Assembly (NCBI GenBank): GCA_963725335.1
Contig: CAVRYD010000011.1
Span: forward strand, 1,199,104 to 1,263,103
Length of the DNA stretch: 64,000 nucleotides
Direction: 5' to 3'
Source of the DNA: an uncultured Acidobacteriota bacterium
GTDB taxonomy: Bacteria; Acidobacteriota; Vicinamibacteria; Vicinamibacterales; 2-12-FULL-66-21
The translations under genes and the position numbers were made by a program. The notes beneath the pieces are model-generated. The model did not search any database, was not told the DNA's origin, and saw only the letters and a program-made list of their open reading frames with translations. Shown piece after piece: positions 1 through 64,000 of the stretch (the stretch's first letter is position 1; every line of letters begins with the position of its first letter).

Positions 1-55
1 AACAGGAGACGGGGAGAAGGGAGGTAATGTGCTGGGCGGAATTCTGGGCCGCGCC

Positions 56-1153
56 TTAGCCCTGATGAGGAACGGACTGACAGCGGGAGGCCGAAGTCCA
101 TCCGATTTCTCGGGCAAGGCCTGTCGGCAACGCCGTCGAATCTCTGTCTTCGACCGTCATTCGCAAGCCGGTCCGCAGATCGACTCGCGGCTGCCACTGC
201 AGCCTCGCCTTGGCCTCCGCGTTGGAGAACACGATTGGTTTGTACAGCGATTCGGTGACGTACGGAACGAAGCCGGAGGGCAGCTGACCGTCGATGCGCG
301 CCTGCCACTGCGCGTAAAGCCGTGAGAGGAGTGTGGCCGCCCAACCGGGAACGCGCACAACGTGGAGTTGGTCGCCGCCTCGTTGACAGGCATCAACAAT
401 TTCACCTGCCGTCGGCAGCTCATCGTCTACGACATTCAAAGTCTGGCCTTCGAGGTCGTTCGTCAACACCGCAGCAGCCACGGCAGAAGCACAGTTCGTG
501 ACGTAGGTGTACGGCAGGCGCCGGTCCGGGTGCACGAGTGCGAACAGGCTGCCGAGCCGTAGCCCGACACGATCGCTCAGGCAGGATCGCCCGGGCCCGA
601 AGATAACTCCCGGACGGATAATCACCAGCGGCAGCGCCCGATTGCGCGACGCGTCTCGGCAGACCGACTCCTGGACAACCTTGCTGTAGACGTAAGCGCC
701 GCGGCGCTCCGGGACAGGTTCGATTGGGCACGTCTCATCCAGCACCGATCCTGACTGAAGCAAGTGCGAGGCGTATACGCTGAGTGAGCTCACGAGGACA
801 AACCGGCGAATGCCGCACGCGACCGCTGCGTCGGTGAGCGCGCGCGTGGCGACCACGTTCTCGCGGACCAGCACGCTCGGTGCGGCACGCAGCGCGCCGG
901 CCGCATGCACGATAGCGTCGCACCCCGTCAGCCAGGCGGGATCCAGCGGCTCGTCGCGAAGAGACCCGAATACCAGTTCGAGCCGTTCCGGATGCGCCTC
1001 GCCGGCACCGATCACCGTATCCAACAATCGTGTCGCCGCTTCTGCGCGACGCACCAGACACCGAACCACCTGACCTCGTGCGAGCAGCTCGCAGACGAGC
1101 GGGCGGCCGAGAAAGCCGGCAGCGCCAGTCACGAAGATGCGACCAGGCCTCAT
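56..1153 (-). CDS. NAD-dependent epimerase/dehydratase (extended SDR)
   Basis: N-terminal VTGAAGFLG Rossmann motif, HAAG, VSS, YxxxK (YVYSK) and RPGVIFGPG; intact ORF. Confidence 0.9.
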   Translation of the reverse strand: MRPGRIFVTGAAGFLGRPLVCELLARGQVVRCLVRRAEAATRLLDTVIGAGEAHPERLELVFGSLRDEPLDPAWLTGCDAIVHAAGALRAAPSVLVRENVVATRALTDAAVACGIRRFVLVSSLSVYASHLLQSGSVLDETCPIEPVPERRGAYVYSKVVQESVCRDASRNRALPLVIIRPGVIFGPGRSCLSDRVGLRLGSLFALVHPDRRLPYTYVTNCASAVAAAVLTNDLEGQTLNVVDDELPTAGEIVDACQRGGDQLHVVRVPGWAATLLSRLYAQWQARIDGQLPSGFVPYVTESLYKPIVFSNAEAKARLQWQPRVDLRTGLRMTVEDRDSTALPTGLAREIGWTSASRCQSVPHQG

Positions 1154-2244
1154 GCCGACGCCACTCCGGCGCGTGGGGTTGCGCGCTGCCGTGGAGTATT
1201 GAGATCGCTGATCACAGCGTCCATGAGAATGGCGACGCGATACACCTCACTGGGATCGATCGGTGAACGACCGTCCTGCAACGCCGCTTCGTAGAACAAA
1301 CGGACGAGAGACTGTAATCCCGCGAAGTACTGGAGATTGCCGCGAAGGAGTCCGACCGCGTTGCGTGACAGTGTGCGGATACTCTCCATCGTGCTGCTCC
1401 ACGGCGCATGGAGCTTCGTCAGGAGCGACGGGAGAGCCGACGCCGAGCGCAGGCGAGTCGCCCGGGCTTCGTAATCCACCTCCAGCCAACCGTCATGGCC
1501 GTACACGCGCACATAGCTGGTCGCCGGACGCGAGCCGGTCACGAGCGTCAGTGTCGCTGATACGTGCGCGCCGCGCACGAGCACCAGCAGTTCGGTGTCG
1601 AAGTCCCACGGCGGCTTGTTCCACGACGTCGCCGTGACCAGGAGCTGCTCGTCCCGAATCAATTCGCCAATCGCAGCGAGTGCATGCGGGATCGCGTTCT
1701 GAAAAAGCCCTCCCGGGAGCTGGCGAACCCAGTGTCGATCGTCATGAGTGAAAAGGCGACCGAATGGCCCCCCAAGGTCGTAGGATTGAAAGAACTCCGC
1801 GTGCGTCACCGCACCGATTGCGCCGGCCCGAATCCGTTTTCGGCACTCGACCCACGATGGATCGAACAGGCGATCGTGTCCCGTGCACACCAGCCGGCCG
1901 CGAGCCGCGGCGCTCGCGAGCATTTCACACGCCTCCGCCCCATTGAGCGAGAACGGCTTCTCCACGTAGACGTGCGACCCGGCATCGATCGCCATGTGGA
2001 ACAGGCGGTAGTGCGCCGCTGGGGGCGTGGTGATGTGGACAACGTCCGGCTGGGTGCGGTCGAGCATGCGAGCGAAGTCTGAATCCCACTGAGGCACGGC
2101 AAATCGCACGGCGGCCTGCCGCGCGAGATCCGGGCTCTTGTCACAGACTGCAACCACGCGTGCCAATCCGCTGCGACGTGCGGCCTGCAGGTGGGCATCC
2201 GCAATCTGCCCGCAACCAACGATCGCCACTTTGAGGGTCGGCAT
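1150..2244 (-). CDS. Gfo/Idh/MocA family oxidoreductase
   Basis: Starts MPTLKVAIVGCGQIA; has ITTPP and HVYVEKP motifs; 4-bp overlap with the downstream epimerase. Confidence 0.88.
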   Translation of the reverse strand: MPTLKVAIVGCGQIADAHLQAARRSGLARVVAVCDKSPDLARQAAVRFAVPQWDSDFARMLDRTQPDVVHITTPPAAHYRLFHMAIDAGSHVYVEKPFSLNGAEACEMLASAAARGRLVCTGHDRLFDPSWVECRKRIRAGAIGAVTHAEFFQSYDLGGPFGRLFTHDDRHWVRQLPGGLFQNAIPHALAAIGELIRDEQLLVTATSWNKPPWDFDTELLVLVRGAHVSATLTLVTGSRPATSYVRVYGHDGWLEVDYEARATRLRSASALPSLLTKLHAPWSSTMESIRTLSRNAVGLLRGNLQYFAGLQSLVRLFYEAALQDGRSPIDPSEVYRVAILMDAVISDLNTPRQRATPRAGVASA

Positions 2245-2245
2245 A

Positions 2246-3000
2246 CTAATCGTAAGAATCCTGCTGCGGCGATAGCGCTGACATTCGTGCTGGTGAGGAC
2301 GGCGGTCTCGTAACCTGAGAGAGCGTCGGTCGCGGCTCCCGTACGGTCTCCGCGAGGAGCGCGGCAAGCCTTGCAGTCTGCGCCGGTTGTGAAAACCGTC
2401 GAAGGATTGTTTCACGAGCCAGAGCTCCCAGTTCCCAGGCTCCGGCACGGTCGCCGGCGATGACGTCGAAGGCGGAAGTCAGCGCGGCAGCGTCTTCGAT
2501 CGGAATCAGCAACCCATTGTGACCGTGCGCGATCAACTCGCGCTGTCCGCCGGTATCTGTCGCGATGACAGGCAGACCGGTTGCCATCGCTTCCATGGTC
2601 GCATTCGCGAGGCCTTCATGAATGCTTGGTTGAACGTAGGCATCAGCTGCCTGCATATAGGTCAGCACTTCCTGATGACCGACCGGACCGACGAGCGTTA
2701 CTCGGGCGTGTACTCGCGAGTAACCTCACGAGCTCCGGTTCCACGAGCCTGCCCACGACCACCAGCTGCCACTCGCCATCGTGGGTGCAGAACCGCTCCC
2801 ACGCCCGTGCCAGATTTCGAATTCCCTTGCGCTCGATCACCGAGCCGCAAAAGAGCATCAGCCTGGCCTCGGCGCTGAATCCAAGCGCTCGTCTGACGGC
2901 TTCCCTGTCGGACACCGGTGCGAACCGCTGCGCATCGCAACCGTTGTACAAGACTCCATCGCGGCGACGGCGATCTAGATGCCCCAGCTGCTGAGCTTGG
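2246..3000 (-). pseudogene. Glycosyltransferase family 4, C-terminal half only (frameshifted; N-terminus not recognisable)
   Basis: VLYNGCD, LFCGSVIERKG, ADAYVQPSIHEGLANATMEAMATGLPVIATDTGG across two frames; no GT4 N-terminal domain is evident upstream. The 5' boundary is approximate. Confidence 0.65.
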
Positions 3001-3380
3001 TGAGAATCGAGTGCTGGTGGAGTGACGACGGTACGCAGATGCAGGGTCAGTCTGACAACGCCCGACGGCGTGATGTACGCGTAGATGTGCAGGGCAAGAG
3101 CGTCTTGGGGGTCGCCGCCGTCGTCGCCCAGTTGCGCCGGCGGACCACAGCGCCGACTGGCGATGCCTTCGACCAGAGCATTCGGCAAGATGCAGGTGTC
3201 GCTACACTCTTGCGCACGGCATTTTTGGTATCGATCGGGCAGCATCTCGCCACGGTCGACCCGACATGCGGAGTCCGGTCTTCGATCACCTGAAAACAAT
3301 AAGAATTCTCCCTTCTTCTCCCTATTCTCATGTTTGATCTTGACTTCATCAGGAGGCGGAATGGCCTAAACTAGGGCGCC

Positions 3381-3590
3381 ATGTTGTACGTGTTCGTACG
3401 GGGCTCCCACCGCAAGACCTGTGAGACGCGTTTGAGTGCCGACGGCGAGGGCTACGAGCTGGTAGTGGCCGAGGACGGAGTCGAGCGCATCGATCGCTAC
3501 AAATCGATGGACCGACTCCTCGCACGAGAACACGAATTGCTCCAGGCCTGGCGGGCCCAGGGATGGTCGCAACCACAGGGCAAACACTGA
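3381..3590 (+). CDS. Small hypothetical protein (69 aa)
   Basis: Protein-like composition (MLYVFVRG...ELLQAWRAQGW), ATG start, overlaps the MFS start region. Confidence 0.55.
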   Translation: MLYVFVRGSHRKTCETRLSADGEGYELVVAEDGVERIDRYKSMDRLLAREHELLQAWRAQGWSQPQGKH

Positions 3591-4948
3591 CCAGCCTGCC
3601 GCCCGTTCATCGTCAAGTGCGCTGGTGGATTCTGGCGCTCCTGTTTTCCGTCACGGTGATCAATTTCGTCGATCGCCAGGCGCTCTCCGTTCTGGCGCCG
3701 ATCATCCGGAATACCTTCCATCTTTCCAATACGCAGTACGGCACCATCGTTTCCTGGTTCCAGTTTGGAATGGTTGTGGGCGAGTTCCCGATGGGCTGGC
3801 TGATGGATCGCGTGGGCGTTCGCGCGGGTCTGGTGTTTGCCGTGACCTGGTGGTCGCTCGCGAATGGTTTGCACGCGGCCGCCGGCACGCTGTGGCAGTT
3901 CCGTCTGCTTCGCTTCTGGCTTGGGACCGGCGAGTGCGGAAACTACTCGGGTGGTAACAAGGTCGTCGCGCAGTGGTTTCCCATCAAGGAGCGCGCGTTT
4001 GCGATCGGGGTCTTCAATAGTGCGTCGATGATCGGATCGTTCATCGCACCGTTCCTGGTTATCCCGGTTGCGGAGCGATACGGCTGGCGGGCCGGCTTTC
4101 TGGTGCCGAGCACGCTCGGCCTCTTCTGGGTGGCGGCATGGTGGTTCGTGTACCGCGATCCCGCAGCGCATCCATACATTTCGCCTGCGGAAGCCAGCTA
4201 TATCCGGACCCAGCCGGTCGAGGGGCCAATCGCGAACAGCTCGCCGTCCAACCGGCAGCTGCTACGGCTGAAGGAGACCTGGGGCCTCATGCTCTGCCGC
4301 TTCTGGGTGGGGCCGGTCGTGCAGTTCTACATCTACTGGATGCCGAACTATTTTCACGACGTCCGGCATCTCAGCGTTCGGGACTCGACGTATTTCAACT
4401 CTGTTACGTTTCTCTTTGGAGACATCGGGAGCATTGGCGGCGGGCTGGCGGCGGGCTGGCTCATGGCGCGTGGGGCTGCGCTGAAGACTGCCCGCAAGAG
4501 CACGCTGATGAGCGGGGCGGTCCTCTGCCTTCTCAGTTTCGCCGTGCCGCTCATCAATAGCATTCCCCTGGCGATTGCGGCAATCTCGCTCGTGCTCCTC
4601 GGGCACACATTCCTGTCGGCCAATATGTTTGCATCCGTGTCCGACGTGTTCCCGGATGCGGCTGTTGCTCGTGTCACCGGGTTGACGGGCGTCGCCAGCG
4701 GGCTGAGTGGCATTCTGTTCCCCTACCTGACTGGACTGATCGTCGATCGGTTCAGCTACTCGCCGATTTTCATCATGGCCTCCTTGATGCCGCTCATCGG
4801 GATCCTCATTCTCTTTGCGGCGCTCGGCAGACTACGGTCGCGTGCGGCTCGAGCCGTCACGGACGTAGGCCTTTCGCCAGGACTCTGGTATCCGAACCGT
4901 ATCCGCCTCCGAGCGTCAGGTTCAGGGGCGGCCTCCGGTATAATCTAA
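3563..4948 (+). CDS. MFS transporter, ExuT/hexuronate-like (ACS family)
   Basis: RWWILALLFSVTVINFVDRQALS, LGTGE and WFPIKERAFA motifs; about 12 hydrophobic segments. Confidence 0.88.
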   Translation: MVATTGQTLTSLPPVHRQVRWWILALLFSVTVINFVDRQALSVLAPIIRNTFHLSNTQYGTIVSWFQFGMVVGEFPMGWLMDRVGVRAGLVFAVTWWSLANGLHAAAGTLWQFRLLRFWLGTGECGNYSGGNKVVAQWFPIKERAFAIGVFNSASMIGSFIAPFLVIPVAERYGWRAGFLVPSTLGLFWVAAWWFVYRDPAAHPYISPAEASYIRTQPVEGPIANSSPSNRQLLRLKETWGLMLCRFWVGPVVQFYIYWMPNYFHDVRHLSVRDSTYFNSVTFLFGDIGSIGGGLAAGWLMARGAALKTARKSTLMSGAVLCLLSFAVPLINSIPLAIAAISLVLLGHTFLSANMFASVSDVFPDAAVARVTGLTGVASGLSGILFPYLTGLIVDRFSYSPIFIMASLMPLIGILILFAALGRLRSRAARAVTDVGLSPGLWYPNRIRLRASGSGAASGII

Positions 4949-5010
4949 CGTCGCCTCGTGTGCCCAGGGCTCGGGGACGATCTGGCCATTGCACCCCGGA
5001 CGGAGGATGC

Positions 5011-7590
5011 GTGCGCTCGTTTTTTGTGGTTTTCATCCTGCTCTTTGCCCTCGCCGTTGCCGGCTCGGCTCAACGCGCGCAGCAAGGCACGATCCCTCCG
5101 GTCGCGCCGCTTCAGGACCCGTCGCCATCTCAGTGCTCCAGCTGCGAAAGATTCGACATCGCCAAAGGAGCCCAAGGAAACCATCGAGGGCTTTGACCAT
5201 ATCGTCCGGCCCTTCGTCGAAGAGAACTGCGTTCCCTGCCACGGGTACAAGAAACAGAAGAACGGCTTGAACCTGGAATCGTTCGAGTCGGCGGCTACAC
5301 TGACCGACGAACACGAACGGTGGGCCGAGGTCGTCAAGAAGCTCCGGGCCCGTGAGATGCCGCCCGAAGAGGAGCCGCAGCCGGCCGAACATCAACGGCA
5401 GGCGGTCGCGGGCTGGCTCTCGAAGGAGCTCGAGCGCATCGACAAGCTCACGCCGCCCGATCCGGGGCGGGTCACCGCTCGTCGGCTGAATCGTACTGAA
5501 TACAACAACTCGGTCCGCGATCTTCTGGGCGTGGACGTCCATCCGGCAGACGACTTCCCCCAGGATGATGCGGGGTATGGGTTCGATAACATCGCGGACG
5601 TGCTGTCGCTCTCGCCGGTGCTGATGGAGAAGTACGTATCGGCGGCGGATAAGGTCACGCGCATCGCGCTTTTTGGTCCTCCGGTGATGAAGCCCACGCT
5701 TACGCGGCTTCGCTCCGACGGCCGCCGGGTCCGCGATGCGAAGACGTTTCCAGGCGAGTACGATGTCACGGGCCTGAGCTTGCCGAACGCATTTCACGCG
5801 ATCTACCGCGTGCCAGTGGATGGCGAGTACGTTGTCCGGGCGGCGCTCGCCGGCCTGCGACCGGTCGGATCGGAACCCGTTGCGATCACCCTCTGGGTCG
5901 ACGATCAACTGGTTCAGACGATCCCGTTCGATCCGGAGCGATCGGCGACCTTCAACGACGATCGGCAGGATTTCGGCGGGCAGATGGTGGAGTTCAAGTC
6001 GCGGCTCACGGCCGGCGATCGCCATCTGGCCGTCGCGATTCCTCGAATCTTCGAGGGACTTCCGCCGAGCTACAACGGTCCGCAGCCCTCCACGCGGCCC
6101 ATTCCTCCGCCGCGGGAGTTCAAGCCGCCGGCAAACGCCTCGCCGGAACGGATCGCTCAGCTGCGCAAGACGTTCGACGACACGCAGGCTGAGCTCGCGA
6201 AGATTCCGATGAACGGCGTCCGCATCAACACGCTTGATGTGGGCGGCCCGTATTCACAGGCAACGGGGCCAACGCGCGCGAGTCTGCAGAGAATCTATAC
6301 CTGCGGCCACTTGAATGGCGTGCACACGGCGATGTGCGCGCGGCGTATTGTGACCGACTTCGCGCAGCGAGCGTTCCGCCGCCCGGTGACGGCGCGCGAG
6401 CTGACGCCGTACATCACGCTCACGCAACAGGCGCGAGAAGGAGGAGGGCTCGCTCGCCGAAGGTCTTGCGGTCGGCATCCAGGCGATCCTCGTGTCGCCT
6501 GATTTTCTTTTCAGGATCGAGCGCGATCGCGGCAGCGTCGGGGCCTAAGCCGGCCGCCGATTATCCGATCTCTCAGCACGAGCTCGCGACACGCCTGTCG
6601 TACTTCCTGTGGTCGAGCATGCCGGACGCCTCGCTTCGTCGCGCGGCGGATCTGGGAACGCTGCGCAATCCCGCGGTGCTGGCAGCGCAGGTTCGGCGAA
6701 TGCTGCGCGATCCGAAATCGCACGCGCTTGCCGAGAATTTCGGCGGTCAGTGGCTGCAGTTCCGCGCGCTGGAATCGGTGACGCGCGACCGCGAGCGTTA
6801 TCCCGGATTTCGAGGATTACCTTCGATACTCGATGCGGCGCGAGACGGAGCTCTTCCTCGAGGACGTGATCCGCCAGGATCGCAAGGATCCTGGACTTCA
6901 TCGACGGCAAGTACTCGTTCCTCAACGAGCGACTGGCGCGTCACTACGGCATCCCGGATGTGTCCGGGCCGGAATTCCGCCGCGTCGATTTGAGCGACAC
7001 GCCGCGAGGCGGCGTGCTGACGCAGGCCAGCGTCCTGACGGTTTCGTCGTACGCGACCCGCACGTCGCCGGTGCTGCGCGGCCGGTGGGTGCTCGACAAC
7101 CTGCTCGACGCGCCGCCGCCCGAACCGCCGGCCGACGTGCCCGAATCTCAAGGAGTCGGAGATCGGCACCACCGCATCGATGCGCGAACAGCTCGAGCTG
7201 CACCGCAAGGACCCGACGTGCGCGTCGTGCCACCGGCGGATGGATCCGCTCGGTTTCGGTCTCGAGAACTTCGACGCCATCGGCGCGTGGCGTACGATGG
7301 ACGGCAAGTTTCCGATCGACGCAACGGGAACGCTGCCCGACGGCCGGTCGTTCAACGGGCCCGAGGAACTGCGCTCCATCCTGAGAGCGGATCACCAGGC
7401 GTTCGAACATTGCCTGACGGCCAAGCTCCTGACCTACGCACTCGGCCGCGGGCTGGAGCGTTACGACAAACGGACGGTCAGTGGTATCGTGAGCCGGCTG
7501 CCCAAGCGCGAATACCGGTTTTCCGGGCTGGTTCTGGAAATCGTCAACAGCCTGCCCTTCCAGTCGCGAAGGGCTGCGAGCACACCATGA
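5011..7590 (+). CDS. DUF1592/PSD-domain planctomycete-type cytochrome c protein (frameshifted)
   Basis: GGAGGA RBS plus GTG; signal peptide; CVPCH; [17 protein letters not shown]; [16 protein letters not shown]; [11 protein letters not shown]; CASCH; LLTYALGR; spread over several frames. Confidence 0.85.
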
Positions 7591-8940
7591 TTCGTTACGC
7601 GCAAACACCTGCCGCGCCGGAGCTTTCTCAAGGGAATGGGAGCGGTCATCGCGCTTCCGATGCTCGATGCCATGACGCCCGCGTTCGCGGCATCGCGCCT
7701 CCAGGCCCGACCCGATTCGCCTGGGCTTTACCTACGTCCCGAACGGCATCACGATGCCGGACTGGACGCCCACGGGCCGCAGGCGCCGAGCTTCGAGTTC
7801 GCGCGCGTCATGAAGCCGCTCGAGCCGTTCCGGCAGGACATGCTGGTGCTGTCGGGACTGGGCCATCGGAACGGGCAGGCGCTGGGCGACGGTCCCGGCG
7901 ATCACGCGCGCGCCGCGGCCTCGTACCTGACCGGCGTCCATCCGCGAAAGACCGCGGGCGCCGACATCCAGAACGGCATCTCGGTCGATCAGGTCGCCGC
8001 GCAGCAGATCGGTTCGCGACACGCGTTCGCTTCGCTCGAGCTCGGTTGCGACGACTCGCGGACGATCGGCAACTGCGATTCAGGCTATTCGTGCGCCTAC
8101 ACCAACAGCCTCGCCTGGCGCGGGCCGGCGACGCCGATGCCGCCGGAAACGAACCCGCGCCTCGTCTTCGAGCGGCTGTTCGGCGACATCGACACGAGCG
8201 TGCCCGCCGACGTTCGGGCCCGCCGCCTGCATGTACCGCCGCAGCATCCTCGACCTCGTCAACGAGCGGACGACGAAGCTGGCGTCGACGCTCGGCCCCG
8301 TCGACCGCCGCAAGCTCGACGAATACCTGACGTCCATCCGCGAGATCGAACAGCGGATCGAGAAGGCCGAGAAGGACATGACGGGCCTGACGCCGACGAT
8401 CGACAAGCCGACCGGCGTGCCCGTGCTCTACGCCGACTACGTCAACCTGATGTTCGATCTGCAGCTGATCGCCTTCCAGGCGGACCAGACCCGCATCGTG
8501 ACGATGATGATGGGGCGCGAAGGCAGCATGCGGACATACCCGGAGATCGGCGTACCCGACCCGCATCATCCGTTGACGCACCACCGCGGCAACCCCGAAT
8601 GGATCGAGCGCGTCACGAAGGTCAACACGCTGCACATGGAGCTCTTTGCCGGCTTCATCGGCAAGCTCAAGGCGACGCCGGACGGCGACGGCTCGCTCCT
8701 CGATCATTCGATCATCGTGTACGGCAGCGGCCTGAGCGACGGCAACCGGCACGCGCACGAAGACCTGCCGGTCGCGCTGGTGGGGCACGGCGGCGACTTC
8801 CGTCTGGGCAGCCACATCGTCTATCCCGAAGGGCACGCCGATGACGAATCTCTACCTGACGCTGCTCGACCGCATCGGGCGTGCAGCAGGAGACGATCGG
8901 CGACAGCACCGGGAGGATCGAGCACCTGACCGATCTGTGA
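7587..8940 (+). CDS. DUF1552 (HXXSHH family) Tat-exported protein (frameshifted)
   Basis: Tat motif RRSFLKG; SVDQVAA; SLELG; GYSCAY; NPRLVFERLFG; HHPLTHH; SDGNRH; GDSTG at the end; ATGA overlap with the DUF1592 gene. Confidence 0.85.
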
Positions 8941-9276
8941 GCCTTCCGGCGAACGGGTCGTCCGCAAAGCGTTTCGCATGTCGGTCCACGCCGGCCAGGA
9001 GGCGGAGTACATCCGGCGGCACCAGCCGATCTGGCAGGACCTCGAAGAACGCTGCTCGAGCACGGCGTCCGCACCTATTCGATTTTCCTGGATCGCGCGA
9101 CGAACCACCTCTTCGGCTACGTCGAATTCGAGAGCGAAGCGCAGTGGAACGCGGTCGCGGCCACCGACGTGTGCCAGCGCTGGTGGGCTCACATGCGCGA
9201 CCTCATGCCCACCAATCCCGACCACAGCCCTCAGAGTGTCGAATTGGAGGAAGTGTTTCACATTCAGAGTCGCTGA
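8937..9276 (+). CDS. rhaM: L-rhamnose mutarotase (frameshifted)
   Basis: [39 protein letters not shown] and EEVFHI motifs. Confidence 0.8.
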
Positions 9277-9283
9277 TTTCGAT

Positions 9284-9410
9284 CAGGTTCTGCGGGGTTC
9301 TGCCAGTTTACGGGTTCTAGGTTCGTCTCGGAAGCACTTGGCGAGCGGAACCGGCAGAACCCGAACGAACCTTGGAGAACCTGGTAGAACCTTTGAACTA
9401 GCAGAACCTG
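9284..9410. repeat. Inverted array of degenerate ~10-mer GGTTCT/AGAACC repeats
   Basis: Ends CAGGTTCTGC (9284-9293) and GCAGAACCTG (9401-9410) are exact reverse complements; several GGTTC units lie on the left and GAACC units on the right. Confidence 0.7.
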
Positions 9411-10089
9411 TGTCAGACTCGTCTGCCAGACGCACGAGCGCGCAGCGACGGACGGGGGAGCCGACCGTCTGGAAGTCGTACGCGCGATGCGGACGGGGGC
9501 TGACGCCCGCGCTCTCCGTCGTGGAAGCGATCGCGGCGGCAACCTCGTTGCCGCTGCGGGTCATGGTCCGCGAAAATGGCGGGTTCGAACGTCGGATGCG
9601 GAGATCGAGGTCATGCGCGCCGCCGCCTGGAACTTCGCAAAGCTCGAAGTCGACGGCTTGGTGGCAGGCTTTGCGGAGGTCGGGAGATCTGCGCTGGACG
9701 AGTTCGCGAGCGTCGTCGAAGCGGCGCCACGCGTTCCGGTGACATTCCATCGCGCGTTCGACTCGCTCACCGATCCACTGAGCGCCATCGATACGTTGTC
9801 CGCGCGATCCGCGCGAGTTGATGGAATCCTGACGAGCGGTGGGGAAGGGACGGTTGCGGAGCGATGCGCTCGACTTCGTCAGTACGTCGCGCGCGCCGGC
9901 TCGCGCCTGACGATCATCGCCGGCGGTGGCGTGGACTCGAGGCGTTCGGCGTCTCGTCGCGGGAGGCGCTGCGTGAAATGGCTTCACGTGGGCCGCGCCG
10001 CGCGCGATGGACAAGACCCCGAAGGTCCCGTCTCCGCCGCGAGCGTGCGGCGGCTGCGAGACCTGGCAGACGGCGTGGGCCAGCCGTAA
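9410..10089 (+). CDS. cutC: CutC family (copper homeostasis) protein, frameshifted, start uncertain
   Basis: GGADRLEV, GLTP, LRVMVRE, VTFHRAFD, ILTSGG and IIAGGG motifs. Confidence 0.8.
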
Positions 10090-10146
10090 GAGCCGGCCCA
10101 ACGCTGTCAACAAATCACCAATCAGCATTCACGCAATCAGCAATTC

Positions 10147-13100
10147 TTAGAATCTCACCTTGAACCCGAGCTGAATGTTCCGTTCGACGGTGCCGCACAC
10201 CGAGCACGACGGGTTCGAGAGCATCGCCGAGATGACGCCCGCGGCGGCGTTGCCGATCGTCGTGTTCGGGTTCCCGAACTGCGGATGGTTCAGCACGTTG
10301 AACGCCTCGATGCGGAACTCGGTGTCGACATGGCCGATCCGCGTATTCTTGATGAGCGACGCATCGATGTTGAACGAGCCGGGTCCGCGAATGATGTTGC
10401 GCCCCGCATCGCCGTAGGTGCCGGTGGTGTCGGTCGGTCGGCACGAAGCAGCTCGAGATCGAACCACTTGTCGATGGTCGGGTGTCGAGCTCTGCCGTCG
10501 CAGACTCGGTTCGGACGATTGCCCGTGCCGGTGGACTGCACGCCCTGGGTCTGCGTGACCGTCAGCGGCAGGCCGCCGCGGAGCAGCAGGATGCCGCCGA
10601 ACTGCCAGCCGCCGTAGAACTTCCCGCGCGCCCACGGGATCTCGTAGACCCAGCTCGATGAGAGCGTGTGCGTGATGTCGTAGTCGGCCGGTCCGCGGTT
10701 GTAGCCGAGGTCGTAGACGTTGGTCAGCGTCACGAGACCGTCGTTGTCGGAGTTCAGGTCGATCGCCTTCCCGTAGGTGTAGGAGTTCAGGAACGAGAAG
10801 TTGTTGGCGAAGCGACGCTGGAACTTCACGAGCAGCCCGTTGTAGTCGAGCGTGCCCTTGCTCTGGACCTGCCCGATGGTGCGGAGCGCCGGCGCCAGCA
10901 CGATGAACGGACGGTTCACGTTCGAGTCGGTGACGCCGACCACCGGTGGCGCCTGGTTCGGGTCGCCTTTGAGCAGCATCTGCCGGCCCTGCGAGCCGAC
11001 GTAGGCAATCTCCACCATGTAGTTGGTGGCAAGGGAGCGCTGAACGTTGAGGTTCCATTGCCGCGCGTACGCGTCACGGAAGTTGATGTCGAAGATCGAC
11101 CGCGTCGAGCCGGCCGCCGGCCTCGAGGGATCGGTCCCCGGGAGGGGCCGGCAGACCGGTCCTTGAGCAGCAGGTTGACGCCGTAGGCCGTCGGGTTCGC
11201 GTTGAGCGCGGTCGCCTGGAGGAACGGCGGGTTCTGCGCCTTCGACGCCGACGTGCCGCCGGGCGTGAAGTTCCAGAAGATCGCCGAATCCTCCGCGCAC
11301 GATCGTGCGGCCGCTGCCGTTGAGGTCGTAGGCAAAGCCAAAACGAGGACCGATGTCGCGCTTCGAGTAGGTCTGCAGGTAGCGGCCCACCTTGACCCCG
11401 TCGATCACCGCATCGTCGGAGGCCACCACGAACTTGCCGGTCGACTCGTCGAAGTTCGACTGCCGATTGTCGACCTCGATCCACGGCGGGTACACGTCCC
11501 ACCGGAGCCCGAGGTTGAGCGTCAAGCGGTTCGTCGCGCGGAAGTCGTCCTGCGTGTAGAGCACGTACTCGGGCCGAGTCTCCGTGTAGGTGTCCGCGTC
11601 GAAGTAGTTCCGGGCCTTCGTGTTCACGAGCCCGAGCATGAGGCTCGCGACATCGAAGCCCGTGGAGCTGTTCACCGTGCACCCGGCGGGCTGGCCGGCG
11701 CAGTTCGACGTCATGTTGTTGTTGAAGTTGAAGACACCTGTGATCGTGTCGGGGTTGAGAATCTCGCGCGATCGAAGCGTGATGCTGCCACCGCTCTTGA
11801 TCGTGTGCTTCCCCTTGATCCAGGTCACGTTGTCGAAAATCGCGAAGTCGTTCTGGTTGGTGATGAGCGGCTGGTTGCCGTTGGCCCCCAGGTTCCTGAT
11901 GTTCTGGAACGTCATCTGCGACATCGCCGACGTGGCCTGATTGATGTTGACGCCGGGAAGTCCGACGGCCAGGGCCGGGTTGGTGCCGTAGTCGATCGGG
12001 AGCTGGAAGAACTTGATCGAGGTCCAGCCGAAGCGGGACTCGTTGAGGAGGTTCGCCCGGATGGTGTGCGTGTCGTTGAAGGCCAGGCCCTGTGCCTGTG
12101 ATGTTCCCGTCGCCGGCGCCGAACGTGGCCCCGGCGTCACCGTGCGGCAGGCTGGCCGGCTGGAGCCGATGGGCCTTCTGGTAGCTGTACCTGAGGAAGA
12201 AGCGGTTTGCGTTCGTCAGGTTGTGGTCGACCTTGACGTCGAACTGGTTGTCCTCACGATGCTTGATCGGGTTGAGCAGGTAGTTGTTGATGATCTGCCC
12301 GTTGGCCTGCCGCGTGCCGGCTGTGTTCGGCTCGGGATAGAGCTGCGTCAGGATGTTGCGCGCGACCGAGTCGATACGGCCGTCGGGAATGACGTTGCCC
12401 GGGAAGGGCTGACCGGTCGTCGGGTCGTAGATGACGCGCGTCAGCTCGGAGAAGTTGCCGGACCTCATGGCCAGCGTCGGGACCGTGGACAGTGCCGTCA
12501 CGCCCTGCGTCTCGCGGTGACCCTGATAGTCACCAAAGAAGAACGTCTTGTCCTTGAAGACCGCGCCGCCCAGGGTGCCGCCGAACTGATTCTGTTTGAA
12601 GTCCGGCTTGGCCCGGCCCGCGCGGTTGTTGAAGAAGTTGTTGGCATCGAACGCGTCGTTCCGCATGAACTCGAAGGCGCTGCCGCGCAGCTTGTTGGTC
12701 CCCGACTTGATCTGCAGGTTCACGACGCCGCCGAGCGAGCGGCCGAACTCCGCGGAGTAGGTCGAGGTCTGCATCTTGAACTCGTCGAGCGCGTCGACGC
12801 TCGGGAAGATGACGACCGTCTGCAGCCAGGTCTCGTTGTTGTCCACGCCGTCGAGCATGTAGTTGTTGTCGCGCGGGCGCTGGCCGTTGGCCGAGAACGA
12901 CGCGGAGGCGCGCCAGGCGAGGCTGCCGGCGCCGTCGATGTTCGCTCCGGGGATGCCGCGCAGGACGCCCGGGATGGTGCGCGTCAGGTTGACGAAGTTG
13001 CGGCCGTTGAGCGGCAGCGCCTCAATCTGTTCGGCCTTGCACCGTCGTCCCCAGCTCGGACGAGGTGGTCTGGACCAGCGGACTCGTGGCCTCGACGCTG

Positions 13101-13484
13101 ACCGACTCGGTCATCGCCGCCGACTTCGAGCTTGAGATCGATGCGCGCCCGCTGATCGACGCCGAGCTCGATGTTCGAGAGCGTCAGCGTCTTGAAGCCG
13201 GTGAGCTCCGCGATGACGGTGTAGCGGCCGGTTGGCAGCGACGGCGCGGTGAATTCGCCGTTCGACGTCAGCCTGCAGGTTCTCGTCAGGCCGGTGCCCT
13301 CGTTGACGATCGTGACTTTGGCGTTGGGAATCACGGAACCCGACGAGTCGGTCACCGTGCCGAGGATGGTGCCGCTGACGGCCTGCGCCGACGCCAGGCG
13401 TGGCGCGCAGGCGGCGATCGCAAGCACGAGCGCGACGAGGAGCGTCGAAGCCGCCCCGGAGCACGAAATCACGCGGCTCATCAT
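10147..13484 (-). CDS. TonB-dependent receptor, Oar-like with carboxypeptidase-regulatory N-domain (frameshifted)
   Basis: Signal peptide; GTVTDSSG; LPLNGRNF; LDGVDNNE; EFKMQTSTYSAEFGR; LTLNLGLRWD; C-terminal RNIQLGFKVRF; GGAGGA RBS. Confidence 0.9.
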
Positions 13485-13540
13485 GTGTTGTCCTCCACCG
13501 AAGTGACAACGAGGCCTGACCGAGAGGGTCCGCCGCCGGA

Positions 13541-13557
13541 TAGTGGTCTGACCACTA
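13541..13557. promoter_or_regulatory. GntR/FadR-type operator palindrome TAGTGGTCTGACCACTA
   Basis: Perfect 8-bp inverted arms with core TGGT-N3-ACCA (FadR-subfamily consensus), in the divergent TBDR/PQQ intergenic region. Confidence 0.7.
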
Positions 13558-13708
13558 CTGGATCTGCGCATTCAATATCACATTCGCTTGCCGATGAGGA
13601 GAGGCGATCGACTATAGACCCGGGTACTTTCCTGAGCGGGCTGCGCCGGTCGAGCTTGCAGCGCCGCCGGGGGACCGTGGTAGCATCCGCGCGTGCAAGG
13701 CGGGCGAC

Positions 13709-15491
13709 ATGGCGATACCACCCCCCAGCGTCCTGGTTCGCCACGCCGGCGACGGTCCTCGCAGCGATCCTGGCCTCGGCGGCGCTGCGTCCCGCCGGGA
13801 AGCAATGCGCAGGCGCCGTCCGGCCGGGACTTCGAGACCATCGGCGGGAACCTCGCGAACCATCGCTATTCGTCCCTGACGCGCAATCACCAAATCCAAT
13901 ATTTCGAAGTTCGGAGGCGCCTGGTCGATTCATCTCGAGGACGGAAAATCGCCCGGCACCATGCAGGCGACGCCGATCGTCGTGGAGGGCGTCATGTTCA
14001 TCGCCTCTGGCGCGGGCAATATCTTCGCGCTCGACGCCGCGACGGGGCGATCAAGTGGAAGCACGAGACGACGCTGGGCGGGACCTATCGCGGGGTGGCG
14101 GTCGGGGAAGGGAAAGTTTTTTCAGGCCGGCGCGATAACACGCTGATCGCGCTCGACCAGAAGACGCGGCGCGGTCGCGTGGAAGACGCAGTTGGCCGAT
14201 CCCGCCCGCGGAACGACGAGCGCTCCCGCGATCTACTACGACGGCCTGGTCTATATCGGCGTCGGCGGCGGCGAAGGAGGCGTGCGCGGCCAGTTCGGGG
14301 CCTACGACGCGAAGAACCGGCAAGGAAGTCTGGAAGTTCTGGACCCTGCCCGGGCCCGGGCGAGCGCGGCCACGAGACGTGGGAAGGGGACTCGTGGAAG
14401 TACGGCGGCGGTCCCGTGTGGACGCATCCCGGCCATCGATCCGGATCTCGGCATGGTGTACATGCCGATCGGGAATGCAAGTCCCGACAACGACGGAACG
14501 GCACGCGGCGGCGACAATCTGTTCACGGTGTCGGTCGTGGCGCTCGATCTCAAGACCGGCGAGTACAAGTGGCACTTCCAGGAAGTGCATCACGACATCT
14601 GGGACTACGACAGCGCGGCGGCGCCGGTCCTTGCCGACGTTCGCTACCAGGGATCGCTCCGCAAGGTGCTGATGCACACGAGCAAGACCGGGTTCATGTA
14701 CGTCCTCGATCGCACAAATGGCAAGCCGCTCGTCGGCATCGAAGAGCGAGCCGTTCCGCAGGAGCCGCGGATGAAGACCGCGCAGACGCAGCCATTTCCG
14801 ATCGGCGATTCGTTCGTGCCGACCTGTCCTGAGCCGGGCAGCGTTCCTGAGGGCATGAAGAGCGCCTGCATCTTCGGCAGCGTACTGGACCGAGCCGGTG
14901 GTGATGTCGCCCGGGACGCTCGGTGGAATCTCGTGGGCGCCCATGACCTTCAGCCCCAGACACACTCTGATCTACATCCCTGGCACGATCATCAACTCGG
15001 GATACACACTTCGCCGTCAGGAGTGGGACGATCAGACGCAGCGGTTCAAGCCGCTCGACGAGGGAGTGGGTTTCTTCCGGCCGCCCGGTGTGCCGCGTGC
15101 CGGAACGCTGACGGCCATGGATCCGACCACGAACAAGATCGTGTGGCAGAAGCGGATGAAGTTTCCGCTCGGCACCGGCAGCGGTCTGCTGAGCACCGCG
15201 GCCGGGCTGCTGTTCCATGGTGAGTCGGACGGCAACGTCGTCGCGTACGACATCGCCAACGGCGAGCCGCTCTGGCGTTTTCAGACTGGCACCGGTGCGG
15301 ACGCGCCGATGATGACCTACGAAGTCAATGGCGAGCAGTACCTGGCGCTGCTGGCCGGCGGCAGCTCGTTCCAGCTGTCGAAGCGCGGCGACAGCGTCTG
15401 GGCCTTCAAGCTCGGAGGAAAGGTGCCCCAGGAACCTGCGCCGCCCGAGCCGCCGTTGTTGCAACCGGCGCCCGCGCGGAGGCAGCCCTGA
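13709..15491 (+). CDS. PQQ-dependent dehydrogenase / PQQ beta-propeller protein (frameshifted)
   Basis: GGNLANHRYSSL; QATPIVVEGVMF; GGGPVW; GNASPD; HHDIWDYD; YVLDRTNG; PMMTYEVNGEQY. Confidence 0.87.
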
Positions 15492-15550
15492 CGGTGTTTC
15501 GCACTGGGCAGCCCTGAAGGGCTGCCTTTTGAGAACCTCGAGGAGTGCTC

Positions 15551-16490
15551 ATGAAACGGATGATCAGCGCGGTGGCTCTTCTCGCCCTCACGTCGCCGCT
15601 GGTGGCGACACCGCAGAGCCCCGCTGTCGCGACGGGTCAACCACCACGCCCGGCCGCACCACCACCTGCCTCGCCGCAGGAGATCCTGCTCTGGGAAAAC
15701 GGCGCACCCGGCGCGCTCGGTAACGCGGATACGGACAAGCCGACGATCACGGTCTACCGCGCGCCGCGCGGCAACGTCGGCACCGCTATCATCGTCGCGC
15801 CCGGTGGCGGATACGGCGCCCTTGCGATCGAACACGAAGGGCGGCAGTGAGCGTACTGGTTCAACGCGATGGGGATCACGGCCTTCGTGCTGAAGTACCG
15901 GCTCGGGCCGCGTTACCACCATCCCATCGAGCTTGGCGACGCGCAGCGCGCCATTCGCACGGTGCGCGCCCGCGCCGCGGAGTTCAACGTCCTGCCCGAT
16001 CGCATCGGCATGATGGGATTCTCCGCCGGCGGGCACCTGACATCGACGGCAGGCACCCACTTCGACGCTGGCAAGGCGGATTCGCCCGATCCCGTCGAGC
16101 GCGTGAGCAGCCGACCGGACTTCTTGATTCTCGGATATCCGGTGATTTCGTTCGACCCGGCGGTGACTCATGCCGGATCTTTGAAGAACCTGCTTGGCGA
16201 CAACCCCGATCCGAAACTCGTCGAGAACCTTTCGAACGACCTCCAGGTGACTCGCGCAGACGCCCCCCACTTTCATCTTTCACACGACCAACGACAACGG
16301 TGTTCCGGTCGAAAACAGCGTCCGCTTCTACCTGGCGTTGAGGAAGGCGAAGGTGCCGGTCGAGATGCACCTTTTTGAAAACGGACCACACGGCGTCGGC
16401 ATGGCGCTGTCCGATCCGTCGCTCAGCGCCTGGCCGACGCTGCTCATGAACTGGATCCGCGCGCGCGGACTCTTAATCGCTAATCACTAA
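15551..16490 (+). CDS. Exported alpha/beta hydrolase (carbohydrate esterase-like); in-frame TGA at 15848 and one frameshift
   Basis: PGGGY; AFVLKYRL; nucleophile GFSAGG; [10 protein letters not shown]; [13 protein letters not shown]; signal peptide. Confidence 0.85.
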
Positions 16491-16834
16491 TCACTGATCC
16501 TTGAATCCTGAATCCTGAATCCTGAATCCCGAATCCTGAATCCCGAATCCTCGAATCCCGAATCAAATCCTCAAATCCTCGAATCTTCGAATCCTCGAAT
16601 CGTCGAGTTTCTGAACCGTCGAATCAGAATCTCTGAATCGTCGAATCTCTGAATCAAATCCCGCCTCCCCAGATAGGATCCCGGATCCCGCTCCCCGGGA
16701 ATCGGGACTTAAGGATTCAAGGATTCGGGATTCAAGGATTCGGGATTCGGACTCAGGATTCAAGGATTCGAGGATTCAGGATTCGAGGATTCGGGATTCG
16801 GGATTCAAGGATCAGTGATTAGTGATTAGCGATT
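16475..16834. repeat. 360-bp element: 34-bp perfect terminal inverted repeats enclosing inverted GAATCC(T/C) heptamer/octamer arrays
   Basis: AATCGCTAATCACTAATCACTGATCCTTGAATCC at 16475-16508 and its exact reverse complement at 16801-16834; lies between convergent genes. Confidence 0.9.
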
Positions 16835-18864
16835 GAGCGCTCCCAAATCGTGACCCTCTCCGCAGGTGGACGGAACAGACGATCGCCCGATGTCAGCGCG
16901 AACGCTTCCTGGAACGCCGCGACATTCCGAACCGTCCCGTTCGCCCGGTACTCATAGGGCGCGTACGGGAACGTGAGCACCCATTCGCGAAGGTAGTCTG
17001 GCCGAATCTTCATCCTCCACATCCGGGCCCAGGCCAGGAAGAAGCGCTGATCGCCACTGAATCCATCCAGGACCGGAGCGGGACGGCCGGCGCGCGAGAG
17101 GTGGTAGGCATTGAACGCCATCGTCAAACCCGCGAGGTCCCCGGCATTTTCTCCAAGTGTCAGCTCCCCATTCACCGGCAGCTCTGGTAGCGGACTGAAA
17201 GGCGTTGAACTGGGCGATCAGCTGGCGCGGTGCGCCTCGCATATTCTTCCTCGTCCGCTGGGCTCCACCAGCGTCGAACCTCGCCGCGCGAATCGTATCG
17301 TCGTCCCCGCTCGTCGAGCGCGTGCGCCAGCTCGTGGCCGATGGTCGCGCCGAGTCGCACCGTAATTCACCGCGTCGTCGGCGCTCACATCGAAGAGCGG
17401 CGGCTGGAGCATGGCAGCCGGCAGCACGATTTCGTTGAGCGCGGGGTTGTAGTAGGCGTTCACCGTTTGTGGCGTCGTCGTCAGCCATTCTCCCGGCGTG
17501 ACGCCCGAGACGCGGGTCATTCGGTAATCGCTATCGAAGCGGCGCGCCCGTTGGACATTCCCGGCAAGGTCGTCCGCCTTGATCACGAGGCCCGAGTAAT
17601 CGCGCCATCGATCCGGATATCCCACTCGGGTCGTCACCCGCGAGAGCTTCGCGATCGCTTCGGCGCGAGCGGACGGCGACAGCCACCGAGCGTGCTCGAC
17701 CGACTGCCTGTCGGCCTTCAGCAGCATATCCACGAGAGCCTCGACCCTGGCTCGAGCGTGCGGCGGCAGGTGCTTTTCGACGTACAGACGGCCGAGCGCA
17801 TCGCCCAGCATGGAATTCACCAGTGCCACGCCAACCTTCCAGCGCGCCCGGGGAGTCGTCTGTCCCGTGACGTCACGACCGAAGAAGTCGAACCGCGCAT
17901 CCACGAACGGGCTGCTGAGATACGGCGCCATAGCCGTGATGTAGCGTGCGGCGAGCCAACCCTTCCAGTCCTCCAGCGGCGCCGTCTGGACGAGCGCCGC
18001 GAATCCGACGAAGAACGACGGCTGGAGCAACGCAATCGCCGCAGCCTTGTCCACGCCTTGAGGACGCGCCCACGCGTTCCAGTCGAAGCCAGGGAGTTGT
18101 GCGGACAGCTCGCGAAGCGTTAGTCCACGCGGGACCCTTGCGGCTTCACGGCTCTCCGTCGGCGAAAGCTGGCAGCGCGCCAGCGCCGTTTCCAATGCGA
18201 GTACCCCGTGGGCGATGCGGTCGGGCTCCTGTCGTCCGGCCAGCCTGAAGATCGTCGTCAAATACCCGACGTACTTGGCTCGCAGATCGACGAGCTGCGG
18301 ATCGTCGTGCAGGTAGTAGTCGCGCGTGGGGAGGAGCGTGCCGCCTTGCGAGACCTGCACGATGAGGCGGTTCGCGTCCGCGGCGTCGGTCACCACTGTC
18401 GCCGCGAACGGCCCTCCGCTCCCGAGGTACCCGAGATGGCCTGCAACAGCGGCGAGGTCGCGCGTGGAGGCAATCGCGTCGATGCGTGTGAGCACCGGCG
18501 CGAGCGGGGTTGCGCCGAGCGCATCTGCACGCGCTTGGTTCATCGCGCTGGCATACAGGTCCGTGATCTGCTGTTTCGGCGATCCGTTCCGCGGATGGCT
18601 CGCGGCCGCCTCCTCGATAATCTCGCGGAGATCGAACTCGGCTTTTTCGGTCAGCTCCGTGAATGCTCCGTATGTCACACGGTCGGCGGGTATGTCGATC
18701 GTGGCCATCCATCGGCCGTTGACGAAGCGATAGAGATCGTCCTGCGGCCGGACGGAGGAGTCGAAGCTGGAGGGATCGAGGCCGGAACTTGTCTGCGGCG
18801 GCGCCTCACGTGCCGCCCCGAATGCGAACAGACCCACGAGCAGGAGCGCGTCCGGTCGCGTCAT
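16819..18864 (-). CDS. M13 family metallopeptidase (PepO/neprilysin-like), frameshifted
   Basis: PQDDLYRFVNG; VNAYYNPALNEIVLPAA; HELAH zinc motif; LGENAGD; signal peptide. Confidence 0.9.
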
Positions 18865-19972
18865 TCAATATTCGGTGAACATCCGCTGAATCTCTGATCC
18901 GTCGCTGGTCTTCGTCAGCGCGAGCATCAGCAGGATCCGCGCCTTGACGGGAGCGAGATCCTCTCCCTGTATCTGAAAACGCACGGGGGAGCCATTGCTC
19001 CGGGAGGCGATGCGTCCGCTGCCGGTGCGCGTCGTCACAACCACGAACACGCCTTTTTCCATCGCGTAACGAATGCCGTCGTCCTGCGTGCCGCTGGTCG
19101 CGCCGGCGCCGGCGGTGGCAATCACGATGCCCTTGGCGCCCAGGTCGACGATCGATTTGATCGACATCGCCGGGCGCGCCCTGATACGTCATCACGATAT
19201 CGACACGGGGCAGGTCCTCGACCTTCGAGAGATCGAACTCGGTCTTTCCGGCGTGGCGTTTGACGACGTCCCGGTAGTACACGATCCGGTCAGCGTCGAC
19301 CACGCCCAGGATGCCGTAGGTGCGCGATTGAAACGTATCGAGCCGATGGGCGTCGGTCTTCGTCACATCGCTCGCCGAGTTGATCTCATCGTTCAGCACG
19401 ACCAGCACGCCTTTGCCGCGCGATCGCGGATCGGCCGCGACGCGGTATCCTTCGAGCAGGTTCGCCGCGCCTTCATACCCGAGCGTGTTCGGGTTGCGCA
19501 TCGAGCCGACGATCACGACCGACTTATCGTTGCGGATCGTCAAATCGAGGAAGTAGGCCGTCTCTTCCAACGTATCGGTGCCGCTGGTGACGACGATGCC
19601 CGTCAGCTCGGGGTCTTCGAGAAAGCAGGTGTTGATGCGGTTCGCGAGCGCGACCCATTGCTTCAGTGTGAGCGCGCCGCTGGCGACGTTCGCGAACTGC
19701 TCGAACTCGGGCCGGACGTACCGTTCGACCCCCGGGATCGAGGCCACGAGTTCTTCAGCGCTGAGCCGTCCGCCGGTGCGATTGGAGATGGTTCCCCCGG
19801 TCGCGATCAGCCGCACGCGGGGGAGCGGTGTCTGGACGGCCAAGCCGCCGGGTTGCTGGGCCGGGGCCGCGGCCGTTTCGTGAGATGCCTGAGCAGCGAC
19901 CGTAGATACAGCCAACCCGGAGCCGGCGCACACTGTCAGAAGCAGTGTCATCGCCACGATCCATGCGCGCAT
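18865..19972 (-). CDS. L-asparaginase type II-like, exported (one frameshift)
   Basis: LIATGGTIS, VTSGTDTLEET, GSMR and KARILLMLAL motifs; signal peptide. Confidence 0.9.
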
Positions 19973-19980
19973 GGCTGAAA

Positions 19981-20197
19981 CTATAACTGAGGGCGGACGT
20001 TTCGGTGCGCGAGGCAGAGCCACTGGCTCAGGTGCCCGGCGGCTTCGTGCGGCGTCTTTCCGTAGAACGGCATGGTCGCGGCCGATCCACCTGGTGACGC
20101 GGGCAAGTTGCGCGCGCCATTTGTCAGGACCGACAGGCGAGACTTCGATCTTGAATTCCCGCCCGTTGATGACTTCTTCGAAGCGATGCACGTTCAC
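19981..20197 (-). CDS. Small hypothetical protein (~70 aa, one frameshift)
   Basis: MNVHRFEEVINGREFKIEV...WRAQL then MPFYGKTPHEAAGHLSQWL; stop lies just upstream of the asparaginase. Confidence 0.6.
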
Positions 20198-20341
20198 GGT
20201 GGCGTAGATGGATGCAGGGTCAGGCAGACAGCGCGTTGTAGTCTAGCGTCGTCGCGGCGACAATCAAGCGAAAGGACCATCGAAGGCGCATCAACAGAGT
20301 GCACGATGCCGAAATTGAGTGATGAATGATTCGAAAAAAAC

Positions 20342-20396
20342 TGTGGCTGTCGGGACTTCCACAGCAGATCCACGTCTCTTCCACACGTTTTCCACA
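20342..20396. promoter_or_regulatory. Phased array of DnaA-box-like 9-mers
   Basis: ACTTCCACA 20355, AGATCCACG 20366, TCTTCCACA 20377 and TTTTCCACA 20388 at an exact 11-bp period, plus an opposite-strand TGTGGCTGT at 20342. Confidence 0.55.
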
Positions 20397-20426
20397 CCGC
20401 TGGCCGGATCGATGGTTCCGACGGGC

Positions 20427-20455
20427 TTGACGCACGTCTGTACGAACAATAACCT
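20427..20455 (+). promoter_or_regulatory. Sigma-70-type promoter candidate for the orf-addB-addA operon
   Basis: TTGACG-N17-TAACCT, 11 nt before ATG 20467. Confidence 0.5.
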
Positions 20456-20466
20456 CTGATTCTGCA

Positions 20467-21897
20467 ATGACCTGCCGCAGATTCCACGAACAAAAGGTGG
20501 CTGGCACCTTTCCCGGAAAGGTGCCAGCCACCTTTTGTCGATGGGTGGCGGCGTCGCTGGTGGTGGTGCTCGCCAGCAGCCAGGTGCAGGCAGCCGATTC
20601 GGTCCTCTATCGGCTCTTCCTCCACGACGGCACGTCGATCGTCAGCTACGGCGAGTTTGCCCGCGTGGCCGACCGGGTCGTCCTCTCGATTCCTCTGGGC
20701 GATCCGACTCAATCTCCAGCGCTGCAGCTGATCAGCATTCCCGAAACGGCGGTCGACTGGCTGCGGACGGATCGCTATTCCGATGCGGTTCGTGCCAGGC
20801 GCTACGGTGAAACCCGCGGCGAAACCGACTTTGCCATGCTGAGCGCACGCGTGACCGAGGCGCTCAATCAAATCGCGTTGACGAGCGACCCGGCGCGACG
20901 TCTCGCGATGGCGGTGGAGGCACGTGGAAACCTCGCACGCTGGCCTCACCAGAATTTTGGCTACCGCGCCGCGGACGTTTCACAGCTGGTCGGCATGCTC
21001 GACGAGGTCATTTCCGAGCTTCGCGTGGCGGCAGGACAATCCAGCTTCGATGTCAGTCTGGTCGCGAACATCACCGTGCCCGAGGCCGAGGAACTCCTGC
21101 CGCCCCCGACGCTTCGCGAAACGATGGAGGAGGCCGTCGCGGCGGCTGCCGCAACGCCTGAGCCGGCCGAGCGCATCGCTCTCCTCGATGCGGTCACAAC
21201 CGCGCTGCAGGAGCCGGCGCGCGCGGGGGGATGGGCCGCCGCGCTGCGCCTCGAAGCGTCGGCCGATCTCGCGAGCGAACTGCGGATCAACAAGGCGTAC
21301 AGCGATCTTTCGTCCTCGCTGATCGCATCAGCGACGGCGCGCGCGGCCCGCGGGGACGTTCCCGGTGTGCAGGCGATCCTGCAATCGGCGCTCAAAGCTG
21401 ACGATCGTCTCGGCCGCCGGAGGCCGCAGGAGACCTCTGCACTGCTGCAGGTTCTCGATCTGCGGCTGGATGAAGCCCGTCGCGTGCGTCTTGCCCGCGA
21501 CGCCTGGATCGTGCGCCTGGATTCGTTCAGAGACTATCGCTCGGCCATTGCCCCCGCGCTCGCGGAAATGCGCAGTCTGCGCGGGATGCTAGAGAGCATC
21601 CGGCAGCTCGCAGGACCCGAGCCGCGGCTGCTGCCTCGTCTCGAGCAGCGTCTCGTGATGGTCAGGCAGCAGCTCGCCGCCATTACTCCACCCGCGGAGC
21701 TTCAGTCGGCGCATGCGCTCTACACGTCAGCGTTTCAGATGGCAAAGCGTGCTGCTTCCTCGCGTCGTAACGCGGTATCATCAGGAGAGATGGCGCTCGC
21801 GTGGGAAGCCTCGTCGGCTGCGGCCGGCGCTCTCCTGTTGTTCCAAAACGCGGGCGAAGAGCTCGATCGGCTGACGACACCACCCTCAAACCGGTGA
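20467..21897 (+). CDS. Hypothetical helical protein with signal-peptide-like N-terminus
   Basis: Intact 476-aa ORF; hydrophobic VAASLVVVLASSQVQA; its stop overlaps the addB start (GTGA). Confidence 0.75.
   Translation: MTCRRFHEQKVAGTFPGKVPATFCRWVAASLVVVLASSQVQAADSVLYRLFLHDGTSIVSYGEFARVADRVVLSIPLGDPTQSPALQLISIPETAVDWLRTDRYSDAVRARRYGETRGETDFAMLSARVTEALNQIALTSDPARRLAMAVEARGNLARWPHQNFGYRAADVSQLVGMLDEVISELRVAAGQSSFDVSLVANITVPEAEELLPPPTLRETMEEAVAAAAATPEPAERIALLDAVTTALQEPARAGGWAAALRLEASADLASELRINKAYSDLSSSLIASATARAARGDVPGVQAILQSALKADDRLGRRRPQETSALLQVLDLRLDEARRVRLARDAWIVRLDSFRDYRSAIAPALAEMRSLRGMLESIRQLAGPEPRLLPRLEQRLVMVRQQLAAITPPAELQSAHALYTSAFQMAKRAASSRRNAVSSGEMALAWEASSAAAGALLLFQNAGEELDRLTTPPSNR
20490..20538. 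repeat. Perfect 49-bp palindrome (24-bp arms), REP-like
   Basis: ACAAAAGGTGGCTGGCACCTTTCC-C-GGAAAGGTGCCAGCCACCTTTTGT. Confidence 0.9.
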
Positions 21898-24836
21898 TCA
21901 CCCCACGCATCACCCGCCTCGTGCGGGTGCCGGATCTGCAAGGGATGCAGGCCTACGTTGCCCATTGCCTTGACACGGAGGCCGCGCGCTCGGTCGCCGT
22001 TATCGTTCCCAGTCGCGGCGCCGCGGAAGCGCTGCGAGAGACGATCGAGGGACGGTGCCTCGCGGATTCGAGAGCCATGCTGCTTCCGGATCTGATCACG
22101 CGCGACGAGCTGTACGAGCGGTTGCACGCGCGATGCCCTGATGTGCCCGATCGCCTGACTGATGTCGAGCGCGAGGTCATTTTCCGCCGCGCTGCCATGG
22201 ACGCGGCGCTCCAGGGAACACCCGCGCCATTCCGGCTCCGCGCCGGTCTCGTCGGCGAAATCCTCTCGTTCTACGACGAGTTACGCCGCCGCATTCGAAC
22301 CGTCGAAGCGTTCGACCGCCTGCTCACGGGCAGCCTCGAGGGAAGCGCAGACATCGACCGCGGAGCCGAACGTCTGTTGAGGCTGACCCGCTTCCTCAGC
22401 GCTGCGTTCAAGACGTTCGAACAGCGCCTGGCGGCAACCAATCGCGTCGACGAGCACGGACTGCGTGCGCTGTTGCTCGATGGCACGAGCATAGGGGATG
22501 CGGCGACAGGGTACCGTCACGTCATCGTGACGGTCGCGGATCAGGCAGCGGATCACCGGGGATTGTGGCCGGCCGACTACGATCTTCTCTCGCGGCTGCC
22601 TCATCTCGATCGGCTCGACATCGTCGCCACTGAGCACGTGCTCGCGGCGGGCTACCATCAGCGCATTCACGATGCGTTGCCTGAGATTGCAGAAGAGCGT
22701 TACGGCGGTCCGGCTTCGCTTCCCGTGCTGGCGGTGCCGGAGTCAGAGCCTCCGAACGACTGGACACGCTGGATCGTGTGCCGCGATCGGGAGGAAGAAC
22801 TGGTTGACGCGGCTCGCGCGATCAAGAACCACACATGCTGCCGGCTCGATCGCACAGCTGTGGTGTTCCAGCGCCCGCTGCCGTACCTGTACCTGGCACG
22901 CCAGGTCTTCCCGGATGCCGAGATCCCGTACCAGGCGTTCGACGCGCGCCCTCTGGCGGCCGAACCATTCGCGGCCGCGCTGGATCTGATCTTCTCGTTC
23001 GTCGGTTCCGAGGGCACACGCGCCACGCTGATCGAGCTGCTCGCGTCCGCGCACTGGGCGTTTCAAATCGACGGCCGCACCATCAACCGAGCGGACGTCT
23101 CCGCCCTGGATTCTCGATTGAAGGATCTGAAGTACTCCGGCGGGTGGGAGCGGCTGGCCTCACTCGCCGAACCCGTGCCGCCCGCGACCGAGCGCGCATC
23201 GAAGAGTGCGCGGGCGGCTGTCGCCATGCGAGCCGCAGCCGATGCCGCATCGCAACTGCGCGGACTGTGGGAGGCCCAATCCGCTTCGCTTCAACTGTCC
23301 TCGTTGCTCGCGTTCATTGCCGCCCATGAACGCGTGCCCGAGACAACGGCGCCCGCTCGTGACGCCCACCTTCGTGCGCGCGCCGCTGTGCTGGGCATTC
23401 TCCAGTCCCTCCGCGACGCCCACCGCACGCACGACGACGCGCCTGTCCCGCTGGCGGATCTCCTCACAACCATCCGTCGCTGGATTGAAGGCCAGACGTT
23501 CTCGCCTCGCACAGGTTCCGGCGGGGTGATGCTGCTTGACGCGACGGCTGCGGCGTACGCAGACATCGACGACCTGCGAATCGTCGGACTGGTCGATTCC
23601 GATTGGCCGGAACGACGCCGGCGCAGCATTTTCTATCCGGCGCAACTGCTATCCCAGCTCGGATGGCCCGCGGATGCCGACAGGCTGGCCGCGGCACGTG
23701 CTTGCTTTCACGATCTGCTCCGTCTCCCGCGAACTCGCACGGCCCTTTCTACCTTTACGCTCGAAGACGATGCCATCGTCCCGATCTCGGCCTTCGTCGA
23801 GGAGGTGGAGCGAGCAGGTTTGCCCGTGCAGCATCTGCCCCCCGACGACGATGCGCGAGTGTTCGTTCATGAGGCGGTCGCAGAGGAGCCCGTCGTTGCG
23901 GCGGCGCTGCATGGTGTGCCTTACGACTGGTTGACGTTGAGAGCATCGCGATCGCCCGGCGAGTCCGATGCCTACCACGGCGCGACCGGCCCGCGTGACG
24001 CGGCCGCGTACTCGGTCAGCAGTCTGGAACGGTACCTGGAATGCCCGTTCAAGTACTTCGCAGCGCACGTGCTGCGCCTTCCGGAAGAACGCGGCGACGA
24101 ATCAGGCTTGACGCCTCAGGAACGAGGCCAGTTCCTGCACGCGGTATTCGAGACGTTCTTTCGGGAGTGGCAGACCGCCGGCCGCGGGAGCATCACGACG
24201 ACCAACCTCGTCGAGGCCGTTGGCTTGTTCGAACACATCGCGGAGCGTCAGCTGCAGACGTTGCCCGAAACCGATCGGGCGCTCGAGCGGACGCATCTGC
24301 TCGGCTCTGCGGCGGCGCCGGGCCTGGCGGAGCGTGCCTTCGCCTTCGAAATCGAACACGGAGGCGAGGTCATTGAACGCCTGCTCGAGCACGAACTCGA
24401 GGGTGCGTTCGAATTTCGCGGGCCCTCGGGCGTTCGATCGGTGCGTCTCCGTGCAAAAGCCGACCGGATCGATCTGATGGCCGATGGGACCATCCGCATC
24501 GTCGATTACAAGCTCGGCAAGGCTCCGAAACCGTCCAGGGCATTGCAGTTGCCGGTCTACGGCCTCTGCGCGCAGCAGTCACTCGAAGGCCGGCACCAGC
24601 GCTCCTGGACCCTTGGCCGAGCCGGGTACGTAGCATTCCGCGAGAAGAACGCATTCGTGGCGTTGGGATCGTCCACCTCGCTCGATGAAGCGCTGGCGGC
24701 TGGGCAGGAGCGATTGCTTGGCGCGGTCGATGCCATCGAGCGTGGGGAGTTTCCACCGAATCCTGAAGAGCCGTTCCTCTGCACGCGCTGCGCCTACGCG
24801 TCGGTCTGTCGCAAGGATTACGTCGGCGATGAGTGA
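21894..24836 (+). CDS. addB: AddB/RexB-like PD-(D/E)XK nuclease subunit with Fe-S staple
   Basis: SVSSLERYLECPFKYF; KADRID..IVDYK; LQLPVY; C-terminal CTRCAYASVC gives four Cys in total; directly precedes a UvrD-type helicase-nuclease. Confidence 0.8.
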   Translation: MITPRITRLVRVPDLQGMQAYVAHCLDTEAARSVAVIVPSRGAAEALRETIEGRCLADSRAMLLPDLITRDELYERLHARCPDVPDRLTDVEREVIFRRAAMDAALQGTPAPFRLRAGLVGEILSFYDELRRRIRTVEAFDRLLTGSLEGSADIDRGAERLLRLTRFLSAAFKTFEQRLAATNRVDEHGLRALLLDGTSIGDAATGYRHVIVTVADQAADHRGLWPADYDLLSRLPHLDRLDIVATEHVLAAGYHQRIHDALPEIAEERYGGPASLPVLAVPESEPPNDWTRWIVCRDREEELVDAARAIKNHTCCRLDRTAVVFQRPLPYLYLARQVFPDAEIPYQAFDARPLAAEPFAAALDLIFSFVGSEGTRATLIELLASAHWAFQIDGRTINRADVSALDSRLKDLKYSGGWERLASLAEPVPPATERASKSARAAVAMRAAADAASQLRGLWEAQSASLQLSSLLAFIAAHERVPETTAPARDAHLRARAAVLGILQSLRDAHRTHDDAPVPLADLLTTIRRWIEGQTFSPRTGSGGVMLLDATAAAYADIDDLRIVGLVDSDWPERRRRSIFYPAQLLSQLGWPADADRLAAARACFHDLLRLPRTRTALSTFTLEDDAIVPISAFVEEVERAGLPVQHLPPDDDARVFVHEAVAEEPVVAAALHGVPYDWLTLRASRSPGESDAYHGATGPRDAAAYSVSSLERYLECPFKYFAAHVLRLPEERGDESGLTPQERGQFLHAVFETFFREWQTAGRGSITTTNLVEAVGLFEHIAERQLQTLPETDRALERTHLLGSAAAPGLAERAFAFEIEHGGEVIERLLEHELEGAFEFRGPSGVRSVRLRAKADRIDLMADGTIRIVDYKLGKAPKPSRALQLPVYGLCAQQSLEGRHQRSWTLGRAGYVAFREKNAFVALGSSTSLDEALAAGQERLLGAVDAIERGEFPPNPEEPFLCTRCAYASVCRKDYVGDE

Positions 24837-27800
24837 GATCAGGTCCCGGAAGCCGGCGCTATCGCAGCCCTCGCTGTTTGGCGGCGCGGGCGCCGAAGAA
24901 GCGGCTGTTGATGCCGCTGCGCAGCCGGCCAATCCTGATGCGGACGCCCGACAGTTCGCGGTCGATCCCAACCAGAACGTCGTGCTCGAAGCGTCCGCCG
25001 GGACCGGCAAAACGTCCGTCCTCGTGTGGCGGTACATCAACCTGCTGAAGGCCGGTGTCGATCCCGCCAACATACTGGCGATGACGTTCACGCGGAAGGC
25101 CGCCGCTGAAATGCGTGAACGGATCATCCGCGAATTGAAGGAGGCGGCTTCGCGATCCGAGTTCGATCGCGCGCGTTGGAATGACCTGCGCGACCGACTT
25201 GGTGAGATTGCCATCAGCACGATCGATGCCTTCTGTCTATCGCTCCTCCGGGAATTCCCGCTCGAGGCGGATCTCGATCCCGGGATTCGAGATGGCGGAC
25301 GAGACGGAGGTGCCCAGGCTGATAGAGGAGGCCATGGATCGATCGATGCGCATCTTCACCGCGAGGTCTAAGCGCGATCCCGATATCGCGCTGGTGCTGG
25401 CGCAGCTCGGCGTATCGCGGACCCGGCTGGGATTGGGGGTGCTGCTCGATCGCCGTCTCGTCGCCTGGAATGCGCTCGATCGATTCCTCGCAAGCGGCCC
25501 AGCCGATCTGACCACGGAAGTGGTCTGCCGTCGTGCGGCAACGGCCCTGCAGGACGCGCTTCGAGGAGCGCCGGGAGGACTTGCCGGGTTCCTGACCCAT
25601 GGTCCGATCGAGCATCCACGCTACCAGCTGCTGCTTCGAGACCTTCGCCGGTTCGCCGATCTCGAGCGTGGCAGCAACGCCGAGATCCGGGCCGTGCTGG
25701 ACCGTGCCGGGGCGCATTTTCTGACCGCTGATGGAACACCGCGCCGGAGCGGCGCCATTCATCCCTACAAAGGCGACAGGGATTACGCGTCAGCCGAACT
25801 CGCCAAACAGCATCGCTCGGCTGTGTTTCAAATCGCGCCGCAGGTCGAACGCGTCCTGTCTGTCTTCACCCGCGACCTGAACGTCGTGCTCGCCCGTGGC
25901 GTGAGGCAGATGTTTGCGATCGCGCTCACTCAGTATCGGAAGGCGCTGGACGAGCGGTCCGTCGCTGGATTTTTCAGACGTTCTGCAGCGTGCGCTCGAC
26001 CTGCTTCGTCAGATGGACGAGTTCTCGCAAAGCCGATTCCGACTGGAGTCGCGATACCACCACGTGCTCGTTGACGAATTCCAGGACACCAGCCGTGCGC
26101 AATGGGAGCTGGTGTCGCTCCTGATTCAGTCCTGGGGAGAGGGGATGGGCCTCGCGACCCAGCCGTCCATTTTCATCGTCGGCGATCGAAAGCAGTCGAT
26201 TTACCGGTTCCGCGACGCCGACGTCGCCGTGATGCAGGAGGCCGCGAGGTACATCGAGGGTCTCCGGCCTGCCGGAAGCCCACGACGATCGATTCGTCGC
26301 AGCTTCCGCGCGCTTCCAGAGCTCCTGGAGTTCGTGAACGACCTGTTCGGAGAAATCTCGCAACCTGGAATCCGCCCGGACGACTTCACCTATACGGAAT
26401 CGGATCGATTTCCAGTAGAAGCGGAACACGACAGACGAGGACCGACCCTCGGGCTCGCCGCCGCTGAGGACGCGGAACACTGTGCGGCCGCGGTGGCGCA
26501 CGAGATCGCAAGAATCATCCGCGAGGAAACGATCCGTGATCGCCAGTCGGGTGTGGCGCGCGCCGCCCGACCTGGCGACATCGCCATCCTCTTCCGATCG
26601 CGCACGAGCCATCGGGAATTCCAGCAGGCACTCGAGCAGCGTGGCATCCCGGCCTACGTTTACAAGGGACTGGGCTTCTTCGACGCCGATGAAATCAAGG
26701 ACGTGTCCTCGCTGATTCGCTATCTCGCGGACCCTGACTCCGATCTGCGTGCCGCGGCGTTCGTCCGATCCCGTTTCGTTCGACTCTCCGACGCGGGCCT
26801 CGCACGTCTCTCGCCCGGAATCGCCGCCGCCGTTACCAGCTCGACGCCTCCGCCTGCCCTGAGCGCGCTCGATGAGGAAGATCGTCGAGTTCTCGACCAT
26901 CTGCGCCGCGCATGTGGGTGCCTGGCTTGCGTCGCGTGGACCGTGTGCCGCCCGCGGATCTCATCGAGCGGCTGCTGGCCGAGACGACCTACGCGTACGA
27001 ACTACGAGGCCCTCGCCGCCAGCAGGCTTGGGAAAACCTCAAGAAAATGCGAGGTCTGATTCGCCGGATTCAGAACCGCGGGTACGCGACGCTCACTCGG
27101 ATTGCCGATCACATCGACGCGCTGACGCCGGGCGACGAATCGAACGCCGTGATCGAGGCGCTCGACGCCGTGAACCTCATGACCGTGCACGCCTCGAAGG
27201 GGCTCGAGTTTCCGGTCGTCTTCGTCGTCAACCTCGCCCGAGGAGCCACCGGTCCGCCCGATCCGGTGCGCATCGTGGTCGATGGCGCCGACGGACGCGC
27301 CGTCCGTGTCGATCGGTCCGTTCGTATCCGAAACCGATGAGGCTGAACGGGACCGCGAGAAACAGGAGACGCGACGGCTCCTCTACGTTGCGCTGACGCG
27401 CGCACGCGACCGCTTGTACCTTTCGTCAGCGCTCAAGGATGGCACGCTGGTTCCCGGCCGCGGCAGCCTCGCCGAAGTCCTGCCGGAGTCAATCAAGGAA
27501 CTGTTCGGCCGCGCCGCCACCGTATTCGAGGCCGTGCGGCACGATTGGATGGACAGGCGCGTCGGGGCGCTGCTACGAGTGGAGGATCTGCAGGACTCCC
27601 GGGAAAGCGGAGGACCATGCAGCCGGCTCCCGCTGTCGGGTACTTCGCTTCGCACCCGACCTGCTCGATTCGGTCCGATCGGCGAAGCGCCAGCTGATCA
27701 AACGTTCGGTTACGGAATGGCTCGAGGAAGCTTCCGACAGGCAAGCCGCGGGGCGCGGCAGAACTGGAAGCGCCACGACCGGCGTGCTGGTCCACCGCTT

Positions 27801-28222
27801 GCTTCAGGCGAGTTCGAGGTTGACCGGCCGGGATGACGCGTCACAGCTGTCGGTCGCCCGGGGTCTTCTTCGTCCCGAACGAATGCGCAACGGTCGACGA
27901 TGTCGATGCGATCGTCACTGAGGGTGTCGCCACCTGGCGCAGCCTGTCCGGTAGAGAGGACGTCGCTGCGGTCCTGTCATCGGGCCGCGTGCTCTACGAG
28001 GTGCCGTTCTCGATGAGCCTTCGGCGCAGCCACGACGCGGTGATACTCCGTGGTGTCATCGACTGCGTCGTCTTAAGGGAGGATGGCTCCGTTGCTGTTG
28101 TCGAGTTCAAGACCGGTCACCCGGATGCTTCCCATCAGCGGCAGCTCGACCTGTACGTCGACGCTGCGACGGCCCTTTATCCCGGCAGTCGCGTCGAGGG
28201 CCTGCTGATTTACGCGAATTGA
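24829..28222 (+). CDS. addA: AddA-like UvrD helicase with C-terminal nuclease (frameshifted)
   Basis: EASAGTGKT; TFTRKAAAEMRERI; LVDEFQDTS; VGDRKQSIYRFR; MTVHASKGLEFP; LYVALTRARD; RGVID..VVEFKTG..QLDLY. Confidence 0.87.
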
Positions 28223-28546
28223 CAGCGACGAACGATTACCGGCGTGCTCATTTCTGCACACTTTCCGCGAGTCCGCTTTTGACGGCTTTGCGCGATCGGA
28301 CCTCAGATCTGTAATCCGCAGTCGCCCTGATCGAAGTCGGTCCCGCAAGTCCTTCCGAAATGCCGTTTTCGTGAGTGCTGCGACTAGATCGGTACACAAC
28401 GTCGACTCAGCAGCTAAGCCATCTGCGCTGAGCGAGTTCGCTCCGAGTTCGCCTGCATCGGACTCCGATTGCTCGTTGTTCTGCAACCAGCCGGCGGCAG
28501 TGACGGACTTTCAGTCGATATTGATGCGCTGAGCCAAGTCTTAGCT

Positions 28547-28625
28547 TTTCAACACATTAACCAGCAGACGGAACCAAACCTGGCATCACAAGCGGTCTAA
28601 CTCGATAACTGGCGTTGGGATTGCA
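28547..28625 (+). promoter_or_regulatory. Sigma-54 promoter (TGGCGTTGGGATTGCA, 28610-28625) with upstream IHF-like site (28547-28559)
   Basis: GG-N10-GC with TGGC/TTGCA context; TTTCAACACATTA is one mismatch from WATCAA-N4-TTR. Confidence 0.65.
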
Positions 28626-28652
28626 TATCGGGCGATGTCAGGGAGGTGCGGA

Positions 28653-28901
28653 ATGTCAGTTCCTGCGGGGGCGCTGAACCACGGAAGACCCACGACGACG
28701 ACGGTCTTCGAGCTCGAGGCGCTCGAGGGGCTGCCGTGCGGGTGCGTGGCGGCGGCATATCGTGCGCGTCCCTGGGACGTCGCGGTCGTCTCGCTCGAAG
28801 CCAAGGGGCCGCACTGCATTCTCGCGGGGCACTCCAGCGGGCAGATTCTGCGTCTCGGCGAACCCGAGGAGTTCGATGAGGACGAGGATTCCGAGGAATA
28901 G
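28653..28901 (+). CDS. Small Cys/His protein with acidic tail (82 aa)
   Basis: GGGAGG RBS then ATG; LPCGC...KGPHC...H; tail EEFDEDEDSEE. Confidence 0.7.
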   Translation: MSVPAGALNHGRPTTTTVFELEALEGLPCGCVAAAYRARPWDVAVVSLEAKGPHCILAGHSSGQILRLGEPEEFDEDEDSEE

Positions 28902-28904
28902 ACG

Positions 28905-29082
28905 CTAGCTCGTCGTCAGCCCGTCTCCCCATCGTCGCGCCCGCTCCTTCGGCCTCTTCCCGGCTTCTTCCAACCAGAACAACAGCGCCCAGCGGCTTAC
29001 CTGAGTCGTCTGGAATCCAGGCGACCCAGTGCGGTCCGCGCTTCTCGGATTTCACGTCGCGAGGCGTTTGACGGTCCGCCAT
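28905..29082 (-). CDS. Small hypothetical protein (~58 aa, one frameshift)
   Basis: MADRQ..KSEKRGPHWVAWIPDDSGKPLGAVVLVGRSREEAE-RARRW. Confidence 0.55.
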
Positions 29083-29225
29083 CCGAGCATCGTATACCCG
29101 TCGATGCGTCTCCGGCATGCGAAGAAAAAAATCGTGGAAGATCTTGATTGCGTATAGGAAACGCGTTCTCGTACAATTCGAAGGTTTGGCAACGGCCGGA
29201 GACGGCCGAGAGGAGAGCGATCTAG

Positions 29226-29447
29226 ATGGCCTTGACCTGTCCGAACTGCGGGAACGACCGGAACTTCCTGGTCAAGACCCTGCAGATGCATGTCGTCCAG
29301 TTGCGCGACTCGCGTGTCGAAGCGAACGAGGAAGGACGCCCCGCGGTCATCGAGGTGCTCTGCGACGAGTGCGAAACGGCGCTGAACTTCGCGGATTTCG
29401 AAGAGGACGTCCGCAACGAAGTGCTGCTGACGCTCGGCGCCCGCTGA
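29226..29447 (+). CDS. Small zinc-ribbon protein (CPNC...CDEC)
   Basis: AGGAG RBS; two CxxC pairs; upstream TTGCGT-N18-TACAAT (29148-29177). Confidence 0.75.
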   Translation: MALTCPNCGNDRNFLVKTLQMHVVQLRDSRVEANEEGRPAVIEVLCDECETALNFADFEEDVRNEVLLTLGAR

Positions 29448-29454
29448 TCGCCCG

Positions 29455-29596
29455 TTATCCTTCCGCTTCGGCTTCTTCGAAGTAATCGCATTCGGGGCAG
29501 ATCCACTCGCGCACCGTGCCGCATTGCCCCGTCCCGGTCCTGGACCTCGCGTACGCTGAGCCGCATCGATTCTCCGCAGAGCGGGCATTCGCGCAT
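29455..29596 (-). CDS. Small zinc-ribbon protein (CPLC...CPEC), one frameshift
   Basis: MRECPLCGESM... then REWICPECDYFEEAEAEG*. Confidence 0.7.
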
Positions 29597-29640
29597 CAGT
29601 CAATTGTAGCAGCGGAGCGGCCGGTCAGCATTCGCGGTAA

Positions 29641-30800
<1,160 letters not shown>

Positions 30801-30812
30801 AGCGGCAGGGCC

Positions 30813-31149
30813 ATGGCCTGCATCTCGAAAGACCGCGAGCGGCTTCGACGAGAACGTGGCGGCCGCGCTCTGTCTACGGCCTCGGCTGGGTGTCGGGTCT
30901 GCGTGTTTCTCGCCACCGAGCCGCGAGAACAGCTTCGTCCGGTTCCACGCGATGCAGTCAATGGTCGTCTTCGGCGCGGCGTGCCTCGCGTTCCTGGTCT
31001 GTCTGTCGATTCCGTTTCTCGGATGGATCCTGTCATCTTTCGTCTTGTACGGCTCGGCGGCGCTCTGGCTGATTCTGATGTTCAAGGCCTATCAGGGCGA
31101 ACGGTTCAAGCTGCCGGTCGCCGGCGACATCGCGGAGCAGAGGATCTAA
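30813..31149 (+). CDS. DUF4870-like membrane protein (frameshifted)
   Basis: ENVAAALC; FVRFHAMQS; KAYQGERFKLPVAGDIAE. Confidence 0.75.
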
Positions 31150-31280
31150 TCGCTAATCACTAATCGCTGATCCTGAATCCCGAATCCGCGAATCCCGAAT
31201 CCTCGAATCCCGAATCGTCGAATCGCCGATCCCAAATCGCGATCGCGAGCCGCGATCCGAGCCGCGAGCCGCGAATCGCG
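31148..31280 (+). repeat. Single-arm copy of the 16.5-kb heptamer element, followed by GAGCCGC-type heptamers
   Basis: Starts AATCGCTAATCACTAATCGCTGATCC (one mismatch to the 16475 arm), then GAATCC units, then GCGAGCC units. Confidence 0.85.
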
Positions 31281-31297
31281 GTACAATCGAGATAACA

Positions 31298-32396
31298 ATG
31301 AGTCACCGCACTTACCGAAGCAACCGTCCTCGACGCGCTGCAGGCCGTCCGCGATCCCGATCTCAACCGCGACATCGTGTCGCTCAAATTCATCAAGAAC
31401 CTGCGCATCGACGAGCGCGGCCGCGTGGCCTTTTCGATCGAGCTGACGACGCCGGCGTGCCCGGTGAAGGATCAGATGCGCGAGCAGGCGCGCGCAGGTC
31501 GTCGCGGCGATTCCCGGCGTGACCGCCGTCGACATCGAGATGACGGCGCAGGTGCGCTCGACCGCGAACGTCGGATACGGCGAAGGCGCCGGTTGCCGGC
31601 GTGAAGAACATCATCGCGGTCGGCGCCGGCAAAGGCGGCGTCGGCAAGACCACGGTGGCCGTCAACCTGGCCATCGCGCTCAGCCAGATGGGCGGCCGCG
31701 TCGCGATGATCGACGGCGACGTCTACGGCCCCAACGTGCCGATCATGCTCGGCATCAGCACGCAGCTGTCACGGACGATGAACGCGGCCAGATCATCCCC
31801 GCGCGAGCAGTACGGCATCCAGCTCGTCTCGATGGCGTTTCTGACGAGCGACGACGCGCCGGTGATCTGGCGCGGGCCGATGCTGCACGGCGTCATCCAG
31901 CAGTTCTTCCGCAAGGTGCACTGGGAGAACATCGACTACCTGATCGTCGACATGCCGCCAGGGCACCGGCGACGTCGCGCTGACGCTGAGCCAGACCGTG
32001 CCGGTTGCGGGCAGCGTGGTCGTGACCACGCCGCAGACCGTTTCAGTGGCGGACACGCGCCGTGCCGTGCGCATGTATCAGAAGCTGAACGTGCCGACGC
32101 TCGGGCTGGTCGAGAACATGAGCCACTTCGTCTGTCCCGAGTGCCGCCACGAGAGCGACATCTTCGGCAAGGGAGGCGGCGAGAAGCTCGCCGTGGAACT
32201 CGACATCCCGTTCCTCGGCCGCATTCCGCTCTACGAGCCGATCCGGATGGGCGGAGACACCGGCGTGCCGATCACGATTGCCGAACCGCAGTCGCCCGCG
32301 GCCGAGGCCTTTCGCGCCGCCGCCAGGCAGCTCGCCGCTCAGCTCTCCATCGCGAGCTACAAGAAGAGCACGATTCCGTTGAAGGCTATCGGCTGA
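31298..32396 (+). CDS. mrp: Mrp/NBP35 (ApbC) Fe-S carrier ATPase with DUF59 N-domain (frameshifted)
   Basis: DPDLNRDIVSL; LTTPACP; GKGGVGKTT; DVYGPN; WRGPM; VDMPPG; VENMSHFVCPEC. Confidence 0.9.
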
Positions 32397-32423
32397 AAGG
32401 GAACTTCAAGCGGGCGTCCCTGC

Positions 32424-33608
32424 TCAGCGAACGCCGTTCACAGAGTCTGCACCCGAGGCGTCCATCAACTTCGTCATCGCCATGGCGCCGAGCAGGGGGC
32501 CGGGAGCCAGGATCGTGAACGCCCATCGCCATCCCGATGCTCGCTGCCACCCACGGCAGCAGTCGAATGCTGCCAATCGTCAGCAGAAACCCCACGCACG
32601 TTTGAAGCGTCAACGCCGTGCCGACATGGCTGCGCGTGGCTGTACTCCGACACCAGCGCCGAAAATTGCGCCGAGTCAGCCACGACAGAGAACCCCCAGA
32701 TCGCCGCGAACAGGAACAGGATGGGCGCTGGCGCACCAAAAACGAACCCCGTGGTGGCGGCGCAGGCTGCGCTCGTGAGCAGGGCGAGCCGCGCGATGCG
32801 AGCCTTGCCGAACGAATCGGCCCAGCGTCCGGCCGCTACGCATCCAATCGCTCCGCTTGCGATGGCGGCAAAGGCCACGAGCGACCCAGTTCGTGTCTCC
32901 ACCCCGTATCGTGCGAGCAGCGATGCGGCCGCGAATGCCGGAATCCACGTCCACATCGCATACAGCTCCCACATGTGTCCGAGATAACCGAGCGTGGACA
33001 GCCGGACGCCGGAGTTTTGGGCGACTTCCAGAACTGCGCGAGGATCGAATGGCGCTGTCGCACTGACGTACGGGCCGTCCTCGACCGCCAGCCACACGAC
33101 GCCTCCTCCCGCGACGGCGAGCCCAGACGAAATCCACATCAGCACACGCCACGGCACTGTCTGTGCGTCCCACGCCAACAGGTGAGGGAAGGCGGACCCG
33201 ATGGTGAGCGCTCCCACCACGATGCCGAGAGCCGTCCCGCGGCGCTCCTTGAACCAGCCGGCAGCGATCTTCATGCCGGGCGGGTACACGCACGCCAGTG
33301 CCACGCCGGTCACGCCACGGAGCACGATGATCGTCGATCGACGCGGAAGCGAGAGGGATGACCGCGTTCGCAACAGCTCCGACGACACAACCGACGGCAA
33401 ACAGGCGACGCGCGTTGAGCACGTCGGCCAGATTCAGCACGCTGCTTAATAGGGTGCCGAGCACGAATCCCGCCTGCACCGCCATCGTGAGCCAGGCGGT
33501 CGCGGAGCGTGTCAACTGGAATTCCGCGGCAATCGCCGGTCCGGCGGCCGTTGCGGAAAACCACAAGGTCATCCCGAGGAACTGGGCGAAAGCCACGCGC
33601 GCGAGCAT
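32424..33608 (-). CDS. MFS transporter (frameshifted; start approximate)
   Basis: LGMTLWFSA; AVQAGFV; VYPPGMK; GYLGHMWELYAMW; VADSAQFSALVSE. Confidence 0.85.
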
Positions 33609-33678
33609 GCGCCGCGCAGCGAGTGGTTTACCCGGCGAGAGATTGTCGCTACGATTGATCACGAGGCTCACACGATAC

Positions 33679-34993
33679 ATGAACATTCCGTACACGCGAC
33701 ATACGCTCGACAACGGGCTCGACGTCCTGATTCATGAGGATCATGGACTGCCCGATCGTCGCCGTGAATCTCTGGTATCACGTCGGCTCGAAGAACGAGA
33801 CGCCAGGTCGGACCGGGTTCGCGCACCTGTTCGAGCACCTGATGTTCGAAGGCTCTCAGCACTACGACAAGGGGTACTTCCACCCGCTCCAGGAAGCGGG
33901 GGCATTGTTGAACGGATCCACGAACGCGGACCGCACGAACTACTGGGAGGTCGTGCCGAGCAACGCGCTCGAGCTGGCGTTGTGGATGGAATCGGACCGT
34001 ATGGGGTATCTGCTGCCGGCGCTGACCGACGCCAAGTTCGAGAACCAGCGTGAAGTGGTCCTGAACGAGCGCCGCCAGAACTACGAGAACCGACCCTATG
34101 GCTTTGCCGGCATGGCGCTCATGGCGGCGCTGTATCCGGCCGGATCATCCCTACAGCTGGCTGACGATCGGTGCGGCCGAGGACATCCGCGCCGCGCGGC
34201 TCGACGACGTCCGCGCCTTCTTCCAGACGTACTACCGTCCGCGGAATGCGTCGCTGGCGCTGGCGGGCGACGTCGACACCGCCGCTGCCCTGGAACTGAC
34301 GACGCGCTACTTTGGCGAACTCGAAGCCGGCGACGCAACCGCCGGCAGTTGTCGCGCCGGCGCCATCGCCGCTCGCTGTCGACCGCTGTCTCCTGCTCGA
34401 AGATCGCGTCGAGTTGCCGCGCCTCTACCTGTCCTGGCATTCGCCGTCGATCTTCGCCGAAGACGACGCGGAGCTGGATCTCGTGGCGGAGGTGCTGGCC
34501 AGCGGAAAGACGTCACGCCTCTATCGGACGCTGGTATACGAGGAGCGGATGGCCACCGAGATCGCGGCGTCGCAGAGCTCGCGCGAGCTTGGCGGCTACT
34601 TTCAGATCATCGCCACCGCGGCGCCCGGGCGGACGCTGGCCGAGCTCGATCGCGCCATCACCGAGGCGATCGCCACGTTCGTCGGCGAGGGCCCGACCGC
34701 GCCGGAAATGGAGCGATGCCAGGCGCAGGCCGAAGCCAATTTCGTCTTCAGGCTGCAGACCGTTGGCGGGTTCGGCGGCAAGTCCGATCAGCTGAACGCC
34801 TACAACGTCTTCGTTGGCGATCCCGGGTTCTTCGAACGCGACCTCGATCGCTATCGCCGCGTCACGCCAGCATCGATGCAGTCGAGCTGCCCGTGAATGG
34901 CTGGCTCCCGAGCGCCGGGTGGCCCTCAGCGTCGTGCCGAGAGGACGGAAGGAGCTGGCGCTCGCCGGCTCGCAGCCCGTCGCGGTGTCGTGA
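33679..34993 (+). CDS. M16 (pitrilysin-like) zinc peptidase, catalytic subunit (frameshifted)
   Basis: YHVGSKNE..GRTGFAHLFEHLMF (HxxEH); NGST; ESDRM; NERRQNYEN. Confidence 0.9.
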
Positions 34994-36367
34994 TGCGCGG
35001 TCGATCGCGATGCGACTTCCGGCGCTCGGCGCCGATCCTCAGCTTCGCTTTCCTGAGATTCGCCGGCGGATGTTGTCCAACGGCCTTCGCGTCTGGACCG
35101 TCGAGCACCACGCCGTTCCACTCATCAGCTTCCTCGCGTTGCTGCCCGTCGGCGCGTCCGCGGATCCGCTGGAACGCCCCGGCCTCGCCGCGATGACCAG
35201 CGACATGCTCGACGAAGGATGCGGCAACCTCGACGCGATGGAGTTGCACGACGCGCTCGGCCGCATCGGCGGCCACCTCGATTCCGAGATTGGGTCGGAC
35301 GCGACGATTCTGACGCTGTCGAGCCTCGCGCGCTATGCCGATCGGGCCAGCGAGCTGCTCGCCGATATGGTCACGCGTCCGCGGCTCGACACGGCAGATT
35401 TCAATCGGGTTCGCGAGCTGCGTCTCAACCGCCTGATTCAGCTGCGCGACCTTGCACCGGCGCTTGCCGATCGCGCGTTCGCACGGCTGCTTGTACCGGC
35501 AACCATCCGTACGGACACATGCCGCTCGGCACCGAGCCGTCGCTGCAATCGGTCACCCTCGACGAGGTAACCGGATTCCACGACACGATGTTCACGCCGT
35601 CCCGAATGACCGTCATCGCCGCGGGCGATGCGACGCACGATGCGCTGGCGGCGTCGGTCGAAGCGGCCTTTGGCGGTTGGCAGGCCGCACCGGCCGCCGC
35701 CTCCGCGATCGATCCTGCGCTCTGGCCGCTGCCCGCCGTCCCCAGCAACGGCTCGCGATTGTCCATCGTCCTGGGGCCGCGCAATCGGAGCTTCGCATCG
35801 GGCACATCGGTCTCCCACGACGGACGCCGGATTATCACGCGCTGCTCGTGCTGAACATCGTCCTCGGCGGCCAGTTCGTCAGCCGCATCAACATGAACCT
35901 CCGCGAGGACAAGGGATACACCTACGGTGCGCGTACGTCGTTCGATTTCCGCCGGGGCCCCGGGCCCGTTTGTGCTGAGTGCGAGCGTGCAGTCCGAAGT
36001 CACCGTCGACGCGATTCAGGAAGCGCTCGGTGAGCTGCACGCGATTCGCGGGGATCGCCCGGTGACGGCCGCGGAGCTTCAGACCGGACGCGCGGCCCTG
36101 ACGCGAGGATACCCGCGCAACTTCGAAACCGCCGAGCAGATTAGCCGCGGTGCCGCGCAGCTCGCGCTGTACGATCTCCCCGACGACTACTTTTCGACAT
36201 TCGTGCCGAAAGTGCTCGCCGTCGAGGCGGCTGGCGTTACGCAGAGTCGCCGAACAGCACATCGATCCCTCGCGTCTGCTGACGGTGATCGTTGGCGATC
36301 GTGAGAAGGTCGCGCCCGTGCTTCCGCGGCTGAATATGGGCCGGCATCGGAGGACCCCCTGGCCTGA
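34993..36367 (+). CDS. M16 family partner subunit lacking HxxEH (frameshifted)
   Basis: LSNGLRV; GLAAMTSDMLDEG; HPYG; GGQFVSRINMNLREDKGYTYG. Confidence 0.87.
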
Positions 36368-36449
36368 TCCCCGGGGCAGTGAACCCCAACGCCGGTAGCT
36401 CCGTCCAACTGACAGTTATGCGGGGTCGATGTACACTGTATCGATTCCT

Positions 36450-36653
36450 ATGAGCCTAGCTCAGCGCAGCCTCAGCCTCGCGGGGATCATCGGGATCCTC
36501 ACGGCAGCGTTCGCCGCAGGGTTGATTTACCTGCTCGTGACACAGCCGGTCAGTACCGCCGAGAACATCGCCAATGGCGAGGTGTCTCCGATCGTGCGCG
36601 CGGTCGCCGGTGTCCTGTACGACGCGCTTCGCGGGATTCTGAAGTTTCTGTGA
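36450..36653 (+). CDS. Small membrane protein (67 aa)
   Basis: N-terminal transmembrane helix; LLVTQPVSTA; amphipathic C-terminus. Confidence 0.6.
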   Translation: MSLAQRSLSLAGIIGILTAAFAAGLIYLLVTQPVSTAENIANGEVSPIVRAVAGVLYDALRGILKFL

Positions 36654-36656
36654 AAC

Positions 36657-36699
36657 AGCTGACATGCTGATGCTGAAGCTGAGGCTGAAGCTGACAGCT
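36657..36699. repeat. Short GCTGA(N1-3) tandem repeats between convergent genes
   Basis: gctgacatgctgatgctgaagctgaggctgaagctgacagct. Confidence 0.6.
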
Positions 36700-36700
36700 C

Positions 36701-37720
36701 CTACAAACTTCTATTCAGAAACCGGCACAGAATCAGTCCGTCGATCCATTTGAACGGGGTGATGCCTGTGCTGTAGTGGCCGCACGGCAGCACCGCGACC
36801 TGATGATCGATACTGCTTCGTCGGAACTCGTCGACCAGCATCTTCGACAGCGTGACCGGAAACGTCAGGTCGTACCGCGCGTAGACGAGCAGGATCTGTT
36901 TTCCCCGAACCGTTCGAGGTACGGAAACGGCGAGATCGGCATCCAGATGTGCCGAAGCGCTTCGAGCTGGATTTGTCCGTCCAGACCTGCGCGCACGTGC
37001 TCGGTCGACAGCCCTTCCCAGACGACGTCGGCGAAGTAGGGCGAGATGTGATTGAGCGCCGCGGCCGCACGACCAGCGGTTCGTGCGCGGCGGTCAGCAT
37101 CGCCAGGCACGACCCGAGGCTGGTGCCGAGGATGCCGATCGATTCGTAGCCCTGCTCGCGCGAGCCACGCAACGCGCTCTGCGCGCATCGAGCACGGCCT
37201 GCCGGCACACCTGCGCCGTGCGGCCGACGTTGGAGCTGACGATGTAGTCGGCGCGGCGGAGCTCCGGCGGCATCCGCGCGTCGTGATAGGGAAGGCTCAG
37301 CCTCAGCGCGCTGATGCCGAACTTGTTCAGCAGTCGGCACAGGCCCGACGTGCCCTTCGGCATCGGCGTTCCACTGCGGCAGCACGACGACCGCCCGCCT
37401 GCGCCCGCGTCGGAGTCGCTCTGGGAAGTAGCGCGCGTGCGACCAGGTTGTTTTCGGCGTGCGGCGTCGTGACGGCGCTTGGAAACGTCAGGCGATCGCC
37501 TTCGAGCATGTATTCGTCGCACGGCGGGAGCGCAAAGAAGGCTTCGCTGTTGGCGACCGTCTGCGCGGCCCATGCCGAGAGCCGCCCCACGACATCCTCA
37601 TCGGCAGTCGTCGAGACCGCTCAATCCACTCCAGTCCCCACTCGAATGGTCGGACGATGCGATGTCTCGCGCGGCGGCCGCGAGCCGCCGTTCCCAGTTG
37701 TGAAATACCCGGGCGATCAA
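36701..37720 (-). CDS. Alpha/beta hydrolase (ABHD18-like), frameshifted
   Basis: FHNWERRLA; LPQWNAD; LSLPYHD; GTSLGS nucleophile; PCGHYSTG. Confidence 0.8.
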
Positions 37721-37764
37721 TACGCGGTCCTCTTTACGGCAGCCTTGTTGCATTTCATTTGCGC

Positions 37765-37930
37765 ATGATCGAACAACCACCAAAACCCGACACGCCTCAG
37801 CCGCCAGACGTCATCAACCATCTTGCCGCCGCCGAAGTTTCCGGTGCCTCCGGGAGATCCGACGGCGGAAGATGCGCCTGACGTTCATCCTGTGCCACCG
37901 CCGACCGATCCGTCGCCGCCGGTGCTGTAG
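37765..37930 (+). CDS. Putative Pro-rich micro-protein behind a sigma-54-like promoter
   Basis: MIEQPPKPDTPQPPDV...[13 protein letters not shown] (needs one frameshift); CGGCAGCCTTGTTGCA at 37737-37752. Confidence 0.35.
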
Positions 37931-39262
37931 CGCTCGACGCGCGCGGCCAGGTCGATCAGCCGGCGGGTCGCCCGCAAATGGCCGACCAGCTGCATGCCGA
38001 TCGGCCATCCGTCGTTGGTCGTGCCGGCGGGAGGGCGATCGACGGGTGACCGCGTGATATTGAAGAGCTGCGTCAGACGCAGCATCGCGGCCCGAACTGG
38101 TTCACGTGTTCCGTCGATCTCGACGGTGGTGGCACCCAGTTCTGGCGCTGGTATCGGCTGAGCGGGGAGAAGCAGCGCGTCGCAGCCCTTCAGCGCGGTG
38201 TTCACGGCACGGCTGAGGACGTCGCGCAGATGCATCGCGCGCACGTAGTCTTCCGCGAGGATGTAGCCGACCCATCTCCAGCCGGAGACGCACACCCGGC
38301 GAGTAGCGATCGGCGTGCGCTGCGAGCATCGGCGCGTGATACCACGACGCTTCGGGCAGGACGATATGCAGGTACACATCGGCGATCCGCATCGGCGTGT
38401 TCGATGGCGACGGTGCGGACCTCGTGGCCGGCCGCAGCTGAGCGCGCTGCCGCGTGCGCGTCAGCGCCCCGCGCACCTGCGGGATCCAGCCGATCGCAGA
38501 AGTAGGGCTCGGGAACGCCGAACACCTGCGGTCGAGCGTCGCTAGCCGTTGCTGACCAGCCATCGCGCTGCGAACGCATCGCCTCGAACATGATCGCGAC
38601 GTCGCCGACGCTTCTCGCCATCGGACCGACGTGATCGAGCGTCGTGCTCAGCGGCACGATGCCGTCGCAGGGCAAGCTCTCCGTAGGTCGGCTTCAGGCC
38701 GACCGTTCCGCAGACGGCCGACGGGATACGAATCGATCCTCCGGTGTCGGTGCCGACCGAACCGAAGCACATGCCTTCGACGAGCGCCACGGCGGCGCCC
38801 GCCGCTCGAGCCGCCTGGCGATCGCGACGGATCCTTCGGATGATGGACGGGCCCGAACGCGGACTCTTCGCTGGTCGTGCCGAATGCGAACTCGTGCAGG
38901 TTGGTCTTGCCGATGACGATCGCGCCGGCTTCTCGCAGCCGCGTCACGATTGGCGCGTCCTCGGCCGGCTAGCCGCGGCGGCACCGCCGATCCGGACGTC
39001 GTCGGCGTCCCTGCGACATCGATCAGATCCTTCACGGAGACGGGATGCCGTGCAGCGGACCCGCGATAGCGCCCGGCCGCGATTTCTCGCTCTGCGGCAG
39101 CGGCGGCGCTCACGCGCTGTCGGCCATCACCGTGATGAAGGCGTTCAACTCGAGCCGCGACTCGATGCGCTCGAGACATGCGCGCACGAGCTCGACCGGT
39201 GACAAGGCTCCGGACTTGACGTGCGGTGCGATCTGCTCGATTGTGGGCAGGGAAGAGGTCAT
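37885..39262 (-). CDS. Amidase signature family protein (frameshifted)
   Basis: VSVKDLIDV; [11 protein letters not shown]; PGGSSGG; [12 protein letters not shown]; GLKPTYG. Confidence 0.9.
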
Positions 39263-39412
39263 GGCTTCCCGTGCCCGCGGTCGATCAGTCGATCGGCGTC
39301 GCGCAGCGCGGCCGTCGAGCGGGCGAGCGTTTCGAGCAGCGGCTTCAGCTCGGGAAGTCCACGCCGCTCTGCGTCGTCGCAGGCGGCCTTCAACCAGTCG
39401 TCAATGGGTCAT
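39259..39412 (-). CDS. Small helical protein coupled to the amidase
   Basis: DDWLKAACDDAERRGLPELKPLLETLARSTAALRDAD; ATGA overlap with the amidase start; one indel near the start; absent from the ORF track. Confidence 0.6.
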
Positions 39413-39533
39413 TTAGACTGTGATGACAAATCGGTAAAGCATTCGATGAATGCACTCGAATGGTAAGCTAACGTGTGTTTCAGGCTGCGGGCGGATGCCG
39501 GCCGTGCCTGCTCGTTAGAGGGTAGCGTACACC

Positions 39534-40649
39534 GTGAGTGATCGCATCCTCGCCGCTGTCATGCCTGGTCCGCGGCGGCCCACAGAGATCCGCGAGTTCG
39601 AACGTCCCCAGCTGCCGCCTGGAGCCGCGCTGCTGCGCACAGCCCGGTCCGAAGTCTGCGGCACCGACGTTCATTTGTGGCACGGCCGTCTGTCAGGCGT
39701 CCCCTATCCGATCATTCCCGGGCACGTCTCGGCCGGGATCCTCGAACGAGGTCCGCGGTCCGCTGCGCGGGATCGACGGCGCTGATCTTGCGCGAAGGCG
39801 ATCGCGCCGTCTTCTTTGACGTCCATCGAACCTGCGGTCGCTGCCGACCGTGCGCCGTTCATCGCACCCCGACTCGATGCACCGCGCGGCGCGTGTATGG
39901 CATCACGGACTCCGCCGACGAGGGCTTGTTCGGCGGCTGGTCGCAGGCGATCTACCTCGAGCCGGGTGTTGCTCATCGCGAGACTTCCTGATCGAGTCAC
40001 GTTTGACCAGTACATCGGCGGCGGGTGTGGGTTGCTGACCGCCGTCCACATCATCGAACGTGCTGCGCTGCGTCCCGGACGACACCGTGCTCGTGCAGGG
40101 CACTGGCGCGGTCGGTCTGAGCACTATTGCCCTGGCTCGTGCGAGCGGAGCGTCCATGGTTCTTGCGATCGGCGCCCCCGCCGATCGCCTGGAACTCGCG
40201 CGGCGAATGGGTGCCGATCGCGTGTTCGATCTCATGCGAGACGTCGCCCGAAGAGCGGCTGCGAGCACGTGCGCGATCTCACGCACGGCGAAGGCGTGGA
40301 CGTGGTCGTCGAGGCCGCGGGGTCCGCACGCGCATTCGAGGAAGGTCCATTTCTCGCGCGCGACGGCGGTCGCTACGTCGTGGCCGGACACTACACGAAC
40401 GCGGGATCCAGCTCGGTCAACGTTCACCACGCGATCAATCGCAAGCATCTCGACATCCGCGGATGCTGGGGAAGCGAGCCCGGACACTTTCTGCGCGCGT
40501 TGACGCTGCTCGAACGGTTCGGGTCCGCGATCCCTTCGACGCCATTGGCGGTCGGACCTATCGCGCTGGATCAGCTCGATGCAGCGCTTGCTGATGCCGA
40601 AGCGATGCGCATCACCAAAGCACTCGTCGATCCCTGGGCGGCAGCCTGA
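39534..40649 (+). CDS. Zinc-binding (MDR) alcohol dehydrogenase (frameshifted)
   Basis: VCGTDVH; CGRCRPC..C; QGTGAVG; GVDVVVEAAG. Confidence 0.87.
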
Positions 40650-40656
40650 GGCGTGC

Positions 40657-42062
40657 ATGCGTCATACGAAGATTATCGCGACCATCGGGCCCGCATCGGA
40701 CAGCCCGCCGACATGATCGAGTCGATGCTGCTCGCCGGCGTGGACCTGTTTCGGCTGAACTTTTCGCATGGCACGCACGAGTCTCACGCGTCTGCGTATC
40801 GGACGATACGCGAGGCCGCGAACCGAACGGGACGACATGCCGCGATCATGCAGGACGTCAGCGGCCCGAAGATCCGGACAGGGCGCCTTGCCGGCGGAGG
40901 CCGCCGCTGACGTTGCACGTGGGAGACGAGCTGACGCATCGTCGCCGGCGACGCGGTTGGCGGACCCGGGCGGATCTCGACGACATTCGTCGGCCTGCTT
41001 CAATCGGCGCGCCCCGGCGATCGCCTGCTGCTCGACGACGGAAAGATTGAGCTGCGAGTCGTCGGCGGCATCCGCCAGCCGAGCTCAAGACCGTCGTCGT
41101 GGCCGGTGGTTTGCTCGGCGAGCACAAGGGCATCAACGCCCCAGGCGTGCGTCTTCCGGCGTCGTGCATCACCGACAAGGACGCCGCTGATTTGCGCTTC
41201 GGCCTCGATCTCGGGGTCGACTTCGTGGCGCTGAGCTTCGTGCAGACCGCGGAGGATGTGGCGCGGGCGAAAAGGATCATGAGTGAGGCTGGCCGGACCG
41301 TCCCGATTGTTGCGAAGATTGAGCGGCCGGCCGCGGTCGAGAACCTGGTCGCGATTCTTGGCGAAGTGCACGGCGTGATGGTGGCTCGCGGCGACCTCGG
41401 TCTGGAGATGCCGCTCGAACAGGTTCCGCGAGTGCAGAAACAGATCATTCGCAGCGCGCGGATGCTCGGGCGGCCCGTGATTGTCGCCACTCAAGTGCTC
41501 GAGTCGATGCGCGAATCACCGCGACCGACACGGGCAGAGGTCAGCGATGCCGCCAACGCGGTCGAGGAAGGCGCCGATGCAATCATGCTCGCCGGGGAGA
41601 CCGCCGCGGGCCAATATCCGCTGCAGGCCGTGCAGACGCTCGGAGCGGTCATTGAAGACGCGGAGCGAATCCCCGCCGAGCGCGTCGTGCCGACGGCTCG
41701 ATCCCATCGGAAGCCGCCACGGTCGCGCGCTCTGCGAAGCGGCGGTGACGCTGTCGACCACCGGCCACGCCGAAGCGATCGTCGCGGTGACGCGGCAGGG
41801 CAAGACTGCCCGGTTGCTCTCCGCGCTTCGTCCCGGCGCGGTGATTTATGCGGCAACCGAAAGCGAACAACTCGCCCGGACCCTGACGTTGCTGCACGGC
41901 GTCGTGCCGATCATCACGTCGGAGCGTGACCCCGAACGCCTCGCGCGCGTGATGATCGATCGTCGCATCCTCGCTGCGGGCTCGGTCGTCGTCTTCATCA
42001 GCGTGAGCCCGGAATTGACCGGCCTCGATTCCAACTTCCTCAAGGTTCAGAAGATCGGATGA
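40657..42062 (+). CDS. pyk: Pyruvate kinase (frameshifted)
   Basis: MRHTKIIATIGPAS; RLNFSHG; GPKIRTG; AKIE; MVARGDLG; ATQVLESM..PTRAEVSD. Confidence 0.93.
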
Positions 42063-43240
42063 CGCACCTCCAACGTTGTCAGTCGGGCGCGCCTGCGCAC
42101 GGTCTGGACGCTCATGGTCGAGAACTCGCTGCTCCTGGCCGGCGGAACGATTGCCGGCATGGCGTGGGCGAACCTCCATCAGCCGTCCTACTCGCGGTTC
42201 GCCAATTCCCTTCACTTCCTCGTCAACGACGTCGGGATGGTCTTCTTCTTCGCGCTGGCGGTGAAGGAAATCATCGAAGCGACGCTGCCCGGCGGAGCGC
42301 TCGAATCGCCGCGGGAGGCCGCCGTGCCGATCCTCGCCGCCGCGGGAGGCATGATGGGCCCCGCTGGTCTCTACGTCCATCTCAGACCATGATTCTGCAC
42401 CGCCCCGAGCTGATGCCCGGCTGGGCGATTCCGTGCGCGACCGATATTGCCTTCTCGTATCTCGTGGCGCGGTTCATTTTTCCGCGCAATCATCCCGCGA
42501 TCCCTTTTCTGCTGCTCCTGGCGATTGCCGACGATGCGCTTGGTCTGATTCTGCTGGCGTTGTTCTATCCGGCCGCCCAGGTGTCGCTGCTGAAGTTCGC
42601 GGCCCTCATGGTGCCGGCGCTTGGCGTGACGGTCTGGCTGCGTCGGCGGCGCACGACCAACTTCTGGCCGTACCTCACGATCGGCGGCGGGCTCTCGTGG
42701 GCGGCGCTGTTCTTTGGCGGTGTGCACCCGGCGCTCGCGATGGTGCCGATCCTCCCATTCATGCCGCACGAGCAGCGCGACCTGGGCCTTTTCGATCCGC
42801 GCGAGCACGATCTGCCGGACACGATGAACCGATTCGAGCACGCGTGGAAGATCCCCGTCCAGTTCGTGCTGCTGTTCTTTGGCCTCGTGAACGCCGGCGT
42901 CCTGCTGTCGAGCGTCGGGCCGGCGTCGTGGACCGTCTTTCTCTCGCTGCTCTTTGGAAAGCCGATCGGAATCGTGGGCACGACGTTTCTCGCCGTGCGT
43001 TTCGGGCTGCGCGCGCCGGGCGGGCTGAGTTATCGGGATGCGACCGTCATGGCGGTTGCGGCGGGGATTGGCTTCACCGTGGCGTTGTTCTTTGCCACGT
43101 CCGCGTTCCCGCCGGGACCGCTGCTCGACGAAGCGAAGATGGGCGCGTTGATGAGCTTCATGGCGGCGCCGATCGCCATCGTCTTCGGCCGCCTCGTGGG
43201 TCTCAAGCCGAGCAAAGCAGAACCCCGTAGAACCTCGTAG
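42059..43240 (+). CDS. nhaA: Na+/H+ antiporter NhaA (frameshift near 42385)
   Basis: VNDVGMVFFF; GWAIPCATDIAF; LAIADD; GGVHP; GKPIGI; AGIGFTVALF. Confidence 0.9.
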   Translation: MTHLQRCQSGAPAHGLDAHGRELAAPGRRNDCRHGVGEPPSAVLLAVRQFPSLPRQRRRDGLLLRAGGEGNHRSDAARRSARIAAGGRRADPRRRGRHDGPRWSLRPSQTMILHRPELMPGWAIPCATDIAFSYLVARFIFPRNHPAIPFLLLLAIADDALGLILLALFYPAAQVSLLKFAALMVPALGVTVWLRRRRTTNFWPYLTIGGGLSWAALFFGGVHPALAMVPILPFMPHEQRDLGLFDPREHDLPDTMNRFEHAWKIPVQFVLLFFGLVNAGVLLSSVGPASWTVFLSLLFGKPIGIVGTTFLAVRFGLRAPGGLSYRDATVMAVAAGIGFTVALFFATSAFPPGPLLDEAKMGALMSFMAAPIAIVFGRLVGLKPSKAEPRRTS

Positions 43241-43288
43241 AACCTCGTAGAACCTCGTAGAACCCCGTAGAACCCCGTAGAACCCCTA
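43219..43288. repeat. Tandem 10-mer AGAACCYCGT (six copies plus a partial)
   Basis: Spans from the nhaA 3' end to the stop of the convergent SRPBCC gene. Confidence 0.9.
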
Positions 43289-43771
43289 GGAGGCATTCTC
43301 GACGTACTGCTTCAGCGCGACGAGCGACTTCAACCAGCCGACCTCGATCACGCCGTAATACCGCCGCCACCGGGGGGAATCCTCGAAGCCAGTTTGTCTG
43401 ACGCGCAGCCTGCAGGCGGGCCCATCCATCGCGCATTGCACCTGCAGCGACATCGGGCCGACGGGGCCGCTGTCGGGTGGCAGCCACCACGCGTCCGCAA
43501 TCACGAGCTCACGCCCCGGCTGGTATTCCATCACGCTGCCGTAGAACACGCCGCCGAGACGTCCGAGGAGGTCATCGACTTCGGCGGTCGGTGCCCACTC
43601 GACCGCGTAGATCCCAAGTGGACGTGCGGTCGTCACCGATCGCACGGTCTGCCACCAGACGCTCAGCGCGGCGGGATCGAAGAACGCGGCGAGGACGCGC
43701 GTCGGTGCGGCAGTGATCAGAATGGAATGATCGAAGGAAAGATCGTCGGTCTCGCGCGGCACCTCGGCCAT
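43286..43771 (-). CDS. SRPBCC/AHSA1-like domain protein
   Basis: ILITAAPTRVLAAFFDP..LSVWW; GWLKSLVALKQYVE. Confidence 0.8.
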   Translation of the reverse strand: MAEVPRETDDLSFDHSILITAAPTRVLAAFFDPAALSVWWQTVRSVTTARPLGIYAVEWAPTAEVDDLLGRLGGVFYGSVMEYQPGRELVIADAWWLPPDSGPVGPMSLQVQCAMDGPACRLRVRQTGFEDSPRWRRYYGVIEVGWLKSLVALKQYVENAS

Positions 43772-43816
43772 GCTAGCGGCTACCACGACGGAGTGTAAAG
43801 CGGCTATGCTGGCCTG

Positions 43817-44973
43817 ATGGACGCGCTGGCCCAGCCCCAACAGGGAAGCTCGCCGCCGGACCCCCCTGCAGCCGGATCCCTCGTGGGACGAGCATTACCG
43901 CGACGAACGCGACGCCGCGTACCTGTATCGTGCGCTGGCCGCCGTCGAACGCGATCGCGATCGCCGCGAGCTCTTCGAGAAGCTCGCGGTCGTCGAGGAT
44001 CGCCACGCCGAGCGATGGCGGGAGCTGTTCGCGCAGAGCGGACGGCCGTTGCCCGCCTACGCGACCGCCACGCGGACACGGCTGCTCGCGTGGGTCGCGA
44101 GACGCTTCGGTCCATCCGCTCGTTCTGCCGCTGATCCTGGCCGAGGAAGGGCCGCGAAGTGCAGGCCTACCTCGGCATGGCGCGTCACTCGACGCAACCG
44201 CCAGACGCACAAGGCGGCCGTCGACATCGCATCCGATTCCGCCGTTCACGCGCGCGAGCTATCCGAGATGATGGGCCGCGAGGGTGAGCCGTGGCATGTC
44301 GGCGGCTCCGGCGGATACCTGCGAAGCATCGTCTACGGGTTCAACGACGGGCTGACGGCGAATTTCGGCCTCGTCGCCGGCGTGATCGGCGCCGACGTCG
44401 CGCCGCACATCGTGATCATCAGCGGCGTGGCCGGTGCGATCGCCGACGCGCTGTCGATGGGCTCGAGCGGCTACCTGGCGGCGAAGAGCGAGGCGGAGGT
44501 CCAGGCGCACCAGATCGAGATGGAGCGCCACGAGATGCGGCTGATGCCGGATCTCGAGGAAGAAGAGCTCGCGCTCATTTACGAGGCGAAGGGCCTGCCG
44601 CCCGGAGCGCGCGCGCGAGACCGCCAGCGCGATGATGCAGGATCCCTCGCAGGCGCTCGACGCGATGGTGCGCGAGGAGCTGAACATCCATCCCGCCGAG
44701 CTGGCGCCGCTGAAGGACGGCCTCGTGACGGGGCGGCGCACCGCCATCGGCGCGTTCATTCCGATTGTGCCGTTCTTCGTGCTGGAACACGGCGCCGGCG
44801 GTCTGGATGTCGCTCGCCATCAGCATGCTCGCGCATTTCGCGATCGGCGCGGCCCGCAGCCTCTTCACCGGCCGCGGCGTCTGGGCCAGCGGCCGCGACA
44901 TGTTCGTCGTGGGCTTCGGCGTCGCCGCCGATCGGCTACGTCGATCGGCGAGTGGATTACGCGCGTCTTGTAG
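43817..44973 (+). CDS. VIT1/CCC1 transporter with N-terminal rubrerythrin-like domain (frameshifted)
   Basis: DERDAAYLY..EDRHA; LRSIVYGFNDGLTANFGL; ALSMGSSGYLAAKSE. Confidence 0.87.
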
Positions 44974-45010
44974 AAAGGGAGAAGGGAAAAGCTTTTCCCT
45001 TTCCCTTTCT
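44972..45010. terminator. Hairpin between convergent genes (bidirectional terminator candidate)
   Basis: AGAAAGGGAGAAGGGAAAAGCTTTTCCCTTTCCCTTTCT is a near-perfect palindrome. Confidence 0.6.
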
Positions 45011-45459
45011 TAGGGCGTTGCTGGCTTTCGGAGCGTCTGCACGTAGGCGACGACGGCCCAGATCTGTTCCTTCGACAAATCGTCCTTTTGTGCCGGCATC
45101 TTCGGCTTCTTGCGGCCGTTGAAGACCTTGAAGAAGACGACGCCGTCGGGATTCTTCGACGCGCGGTTCGCACGCGTCAGGTCCATGTCCTCCTGCGCGT
45201 CCGGATCGGCATCGGGACCGTCGCCTTTTCCGCTCGCGCCGTGGCACTGCTGGCACTTGTCCTTGAAGATCGACTTGCCGGTGGCCAGCAGCTTGGCGTC
45301 GACCGGGAGCGGATTCTTCGTCGTCTCGGCGTCCGGCGGCAGTGTCCAGCCGCCGCCTCCGGACTTGGCCTGCGGCTGCGCGGCCTGCCTGCGCTGCGAT
45401 CGCCGAGACCGTGCATCACTGACACACAGGAACACGATCGCAATCCACCGCCGATTCAT
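45010..45459 (-). CDS. Monoheme c-type cytochrome (frameshifted)
   Basis: Signal peptide; KNPLP; CQQCHG..GKGDGP; KMPA; QIWAVVAYVQTL. Confidence 0.87.
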   Translation of the reverse strand: MNRRWIAIVFLCVSDARSRRSQRRQAAQPQAKSGGGGWTLPPDAETTKNPLPVDAKLLATGKSIFKDKCQQCHGASGKGDGPDADPDAQEDMDLTRANRASKNPDGVVFFKVFNGRKKPKMPAQKDDLSKEQIWAVVAYVQTLRKPATP

Positions 45460-45533
45460 GAATGTTCTCTCCTGTCCTACCACCGTAGTGCTCCTTGCTG
45501 ACCCTCTCGAAGAAATGATACAGTTTTTTGGTG

Positions 45534-46396
45534 ATGAACGATCATCCGCTCGCCTATGAAGACGACGAGTTCCTGGACAGCACCGAGGCGCGGCCGATTC
45601 GGATCCTCGCCGAGTACCTCGATGCCGCTGCGCCGGTTCAAGGCGAACAACATCCAGGACACCGTCGTGTTCTTTGGCTCCGCCCGTGTGCTCAGCCGAA
45701 CGCTCGCCCAGCGCAATCTGCTCACGGCTGGAAAAGACGACCATCCGCGACAGGGCCGACTACAAAGCGGCGCTCAAGCGCAGCCGGAAGGCGCTCGAAT
45801 GGTCGCGGTATTACGAAGATGCGCGCGAGCTGGCGAAGCGGTTGACCGAGTGGAGCCTGTCGCTCGAAGCGCAGCGGCACCGGTTCGTGGTGTGCTCCGG
45901 CGGCGGGCCCGGGATCATGGAGGCGGCCAACCGCGGCGCGAAGAGGCAGGCGGCAAGTCCGTGGGACTGAACATCCGTCTGCCGTTCGAGCAGGCGCCCA
46001 ACCGGTACATCACGAGAGATCTCGTCTTCAAGTTCCACTACTTCTTCATGCGGAAGTTCTGGTTCGCGTACCTTGCGAAGGCGCTGGTGATTTTTCCCGG
46101 GCGGCTTCGGCACCTCGACGAGATGTTCGAGATCCTGACGCTTGCGCAGACCCGCAAGCTCTCGAAGAAGCTGCTGGTCGTCCTCTACGGCAGCGACTAC
46201 TGGAACGAGGTGTTCCGGCTGGAGCCGCTGGCGGAGTGGGGCGCCATCAACGAAGAAGATCTCAGCCTGCTGTGCCGGGTCGACTCGGTCGACGAGGCAT
46301 TCGATGAATTGCAGCGACATCTGGTCAAACATCACATCGTTCCGCAGACGCCGCAGGAGAACGAAGGCGCCCGGCATCGCGAAGACGCGCGGTTAG
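45534..46396 (+). CDS. LOG family protein (Rossmann fold, TIGR00730-like), frameshifted
   Basis: VFFGSAR; SGGGPGIMEAANRGA; LPFEQ; YFFMRKFWF; FPGGFG. Confidence 0.87.
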
Positions 46397-46405
46397 GAGG
46401 ATTCA

Positions 46406-46893
46406 GTGCTTGCCGAGGAACGACAAGAAACTGATCGAGCAGTACCGTGCTGGATACGCAGCCGTCGCGGATGCGCTGCTGAAGGTCACGCCCGAGGAAC
46501 TCGACTTCAAGCCGGATCCGGCAAGTGGTCGGTTCGCGAGATCGTGCATCATCTGGCCGACAGTGAAATGACGGCGGCGGTGCGTCTGCGGCTGCTGATC
46601 GCCGAGGATCGTCCGACGATCCACGGCTACGATCAGGACGAGTTCGCGCGGCGGCTCTACTACGATCGACCGCACGAGGCGTCGCTGGAGCTGTTCCGGC
46701 TTTGCGCGATTGTCAACCGCCGAAATCCTCGACCGGCTGACGCCCGCCGAATGGGTGCGCGAAGGCACGCACACGGAGGCCGGTCCATACGGCGTCGAGG
46801 CGTGGCTGCAAGACGTACGCCGAACACGCGCACAAGCATGCCCGGCAGATACGGATCGCCCGGGACGCGGCGATCAAGAAGAAAGAATCGTAG
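46406..46893 (+). CDS. DinB family protein (frameshifted)
   Basis: KWSVREIVHHLADSE; YDQDEF; HAHKHARQI. Confidence 0.8.
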
Positions 46894-46914
46894 ACTCCTG
46901 AGTTGGAAGGCGGA

Positions 46915-48109
46915 TTAGTAGAGCAGATACTTCTCGCGCAGTCGCCGAAAGGCGTCTTCGTCGGCCTTCCAGCTCATCACGAGCGCTCCGACATCGCCGC
47001 CGGAGTCGACGATCGTGCGAAGGCGATCGGACCCGAACAGGATGTCGATCGGCTGCTTGTCGTGTTCGTACTCATACGGAGGCTCGCGCCAGGCGAAGCG
47101 GCCCGGGTCCTGCGCGCGGAACTCGGCAATCAGTTCGACGGCCGTCCGCACGGGCGCGGAAGCGTTCGGCGATCGAGCACGTGCATCTGGCAGCCGCCGC
47201 ACGTCTGCCTCGCGTGCTTCTGGAAGGTCGGCTCGAAGAATGCCGGACGGAAGTGAACGCCTGGCAGATGCCGCGCGTTCATCGCGTCGGCGAGCCGCTC
47301 GCCGTCGATCCACGGCGCGCCAATGAGCTCGAAGGGCCGTGTGGTGCCGCGCCCTTCCGAGAGCCGGGTGCCTTCGAACAGCACCGCGCCGGGATACACG
47401 ATCGCGCTGTCCAGCGTCGGCAGGTTGGGCGACGGCATCACCCACGGCACGCCGGTTTCGTCGTAATACATCGACCTGCGCCACCCGGCGAGCGGAACGA
47501 CATCGAGCGAGCAATTGATGCCGAACTGCTCGTTGAACAGGCGCGCCAGCTCGCCGATCGTCATCCCATGGCGCAGCGGAATCGGGAACTGACCCGACGA
47601 ACGAGGCGAACGCCGGATCGAGCCGGCTGCCCTCGACATCTTCGCCGCCGATCGGGATTCGGCCGATCGCAGACGACCACCGGCACGCCATGCCGCGCCG
47701 CGGCGCGCATGCAGTTGGCCATCGTGTAGATGTACGTGTAGACCCGCGTGCCGACGTCCTGCAGGTCCACGACCAGGACGTCGATGTCGCGCAGCATGTC
47801 GGCGGTGGGCTCGCGCGTCTCGCTATACAGCGAATAGACCGGCACACGCCGGCGCGCGTCGCGCGCGTGCGGCGTCTCGATCATGTTGTCCTGGAGATCC
47901 GAGCGGAACCCGTGCTGCGGCCCGAACAGCGCGGCCACCGAGACGTCCGGATCCTCGACGAGCCGATCCGCTGTGTGACGGAGCGAGGCATCAACGGAGG
48001 CCGGATTGCAGACCACTCCCACACGGCGCCCGGCCACGAGCGGACGATCGACCTCGAGTAGCCGCTCGATGCCAAGCCCGACGGCGGTTGACACGGAAGC
48101 ACTGGGCAT
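46915..48109 (-). CDS. namZ: DUF1343 exo-beta-N-acetylmuramidase NamZ family (frameshifted)
   Basis: LFGPQHG; YSLY; [12 protein letters not shown]; DRPNP; RHGMTIGE; PSPNLP; [11 protein letters not shown]. Confidence 0.85.
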
Positions 48110-48116
48110 GCGCCGA

Positions 48117-48683
48117 TTATAGTCCGGAGGGTGACCGCCGGCGGCCTGCCACGAGCTCGCTGGCGATGAAGGCGGCGCGCAATGCATCACCGTAGGTGTT
48201 GCAGCGGAACTGGTACACCTGCTCACGTCCGATCTTCACCAGCACGAGGTCACGGTCAATGTGACGTGCGTCGGCAATCGTGTGCCACGCCGCCACGACG
48301 CCGTTTGCACCGCCCACGAAAATAGCTCGCCGGTTCGTGAACAGGAGGCGACCGGAAGGCTGACCGGGTTCTTCAGGCATGCAGGCTGGGGCGGAATAAT
48401 GGCAGGGCTCACCTCGCACGACGCGATGCCCCGTGTCCACCCTGGGTAATCCCGCGGCACGGACCGAGTTCGAGAGTTCCTCCCGCTCGCGTAGCCCTTG
48501 AAGCATCTCGCGTTCGATTTCGATCTCGTCCTCGGGCAATCCGAATGTGTCCAACTCGTCGCCGAGGCGCGCGATCGCGCCATTCTCGGGCGAAGCCGCC
48601 ACCTGTGACCAGCCCTCACGCCAGCGCCGCAGCCGCGGATCTTCGGCGTTCGTACGCCCCTTCCACCAGTCAAGTAGCCCCAT
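48117..48683 (-). CDS. Hypothetical protein with a PH-like C-terminal domain
   Basis: Intact ORF; GRLLFTNRRAIFVG resembles bacterial PH-domain motifs. Confidence 0.6.
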   Translation of the reverse strand: MGLLDWWKGRTNAEDPRLRRWREGWSQVAASPENGAIARLGDELDTFGLPEDEIEIEREMLQGLREREELSNSVRAAGLPRVDTGHRVVRGEPCHYSAPACMPEEPGQPSGRLLFTNRRAIFVGGANGVVAAWHTIADARHIDRDLVLVKIGREQVYQFRCNTYGDALRAAFIASELVAGRRRSPSGL

Positions 48684-48895
48684 CCACCCCCTGCGGGTCG
48701 CTGCATCGTCCGTCCGGAATCCGGACTCGATCGCTCGTTGTCGAGTTTCTTTGTCGTTCGAGCGGCATGTCAAGCCATACGGCATAAGGCCCGATATCGA
48801 CGTCCGAAACAGATCTGAAGGCGACGATTCTCGCGCGCCTCGGGAAATACCGCCAGTAGTAGGACGCCGTCCGGCGCGGGCGATATGATCGCTCC

Positions 48896-49369
48896 GTGGC
48901 CGACTGCGTGATCTTCATCGGACTCCCGGCGTCCGGAAAAACCACGTTTTACCAGCGTCGGTTCGCTGGAACGCACGATCACATCAGCAAAGATCTTTGG
49001 CCGAGCACGTCCAACAAAGACCGGCGGCAAACCGATGCCATCCGCCGCGCACTCGCGGAGCATCGCTCTATCGTCGTCGACAATACGAATCCGGCGGCGG
49101 TGGATCGCGCGCCGATCATTACGCTCGCCCGCGAATACGGGGCGCGCGTGATCGGGTATTACTTCACGGCAACCACCCGGGAGGCCGTGGGCCGGAACCG
49201 CGGCCGCGAAGGGAAGGCGCGCGTGCCCGACGTGGCGATCTTCACGAGGGCGAAGCAAATGGTCCGGCCAACAAGCGGCGAGGGATTCGACGAGCTGTAC
49301 ACGGTCTCGATCGATCCCGGTGGGGACTTCAATGTCCAGCCGATGATCGTTCCGCTTCTGGAGTCTTGA
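48896..49369 (+). CDS. AAA_33 family P-loop kinase (PNK-like)
   Basis: IGLPASGKTTFY; SIVVDNTN; RNRGR; EGFDELY. Confidence 0.85.
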   Translation: MADCVIFIGLPASGKTTFYQRRFAGTHDHISKDLWPSTSNKDRRQTDAIRRALAEHRSIVVDNTNPAAVDRAPIITLAREYGARVIGYYFTATTREAVGRNRGREGKARVPDVAIFTRAKQMVRPTSGEGFDELYTVSIDPGGDFNVQPMIVPLLES

Positions 49370-51343
49370 GCGGCGAGCGCGACGAGGCCACGACGGCAAA
49401 CGCCGTGTCGCTGGATTCGTCGGCGACCCGGCGGAGCAGCGATGCGCTTCGCATGAACGCGTCGACGACGGCCGGATCGAAGTGCGTGCCCTCGCCGTTG
49501 GCGATCAACTCGACCGCCCGGTCGTGCGGCAGTGGGCCTCGATAGCATCGAGGTGTGGTCAGCGCATCGTACACATCCACGATTGCCATCACCCGTCCGG
49601 GGATCGGGATCTGCTCTCCCTTGAGGCCGCATGGATAGCCGCCCCCGTCCCATCGTTCGTGATGCGTGTAGACGATGTCCTTCGCCATCGCCAGGATCTC
49701 GTCGTCGCCCGCCCCGGCTCGCTTCTGAGCGGTCGTGATGACTTTGAGGCCGTAGACGGGGTGTTTCTTCATCTCTCTGAATTCTTCGTCCGTGAGCGCC
49801 CCGGGTTTGTTCAACAGCTGATCCGGTACGCCCACCTTGCCGATGTCGTGGAGCGGCGCGAGCGTCGAGAGTAAATCGATCTGCGGCGGCGTCAGGGTAC
49901 TCGCGGAAGCGCGGGTGCTCACGAAGCTGCAGGGCCAGCAGCCGGCTGTACTGCTGCGTCCGGCGTGAGTGATTGCCGGTTTCGGCATCCCGGATTTCCG
50001 TCAGCGAGAGCAGCGACTGCACCATCATGCGGTGCGCGGCATCGCTTTCAACCGCCGCGGACTGCGCGCGGTGACGCTCGTGTGCGAGCTTCGCAATGGT
50101 GGTGGCGAGCAGCGACGCGGTGAGCCCGATCGCCGGAAGGACCGGCGAGAAGTACATGTCCCTTTGCCGACATTATCCATCCCGAGCCGCGCCACGCGGC
50201 CACGAGCAGGATCAGTCCCGCGGCGCTGCCCCATGACAGACCGAACCTCACCACCAGCATCGTTGCCGCAATCGCGAGTCCGAGAACCGCGGTCATCTCG
50301 ACGAGCACAGCGTTGGGGGGACGCGAGATGAAATCCCGGCGCAGCAGATTGTCGATGACCGTGGCCTGAACTTCGACGCCGGGGAAGACGGTGTCGAACG
50401 GAGTCGACACGCCGTCCCGGGTACCAAGGGCTGTTGCGCCGACGACAACGATGGCGTCCTTCAACGCCGCCGCTGGCGCGCGTCCCTCCAGCACGTCGAC
50501 CGCAGTGACGTAGGGAAGCGCTCGGCTGCTGCCGCGGTACCGCAACAGCAGATTGCTGCGGCCGTCGAGCGGAACCTCGCCCGAATCCAGGACCAGAGAC
50601 GCCGCATTGACGTTCTGGACGCGCAGGACAACCGGCCGGGCCGGTGTCGCCGCCATGACTGCTGCCAGGCCGAGTCCCGGATACATCCGACCCTCGTGCT
50701 CAATCAGCAGCGGCAGACGACGGAGCATGCCGTCTGCGTCGGGTACGGCGTTCAGAAACCCGGATCCGTCAGCAGCCCTCGCGAGGATCGGCAGCGTGCA
50801 AACCGCGCCGGTCGCGTGGAATGCTGGCACATCGATGCTGGTTCCTCCACTCTGAAGGACTGGCAACGTCAACGGATGAAGCACGCAGTCGCTGGTTGGG
50901 GCCTTCGCGCCGTTGAAGGTGAAGGCATATCCAACAACGACATGTCCCTGCCGCAGCGCATCAGCAAGGGCAGCATCGGTGCCGGCCGGCCGCTGAGGAT
51001 CGGCGCGCTCGAACCGGTCGGTTTCCGGAAAGACGACATCGAGCGCGATTACGCGGGCCCCGAGGTCGCGCAGCCCGGTGACCAGCTGAGCGATCACGTC
51101 GCGGCTCCACGGCCACTGTCCGACGGCCGCGAGGCTGCGTTCGTCGATGTCTACGATCGCCACGCGGCTGGCATCGGTCGGCTTCGGGAGCGATCGCAGC
51201 AGGCCGTCGTAGACGCGGCGGTCGAGCGGGGTGAAGAGGGAGGGGCTGAAAACCGCGAGAGCAACGGTCAGCAGAGCAGGAGCCACCCCGCACAGCAGGA
51301 CGAGCCGTCGGCCGGCGACGCGGTCAGTCCGTTCTTTCTCCAC
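49329..51343 (-). CDS. CHASE2 sensor plus HD-GYP cyclic-dinucleotide phosphodiesterase (frameshifted)
   Basis: IVDIDERSL..GQWPWSR; PGVEVQA; transmembrane helices; ETGNHSRR; LHDIGK; HHERWDGGGYP; DVYDAL. Confidence 0.9.
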
Positions 51344-51443
51344 GGCAAGGTCTTCTCGATGACCCGGGATACAGATGGGTCACGAGATTCCCTACCATAC
51401 TCCGGTTGGGGTGGGGAAATGAAACGGGCGGCGTTGGTGCCGA

Positions 51444-54308
51444 TCAGAAGTCGAAGCGAACGCCCCACTGAAACTGGCGGGCGTCGCGCGCGACGGACCG
51501 CTGCAGGAACGCCGCCGAATTAATGTTTGACCCCGCATTGGGCGGGCTACCGAGCGGTGGCCTCAGGTTCGAATGATTGGCTAGATTGAACCCCTCGACG
51601 AGCAGTTCAAGGCGGCTGCGGCCGATGGCGAGACTCTTCGACACACGCATGTCGAGCGAGCTGAACAGGTCGAGCTTCAAGAGCGACGCGTCGATCGGCT
51701 GCAGGTGGAGATTCGTACGAAAGACGCCCGCAAGGCGTTGATCGCGGCGAGCGGACTCGGCGACGCGGCTCCGTCCGACCGTAATCGGAATATCTCGCGG
51801 GCAGATCGCCGAGGGAAATCGTGTCTCTATCGAGATCCGACTCCGGCCTGAACTTTCATCGGAGCGTCCGCTCGCGACCTTGACGATGCCGCCGATCTGG
51901 ACGTCCCAGGGCAACACGAATGTACCGGCGACCGCCAGAGCATGGCGCTGATCGGAAGGGTTGAATCCGCGCTCGTGGGGTGTCCGCTGCGTGCCTCTCG
52001 TCGACAGAAAGAAGTCGACACCGTCGAGGTAGCTGCGCGAGAGCGCGTAGGCAACGTTCACGGAGTGACGGCGGCCCACGCGCATTCGAAACTGAGACTC
52101 GAGGGCGTCGTACCAGCTGTCACTGTAGTTCTCGAGTGCGAGGACCTGGCCGAACTGAGCCACCGGTCGTGGCTGAGCATTCACGCCGGTGATCGGGCCG
52201 CTTGGCGGGAGATTCCGATCGGTGAAACCGGTCTGGTGCGTGGCCGCCGAGTGCACGTAGTTAACGTCCAGCGCAGTTGTTTGTGACATCTGCCAGGCGA
52301 TGCCCGCTGTCGTGTTGACCGCGTACGGCTGTACGAAATCATCAGGAATCAGCGTCCCTATCTGACGCGGTCCCTCGCAGGTATAAGAACCGTCCGGTTT
52401 CTGCGCACCGAGCACGGCGGCGATATCCGGAAAGAATCTCAGGCAGGCCGAATTCGTGATGCGAATCGTCCGGCTCGCGATCTGGTTCATGGCCCGCAGC
52501 TGAAACCACGGCCGATTCCGCGTCACGTACATGCCCCATCCACCCTTGACGATCAGCTGTCCATTGCCGCGGGCATCCCAGGTGAGCCCCAGTCTGGGCT
52601 GGAGATTATTCGTGTCGGTTCCCCGATCGTCGCCGATGAAATGTTCGAGGCCAGCCATGGTGGGATCGCGAAAAAGGCTGGCATAGTAGTCGTTCAAGCG
52701 CAGATTCAGGTCCACGTCGTAACGAACGCCGGCATTCAGGAACCATCGTGATCCGAGTCGCCAGTCGTCCTGTACGAACATGCCCAGCTCGCGCGAACGA
52801 TAGTTGACGATGCTCGCACTCTGGATCGTGAACACCGTCGGCCAGGTGTTGGAGGCGGAAGCCGCCGGGTCGAACGGCAGATCGGTCTGGAAGTTGAACA
52901 CGCCATTCTCGAGAGCGTGCGAGTCGTTGTCGTGTGTCGTGTAGGCGAATTCTCCCCCGAGTTTGATTTCATGGTGCGCCGTGTGGAGGTAGATCTCGTC
53001 GGTCGCCACGACTCTCGTGCGCGACAGGATTTGCGAGTCGTTATTGGTCTGTCCGATCGTGCCGGACGGACGGATGATGCCGACGTCCGAAGTTCTTGGC
53101 GTCGTGCCGAGACTGTGATTCAAGAGGTATAGCCGGAATCCATTGGCGACCTGCTCCCGCGGCGTCCAGACGTGCTCGACGGTCGTGCGCCAGGAGCGAT
53201 TGCGAGTGTCGACCTGACTCGAGTCCGACGTCGGGGCGAGAAGTGACCGCAGCGACTGCTGGAAATCAAATCCGTAGCGCAGCGACAGCGTCTGCGCTGC
53301 GCCGAGCCGATGGTCCAGTCGTGCGGCCACGGTGCGGTTGTCGGACGCAGCCGGAAAGACACCATTCTCGGTTGCCGCAAGAGGGTTGCTCGCCGGCAGC
53401 GCGATGAGCCGGACATTGTCGACGTTATCGCCCTCGAATGCTGCGAAGAAGTGGCTGCGATCGCGTACCAGCGGTCCGCCGATTGTGGCGCCGACCCGTT
53501 GTTCGTCAAAGGGCAGAATCTGTGAAGCCATGGGATTGCGCGCGTTCAGCGTGCTGTCGCGACCGAAATAAAACCCGCGGCCGCTGAGCTGATTCGTCCC
53601 GGAACGAGTGACAACCGTGACCACCGCATTCAGTGCATGTCCGTATTGGGCATCGAACTGGCTTCGATAGACCTTGAATTCCTGCACCGAGTCCTGTCCG
53701 ATGTTCATCGTCGGACTGCCCCACTGCGCGTCGTCGATATCGCCGCCGTCGACGATCGTTGTATAACCGCTGCGCTGATCGGCGGGACCGCCAAATCGCG
53801 TAATGGCAAATCGCGTGACGGTCCCGTTGACCGGTCCCGATCCGGGCAGAAGCTGCGCGAGCGTCAGGAAATTGCGGTCGAGGATCGGCAGCGCATCCAC
53901 CTGCACCTTCGTGATGACCGACGATGGCTGGGATCGTGTGACTTCGACGAGAGGGCTCTCCGCTGTGACCGACACCCGATCCGTGACGCTCGCCAGGGAG
54001 AGCGTGAAGTTCACGGTCGCGTCCGCATCGACAAGGAGTGTGACGCGGCGCGTCATCGTGGTGAACCCGCCATGCGCCGCAGTGATCTCGTACTCGCCCG
54101 GGATCAAGCCGATTGCGCGATAGGTCCCTGTGGCGCCCGTCTTCAACGGCTGTTTGCGCCCGTTCTGCACGTGCGTGATCGTCACGGCGGCACCCTCGAG
54201 CGAGGCGCCGGATGAATCATTGACGACACCGGTCATGCTGCTTCCGAGAGCCTGACCGTTGCCTACCGCGGGAACCGCCAGGAGGGTGACGATCAGAAGC
54301 GTTTTCAT
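51444..54308 (-). CDS. TonB-dependent receptor (Oar-like)
   Basis: Signal peptide; GVVNDSSG; LPILDRNF; FVQDDWR..LNAGVRYD; C-terminal RQFQWGVRFDF. Confidence 0.9.
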   Translation of the reverse strand: MKTLLIVTLLAVPAVGNGQALGSSMTGVVNDSSGASLEGAAVTITHVQNGRKQPLKTGATGTYRAIGLIPGEYEITAAHGGFTTMTRRVTLLVDADATVNFTLSLASVTDRVSVTAESPLVEVTRSQPSSVITKVQVDALPILDRNFLTLAQLLPGSGPVNGTVTRFAITRFGGPADQRSGYTTIVDGGDIDDAQWGSPTMNIGQDSVQEFKVYRSQFDAQYGHALNAVVTVVTRSGTNQLSGRGFYFGRDSTLNARNPMASQILPFDEQRVGATIGGPLVRDRSHFFAAFEGDNVDNVRLIALPASNPLAATENGVFPAASDNRTVAARLDHRLGAAQTLSLRYGFDFQQSLRSLLAPTSDSSQVDTRNRSWRTTVEHVWTPREQVANGFRLYLLNHSLGTTPRTSDVGIIRPSGTIGQTNNDSQILSRTRVVATDEIYLHTAHHEIKLGGEFAYTTHDNDSHALENGVFNFQTDLPFDPAASASNTWPTVFTIQSASIVNYRSRELGMFVQDDWRLGSRWFLNAGVRYDVDLNLRLNDYYASLFRDPTMAGLEHFIGDDRGTDTNNLQPRLGLTWDARGNGQLIVKGGWGMYVTRNRPWFQLRAMNQIASRTIRITNSACLRFFPDIAAVLGAQKPDGSYTCEGPRQIGTLIPDDFVQPYAVNTTAGIAWQMSQTTALDVNYVHSAATHQTGFTDRNLPPSGPITGVNAQPRPVAQFGQVLALENYSDSWYDALESQFRMRVGRRHSVNVAYALSRSYLDGVDFFLSTRGTQRTPHERGFNPSDQRHALAVAGTFVLPWDVQIGGIVKVASGRSDESSGRSRISIETRFPSAICPRDIPITVGRSRVAESARRDQRLAGVFRTNLHLQPIDASLLKLDLFSSLDMRVSKSLAIGRSRLELLVEGFNLANHSNLRPPLGSPPNAGSNINSAAFLQRSVARDARQFQWGVRFDF

Positions 54309-54406
54309 GCCTTGACCTCGCCAGTCTTGAACGCGCGGGAGGCGCCAGAATAGATCCATTATTCCTTCCCGAACAGGGTGAAGGCGGACGCCCACTGGTC
54401 GGCGCT

Positions 54407-54463
54407 AATATAGGGGCACTTCCGAAGCAGTTCTTCGGAAACTCGTGGGAATTTCATGGGTAT
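54407..54463 (-). promoter_or_regulatory. 11-bp phased direct repeats plus -10-like TATATT upstream of the TBDR
   Basis: On the minus strand: CCCATGAA, CCCACGAG and CCGAAGAA at an 11-bp period, 18 nt, then TATATT. Also an inverted repeat TTCCGAAG-N5-CTTCGGAA (54420-54440). Confidence 0.6.
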
Positions 54464-54475
54464 TGGCTAACCGCC

Positions 54476-55138
54476 GTGAAACTTCGTTTAGGCGAGCTGA
54501 CGTTCGACGGGGAGTCCCGTCAACTCCTGCGCGGCGTCGAGGAGGTCCATCTCTCTCCAAAGGCCTTTGAGCTCCTGAAGATTTTGATCGAGCAGCGTCC
54601 GCGGGCGCTCTCGAAGCAGGAGCTGCACGAGCGGCTTTGGCCGGATACGTTCGTTTCGGAGGTCAACCTGGCGAGCCTGATTGCCGAAATCCGTGCGGCC
54701 CTTGGCGACACGGCGAGCGAACCTACCTTCATCCGAACCGCCCGCCGATTCGGCTATGCGTTCAGCGGCGACGGCGTGGAGGCTGCCGATACCCGCGCGA
54801 TCGATGCCGCGACGAGCTTCTGCTGGCTTATCAGGGATGGACGCCGCGTTCCGCTGCGGCTCGGTGAAAACATCCTCGGACGGGATCTGGACGACGGGGT
54901 CAGGATCGATTCACCGACCGTGTCGCGACGTCATGCCCGCATCGTCATCTCAGATGGAGAAGCGGTCCTCGAGGATCTTCAAAGCAAGAACGGAACCTTC
55001 GTCGGAGAGCAACCCGTGTCCGGAACGATTCGCTTGAAGGATGGTGACGAGATTCGCACAGGTTCTGTAATCGTCCGGTTTCGGATGACCTCGCGCAAGG
55101 GGCCCACGGCCACGTGGCATGGTCCGGGTGACGAGTAG
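54476..55138 (+). CDS. OmpR/PhoB-type winged-helix plus FHA domain regulator
   Basis: LSPKAFELL..W..TFVSEVNL..IRAALGD..FIRTARRFGYAF; FHA motifs LGRD, VSRRHA, SKNGT. Confidence 0.9.
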   Translation: MKLRLGELTFDGESRQLLRGVEEVHLSPKAFELLKILIEQRPRALSKQELHERLWPDTFVSEVNLASLIAEIRAALGDTASEPTFIRTARRFGYAFSGDGVEAADTRAIDAATSFCWLIRDGRRVPLRLGENILGRDLDDGVRIDSPTVSRRHARIVISDGEAVLEDLQSKNGTFVGEQPVSGTIRLKDGDEIRTGSVIVRFRMTSRKGPTATWHGPGDE

Positions 55139-55144
55139 ACGCCG

Positions 55145-57850
55145 CTAACGTTTCAGCAGCGCCGTCCAGTTCTGCACGACGGTGATTCTTGACGAGACCC
55201 GCTCGCCGGCCGCGACGCTCATCAGGAATCGCTGACCATCTGGTGATACGTCGTATCCCAGGTAGCGCGCGCGATTGCGAAACCCGGTCTCTCTGTTGAT
55301 CGGAAACAGTCGGACGGGGTCGCCGGCCTTGAGTGTCGGCTTGAGTTCGATCGGCACCATCATGACTGCTTTCCCGTCGGCGGTCACGTAGAACAGTTCC
55401 CGCCCATCGGCTCGCCATCGCGGCGCCAGGCCTCCTTCTGTCGACACCCTGATTTTCCTGCCGGGTCCTTGAAACGGAGCGATGGACACCTCGGATCGGC
55501 CCGATTCATCAGATACATACGCCATCCAGTGCGAGTCGGGAGAGAACCTCGCGCCCCACTCGTTAAAGCGTGTGTTCAGGATCGGTCGGCCCTTGGGCTC
55601 CCCGTCGAGCGACAAGATCCACAAATCGTTCCCGGTCTCTCGGCTGCCGTCGGTGTACACCAGCCACTGACCGTCCCGCGACCAATCATCGGGTGTTTGA
55701 AATCCCACCTGAACCCATAGCACGTCTTCTGGCCCCATACCGTCGGACCTCTTCCTGAAGAAGTCCGATGAGGCATCTTTCCCGACTCCACGATCCGAGC
55801 CGAAGATGATGCGTTGCCCGTCGCGCGACCATACGGGCATCGTCTCGTCGTTCAGGTCGGTCGTGAAGGGCGTGGCGAGCCGGCGACCAAAGTGATACAT
55901 CCAGATGTCTGACGTTCCTTGGTGCGGATCGACGACTTCGACGGCAACCTGTCCGCCATCGGGGGAGATTCGCAGGTTGCCGAATCGCTGCGGAGTCCAA
56001 ATCGACCCAAGAGGCGATCCGTCGCGGGCAAGCCACACGAGTTCGAGCGATCCTGCGCCGCCGTGATAGGCCAACACTCCCGCGTCTGACAGGGAGAACG
56101 CGGCGCTGCCGGTCGAGCGATAGTAATCGACGTCCTCCGCGATCCGCACCGGCTCCCCGGTGAGCCGCAGGGCGTTCTCATCGAACTGTTGGGCCAGGAG
56201 CGCCCCTTCGTGCACATACAGCACCCATCCCGACCGGTCGTACACCATTCGCGAGTTCAGGCGTTTGATCTCTTTTCGTTCGTCTGAATCGAGGGAGGCT
56301 GCATACACAATCGGAGTGATTCTGCGGCCATCCGGTCCAAGTGCCGTTGCCGTATAGAGGAACTGTCGGCCGTTGGGCAGCATGCTTGGCCAGTAGTGAT
56401 TGAGCTCGCGCTCAGAGGCATTCACGTGTGTTGACGCTACAGGCGTGCCGCCCTCCCCCGACACCCGGTAGATGCCTTTGCGAAATTCGGTGAAGAGAAT
56501 CGTGCCGTCAGCTGCCCATACGGGGAGCCCAGAATTGACGGCGGCGCAAATCGCCCGAGGCGGCCCGCCTGAGGTTTCGACTTTCTTCAGCAGCCCTTCG
56601 CCTGGCGAGAAGAATCCAATAAAGCGGCTGTCCGGGGACCAGAACGGCGACGTTGCGCCGTCGGTGCCGTCGAGCAAGCGAGCCGTCACCGAATCGAACG
56701 GCTGTACCCAGAGCTGATCGCGGCCTCCACTTGTCGCAACGAACGCCAGCTGCCGGCCGTCAGGCGACACCGCTACACGTGTCTCGGCGCGAGCGCCACC
56801 GAGTGTCGTCCCCGCAGGGAGTTGCACGACAAACCTAGTGATCGCGGCTGGCGGTTTTGGTCGGAGCAGAAGACTTGCTCCCAGGCCCACGAGGCTCATC
56901 ACTGCGAGCGCGGTTGCGCTCCAGCCGAGGACTGCTCGTCGCGGACGATTGCGCGCGGCGCGTTCCTGCCGCGGATCGTTTCCGTCAGCGAGCCAGTCAA
57001 TCGCCGCCTTCAGATCGCGTGCCGTCTGCCAGCGCTCGTCGGGATTCTTGGCCAGACACCGCTCGGCGAGGTAATCAAGCGACTTCGGCAGCCCGTCGTG
57101 CGGCTGTGCCTGGCGAGCCGCGGAGATCGCGGGAGGGTGCGCGGTCAGGATGGAGGCGATGATGCTTGCCTGGCTATCGCCGTCGAATGCTTTCCGGCCC
57201 GTCGCCATCTCGTAGAGCAGCGTCCCGAAAGCGAAGATGTCAGTGCGCGCGTCGGCTTCCTTTCCCTCGAGTTGTTCCGGCGCCATGTATTGGACGGTGC
57301 CAATGACCGTGCCCTCAGCCGTCGCTTTGCGGTGATCGAACGATGCGGTCGACAGCAATCCCGTGGACGCGAGCAGGGGAGCCTTGGCAAGCCCGAAGTC
57401 GAGCAGCTTTGCGCCTGAACGCGTCAGCATCACGTTGCTCGGTTTCAGGTCGCGATGCACGATGTGCTCGCGGTGGGCGCAATCGAGCGCATCCGCGATT
57501 TGCCCGCCGAAGCGCAACACTTCACCCGACTCGAGCGCGCCCTTCGTCAATCGATCGTCGAGCGTCTCGCCATCCACGTACTCCATCACGATGAAGATGC
57601 GATCGTCATGCTCGCCGACGTCGTACAGCGTGCAAATGTGCGGGTGGTTGAGTGAGGAGATGGCGCGCGCTTCGATTTCCAGACGGTGACGGCGGTCGGG
57701 ACGGTCTGCGGAGTCGGGGGGCAGCAGCTTGATGGCGACGACGCGATTGAGGCGCGTGTCGCGCGCTTTGTAGACCTGGCCCATCCCTCCTGCGCCAATC
57801 AGGGAGAGGATTTCGTACGGGCCGAGTCGGGCGCCGGCTGTCAGCGTCAT
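55145..57850 (-). CDS. Hanks-type Ser/Thr kinase with transmembrane helix and TolB/PD40 beta-propeller
   Basis: IGAGGMGQVY; VAIK; HRDLKPSN; DFGLAK; YMAPEQ; transmembrane helix; repeated SPDG/WSxDG motifs. Confidence 0.93.
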   Translation of the reverse strand: MTLTAGARLGPYEILSLIGAGGMGQVYKARDTRLNRVVAIKLLPPDSADRPDRRHRLEIEARAISSLNHPHICTLYDVGEHDDRIFIVMEYVDGETLDDRLTKGALESGEVLRFGGQIADALDCAHREHIVHRDLKPSNVMLTRSGAKLLDFGLAKAPLLASTGLLSTASFDHRKATAEGTVIGTVQYMAPEQLEGKEADARTDIFAFGTLLYEMATGRKAFDGDSQASIIASILTAHPPAISAARQAQPHDGLPKSLDYLAERCLAKNPDERWQTARDLKAAIDWLADGNDPRQERAARNRPRRAVLGWSATALAVMSLVGLGASLLLRPKPPAAITRFVVQLPAGTTLGGARAETRVAVSPDGRQLAFVATSGGRDQLWVQPFDSVTARLLDGTDGATSPFWSPDSRFIGFFSPGEGLLKKVETSGGPPRAICAAVNSGLPVWAADGTILFTEFRKGIYRVSGEGGTPVASTHVNASERELNHYWPSMLPNGRQFLYTATALGPDGRRITPIVYAASLDSDERKEIKRLNSRMVYDRSGWVLYVHEGALLAQQFDENALRLTGEPVRIAEDVDYYRSTGSAAFSLSDAGVLAYHGGAGSLELVWLARDGSPLGSIWTPQRFGNLRISPDGGQVAVEVVDPHQGTSDIWMYHFGRRLATPFTTDLNDETMPVWSRDGQRIIFGSDRGVGKDASSDFFRKRSDGMGPEDVLWVQVGFQTPDDWSRDGQWLVYTDGSRETGNDLWILSLDGEPKGRPILNTRFNEWGARFSPDSHWMAYVSDESGRSEVSIAPFQGPGRKIRVSTEGGLAPRWRADGRELFYVTADGKAVMMVPIELKPTLKAGDPVRLFPINRETGFRNRARYLGYDVSPDGQRFLMSVAAGERVSSRITVVQNWTALLKR

Positions 57851-57866
57851 GTCTTTCGTCGTGAAG

Positions 57867-57931
57867 CCTACGGAAAACCCGGCGAACGCCCACGGCTCGC
57901 CAAAGACTCGGTCGCGCAGAGCCCTCATATT
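57867..57931 (+). promoter_or_regulatory. 11-bp phased repeats plus -10-like CATATT upstream of the carboxylesterase
   Basis: CCTACGGA 57867, degenerate unit 57878, CCCACGGC 57889, CCAAAGAC 57900, 18 nt, then CATATT. Confidence 0.5.
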
Positions 57932-57962
57932 ACGCCCACCAAAGCTGAATGAGGAGGGCGAG

Positions 57963-59606
57963 ATGAGGCCATTTGTGAAGATGTTTGCGCTGGTGATCGC
58001 GTGCGCAGTCGTGGGTCATCTGACAACGCGCGCCGCTCACACCCAGGCGGCGTCATGTCTGGTTACGACCGGCCAGGGAGACGTGCAGGGGCTGACGAGC
58101 GGCGGATCCTGCGCCTTTCTGGGTATTCCGTATGCCGCTCCGCCGGTGGCAGGTCTCAGGTGGAAACGACCGCAGGCGGCGGCCGCCTGGGCGCCTGCGG
58201 TGCTGAATGCGACGATCCCGCCGGCGACCTGCGCGCAGTTGAACAATGCGACCGGTGTGCCGCAAGGGTCGGAAGACTGTCTCAGGTTGACTGTCTGGAC
58301 GCCGAACCCGTTGCCGTCCAACGCGCCCGTGATCGTGTGGTTCCATGGGGGCTCGTTCGTGAATGCGTCAGCGAACTTTGCTCCGCAGAACGGCATGGCG
58401 CTCGCGGCCTCCACAGGTACGATCGTCGTCGCCCCCAACTATCGCCTCGGTCCATTTGGATACCTGGGACACGCAGCGCTTGCGACGGAGGACTCCGCGG
58501 CTGGCAACTACGGTCTGCTCGATCAACGCGCGGCGCTCATGTGGGTCCGCGATCAGATTGCCGCATTCGGCGGGGATTCCGGCAACGTGACGATTGCCGG
58601 TCAGTCCGCCGGAGGGCACAGCGTTGGTCTTCATCTCGTGTCACCGGGAAGCGCCGGACTGTTTCATCGCGCCATCATGCAGAGCGGATTCGCGTCCGTC
58701 CGCTGGCGCACGGCGGACGATGCGCGGACCCAGGGAGATGAGTTAGCGGCGGCGCTCGGTTGCACGAATGCCGATCCGGCGGCGCTCGTCGCGTGCCTGC
58801 GCTCGAAGAGTCAGAACGCCGTGCTTCTGGCTCGGCCGCCTGCGCTGGCCGAGCAATTCACCGAGACCGGACGATCGCAGTGGACGCCGATCGTCGACGG
58901 ACTCGAGATTCCCGATCAGCCGCGCGCGCTCTACGAGCAGGGCACGTTCAGCCAAGTGCCCGTCATCTTGGGAGCAAATCGTGACGAGGGCTGGACGTTC
59001 ACGACGCGGAGCTTTGCGTCAACGATGACCGAAGAGGATTACGAGCGCGCGATATACACGGAGTTCGACGGCGATGCGCCGGCGATTCTGGCCGAGTACC
59101 CTGCGGCTGCGTTTGCGACGCCGAGGGATGCGCTAGTGCAGCTCGTCGGCGATGTGGAGTATGTGTGCGAGGCGCGGCGCGTCGCTCGTCTCATCGAGGC
59201 GACCAAAACGCCCGTCTATCTCTACTCGTTCGAGTACGAAGTCGATCCGGTCGTTCCCGATCGAGTCGCGCACGGCATGGAGGTGAACTTCGTGTTCGGC
59301 AACAGTTTCGGTCCGCCGCTGTTTCCAGCCTACACGCTGGGTCCAGCGGACTTATCGCTTTCGCACGCGATGAGCGCGTACTGGACTCGCTTTGCGAACA
59401 CCGGCTCACCGAACATCGACGATGACAGCGTCGTCGAGTGGCCGGCGTTCAAGGACCCAAACGGGTTGGGCAGAGGCGCGAACAAGTATCTGATCTTCGA
59501 TGGGCAGATTCGTGAGGCCAAGCGGCTGCACGAGGAGCAGTGCGATTTCTGGGAGCCGTACTTCTTCAGGTCGGTGACAGGGTCGGTGCCGGCAGCTGTT
59601 CGTTAA
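57963..59606 (+). CDS. Type-B carboxylesterase, exported
   Basis: FLGIPYAAPP; SEDCL; WFHGGSF; NYRLG; GQSAGG; signal peptide; GGAGG RBS. Confidence 0.92.
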   Translation: MRPFVKMFALVIACAVVGHLTTRAAHTQAASCLVTTGQGDVQGLTSGGSCAFLGIPYAAPPVAGLRWKRPQAAAAWAPAVLNATIPPATCAQLNNATGVPQGSEDCLRLTVWTPNPLPSNAPVIVWFHGGSFVNASANFAPQNGMALAASTGTIVVAPNYRLGPFGYLGHAALATEDSAAGNYGLLDQRAALMWVRDQIAAFGGDSGNVTIAGQSAGGHSVGLHLVSPGSAGLFHRAIMQSGFASVRWRTADDARTQGDELAAALGCTNADPAALVACLRSKSQNAVLLARPPALAEQFTETGRSQWTPIVDGLEIPDQPRALYEQGTFSQVPVILGANRDEGWTFTTRSFASTMTEEDYERAIYTEFDGDAPAILAEYPAAAFATPRDALVQLVGDVEYVCEARRVARLIEATKTPVYLYSFEYEVDPVVPDRVAHGMEVNFVFGNSFGPPLFPAYTLGPADLSLSHAMSAYWTRFANTGSPNIDDDSVVEWPAFKDPNGLGRGANKYLIFDGQIREAKRLHEEQCDFWEPYFFRSVTGSVPAAVR

Positions 59607-59830
59607 TCCGGCCTGCGAGCTCGACCGTTGTGGCTCAGCATCTGGTCTTTCGGAGAGAACGCCACTGTGTCTCGGCAACTCCGCATGCACGCATCCAACG
59701 CCGCGATCTCCTGAGCGCGAATACGCGCACCCGAGGTCACACATTCGGCAAGGAATGTCTCTTTGTCGGTTGTTCCCTGTCTGAGGTCCACCTGGGCCGG
59801 CGCAGTTCGATCGACCCTTGGAGGCGAGCC

Positions 59831-60531
59831 ATGAATAGACCGCTTCGTTTCCTTGTTGCCGCAGCCATTCTGGGAACGGGCGTTCCGGGTGGCGTCAGCG
59901 GACCCTGTCACCATCACGTCCGGTTTCATTTCCATACCGGCCAACTTTTCTAGTCCAATCCAAGTGGAGGGAACGGGACTGGGTCCTGCCCTTTTCGTTG
60001 ATGGCATTCATCCCATCTGATAGTGCCATCGGGTGTCGGGGATGCCATCCATGTTTACCGACCGCGACGACCATCTCGCTCGGAATCGGCAGCTTCCTGG
60101 AGTTCGGCACGGTCACGTATGGCAATGACCATTACACCGTGGGTGGCATGGCCGACACGTCCGGCAGCGTCCTTCTCCGAATCGCTGGATCTGCGCTGCT
60201 TCCTCCGGCCCCCTCAACAATAAACGAGCTGGCCACCGTCACGGGACTTTTTGAAGTGGTTCCCAACAGCCAGTTCAGTCCGCCCATCAGCGGAGGACCA
60301 TTCGGGCCCGGCAACGACTTGCGAGGGTCCGGCACGGCGACCGTGTCGTTGTTCGCGGAAGAACCGACGGCTGGCTTGCTGGTTTGGAGTTTACGGTCCG
60401 CCGACTACCAATTCGCCAACCAGGCGCCGATCCCGGAACCTGCGTCGTTCGTGCTGCTTGCGTCAGGGTTGGCGGGACTGGCGATGCAGCGCCGCAGGAG
60501 GCGGCTAGCTGACGCACATCGGACAGCCTAG
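59831..60531 (+). CDS. PEP-CTERM sorting domain protein, copy 1 (frameshifted 5' part)
   Basis: Signal peptide; ADPVTITSG; C-terminal IPEPASFVLLASGLAGLAMQRRRRR. Confidence 0.85.
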
Positions 60532-60607
60532 GAGCGGTAGTCACCTCCGTGAGAGTTCCCGTTCGTGGTAGAGAGCAGAGCAGTTCCTGGCCGATGGCCT
60601 TAAGGTT

Positions 60608-60982
60608 TCAGTCGGTTCCCCAGGGGTTGTCGATCACGAAGCGCCACGAGCCGTCTGCTTGACGACGCAGAACATCCCCGTTGCGGCCAGTCAGCGTCAC
60701 GGGTTTGCCATCTGATCCGGTTCCGGTGAATGACCAGACGCCAGCGACCAGGGCTAATCCACCTGCCTCGAGGACGCGTGTCACTTTGAGGTCGAGGGTG
60801 CCCTTCATCGCAATGAAGGCTGCCAGTGATTCACGAACACCCGCTAAGCCGTGAGCAAGGCTGCCCGGCTGAGGCGCAAACGCGGCCTCTGGCTCGTAGA
60901 GGGTCATGAGCGCATCGAGATTGCCCGAGTTGATTCCGTCAACGATCGATTTGAGGAGTTGCTCAGGCGTTTCTCTGGACAT
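60608..60982 (-). CDS. NTF2/SnoaL-like (YybH/DUF4440) protein
   Basis: INSGNLDALMTLYEPEA; DVLRRQADGSWRFVIDNPWG. Confidence 0.88.
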   Translation of the reverse strand: MSRETPEQLLKSIVDGINSGNLDALMTLYEPEAAFAPQPGSLAHGLAGVRESLAAFIAMKGTLDLKVTRVLEAGGLALVAGVWSFTGTGSDGKPVTLTGRNGDVLRRQADGSWRFVIDNPWGTD

Positions 60983-61335
60983 TACATCCTTCTCTCTCTG
61001 CGCTTGCGCGCGAATGTTTCAGACTAATCCTGCACCGAACCCGTCCTGGCGCGCTGGTTCGCTAGCAAGTTGATAGCTTGCCCGGTCCGCATCTTTCAGC
61101 TCGGTTGGCTCGCGGTTATGCTCGATGGACCGGCTGTAACCATACTCCCTTTGGGGTTCACAGATGAGCCCGTGTTCGTTGGTACTTCGCGTGCACGCCA
61201 ACCGACGCCGTCATCGCCTCGGCGCGAATACACGCAGCCGAGGTCCCACATTCGGCAAGGAAAGTCTCTTTGTCGGTTGTTACCCTATCTAATCCTCTTG
61301 GGCCAGGGCAGTTCGATCGCGTTTGGAGGGGAGCC

Positions 61336-62045
61336 ATGAATCGACCGCTTCGTTTTCTGGTTGCCGCCGCGACCATTCTAGGAGCGAGCGTTCCACGGGT
61401 GGCGTTGGCGGACCCTGTGACCATCACGTCCGGTTTCATTTTCCTACCGGCCAGTACGGTCTTCAGTCCAATCCAATTGGAGGGAACGGACGGGGTCCTG
61501 CCCTTTTCGTTCACCGGAGCCATCTCCCCCGATTCGAACATAGCGGTGCGGTTCTGCACTCCATGCTCACAGACCGCGACCAGCATCTCGGTCGAGATCA
61601 ACACGACCGGCATGGACCTGCCTGGCATCGTGCTCTACGGAGATGACAATTACGGCGTTGGCGGTCTCGCGGACACGGTCGGCAGCGTCGCTCTCCATCT
61701 CGATGGATCTGCGCTGCTTCCTCCCGCCCCGTCAATAACGAACCAGCTGGCCACCGTCACGGCACCTTTTGAAGTCGTTCCCACCAGCCGTTTCAGCCCG
61801 CCCATCAGCGGAGGACCATTCGGGCCCGGCAATACCCTGCGCGGGTCCGGCACGGCGACCGTGTCATTGTTCGCGGAAGAGCCGAGGACTGGCTTGCTGG
61901 TCTGGAGTCTACAGTCAGCCGATACCACTTCGCCGACCAGGCGCCGATCCCGGAACCGGCGTCGTTCGTGCTGCTGGTGTCAGGGTTGGCGGGACTGGCG
62001 ATGCAGCGCCGCAGGAGGCGGCAGGCAGCTGACGCGCTGCGGTGA
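61336..62045 (+). CDS. PEP-CTERM sorting domain protein, copy 2 (frameshift just before the PEP motif)
   Basis: Paralogue of copy 1 (shares FSPPISGGPFGPGN.LRGSGTATVSLFAEEP); IPEPASFVLLVSGLAGLAMQRRRR in the shifted frame. Confidence 0.85.
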
Positions 62046-62214
62046 GGCTAGTCGGAGTGCGGGAGTCCCGACGATTCAAGCGCCGGCCGAGCCGAGTGGC
62101 CGATTGCAGCCGCGTGTTCCGACTTCTATTCCACCGAGTTGCACAAGACTACGCGCGCCACAATTTGTCATCTTGTCATCGTCTCAGCGGAACGGCAACA
62201 AACGCTAGGCCCGG

Positions 62215-62359
62215 TCGTTCTCAACGGCCCTTTGGTATGAGGTATCCATACGACGTGACGGCAGACGGGCACCGTTTCCTCGTCATCGAGCAGATCAAAA
62301 GTGGCGCGACGGGCATAATGACTCTAACGCTCGACTGGACGGAGATGCTGCGCCGTTAG
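62215..62359 (+). pseudogene. C-terminal remnant of a kinase-PD40-type gene
   Basis: YDVTADGHRFLV...LTLDWTEMLRR* parallels the end of the 55145-57850 kinase (YDVSPDGQRFLM...VVQNWTALLKR*). Confidence 0.65.
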
Positions 62360-62637
62360 GGATCAAGACTATCGCGGTACAATCAACAAGAGGATCATTC
62401 GCTCGTGTCCAGCCTCGAGTGAACGACAACCAGAGGGGTCGTTGTTCGCGACAATGTTCCTTCGCCTCAAATGGATGATGCTCAGAAGCGCGACATCTTC
62501 TACAACAACGCCGCGCACTTCCTTCTTCTCAGCAGGGAAGTCATTGCACGGCACCATTTGTTCTGAATCAGGTCCTGAGATATCGCGAGCGTTGACTATC
62601 CAATACGTATCGCCGATATGTATCTAGGGAGGGGATC

Positions 62638-64000
62638 ATGAAGAAGATCGTCGGGAGTCAAGCTGTGCCGAGGCGCTACCGGATCGTGGGCCTGCTCGTC
62701 GCGGTCGCGGTCGTAGCGGCCGTTGGGGGCGCTACGAGCCGTACCGCCCCGGCGGTACTACCGGCTCTACCGAACACCGTTCAGCAGTGGAACAAGATCG
62801 CTGAGGATACGGTCGTCGGGTCGGGAGCCTTCCAGGGCGAAGGCGAGGTCTACATGAGTTACACGGCGACAGCTGTCTACGACGCAGTCGTTGCCATCGA
62901 GGGAGGTTACGAGCCGTACGGTCCTGGAGTCAGCGCCACTGCGGGTGCCTCCGTCGACTGCGCTGTGGTCGAGGCCGCGTACCGCACGCTGCTCCACTAC
63001 TTCCAGTCCAATGCGGCCTTGGTTACGAACCTCAACGGTTACTACTCCGACGCACTCTCGAACCTGAACGGATGCACAGCCGATGGCGGAGAGGGAACGA
63101 GTGTTGGATCGGCTGCCGCGAACAGCATCATCGCCCTTCGTACGGGCGATGGGCGCATGACCCCGATTGGTACGACGTCGCCGTTCGAGACGAAGAGCCC
63201 AGGCCCAGGAGTGTGGCGTCTCACTCCGCCATTCGCCGCCCCACAGACGCCGTGGCTAGGGTCGGTGCAACCGTTTCTGCTGAAGAGCCCTGGTCAGTTT
63301 CAAACGGAGCCGCCGCCTCCACTTACGAGCCAGCAATGGGTTCAGGGATTCAACGAGGTTAAGGCGTACGGCGAGGCAGGGAATAACACGCCTCGAACCA
63401 CGGAGCAGACTGCGATCGCGCGTTTCTGGACAGCGAACGTGATCCGACAGTTCAACATCGCCGCCCGCGATCTCGCGACCGGTCACTCGCTCAACCTGCT
63501 TGAGACGGCGCGGCTGTTCGCCATGGTCAACACGGTGAGCGCGGACGCTCTGATGTCGGTGCTCAACTCCAAGTACCGATTCCTCTTCTGGCGGCCTGTG
63601 ACCGCGATCAACCCTACGGCGGTGACGGCGGACAGCTTCGGGCCGGTACCTGGATTCGATGACGGCAATCCAAGGACCATCGAAGATCCCGTTTGGCAGC
63701 CACTCGTCGCGACGCCCAACCATCCCGAGTACCCGGGGGCCCACGGCACGAACACGTCCGCTATGGCCGAGGTCTTCAGCGAATTCCTGGGCACCGACAA
63801 CATCGATCTCGACATCCGCGGCTTCAGCGCCGGCGGCGCAGCCGGGAACCTCGACGCCGTTCGTCACTTCGACACCACGGATCAACTCAGAACCGAGATC
63901 GTCGATGCGCGGCTCTGGGGCGGCATCCACTATCGCTTCTCAACCGCGGCGGGCGTGCAGCTCGGCCGCATGGTCGCGCACTACGGTCTCAATCACGCAT
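62638..64000 (+). CDS. Vanadium-dependent haloperoxidase/PAP2 family protein, exported; runs off the window end
   Basis: Missing from the ORF track. GGAGG RBS; signal peptide; VQQWN; AVYDAV; KYRFLFWRP; HPEYPGAH; ARLWGGIHYR. Confidence 0.88.
   Translation, partial: MKKIVGSQAVPRRYRIVGLLVAVAVVAAVGGATSRTAPAVLPALPNTVQQWNKIAEDTVVGSGAFQGEGEVYMSYTATAVYDAVVAIEGGYEPYGPGVSATAGASVDCAVVEAAYRTLLHYFQSNAALVTNLNGYYSDALSNLNGCTADGGEGTSVGSAAANSIIALRTGDGRMTPIGTTSPFETKSPGPGVWRLTPPFAAPQTPWLGSVQPFLLKSPGQFQTEPPPPLTSQQWVQGFNEVKAYGEAGNNTPRTTEQTAIARFWTANVIRQFNIAARDLATGHSLNLLETARLFAMVNTVSADALMSVLNSKYRFLFWRPVTAINPTAVTADSFGPVPGFDDGNPRTIEDPVWQPLVATPNHPEYPGAHGTNTSAMAEVFSEFLGTDNIDLDIRGFSAGGAAGNLDAVRHFDTTDQLRTEIVDARLWGGIHYRFSTAAGVQLGRMVAHYGLNHA

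Follow-up and report, generated by a model that had tools for sequence, protein, structure and literature searches.

The closest known system to the locus described here is EmbR/PknH of Mycobacterium tuberculosis, in which a Ser/Thr kinase controls transcription. According to the available part of the source, PknH phosphorylates EmbR on Thr in an FHA-dependent manner, and this raises promoter binding (PMC4601284). EmbR, a member of the SARP family (PDB 2FEZ, 2FF4), combines an N-terminal OmpR-type winged helix with a C-terminal FHA domain. DgcB of Bdellovibrio becomes active through binding of its own pThr tail to its FHA domain, mainly between molecules, as the accessible text of that study has it (PMC6733907); like GarA and OdhI of Actinobacteria, it has a conserved Thr in a disordered tail that belongs to the same chain as the FHA domain, and the outputs of these three are enzymes or enzyme inhibition rather than DNA binding. 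In Xanthomonas citri, a diderm, the transmembrane Hanks kinase PknS acts on transcription through its cognate factor EcfK, an ECF sigma factor that is phosphorylated to bind RNA polymerase; FHA domain, winged helix and repeat box do not feature in the part of that report at hand (PMC13147305).

The window, a 64,000-nucleotide stretch of the genome of an uncultured Acidobacteriota bacterium, contains a block in which transcription is likewise predicted to be under Ser/Thr kinase control:

51444..54308, minus strand: TonB-dependent-receptor (TBDR)-like outer-membrane barrel, cargo 1 (CarboxypepD_reg + OMP_b-brl_4)
54476..55138, plus strand: winged-helix + FHA transcription regulator, 220 aa (Trans_reg_C, E 5e-17; FHA, E 8e-18)
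55106..55114, plus strand: T211-A-T213 in the regulator's tail, candidate phospho-acceptor and ligand for the FHA domain (conservation; pLDDT <50)
55145..57850, minus strand: Hanks-type Ser/Thr kinase-TM-predicted double beta-propeller, 901 aa (Pkinase, E 2e-51; PD40, E 1e-23)
57963..59606, plus strand: exported carboxylesterase, cargo 2 (COesterase, E 1e-119; GQSAG, NRDEG and VAHG motifs)

The first-pass annotation had described a convergent regulator and membrane kinase pair, each member divergent from an exported cargo gene, and this layout was confirmed. The stop codons of the pair are 6 bp apart (55139-55144), the regulator is divergent from the TonB-type receptor gene on the left and the kinase from the carboxylesterase gene on the right. 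The block recurs in three relatives at 70-88% identity, and parts of both promoters and the 6-bp gap also found matches among short contigs from four DNA runs of a single study. As in OmpR/PhoB systems, a sensor gene stands beside a regulator beside a target, and direct repeats with an 11-bp period lie at -35, but the block holds no histidine kinase or receiver domain. FecIRA likewise has a TonB-type receptor as its target, whereas no ECF sigma or anti-sigma gene is found among the genes of the block. We did not find a kinase/FHA-regulator arrangement of this kind described in the literature searched.

The TBDR-like protein has a signal peptide and a C-terminal Phe and is 78-81% identical in three orthologues; the carboxylesterase is 76-79% identical in two full-length orthologues. 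Cargo genes vary across related loci. A signal-peptide rule of our own picked 49/63 box-proximal genes versus 333/651 background frames, and because this rule is crude, cargo export rests mainly on our reading of N-termini and on Pfam.

The AlphaFold model of the regulator shows two domains (mean pLDDT 85.7) joined by a low-confidence linker of ~15 residues. Pfam placed neither a receiver nor a BTAD domain in the protein, and every NCBIfam response-regulator score fell far under its cut-off. Its best PDB sequence match was EmbR (E 6e-12), with CadC and ToxR also among the PDB matches. It differs from EmbR in lacking the BTAD domain, in its length (220 vs 388 aa) and in its diderm host. ToxR and CadC have a related N-terminal winged helix, whereas the window regulator is soluble, consists of winged helix and FHA only and lacks a TM segment or sensor; its clade is separate from the CadC-like proteins of the same genome (99/95). 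The pThr-binding residues of the FHA domain are intact, with G135, R136, S150, R151, H153, N172 and G173 conserved at 99-100%.

Each Thr of the C-terminal tail, which the first-pass annotation had not noted, is present in 89% of homologues (n=70, <70% identity). Among 147 distant representatives, a disordered T-x-T tail occurs at a fixed position in 110 (shuffle mean 19) and is absent from 37, and the first tail position is Thr in 76% and Ser in 2%. FHA domains select pThr, and a strict Thr in the tail fits that selectivity. Tail type also co-varies in sequence with a residue of the FHA S-x-N-G-T loop: 9/10 representatives without Lys/Arg there also lack T-x-[T/S], compared with 12/135 of those with Lys/Arg. 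This co-loss comprises one clade and three separate branches, and 8 of the 9 co-loss representatives have Ile/Val/Leu at three residues past a single Thr. An idea from work on Nbs1 is that Lys in this loop binds a second phosphate. Diphosphorylated pSDpTD ligands of FHA domains exist, according to the available part of the source (PMC4655838). The T-x-T tail is the likely switch of the regulator. It differs from the tails of DgcB, GarA and OdhI, which are N-terminal, longer and single-Thr with a hydrophobic +3 residue, and from EmbR, whose site T209, as listed in the accessible text, lies in the BTAD domain (PMC4601284).

The kinase retains its catalytic motifs (GxGxxG, VAIK, HRDLKPSN, DFG and APE). 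Hydropathy analysis gave a single peak, a hydrophobic segment spanning residues ~306-330 with RQERAARNRPRR ahead of it; because there is one TM segment with basic residues on its N-side, the propellers would be periplasmic. An external beta-propeller had been proposed, and the fold was indeed predicted, but the ectodomain model (pLDDT 88, pTM 0.85) and its Foldseek matches to tandem propellers point to two propellers, not one. The fold search returned generic double propellers only (TM about 0.3) and gave no clue to a ligand.

A gene-neighborhood survey, which the first-pass annotation had named as a check, revealed recurrent adjacency of kinases and regulators. Of 58 related regulator loci with at least 7 kb of flank, 49 had a kinase domain within 5 kb, 44 had one within 3 kb and 14 within 300 bp, counts that overstate independence because the loci include close kin. 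By comparison, a kinase lay within 5 kb at 1/19 FHA-less CadC-like winged-helix loci. Controls in this genome gave a kinase near 1/22 FHA-less winged-helix genes and 12% of random positions. A kinase was also near 13/19 regulators in more distant, hand-picked loci. The partner had been specified as Pkinase + PD40, which was too narrow: the sensors of 46 partner kinases were PD40 propellers (27), TPRs (9), STAND ATPase (2), dCache (1) or of no Pfam family (7). Grouped at 90% identity, the scored candidates of the regulator family make up at least 7535 clusters, and the family was present in 27/301 sampled genomes of the phylum. Unlike EmbR, it consists of hundreds of modular copies with sensors and cargo swapped.

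Both cargo promoters share one architecture, as had been claimed, with three to four 11-bp repeats and a 17-nt spacing:

54407..54464, minus strand: promoter box 1 (TBDR), three 11-bp direct repeats, AAGAAC at -35, 17 nt, TATATT
57862..57931, plus strand: promoter box 2 (carboxylesterase), four 11-bp repeats, AAGACT at -35, 17 nt, CATATT

The two boxes are conserved in three orthologues, where box 2 is almost invariant. We built a promoter model from a motif found de novo (three 11-bp repeats running into the -35, then a -10) and trained it without this window. In the 8-Mb genome, the held-out model scored box 1 at 34.2 bits (rank 2) and box 2 at 28.2 bits (rank 7), while simulated DNA (2 Mb, both strands) gave no score >18 bits. 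The box is family-wide and stands before TBDR and esterase genes; in distant held-out loci, a box >18 bits lay directly upstream of only 7/19 regulators. A plain sigma-70 and terminator scan gave counts not above shuffles (3 vs 2.0; 8 vs 8.4). Because the box tracks both the regulator and its fusions, the winged helix presumably binds it. Box 1 begins 12 nt from the start codon of the regulator, a position that suggests autoregulation. Of 63 proximal boxes, 47 start ≤25 nt from the regulator's own start codon. Weaker, related boxes precede some FHA-less winged-helix genes too; the box is therefore a mark of the DNA-binding clade, not of kinase control.

The first-pass annotation had counted a c-di-GMP phosphodiesterase gene beyond the TBDR gene among those that would be induced. 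Two features are relevant:

49329..51343, minus strand: CHASE2-TM-HD-GYP phosphodiesterase gene (Pfam CHASE2, E 2e-63; HD_5, E 2e-30)
51392..51405, minus strand: conserved element CGGAGTATGGTAG, between the TBDR stop and the CHASE2 start, with a -10-like TATGGT

CHASE2 and HD_5 belong to one gene. Its orthologues are single frames of 672-673 aa, but matching the window to the 673-aa orthologue takes three reading frames, the gene being split here by one frameshift near 50160 and a second at about 49835-49895. Short contigs of the four DNA runs do not settle these frameshifts in this strain. A box search of the genome found no repeat box upstream of the gene. Instead, CGGAGTATGGTAG occurs in the window and in the loci L034 and L035 inside otherwise divergent gaps, and is a candidate separate promoter. 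The gene was seen only in the two orthologue loci whose contigs reach that far. Without a box, with its own element in the 100-bp gap and in close orthologues only, it was rejected as a regulon member and is probably a neighbor outside the regulon.

In natural fusions the FHA domain and the kinase are missing, and a single protein combines the same winged helix and the same propeller downstream of the same promoter. Compared with the two-gene operon of G015, they are 88-89% identical in the winged helix and 75% in the TM-propeller, and have the same esterase. Their boxes score 35-37 bits, the fusion junction falls at the end of the kinase domain, and they fall within the clade of FHA regulators. 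ToxR and CadC share their layout of winged helix, TM and periplasmic sensor with the derived fusions (P0132-P0144, L158 and L159). At the level of sequence, the fusions tie propeller, winged helix and promoter together. Apparent kinase-regulator fusions (P0122, P0125 and P0126) were set aside as they look like frameshifted gene calls, and apparently long regulators were rejected as stop-to-stop frames, the true regulators being of normal length.

We propose that the kinase senses a periplasmic cue with its propellers and would phosphorylate the C-terminal T-x-T tail of the regulator. Each phosphorylated tail would dock in the FHA domain of a neighboring regulator, building a head-to-tail chain that would cover the 11-bp repeats and switch on the promoters of the TonB-type receptor and the esterase. 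Of this scheme, which as a whole we consider somewhat better than an even bet, the observed parts are the genes and their intact motifs, the adjacency, the box, the conserved tail and the fusions. The earlier reading of kinase-FHA surface signaling is supported in part, by the adjacency, the intact catalytic and pThr residues, the box at the TBDR and esterase genes and the fusions, but not for the c-di-GMP phosphodiesterase.

A different switch, in which the FHA domain first binds the autophosphorylated kinase, as in EmbR/PknH, and the phosphorylated tail then folds back on its own FHA domain, as in GarA/OdhI, to free the regulator from the membrane or silence it, seems unlikely to us. The FHA domains of GarA, OdhI and DgcB are among the closest structures to that of the regulator, and the activation loops of adjacent kinases are Thr-rich, with TxT in 39/67 versus 31/77 in this genome. 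The window kinase has no TxT in its own loop. FHA docking on PknH is required for EmbR phosphorylation, as the available text describes it (PMC4601284). The geometry argues for binding in trans: the tail Thr lie only 7-9 residues past the last FHA strand in our model, compared with about 18 in DgcB by the part of that work at hand. The pThr pocket of FHA domains sits at the far end of the domain from the last strand, for which this tail is short. In addition, fusions without an FHA domain keep the same promoter, an arrangement more easily explained by signal-induced clustering of winged helices than by release. Still less probable is repression, with unphosphorylated regulator sitting on the repeats until the kinase removes it. 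The last repeat does overlap the -35 position and most proximal boxes are close to the regulator's start codon, but the -35 is poor and the plain sigma-70 scan lists neither promoter, which points to activation. Winged helices of the OmpR/PhoB/ToxR type on direct repeats at -35 usually act as activators. The binding of EmbR also rises upon phosphorylation, in the accessible account (PMC4601284).

Adjacency might instead reflect mobile sensor-cargo cassettes, the neighboring kinase being one of several inputs, which we regard as improbable. Pairing is loose, since regulator and kinase share their closest neighbor in only 3/34 de-replicated pairs (identity correlation 0.21) and the 4 intact regulators of the genome compare with about 100 kinases, of which 42 carry propellers. 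Partners are swapped between loci, and two strong boxes (33 and 31 bits) have no winged-helix gene within 15 kb. In vitro, EmbR is a substrate of PknA and PknB as well, according to the available part of the source (PMC4601284). However, the block is kept in the three relatives, the fusion joins the winged helix to its own neighbor's propeller, and tails are slightly more similar to the activation loop of the cognate kinase than to those of shuffled partners (p 0.02-0.05, a weak, post hoc result). Chance clustering without a functional link, in a genome where 17% of random positions fall within 8 kb of a kinase, is very improbable and already largely refuted by the adjacency counts against matched controls, the loci within 300 bp and the fusions.

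In soil Acidobacteria, the regulator-kinase pair is probably a threonine-phosphate equivalent of two-component signaling, with the regulator's own conserved threonine tail as the predicted switch. More tentatively, and with chances we put a little below even, it may represent a modular third trans-envelope route, in which receptor kinases would place a double pThr mark on the regulator's tail, an FHA domain tuned by one basic residue would recognize it in trans, head-to-tail polymers would form on 11-bp repeats, and in-frame deletion of FHA and kinase would yield a ToxR/CadC-like one-component receptor. A direct evolutionary path linking phosphorelay and one-component receptor is visible in the fusions. 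The box predicts targets in uncultured soil bacteria, namely outer-membrane receptors, esterases, haloperoxidase-like and beta-helix proteins. Since <4 kb of DNA specifies a kinase, its putative substrate with two candidate phosphosites and a putative operator, the route from such kinases to transcription is open to tests in E. coli and in vitro. The modular route, if true, would give some of the ~100 Hanks-type kinases per genome their missing transcriptional output.

The adjacency of regulator and kinase is real and not a product of chance. All gene positions named in the first-pass annotation were found, including the convergent pair, whose stop codons are 6 bp apart:

54476-55138, + strand, regulator (Trans_reg_C and FHA domains)
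57850-55145, - strand, kinase (catalytic motifs intact; PD40 repeats)

The pairing recurs in other genomes. In 58 regulator loci flanked by 7 kb or more on each side, a kinase domain lay within 300 bp in 14, within 3 kb in 44, within 5 kb in 49 and within 7 kb in 54, and all four orientations of the pair were seen. Of 19 further regulators (hand-picked loci from the phylum search and one found among the controls, with one duplicate locus excluded), 13 had a kinase within 5 kb. The corresponding control counts, for FHA-less CadC-like winged-helix loci of which several had shorter flanks, were 1/19 within 5 kb and 2/19 within 7 kb; a 20th control locus was in fact that of an FHA regulator, 399 bp from a kinase. 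In the window's own genome, 1 of 22 FHA-less winged-helix genes was near a kinase, compared with 12% of random positions. Close kin inflate the adjacency counts, but too little to close the gap to the controls.

Three relatives carry the entire block of esterase, kinase, regulator and TBDR, about 70-88% identical, with the esterase internally shortened in one. Among the 71 nearest kinases, 46 C-terminal parts were scanned and comprised 27 with PD40, 9 with TPR, 2 with STAND ATPase, 1 with dCache and 7 without a family. Because partner congruence was poor (nearest neighbour common to both in 3/34), kinase-regulator specificity may be loose.

Named homologues and loci belonged to the Vicinamibacteria and Thermoanaerobaculia of the Acidobacteriota; 2 of the 80 loci bore the label Gemmatimonadota, and Atlas clusters agreed with this picture. 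The regulator was present in 18/24 genomes of the genus, 2/16 others of the order and 27/301 of the phylum (G022 and G062, both unpublished and used in no other result, are among the genomes counted). By tblastn, the genome of the window, 8.07 Mb at 64% completeness, contained 100 kinase loci, of which 42 have a propeller after them; winged-helix matches numbered 28, four with an FHA domain. It also contained two truncated regulator remnants (C14:210820 and C11:471155) that retain no more than the N-terminal half of the winged helix, and the former abuts a kinase gene.

The kinase has a single hydrophobic segment (residues ~306-330) with six basic residues just before it. The beta-propeller fold assigned to its ectodomain stood, but two propellers are predicted rather than one, because AlphaFold modelled the 570 residues C-terminal of the membrane segment with confidence (pLDDT 88, pTM 0.85) as nearly all beta, and the Foldseek matches of the model are tandem-propeller proteins (TM ~0.3). 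These matches gave no clue to a ligand, and no NCBIfam model scored above cut-off for any of six proteins scanned.

A search for longer relatives retrieved winged helix-TM-PD40 proteins of ~730 aa. Their winged helices are 79-90% identical to the regulator of a co-directional regulator-kinase operon in another genome (G015), and their propellers are 61-78% identical to the kinase directly after it; in one fusion (P0132) the TM-propeller matches this kinase at 75% over 413 residues, starting at the kinase-domain end. Two fusion loci retain the divergent carboxylesterase and a box of 35-37 bits nearly identical to that of the operon. In a midpoint-rooted tree of 63 winged helices (102 columns), the six fusions nested beside G015 (97/89) within the FHA-regulator clade, which was separate from 21 other winged helices of the window's genome (99/95). 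Given these matches, the common promoter and esterase, and the nesting, a single in-frame loss of FHA and kinase is most likely. The fusions keep sensor, DNA-binding domain and promoter linked, which is evidence that propeller and winged helix work in one pathway.

We modelled the box by EM from 94 de-replicated upstream regions of 230 nt, leaving out the window and its orthologues. The motif, AAAacC.ggaaAtTCCc.gGaa.TtcCC.A.GACT, was found in ~72% of regions, with a -10-like [C/T/G]A[T]nnT 17-18 nt past it at 59 of 62 sites. The held-out window promoters scored 34.2 and 28.2 bits (genome ranks 2 and 7), bearing out the common architecture claimed for both cargo promoters; ranks 1, 6 and 13 were training sites of three paralogues, and no box score passed 18 bits in 2 Mb of DNA simulated with a second-order Markov model. 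Across 99 loci (training set included), a box above 18 bits pointed away from the regulator in 63, and 34 additional boxes lay elsewhere. In 47 of these 63 the box begins no further than 25 nt from the start codon of the regulator, an arrangement that suggests autoregulation through the box. Of the 96 genes behind boxes, 65 were scanned; among their products were esterases and TonB-type receptors, beta-helix proteins, a multicopper oxidase and a haloperoxidase-like protein, and many had no Pfam family. The generality of the box is limited, because just 7 of 19 distant held-out regulators had one above 18 bits directly upstream and related, weaker boxes also precede some FHA-less winged-helix genes.

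Strong boxes also precede lipoprotein-like genes at C11:193868 (+, 33 bits) and C7:742938 (-, 31 bits) of the window's genome; no winged-helix gene lies within 15 kb of either, and both are candidates for control in trans. Within the window, a weak box-like site at 27059 (-; 16.8 bits) is within chance range, and the tandem AGAACCY decamer repeats at 43239-43290 (doubled unit matching 156 times in the genome) reached up to 19 bits but were rejected as false positives. The secreted vanadium-haloperoxidase-like gene (VCPO_2nd) at 62638-64000 has homologues adjoining the regulator in many other loci; no box was found at the window copy. At 59830-62050, a SnoaL-like gene lies between a pair of PEP-CTERM-type genes, both apparently frameshifted, that resemble each other and have similar DNA upstream.

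The first-pass annotation had placed the c-di-GMP phosphodiesterase in the regulon, and this was not sustained. Its CHASE2 and HD-GYP parts belong to a single gene split over three reading frames, unbroken in two orthologues (672-673 aa); because several other genes of the assembly are frameshifted too, assembly error is likely. The gene adjoins the block in both relatives whose contigs extend that far. No box lies upstream of it, the 100-bp gap before it has a conserved 13-nt element containing TATGGT, and CHASE2 occurred in 1 of 80 surveyed loci, itself an orthologue. The phosphodiesterase is therefore a neighbour, reached by read-through at most. An AAA_33 kinase-like P-loop gene (48896-49369), convergent with HD-GYP, is retained in one orthologous block (L035).

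Across the family, the last FHA strand leads into a variable linker, which is followed by T211-x-T213. Among 70 homologues (<70% identity), each Thr occurred in 89%, Ser replaced them in 0% and 3%, Ser preceded T-x-T in 54%, and linker positions were conserved at 31% or less; residues 209-220 are modelled with pLDDT <50. Of 150 representatives of clusters at 50% identity, 147 were anchored by an FHA-only profile, and 110 of these had TxT in the tail region (shuffle mean 19, maximum 31; the search profile that gathered them included the tail, a small bias), 77 of them exactly eight residues past the last FHA strand. At the first TxT position, Thr accounted for 76% of representatives and Ser for 2%. 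The FHA loop S-x-N-G-T had Lys/Arg in 135/145, and T-x-[T/S] was missing in 9 of 10 regulators without this basic residue versus 12 of 135 with it. The regulators without the basic residue fall into a seven-member clade and three separate branches, and the starred branches force just 2 changes. In 8 of the 9 lacking both, Ile/Val/Leu stands at +3 from a single Thr. For DgcB, PMC6733907 stresses the +3 position of the tail Thr and has T96, the equivalent loop residue, touching phosphate. This coupling, although indirect, is what would be expected if the FHA domain binds the tail and, in the main group, the tail carries two phosphates; we consider the tail a candidate FHA ligand.

A subgroup (L049, L051, L053, L111, L112, L129, L131 and L155) has a single-Thr tail (e.g. 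ETKRI) and mostly S-S/T-N-G-T. It faces a cytoplasmic FHA-domain gene, then a kinase, in place of exported cargo; PF00498 was found in 3 of 5 such faced genes scanned.

Most likely, the propellers would bind a periplasmic cue, and the kinase would autophosphorylate and then phosphorylate the regulator tail. Intermolecular tail-FHA contacts would align regulators along the 11-bp repeats, the last in the row touching RNA polymerase at the poor -35. Binding in trans is preferred because the Thr residues lie 7-9 residues from the FHA end in the model versus ~18 in DgcB, for which the between-molecule mode is already described as dominant (PMC6733907).

The closest known system is EmbR/PknH (PMC4601284). 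With no BTAD, the window regulator falls outside the SARPs but would operate like EmbR. PknS/EcfK also links a kinase to transcription in a diderm, by another route (PMC13147305). We found no paper on the regulator family in Acidobacteria/Acidobacteriota, Vicinamibacter or Solibacter in a search of mostly open-access literature. The arrangement is real and non-chance, and is apparently an undescribed variant of FHA-coupled kinase-to-transcription signalling.
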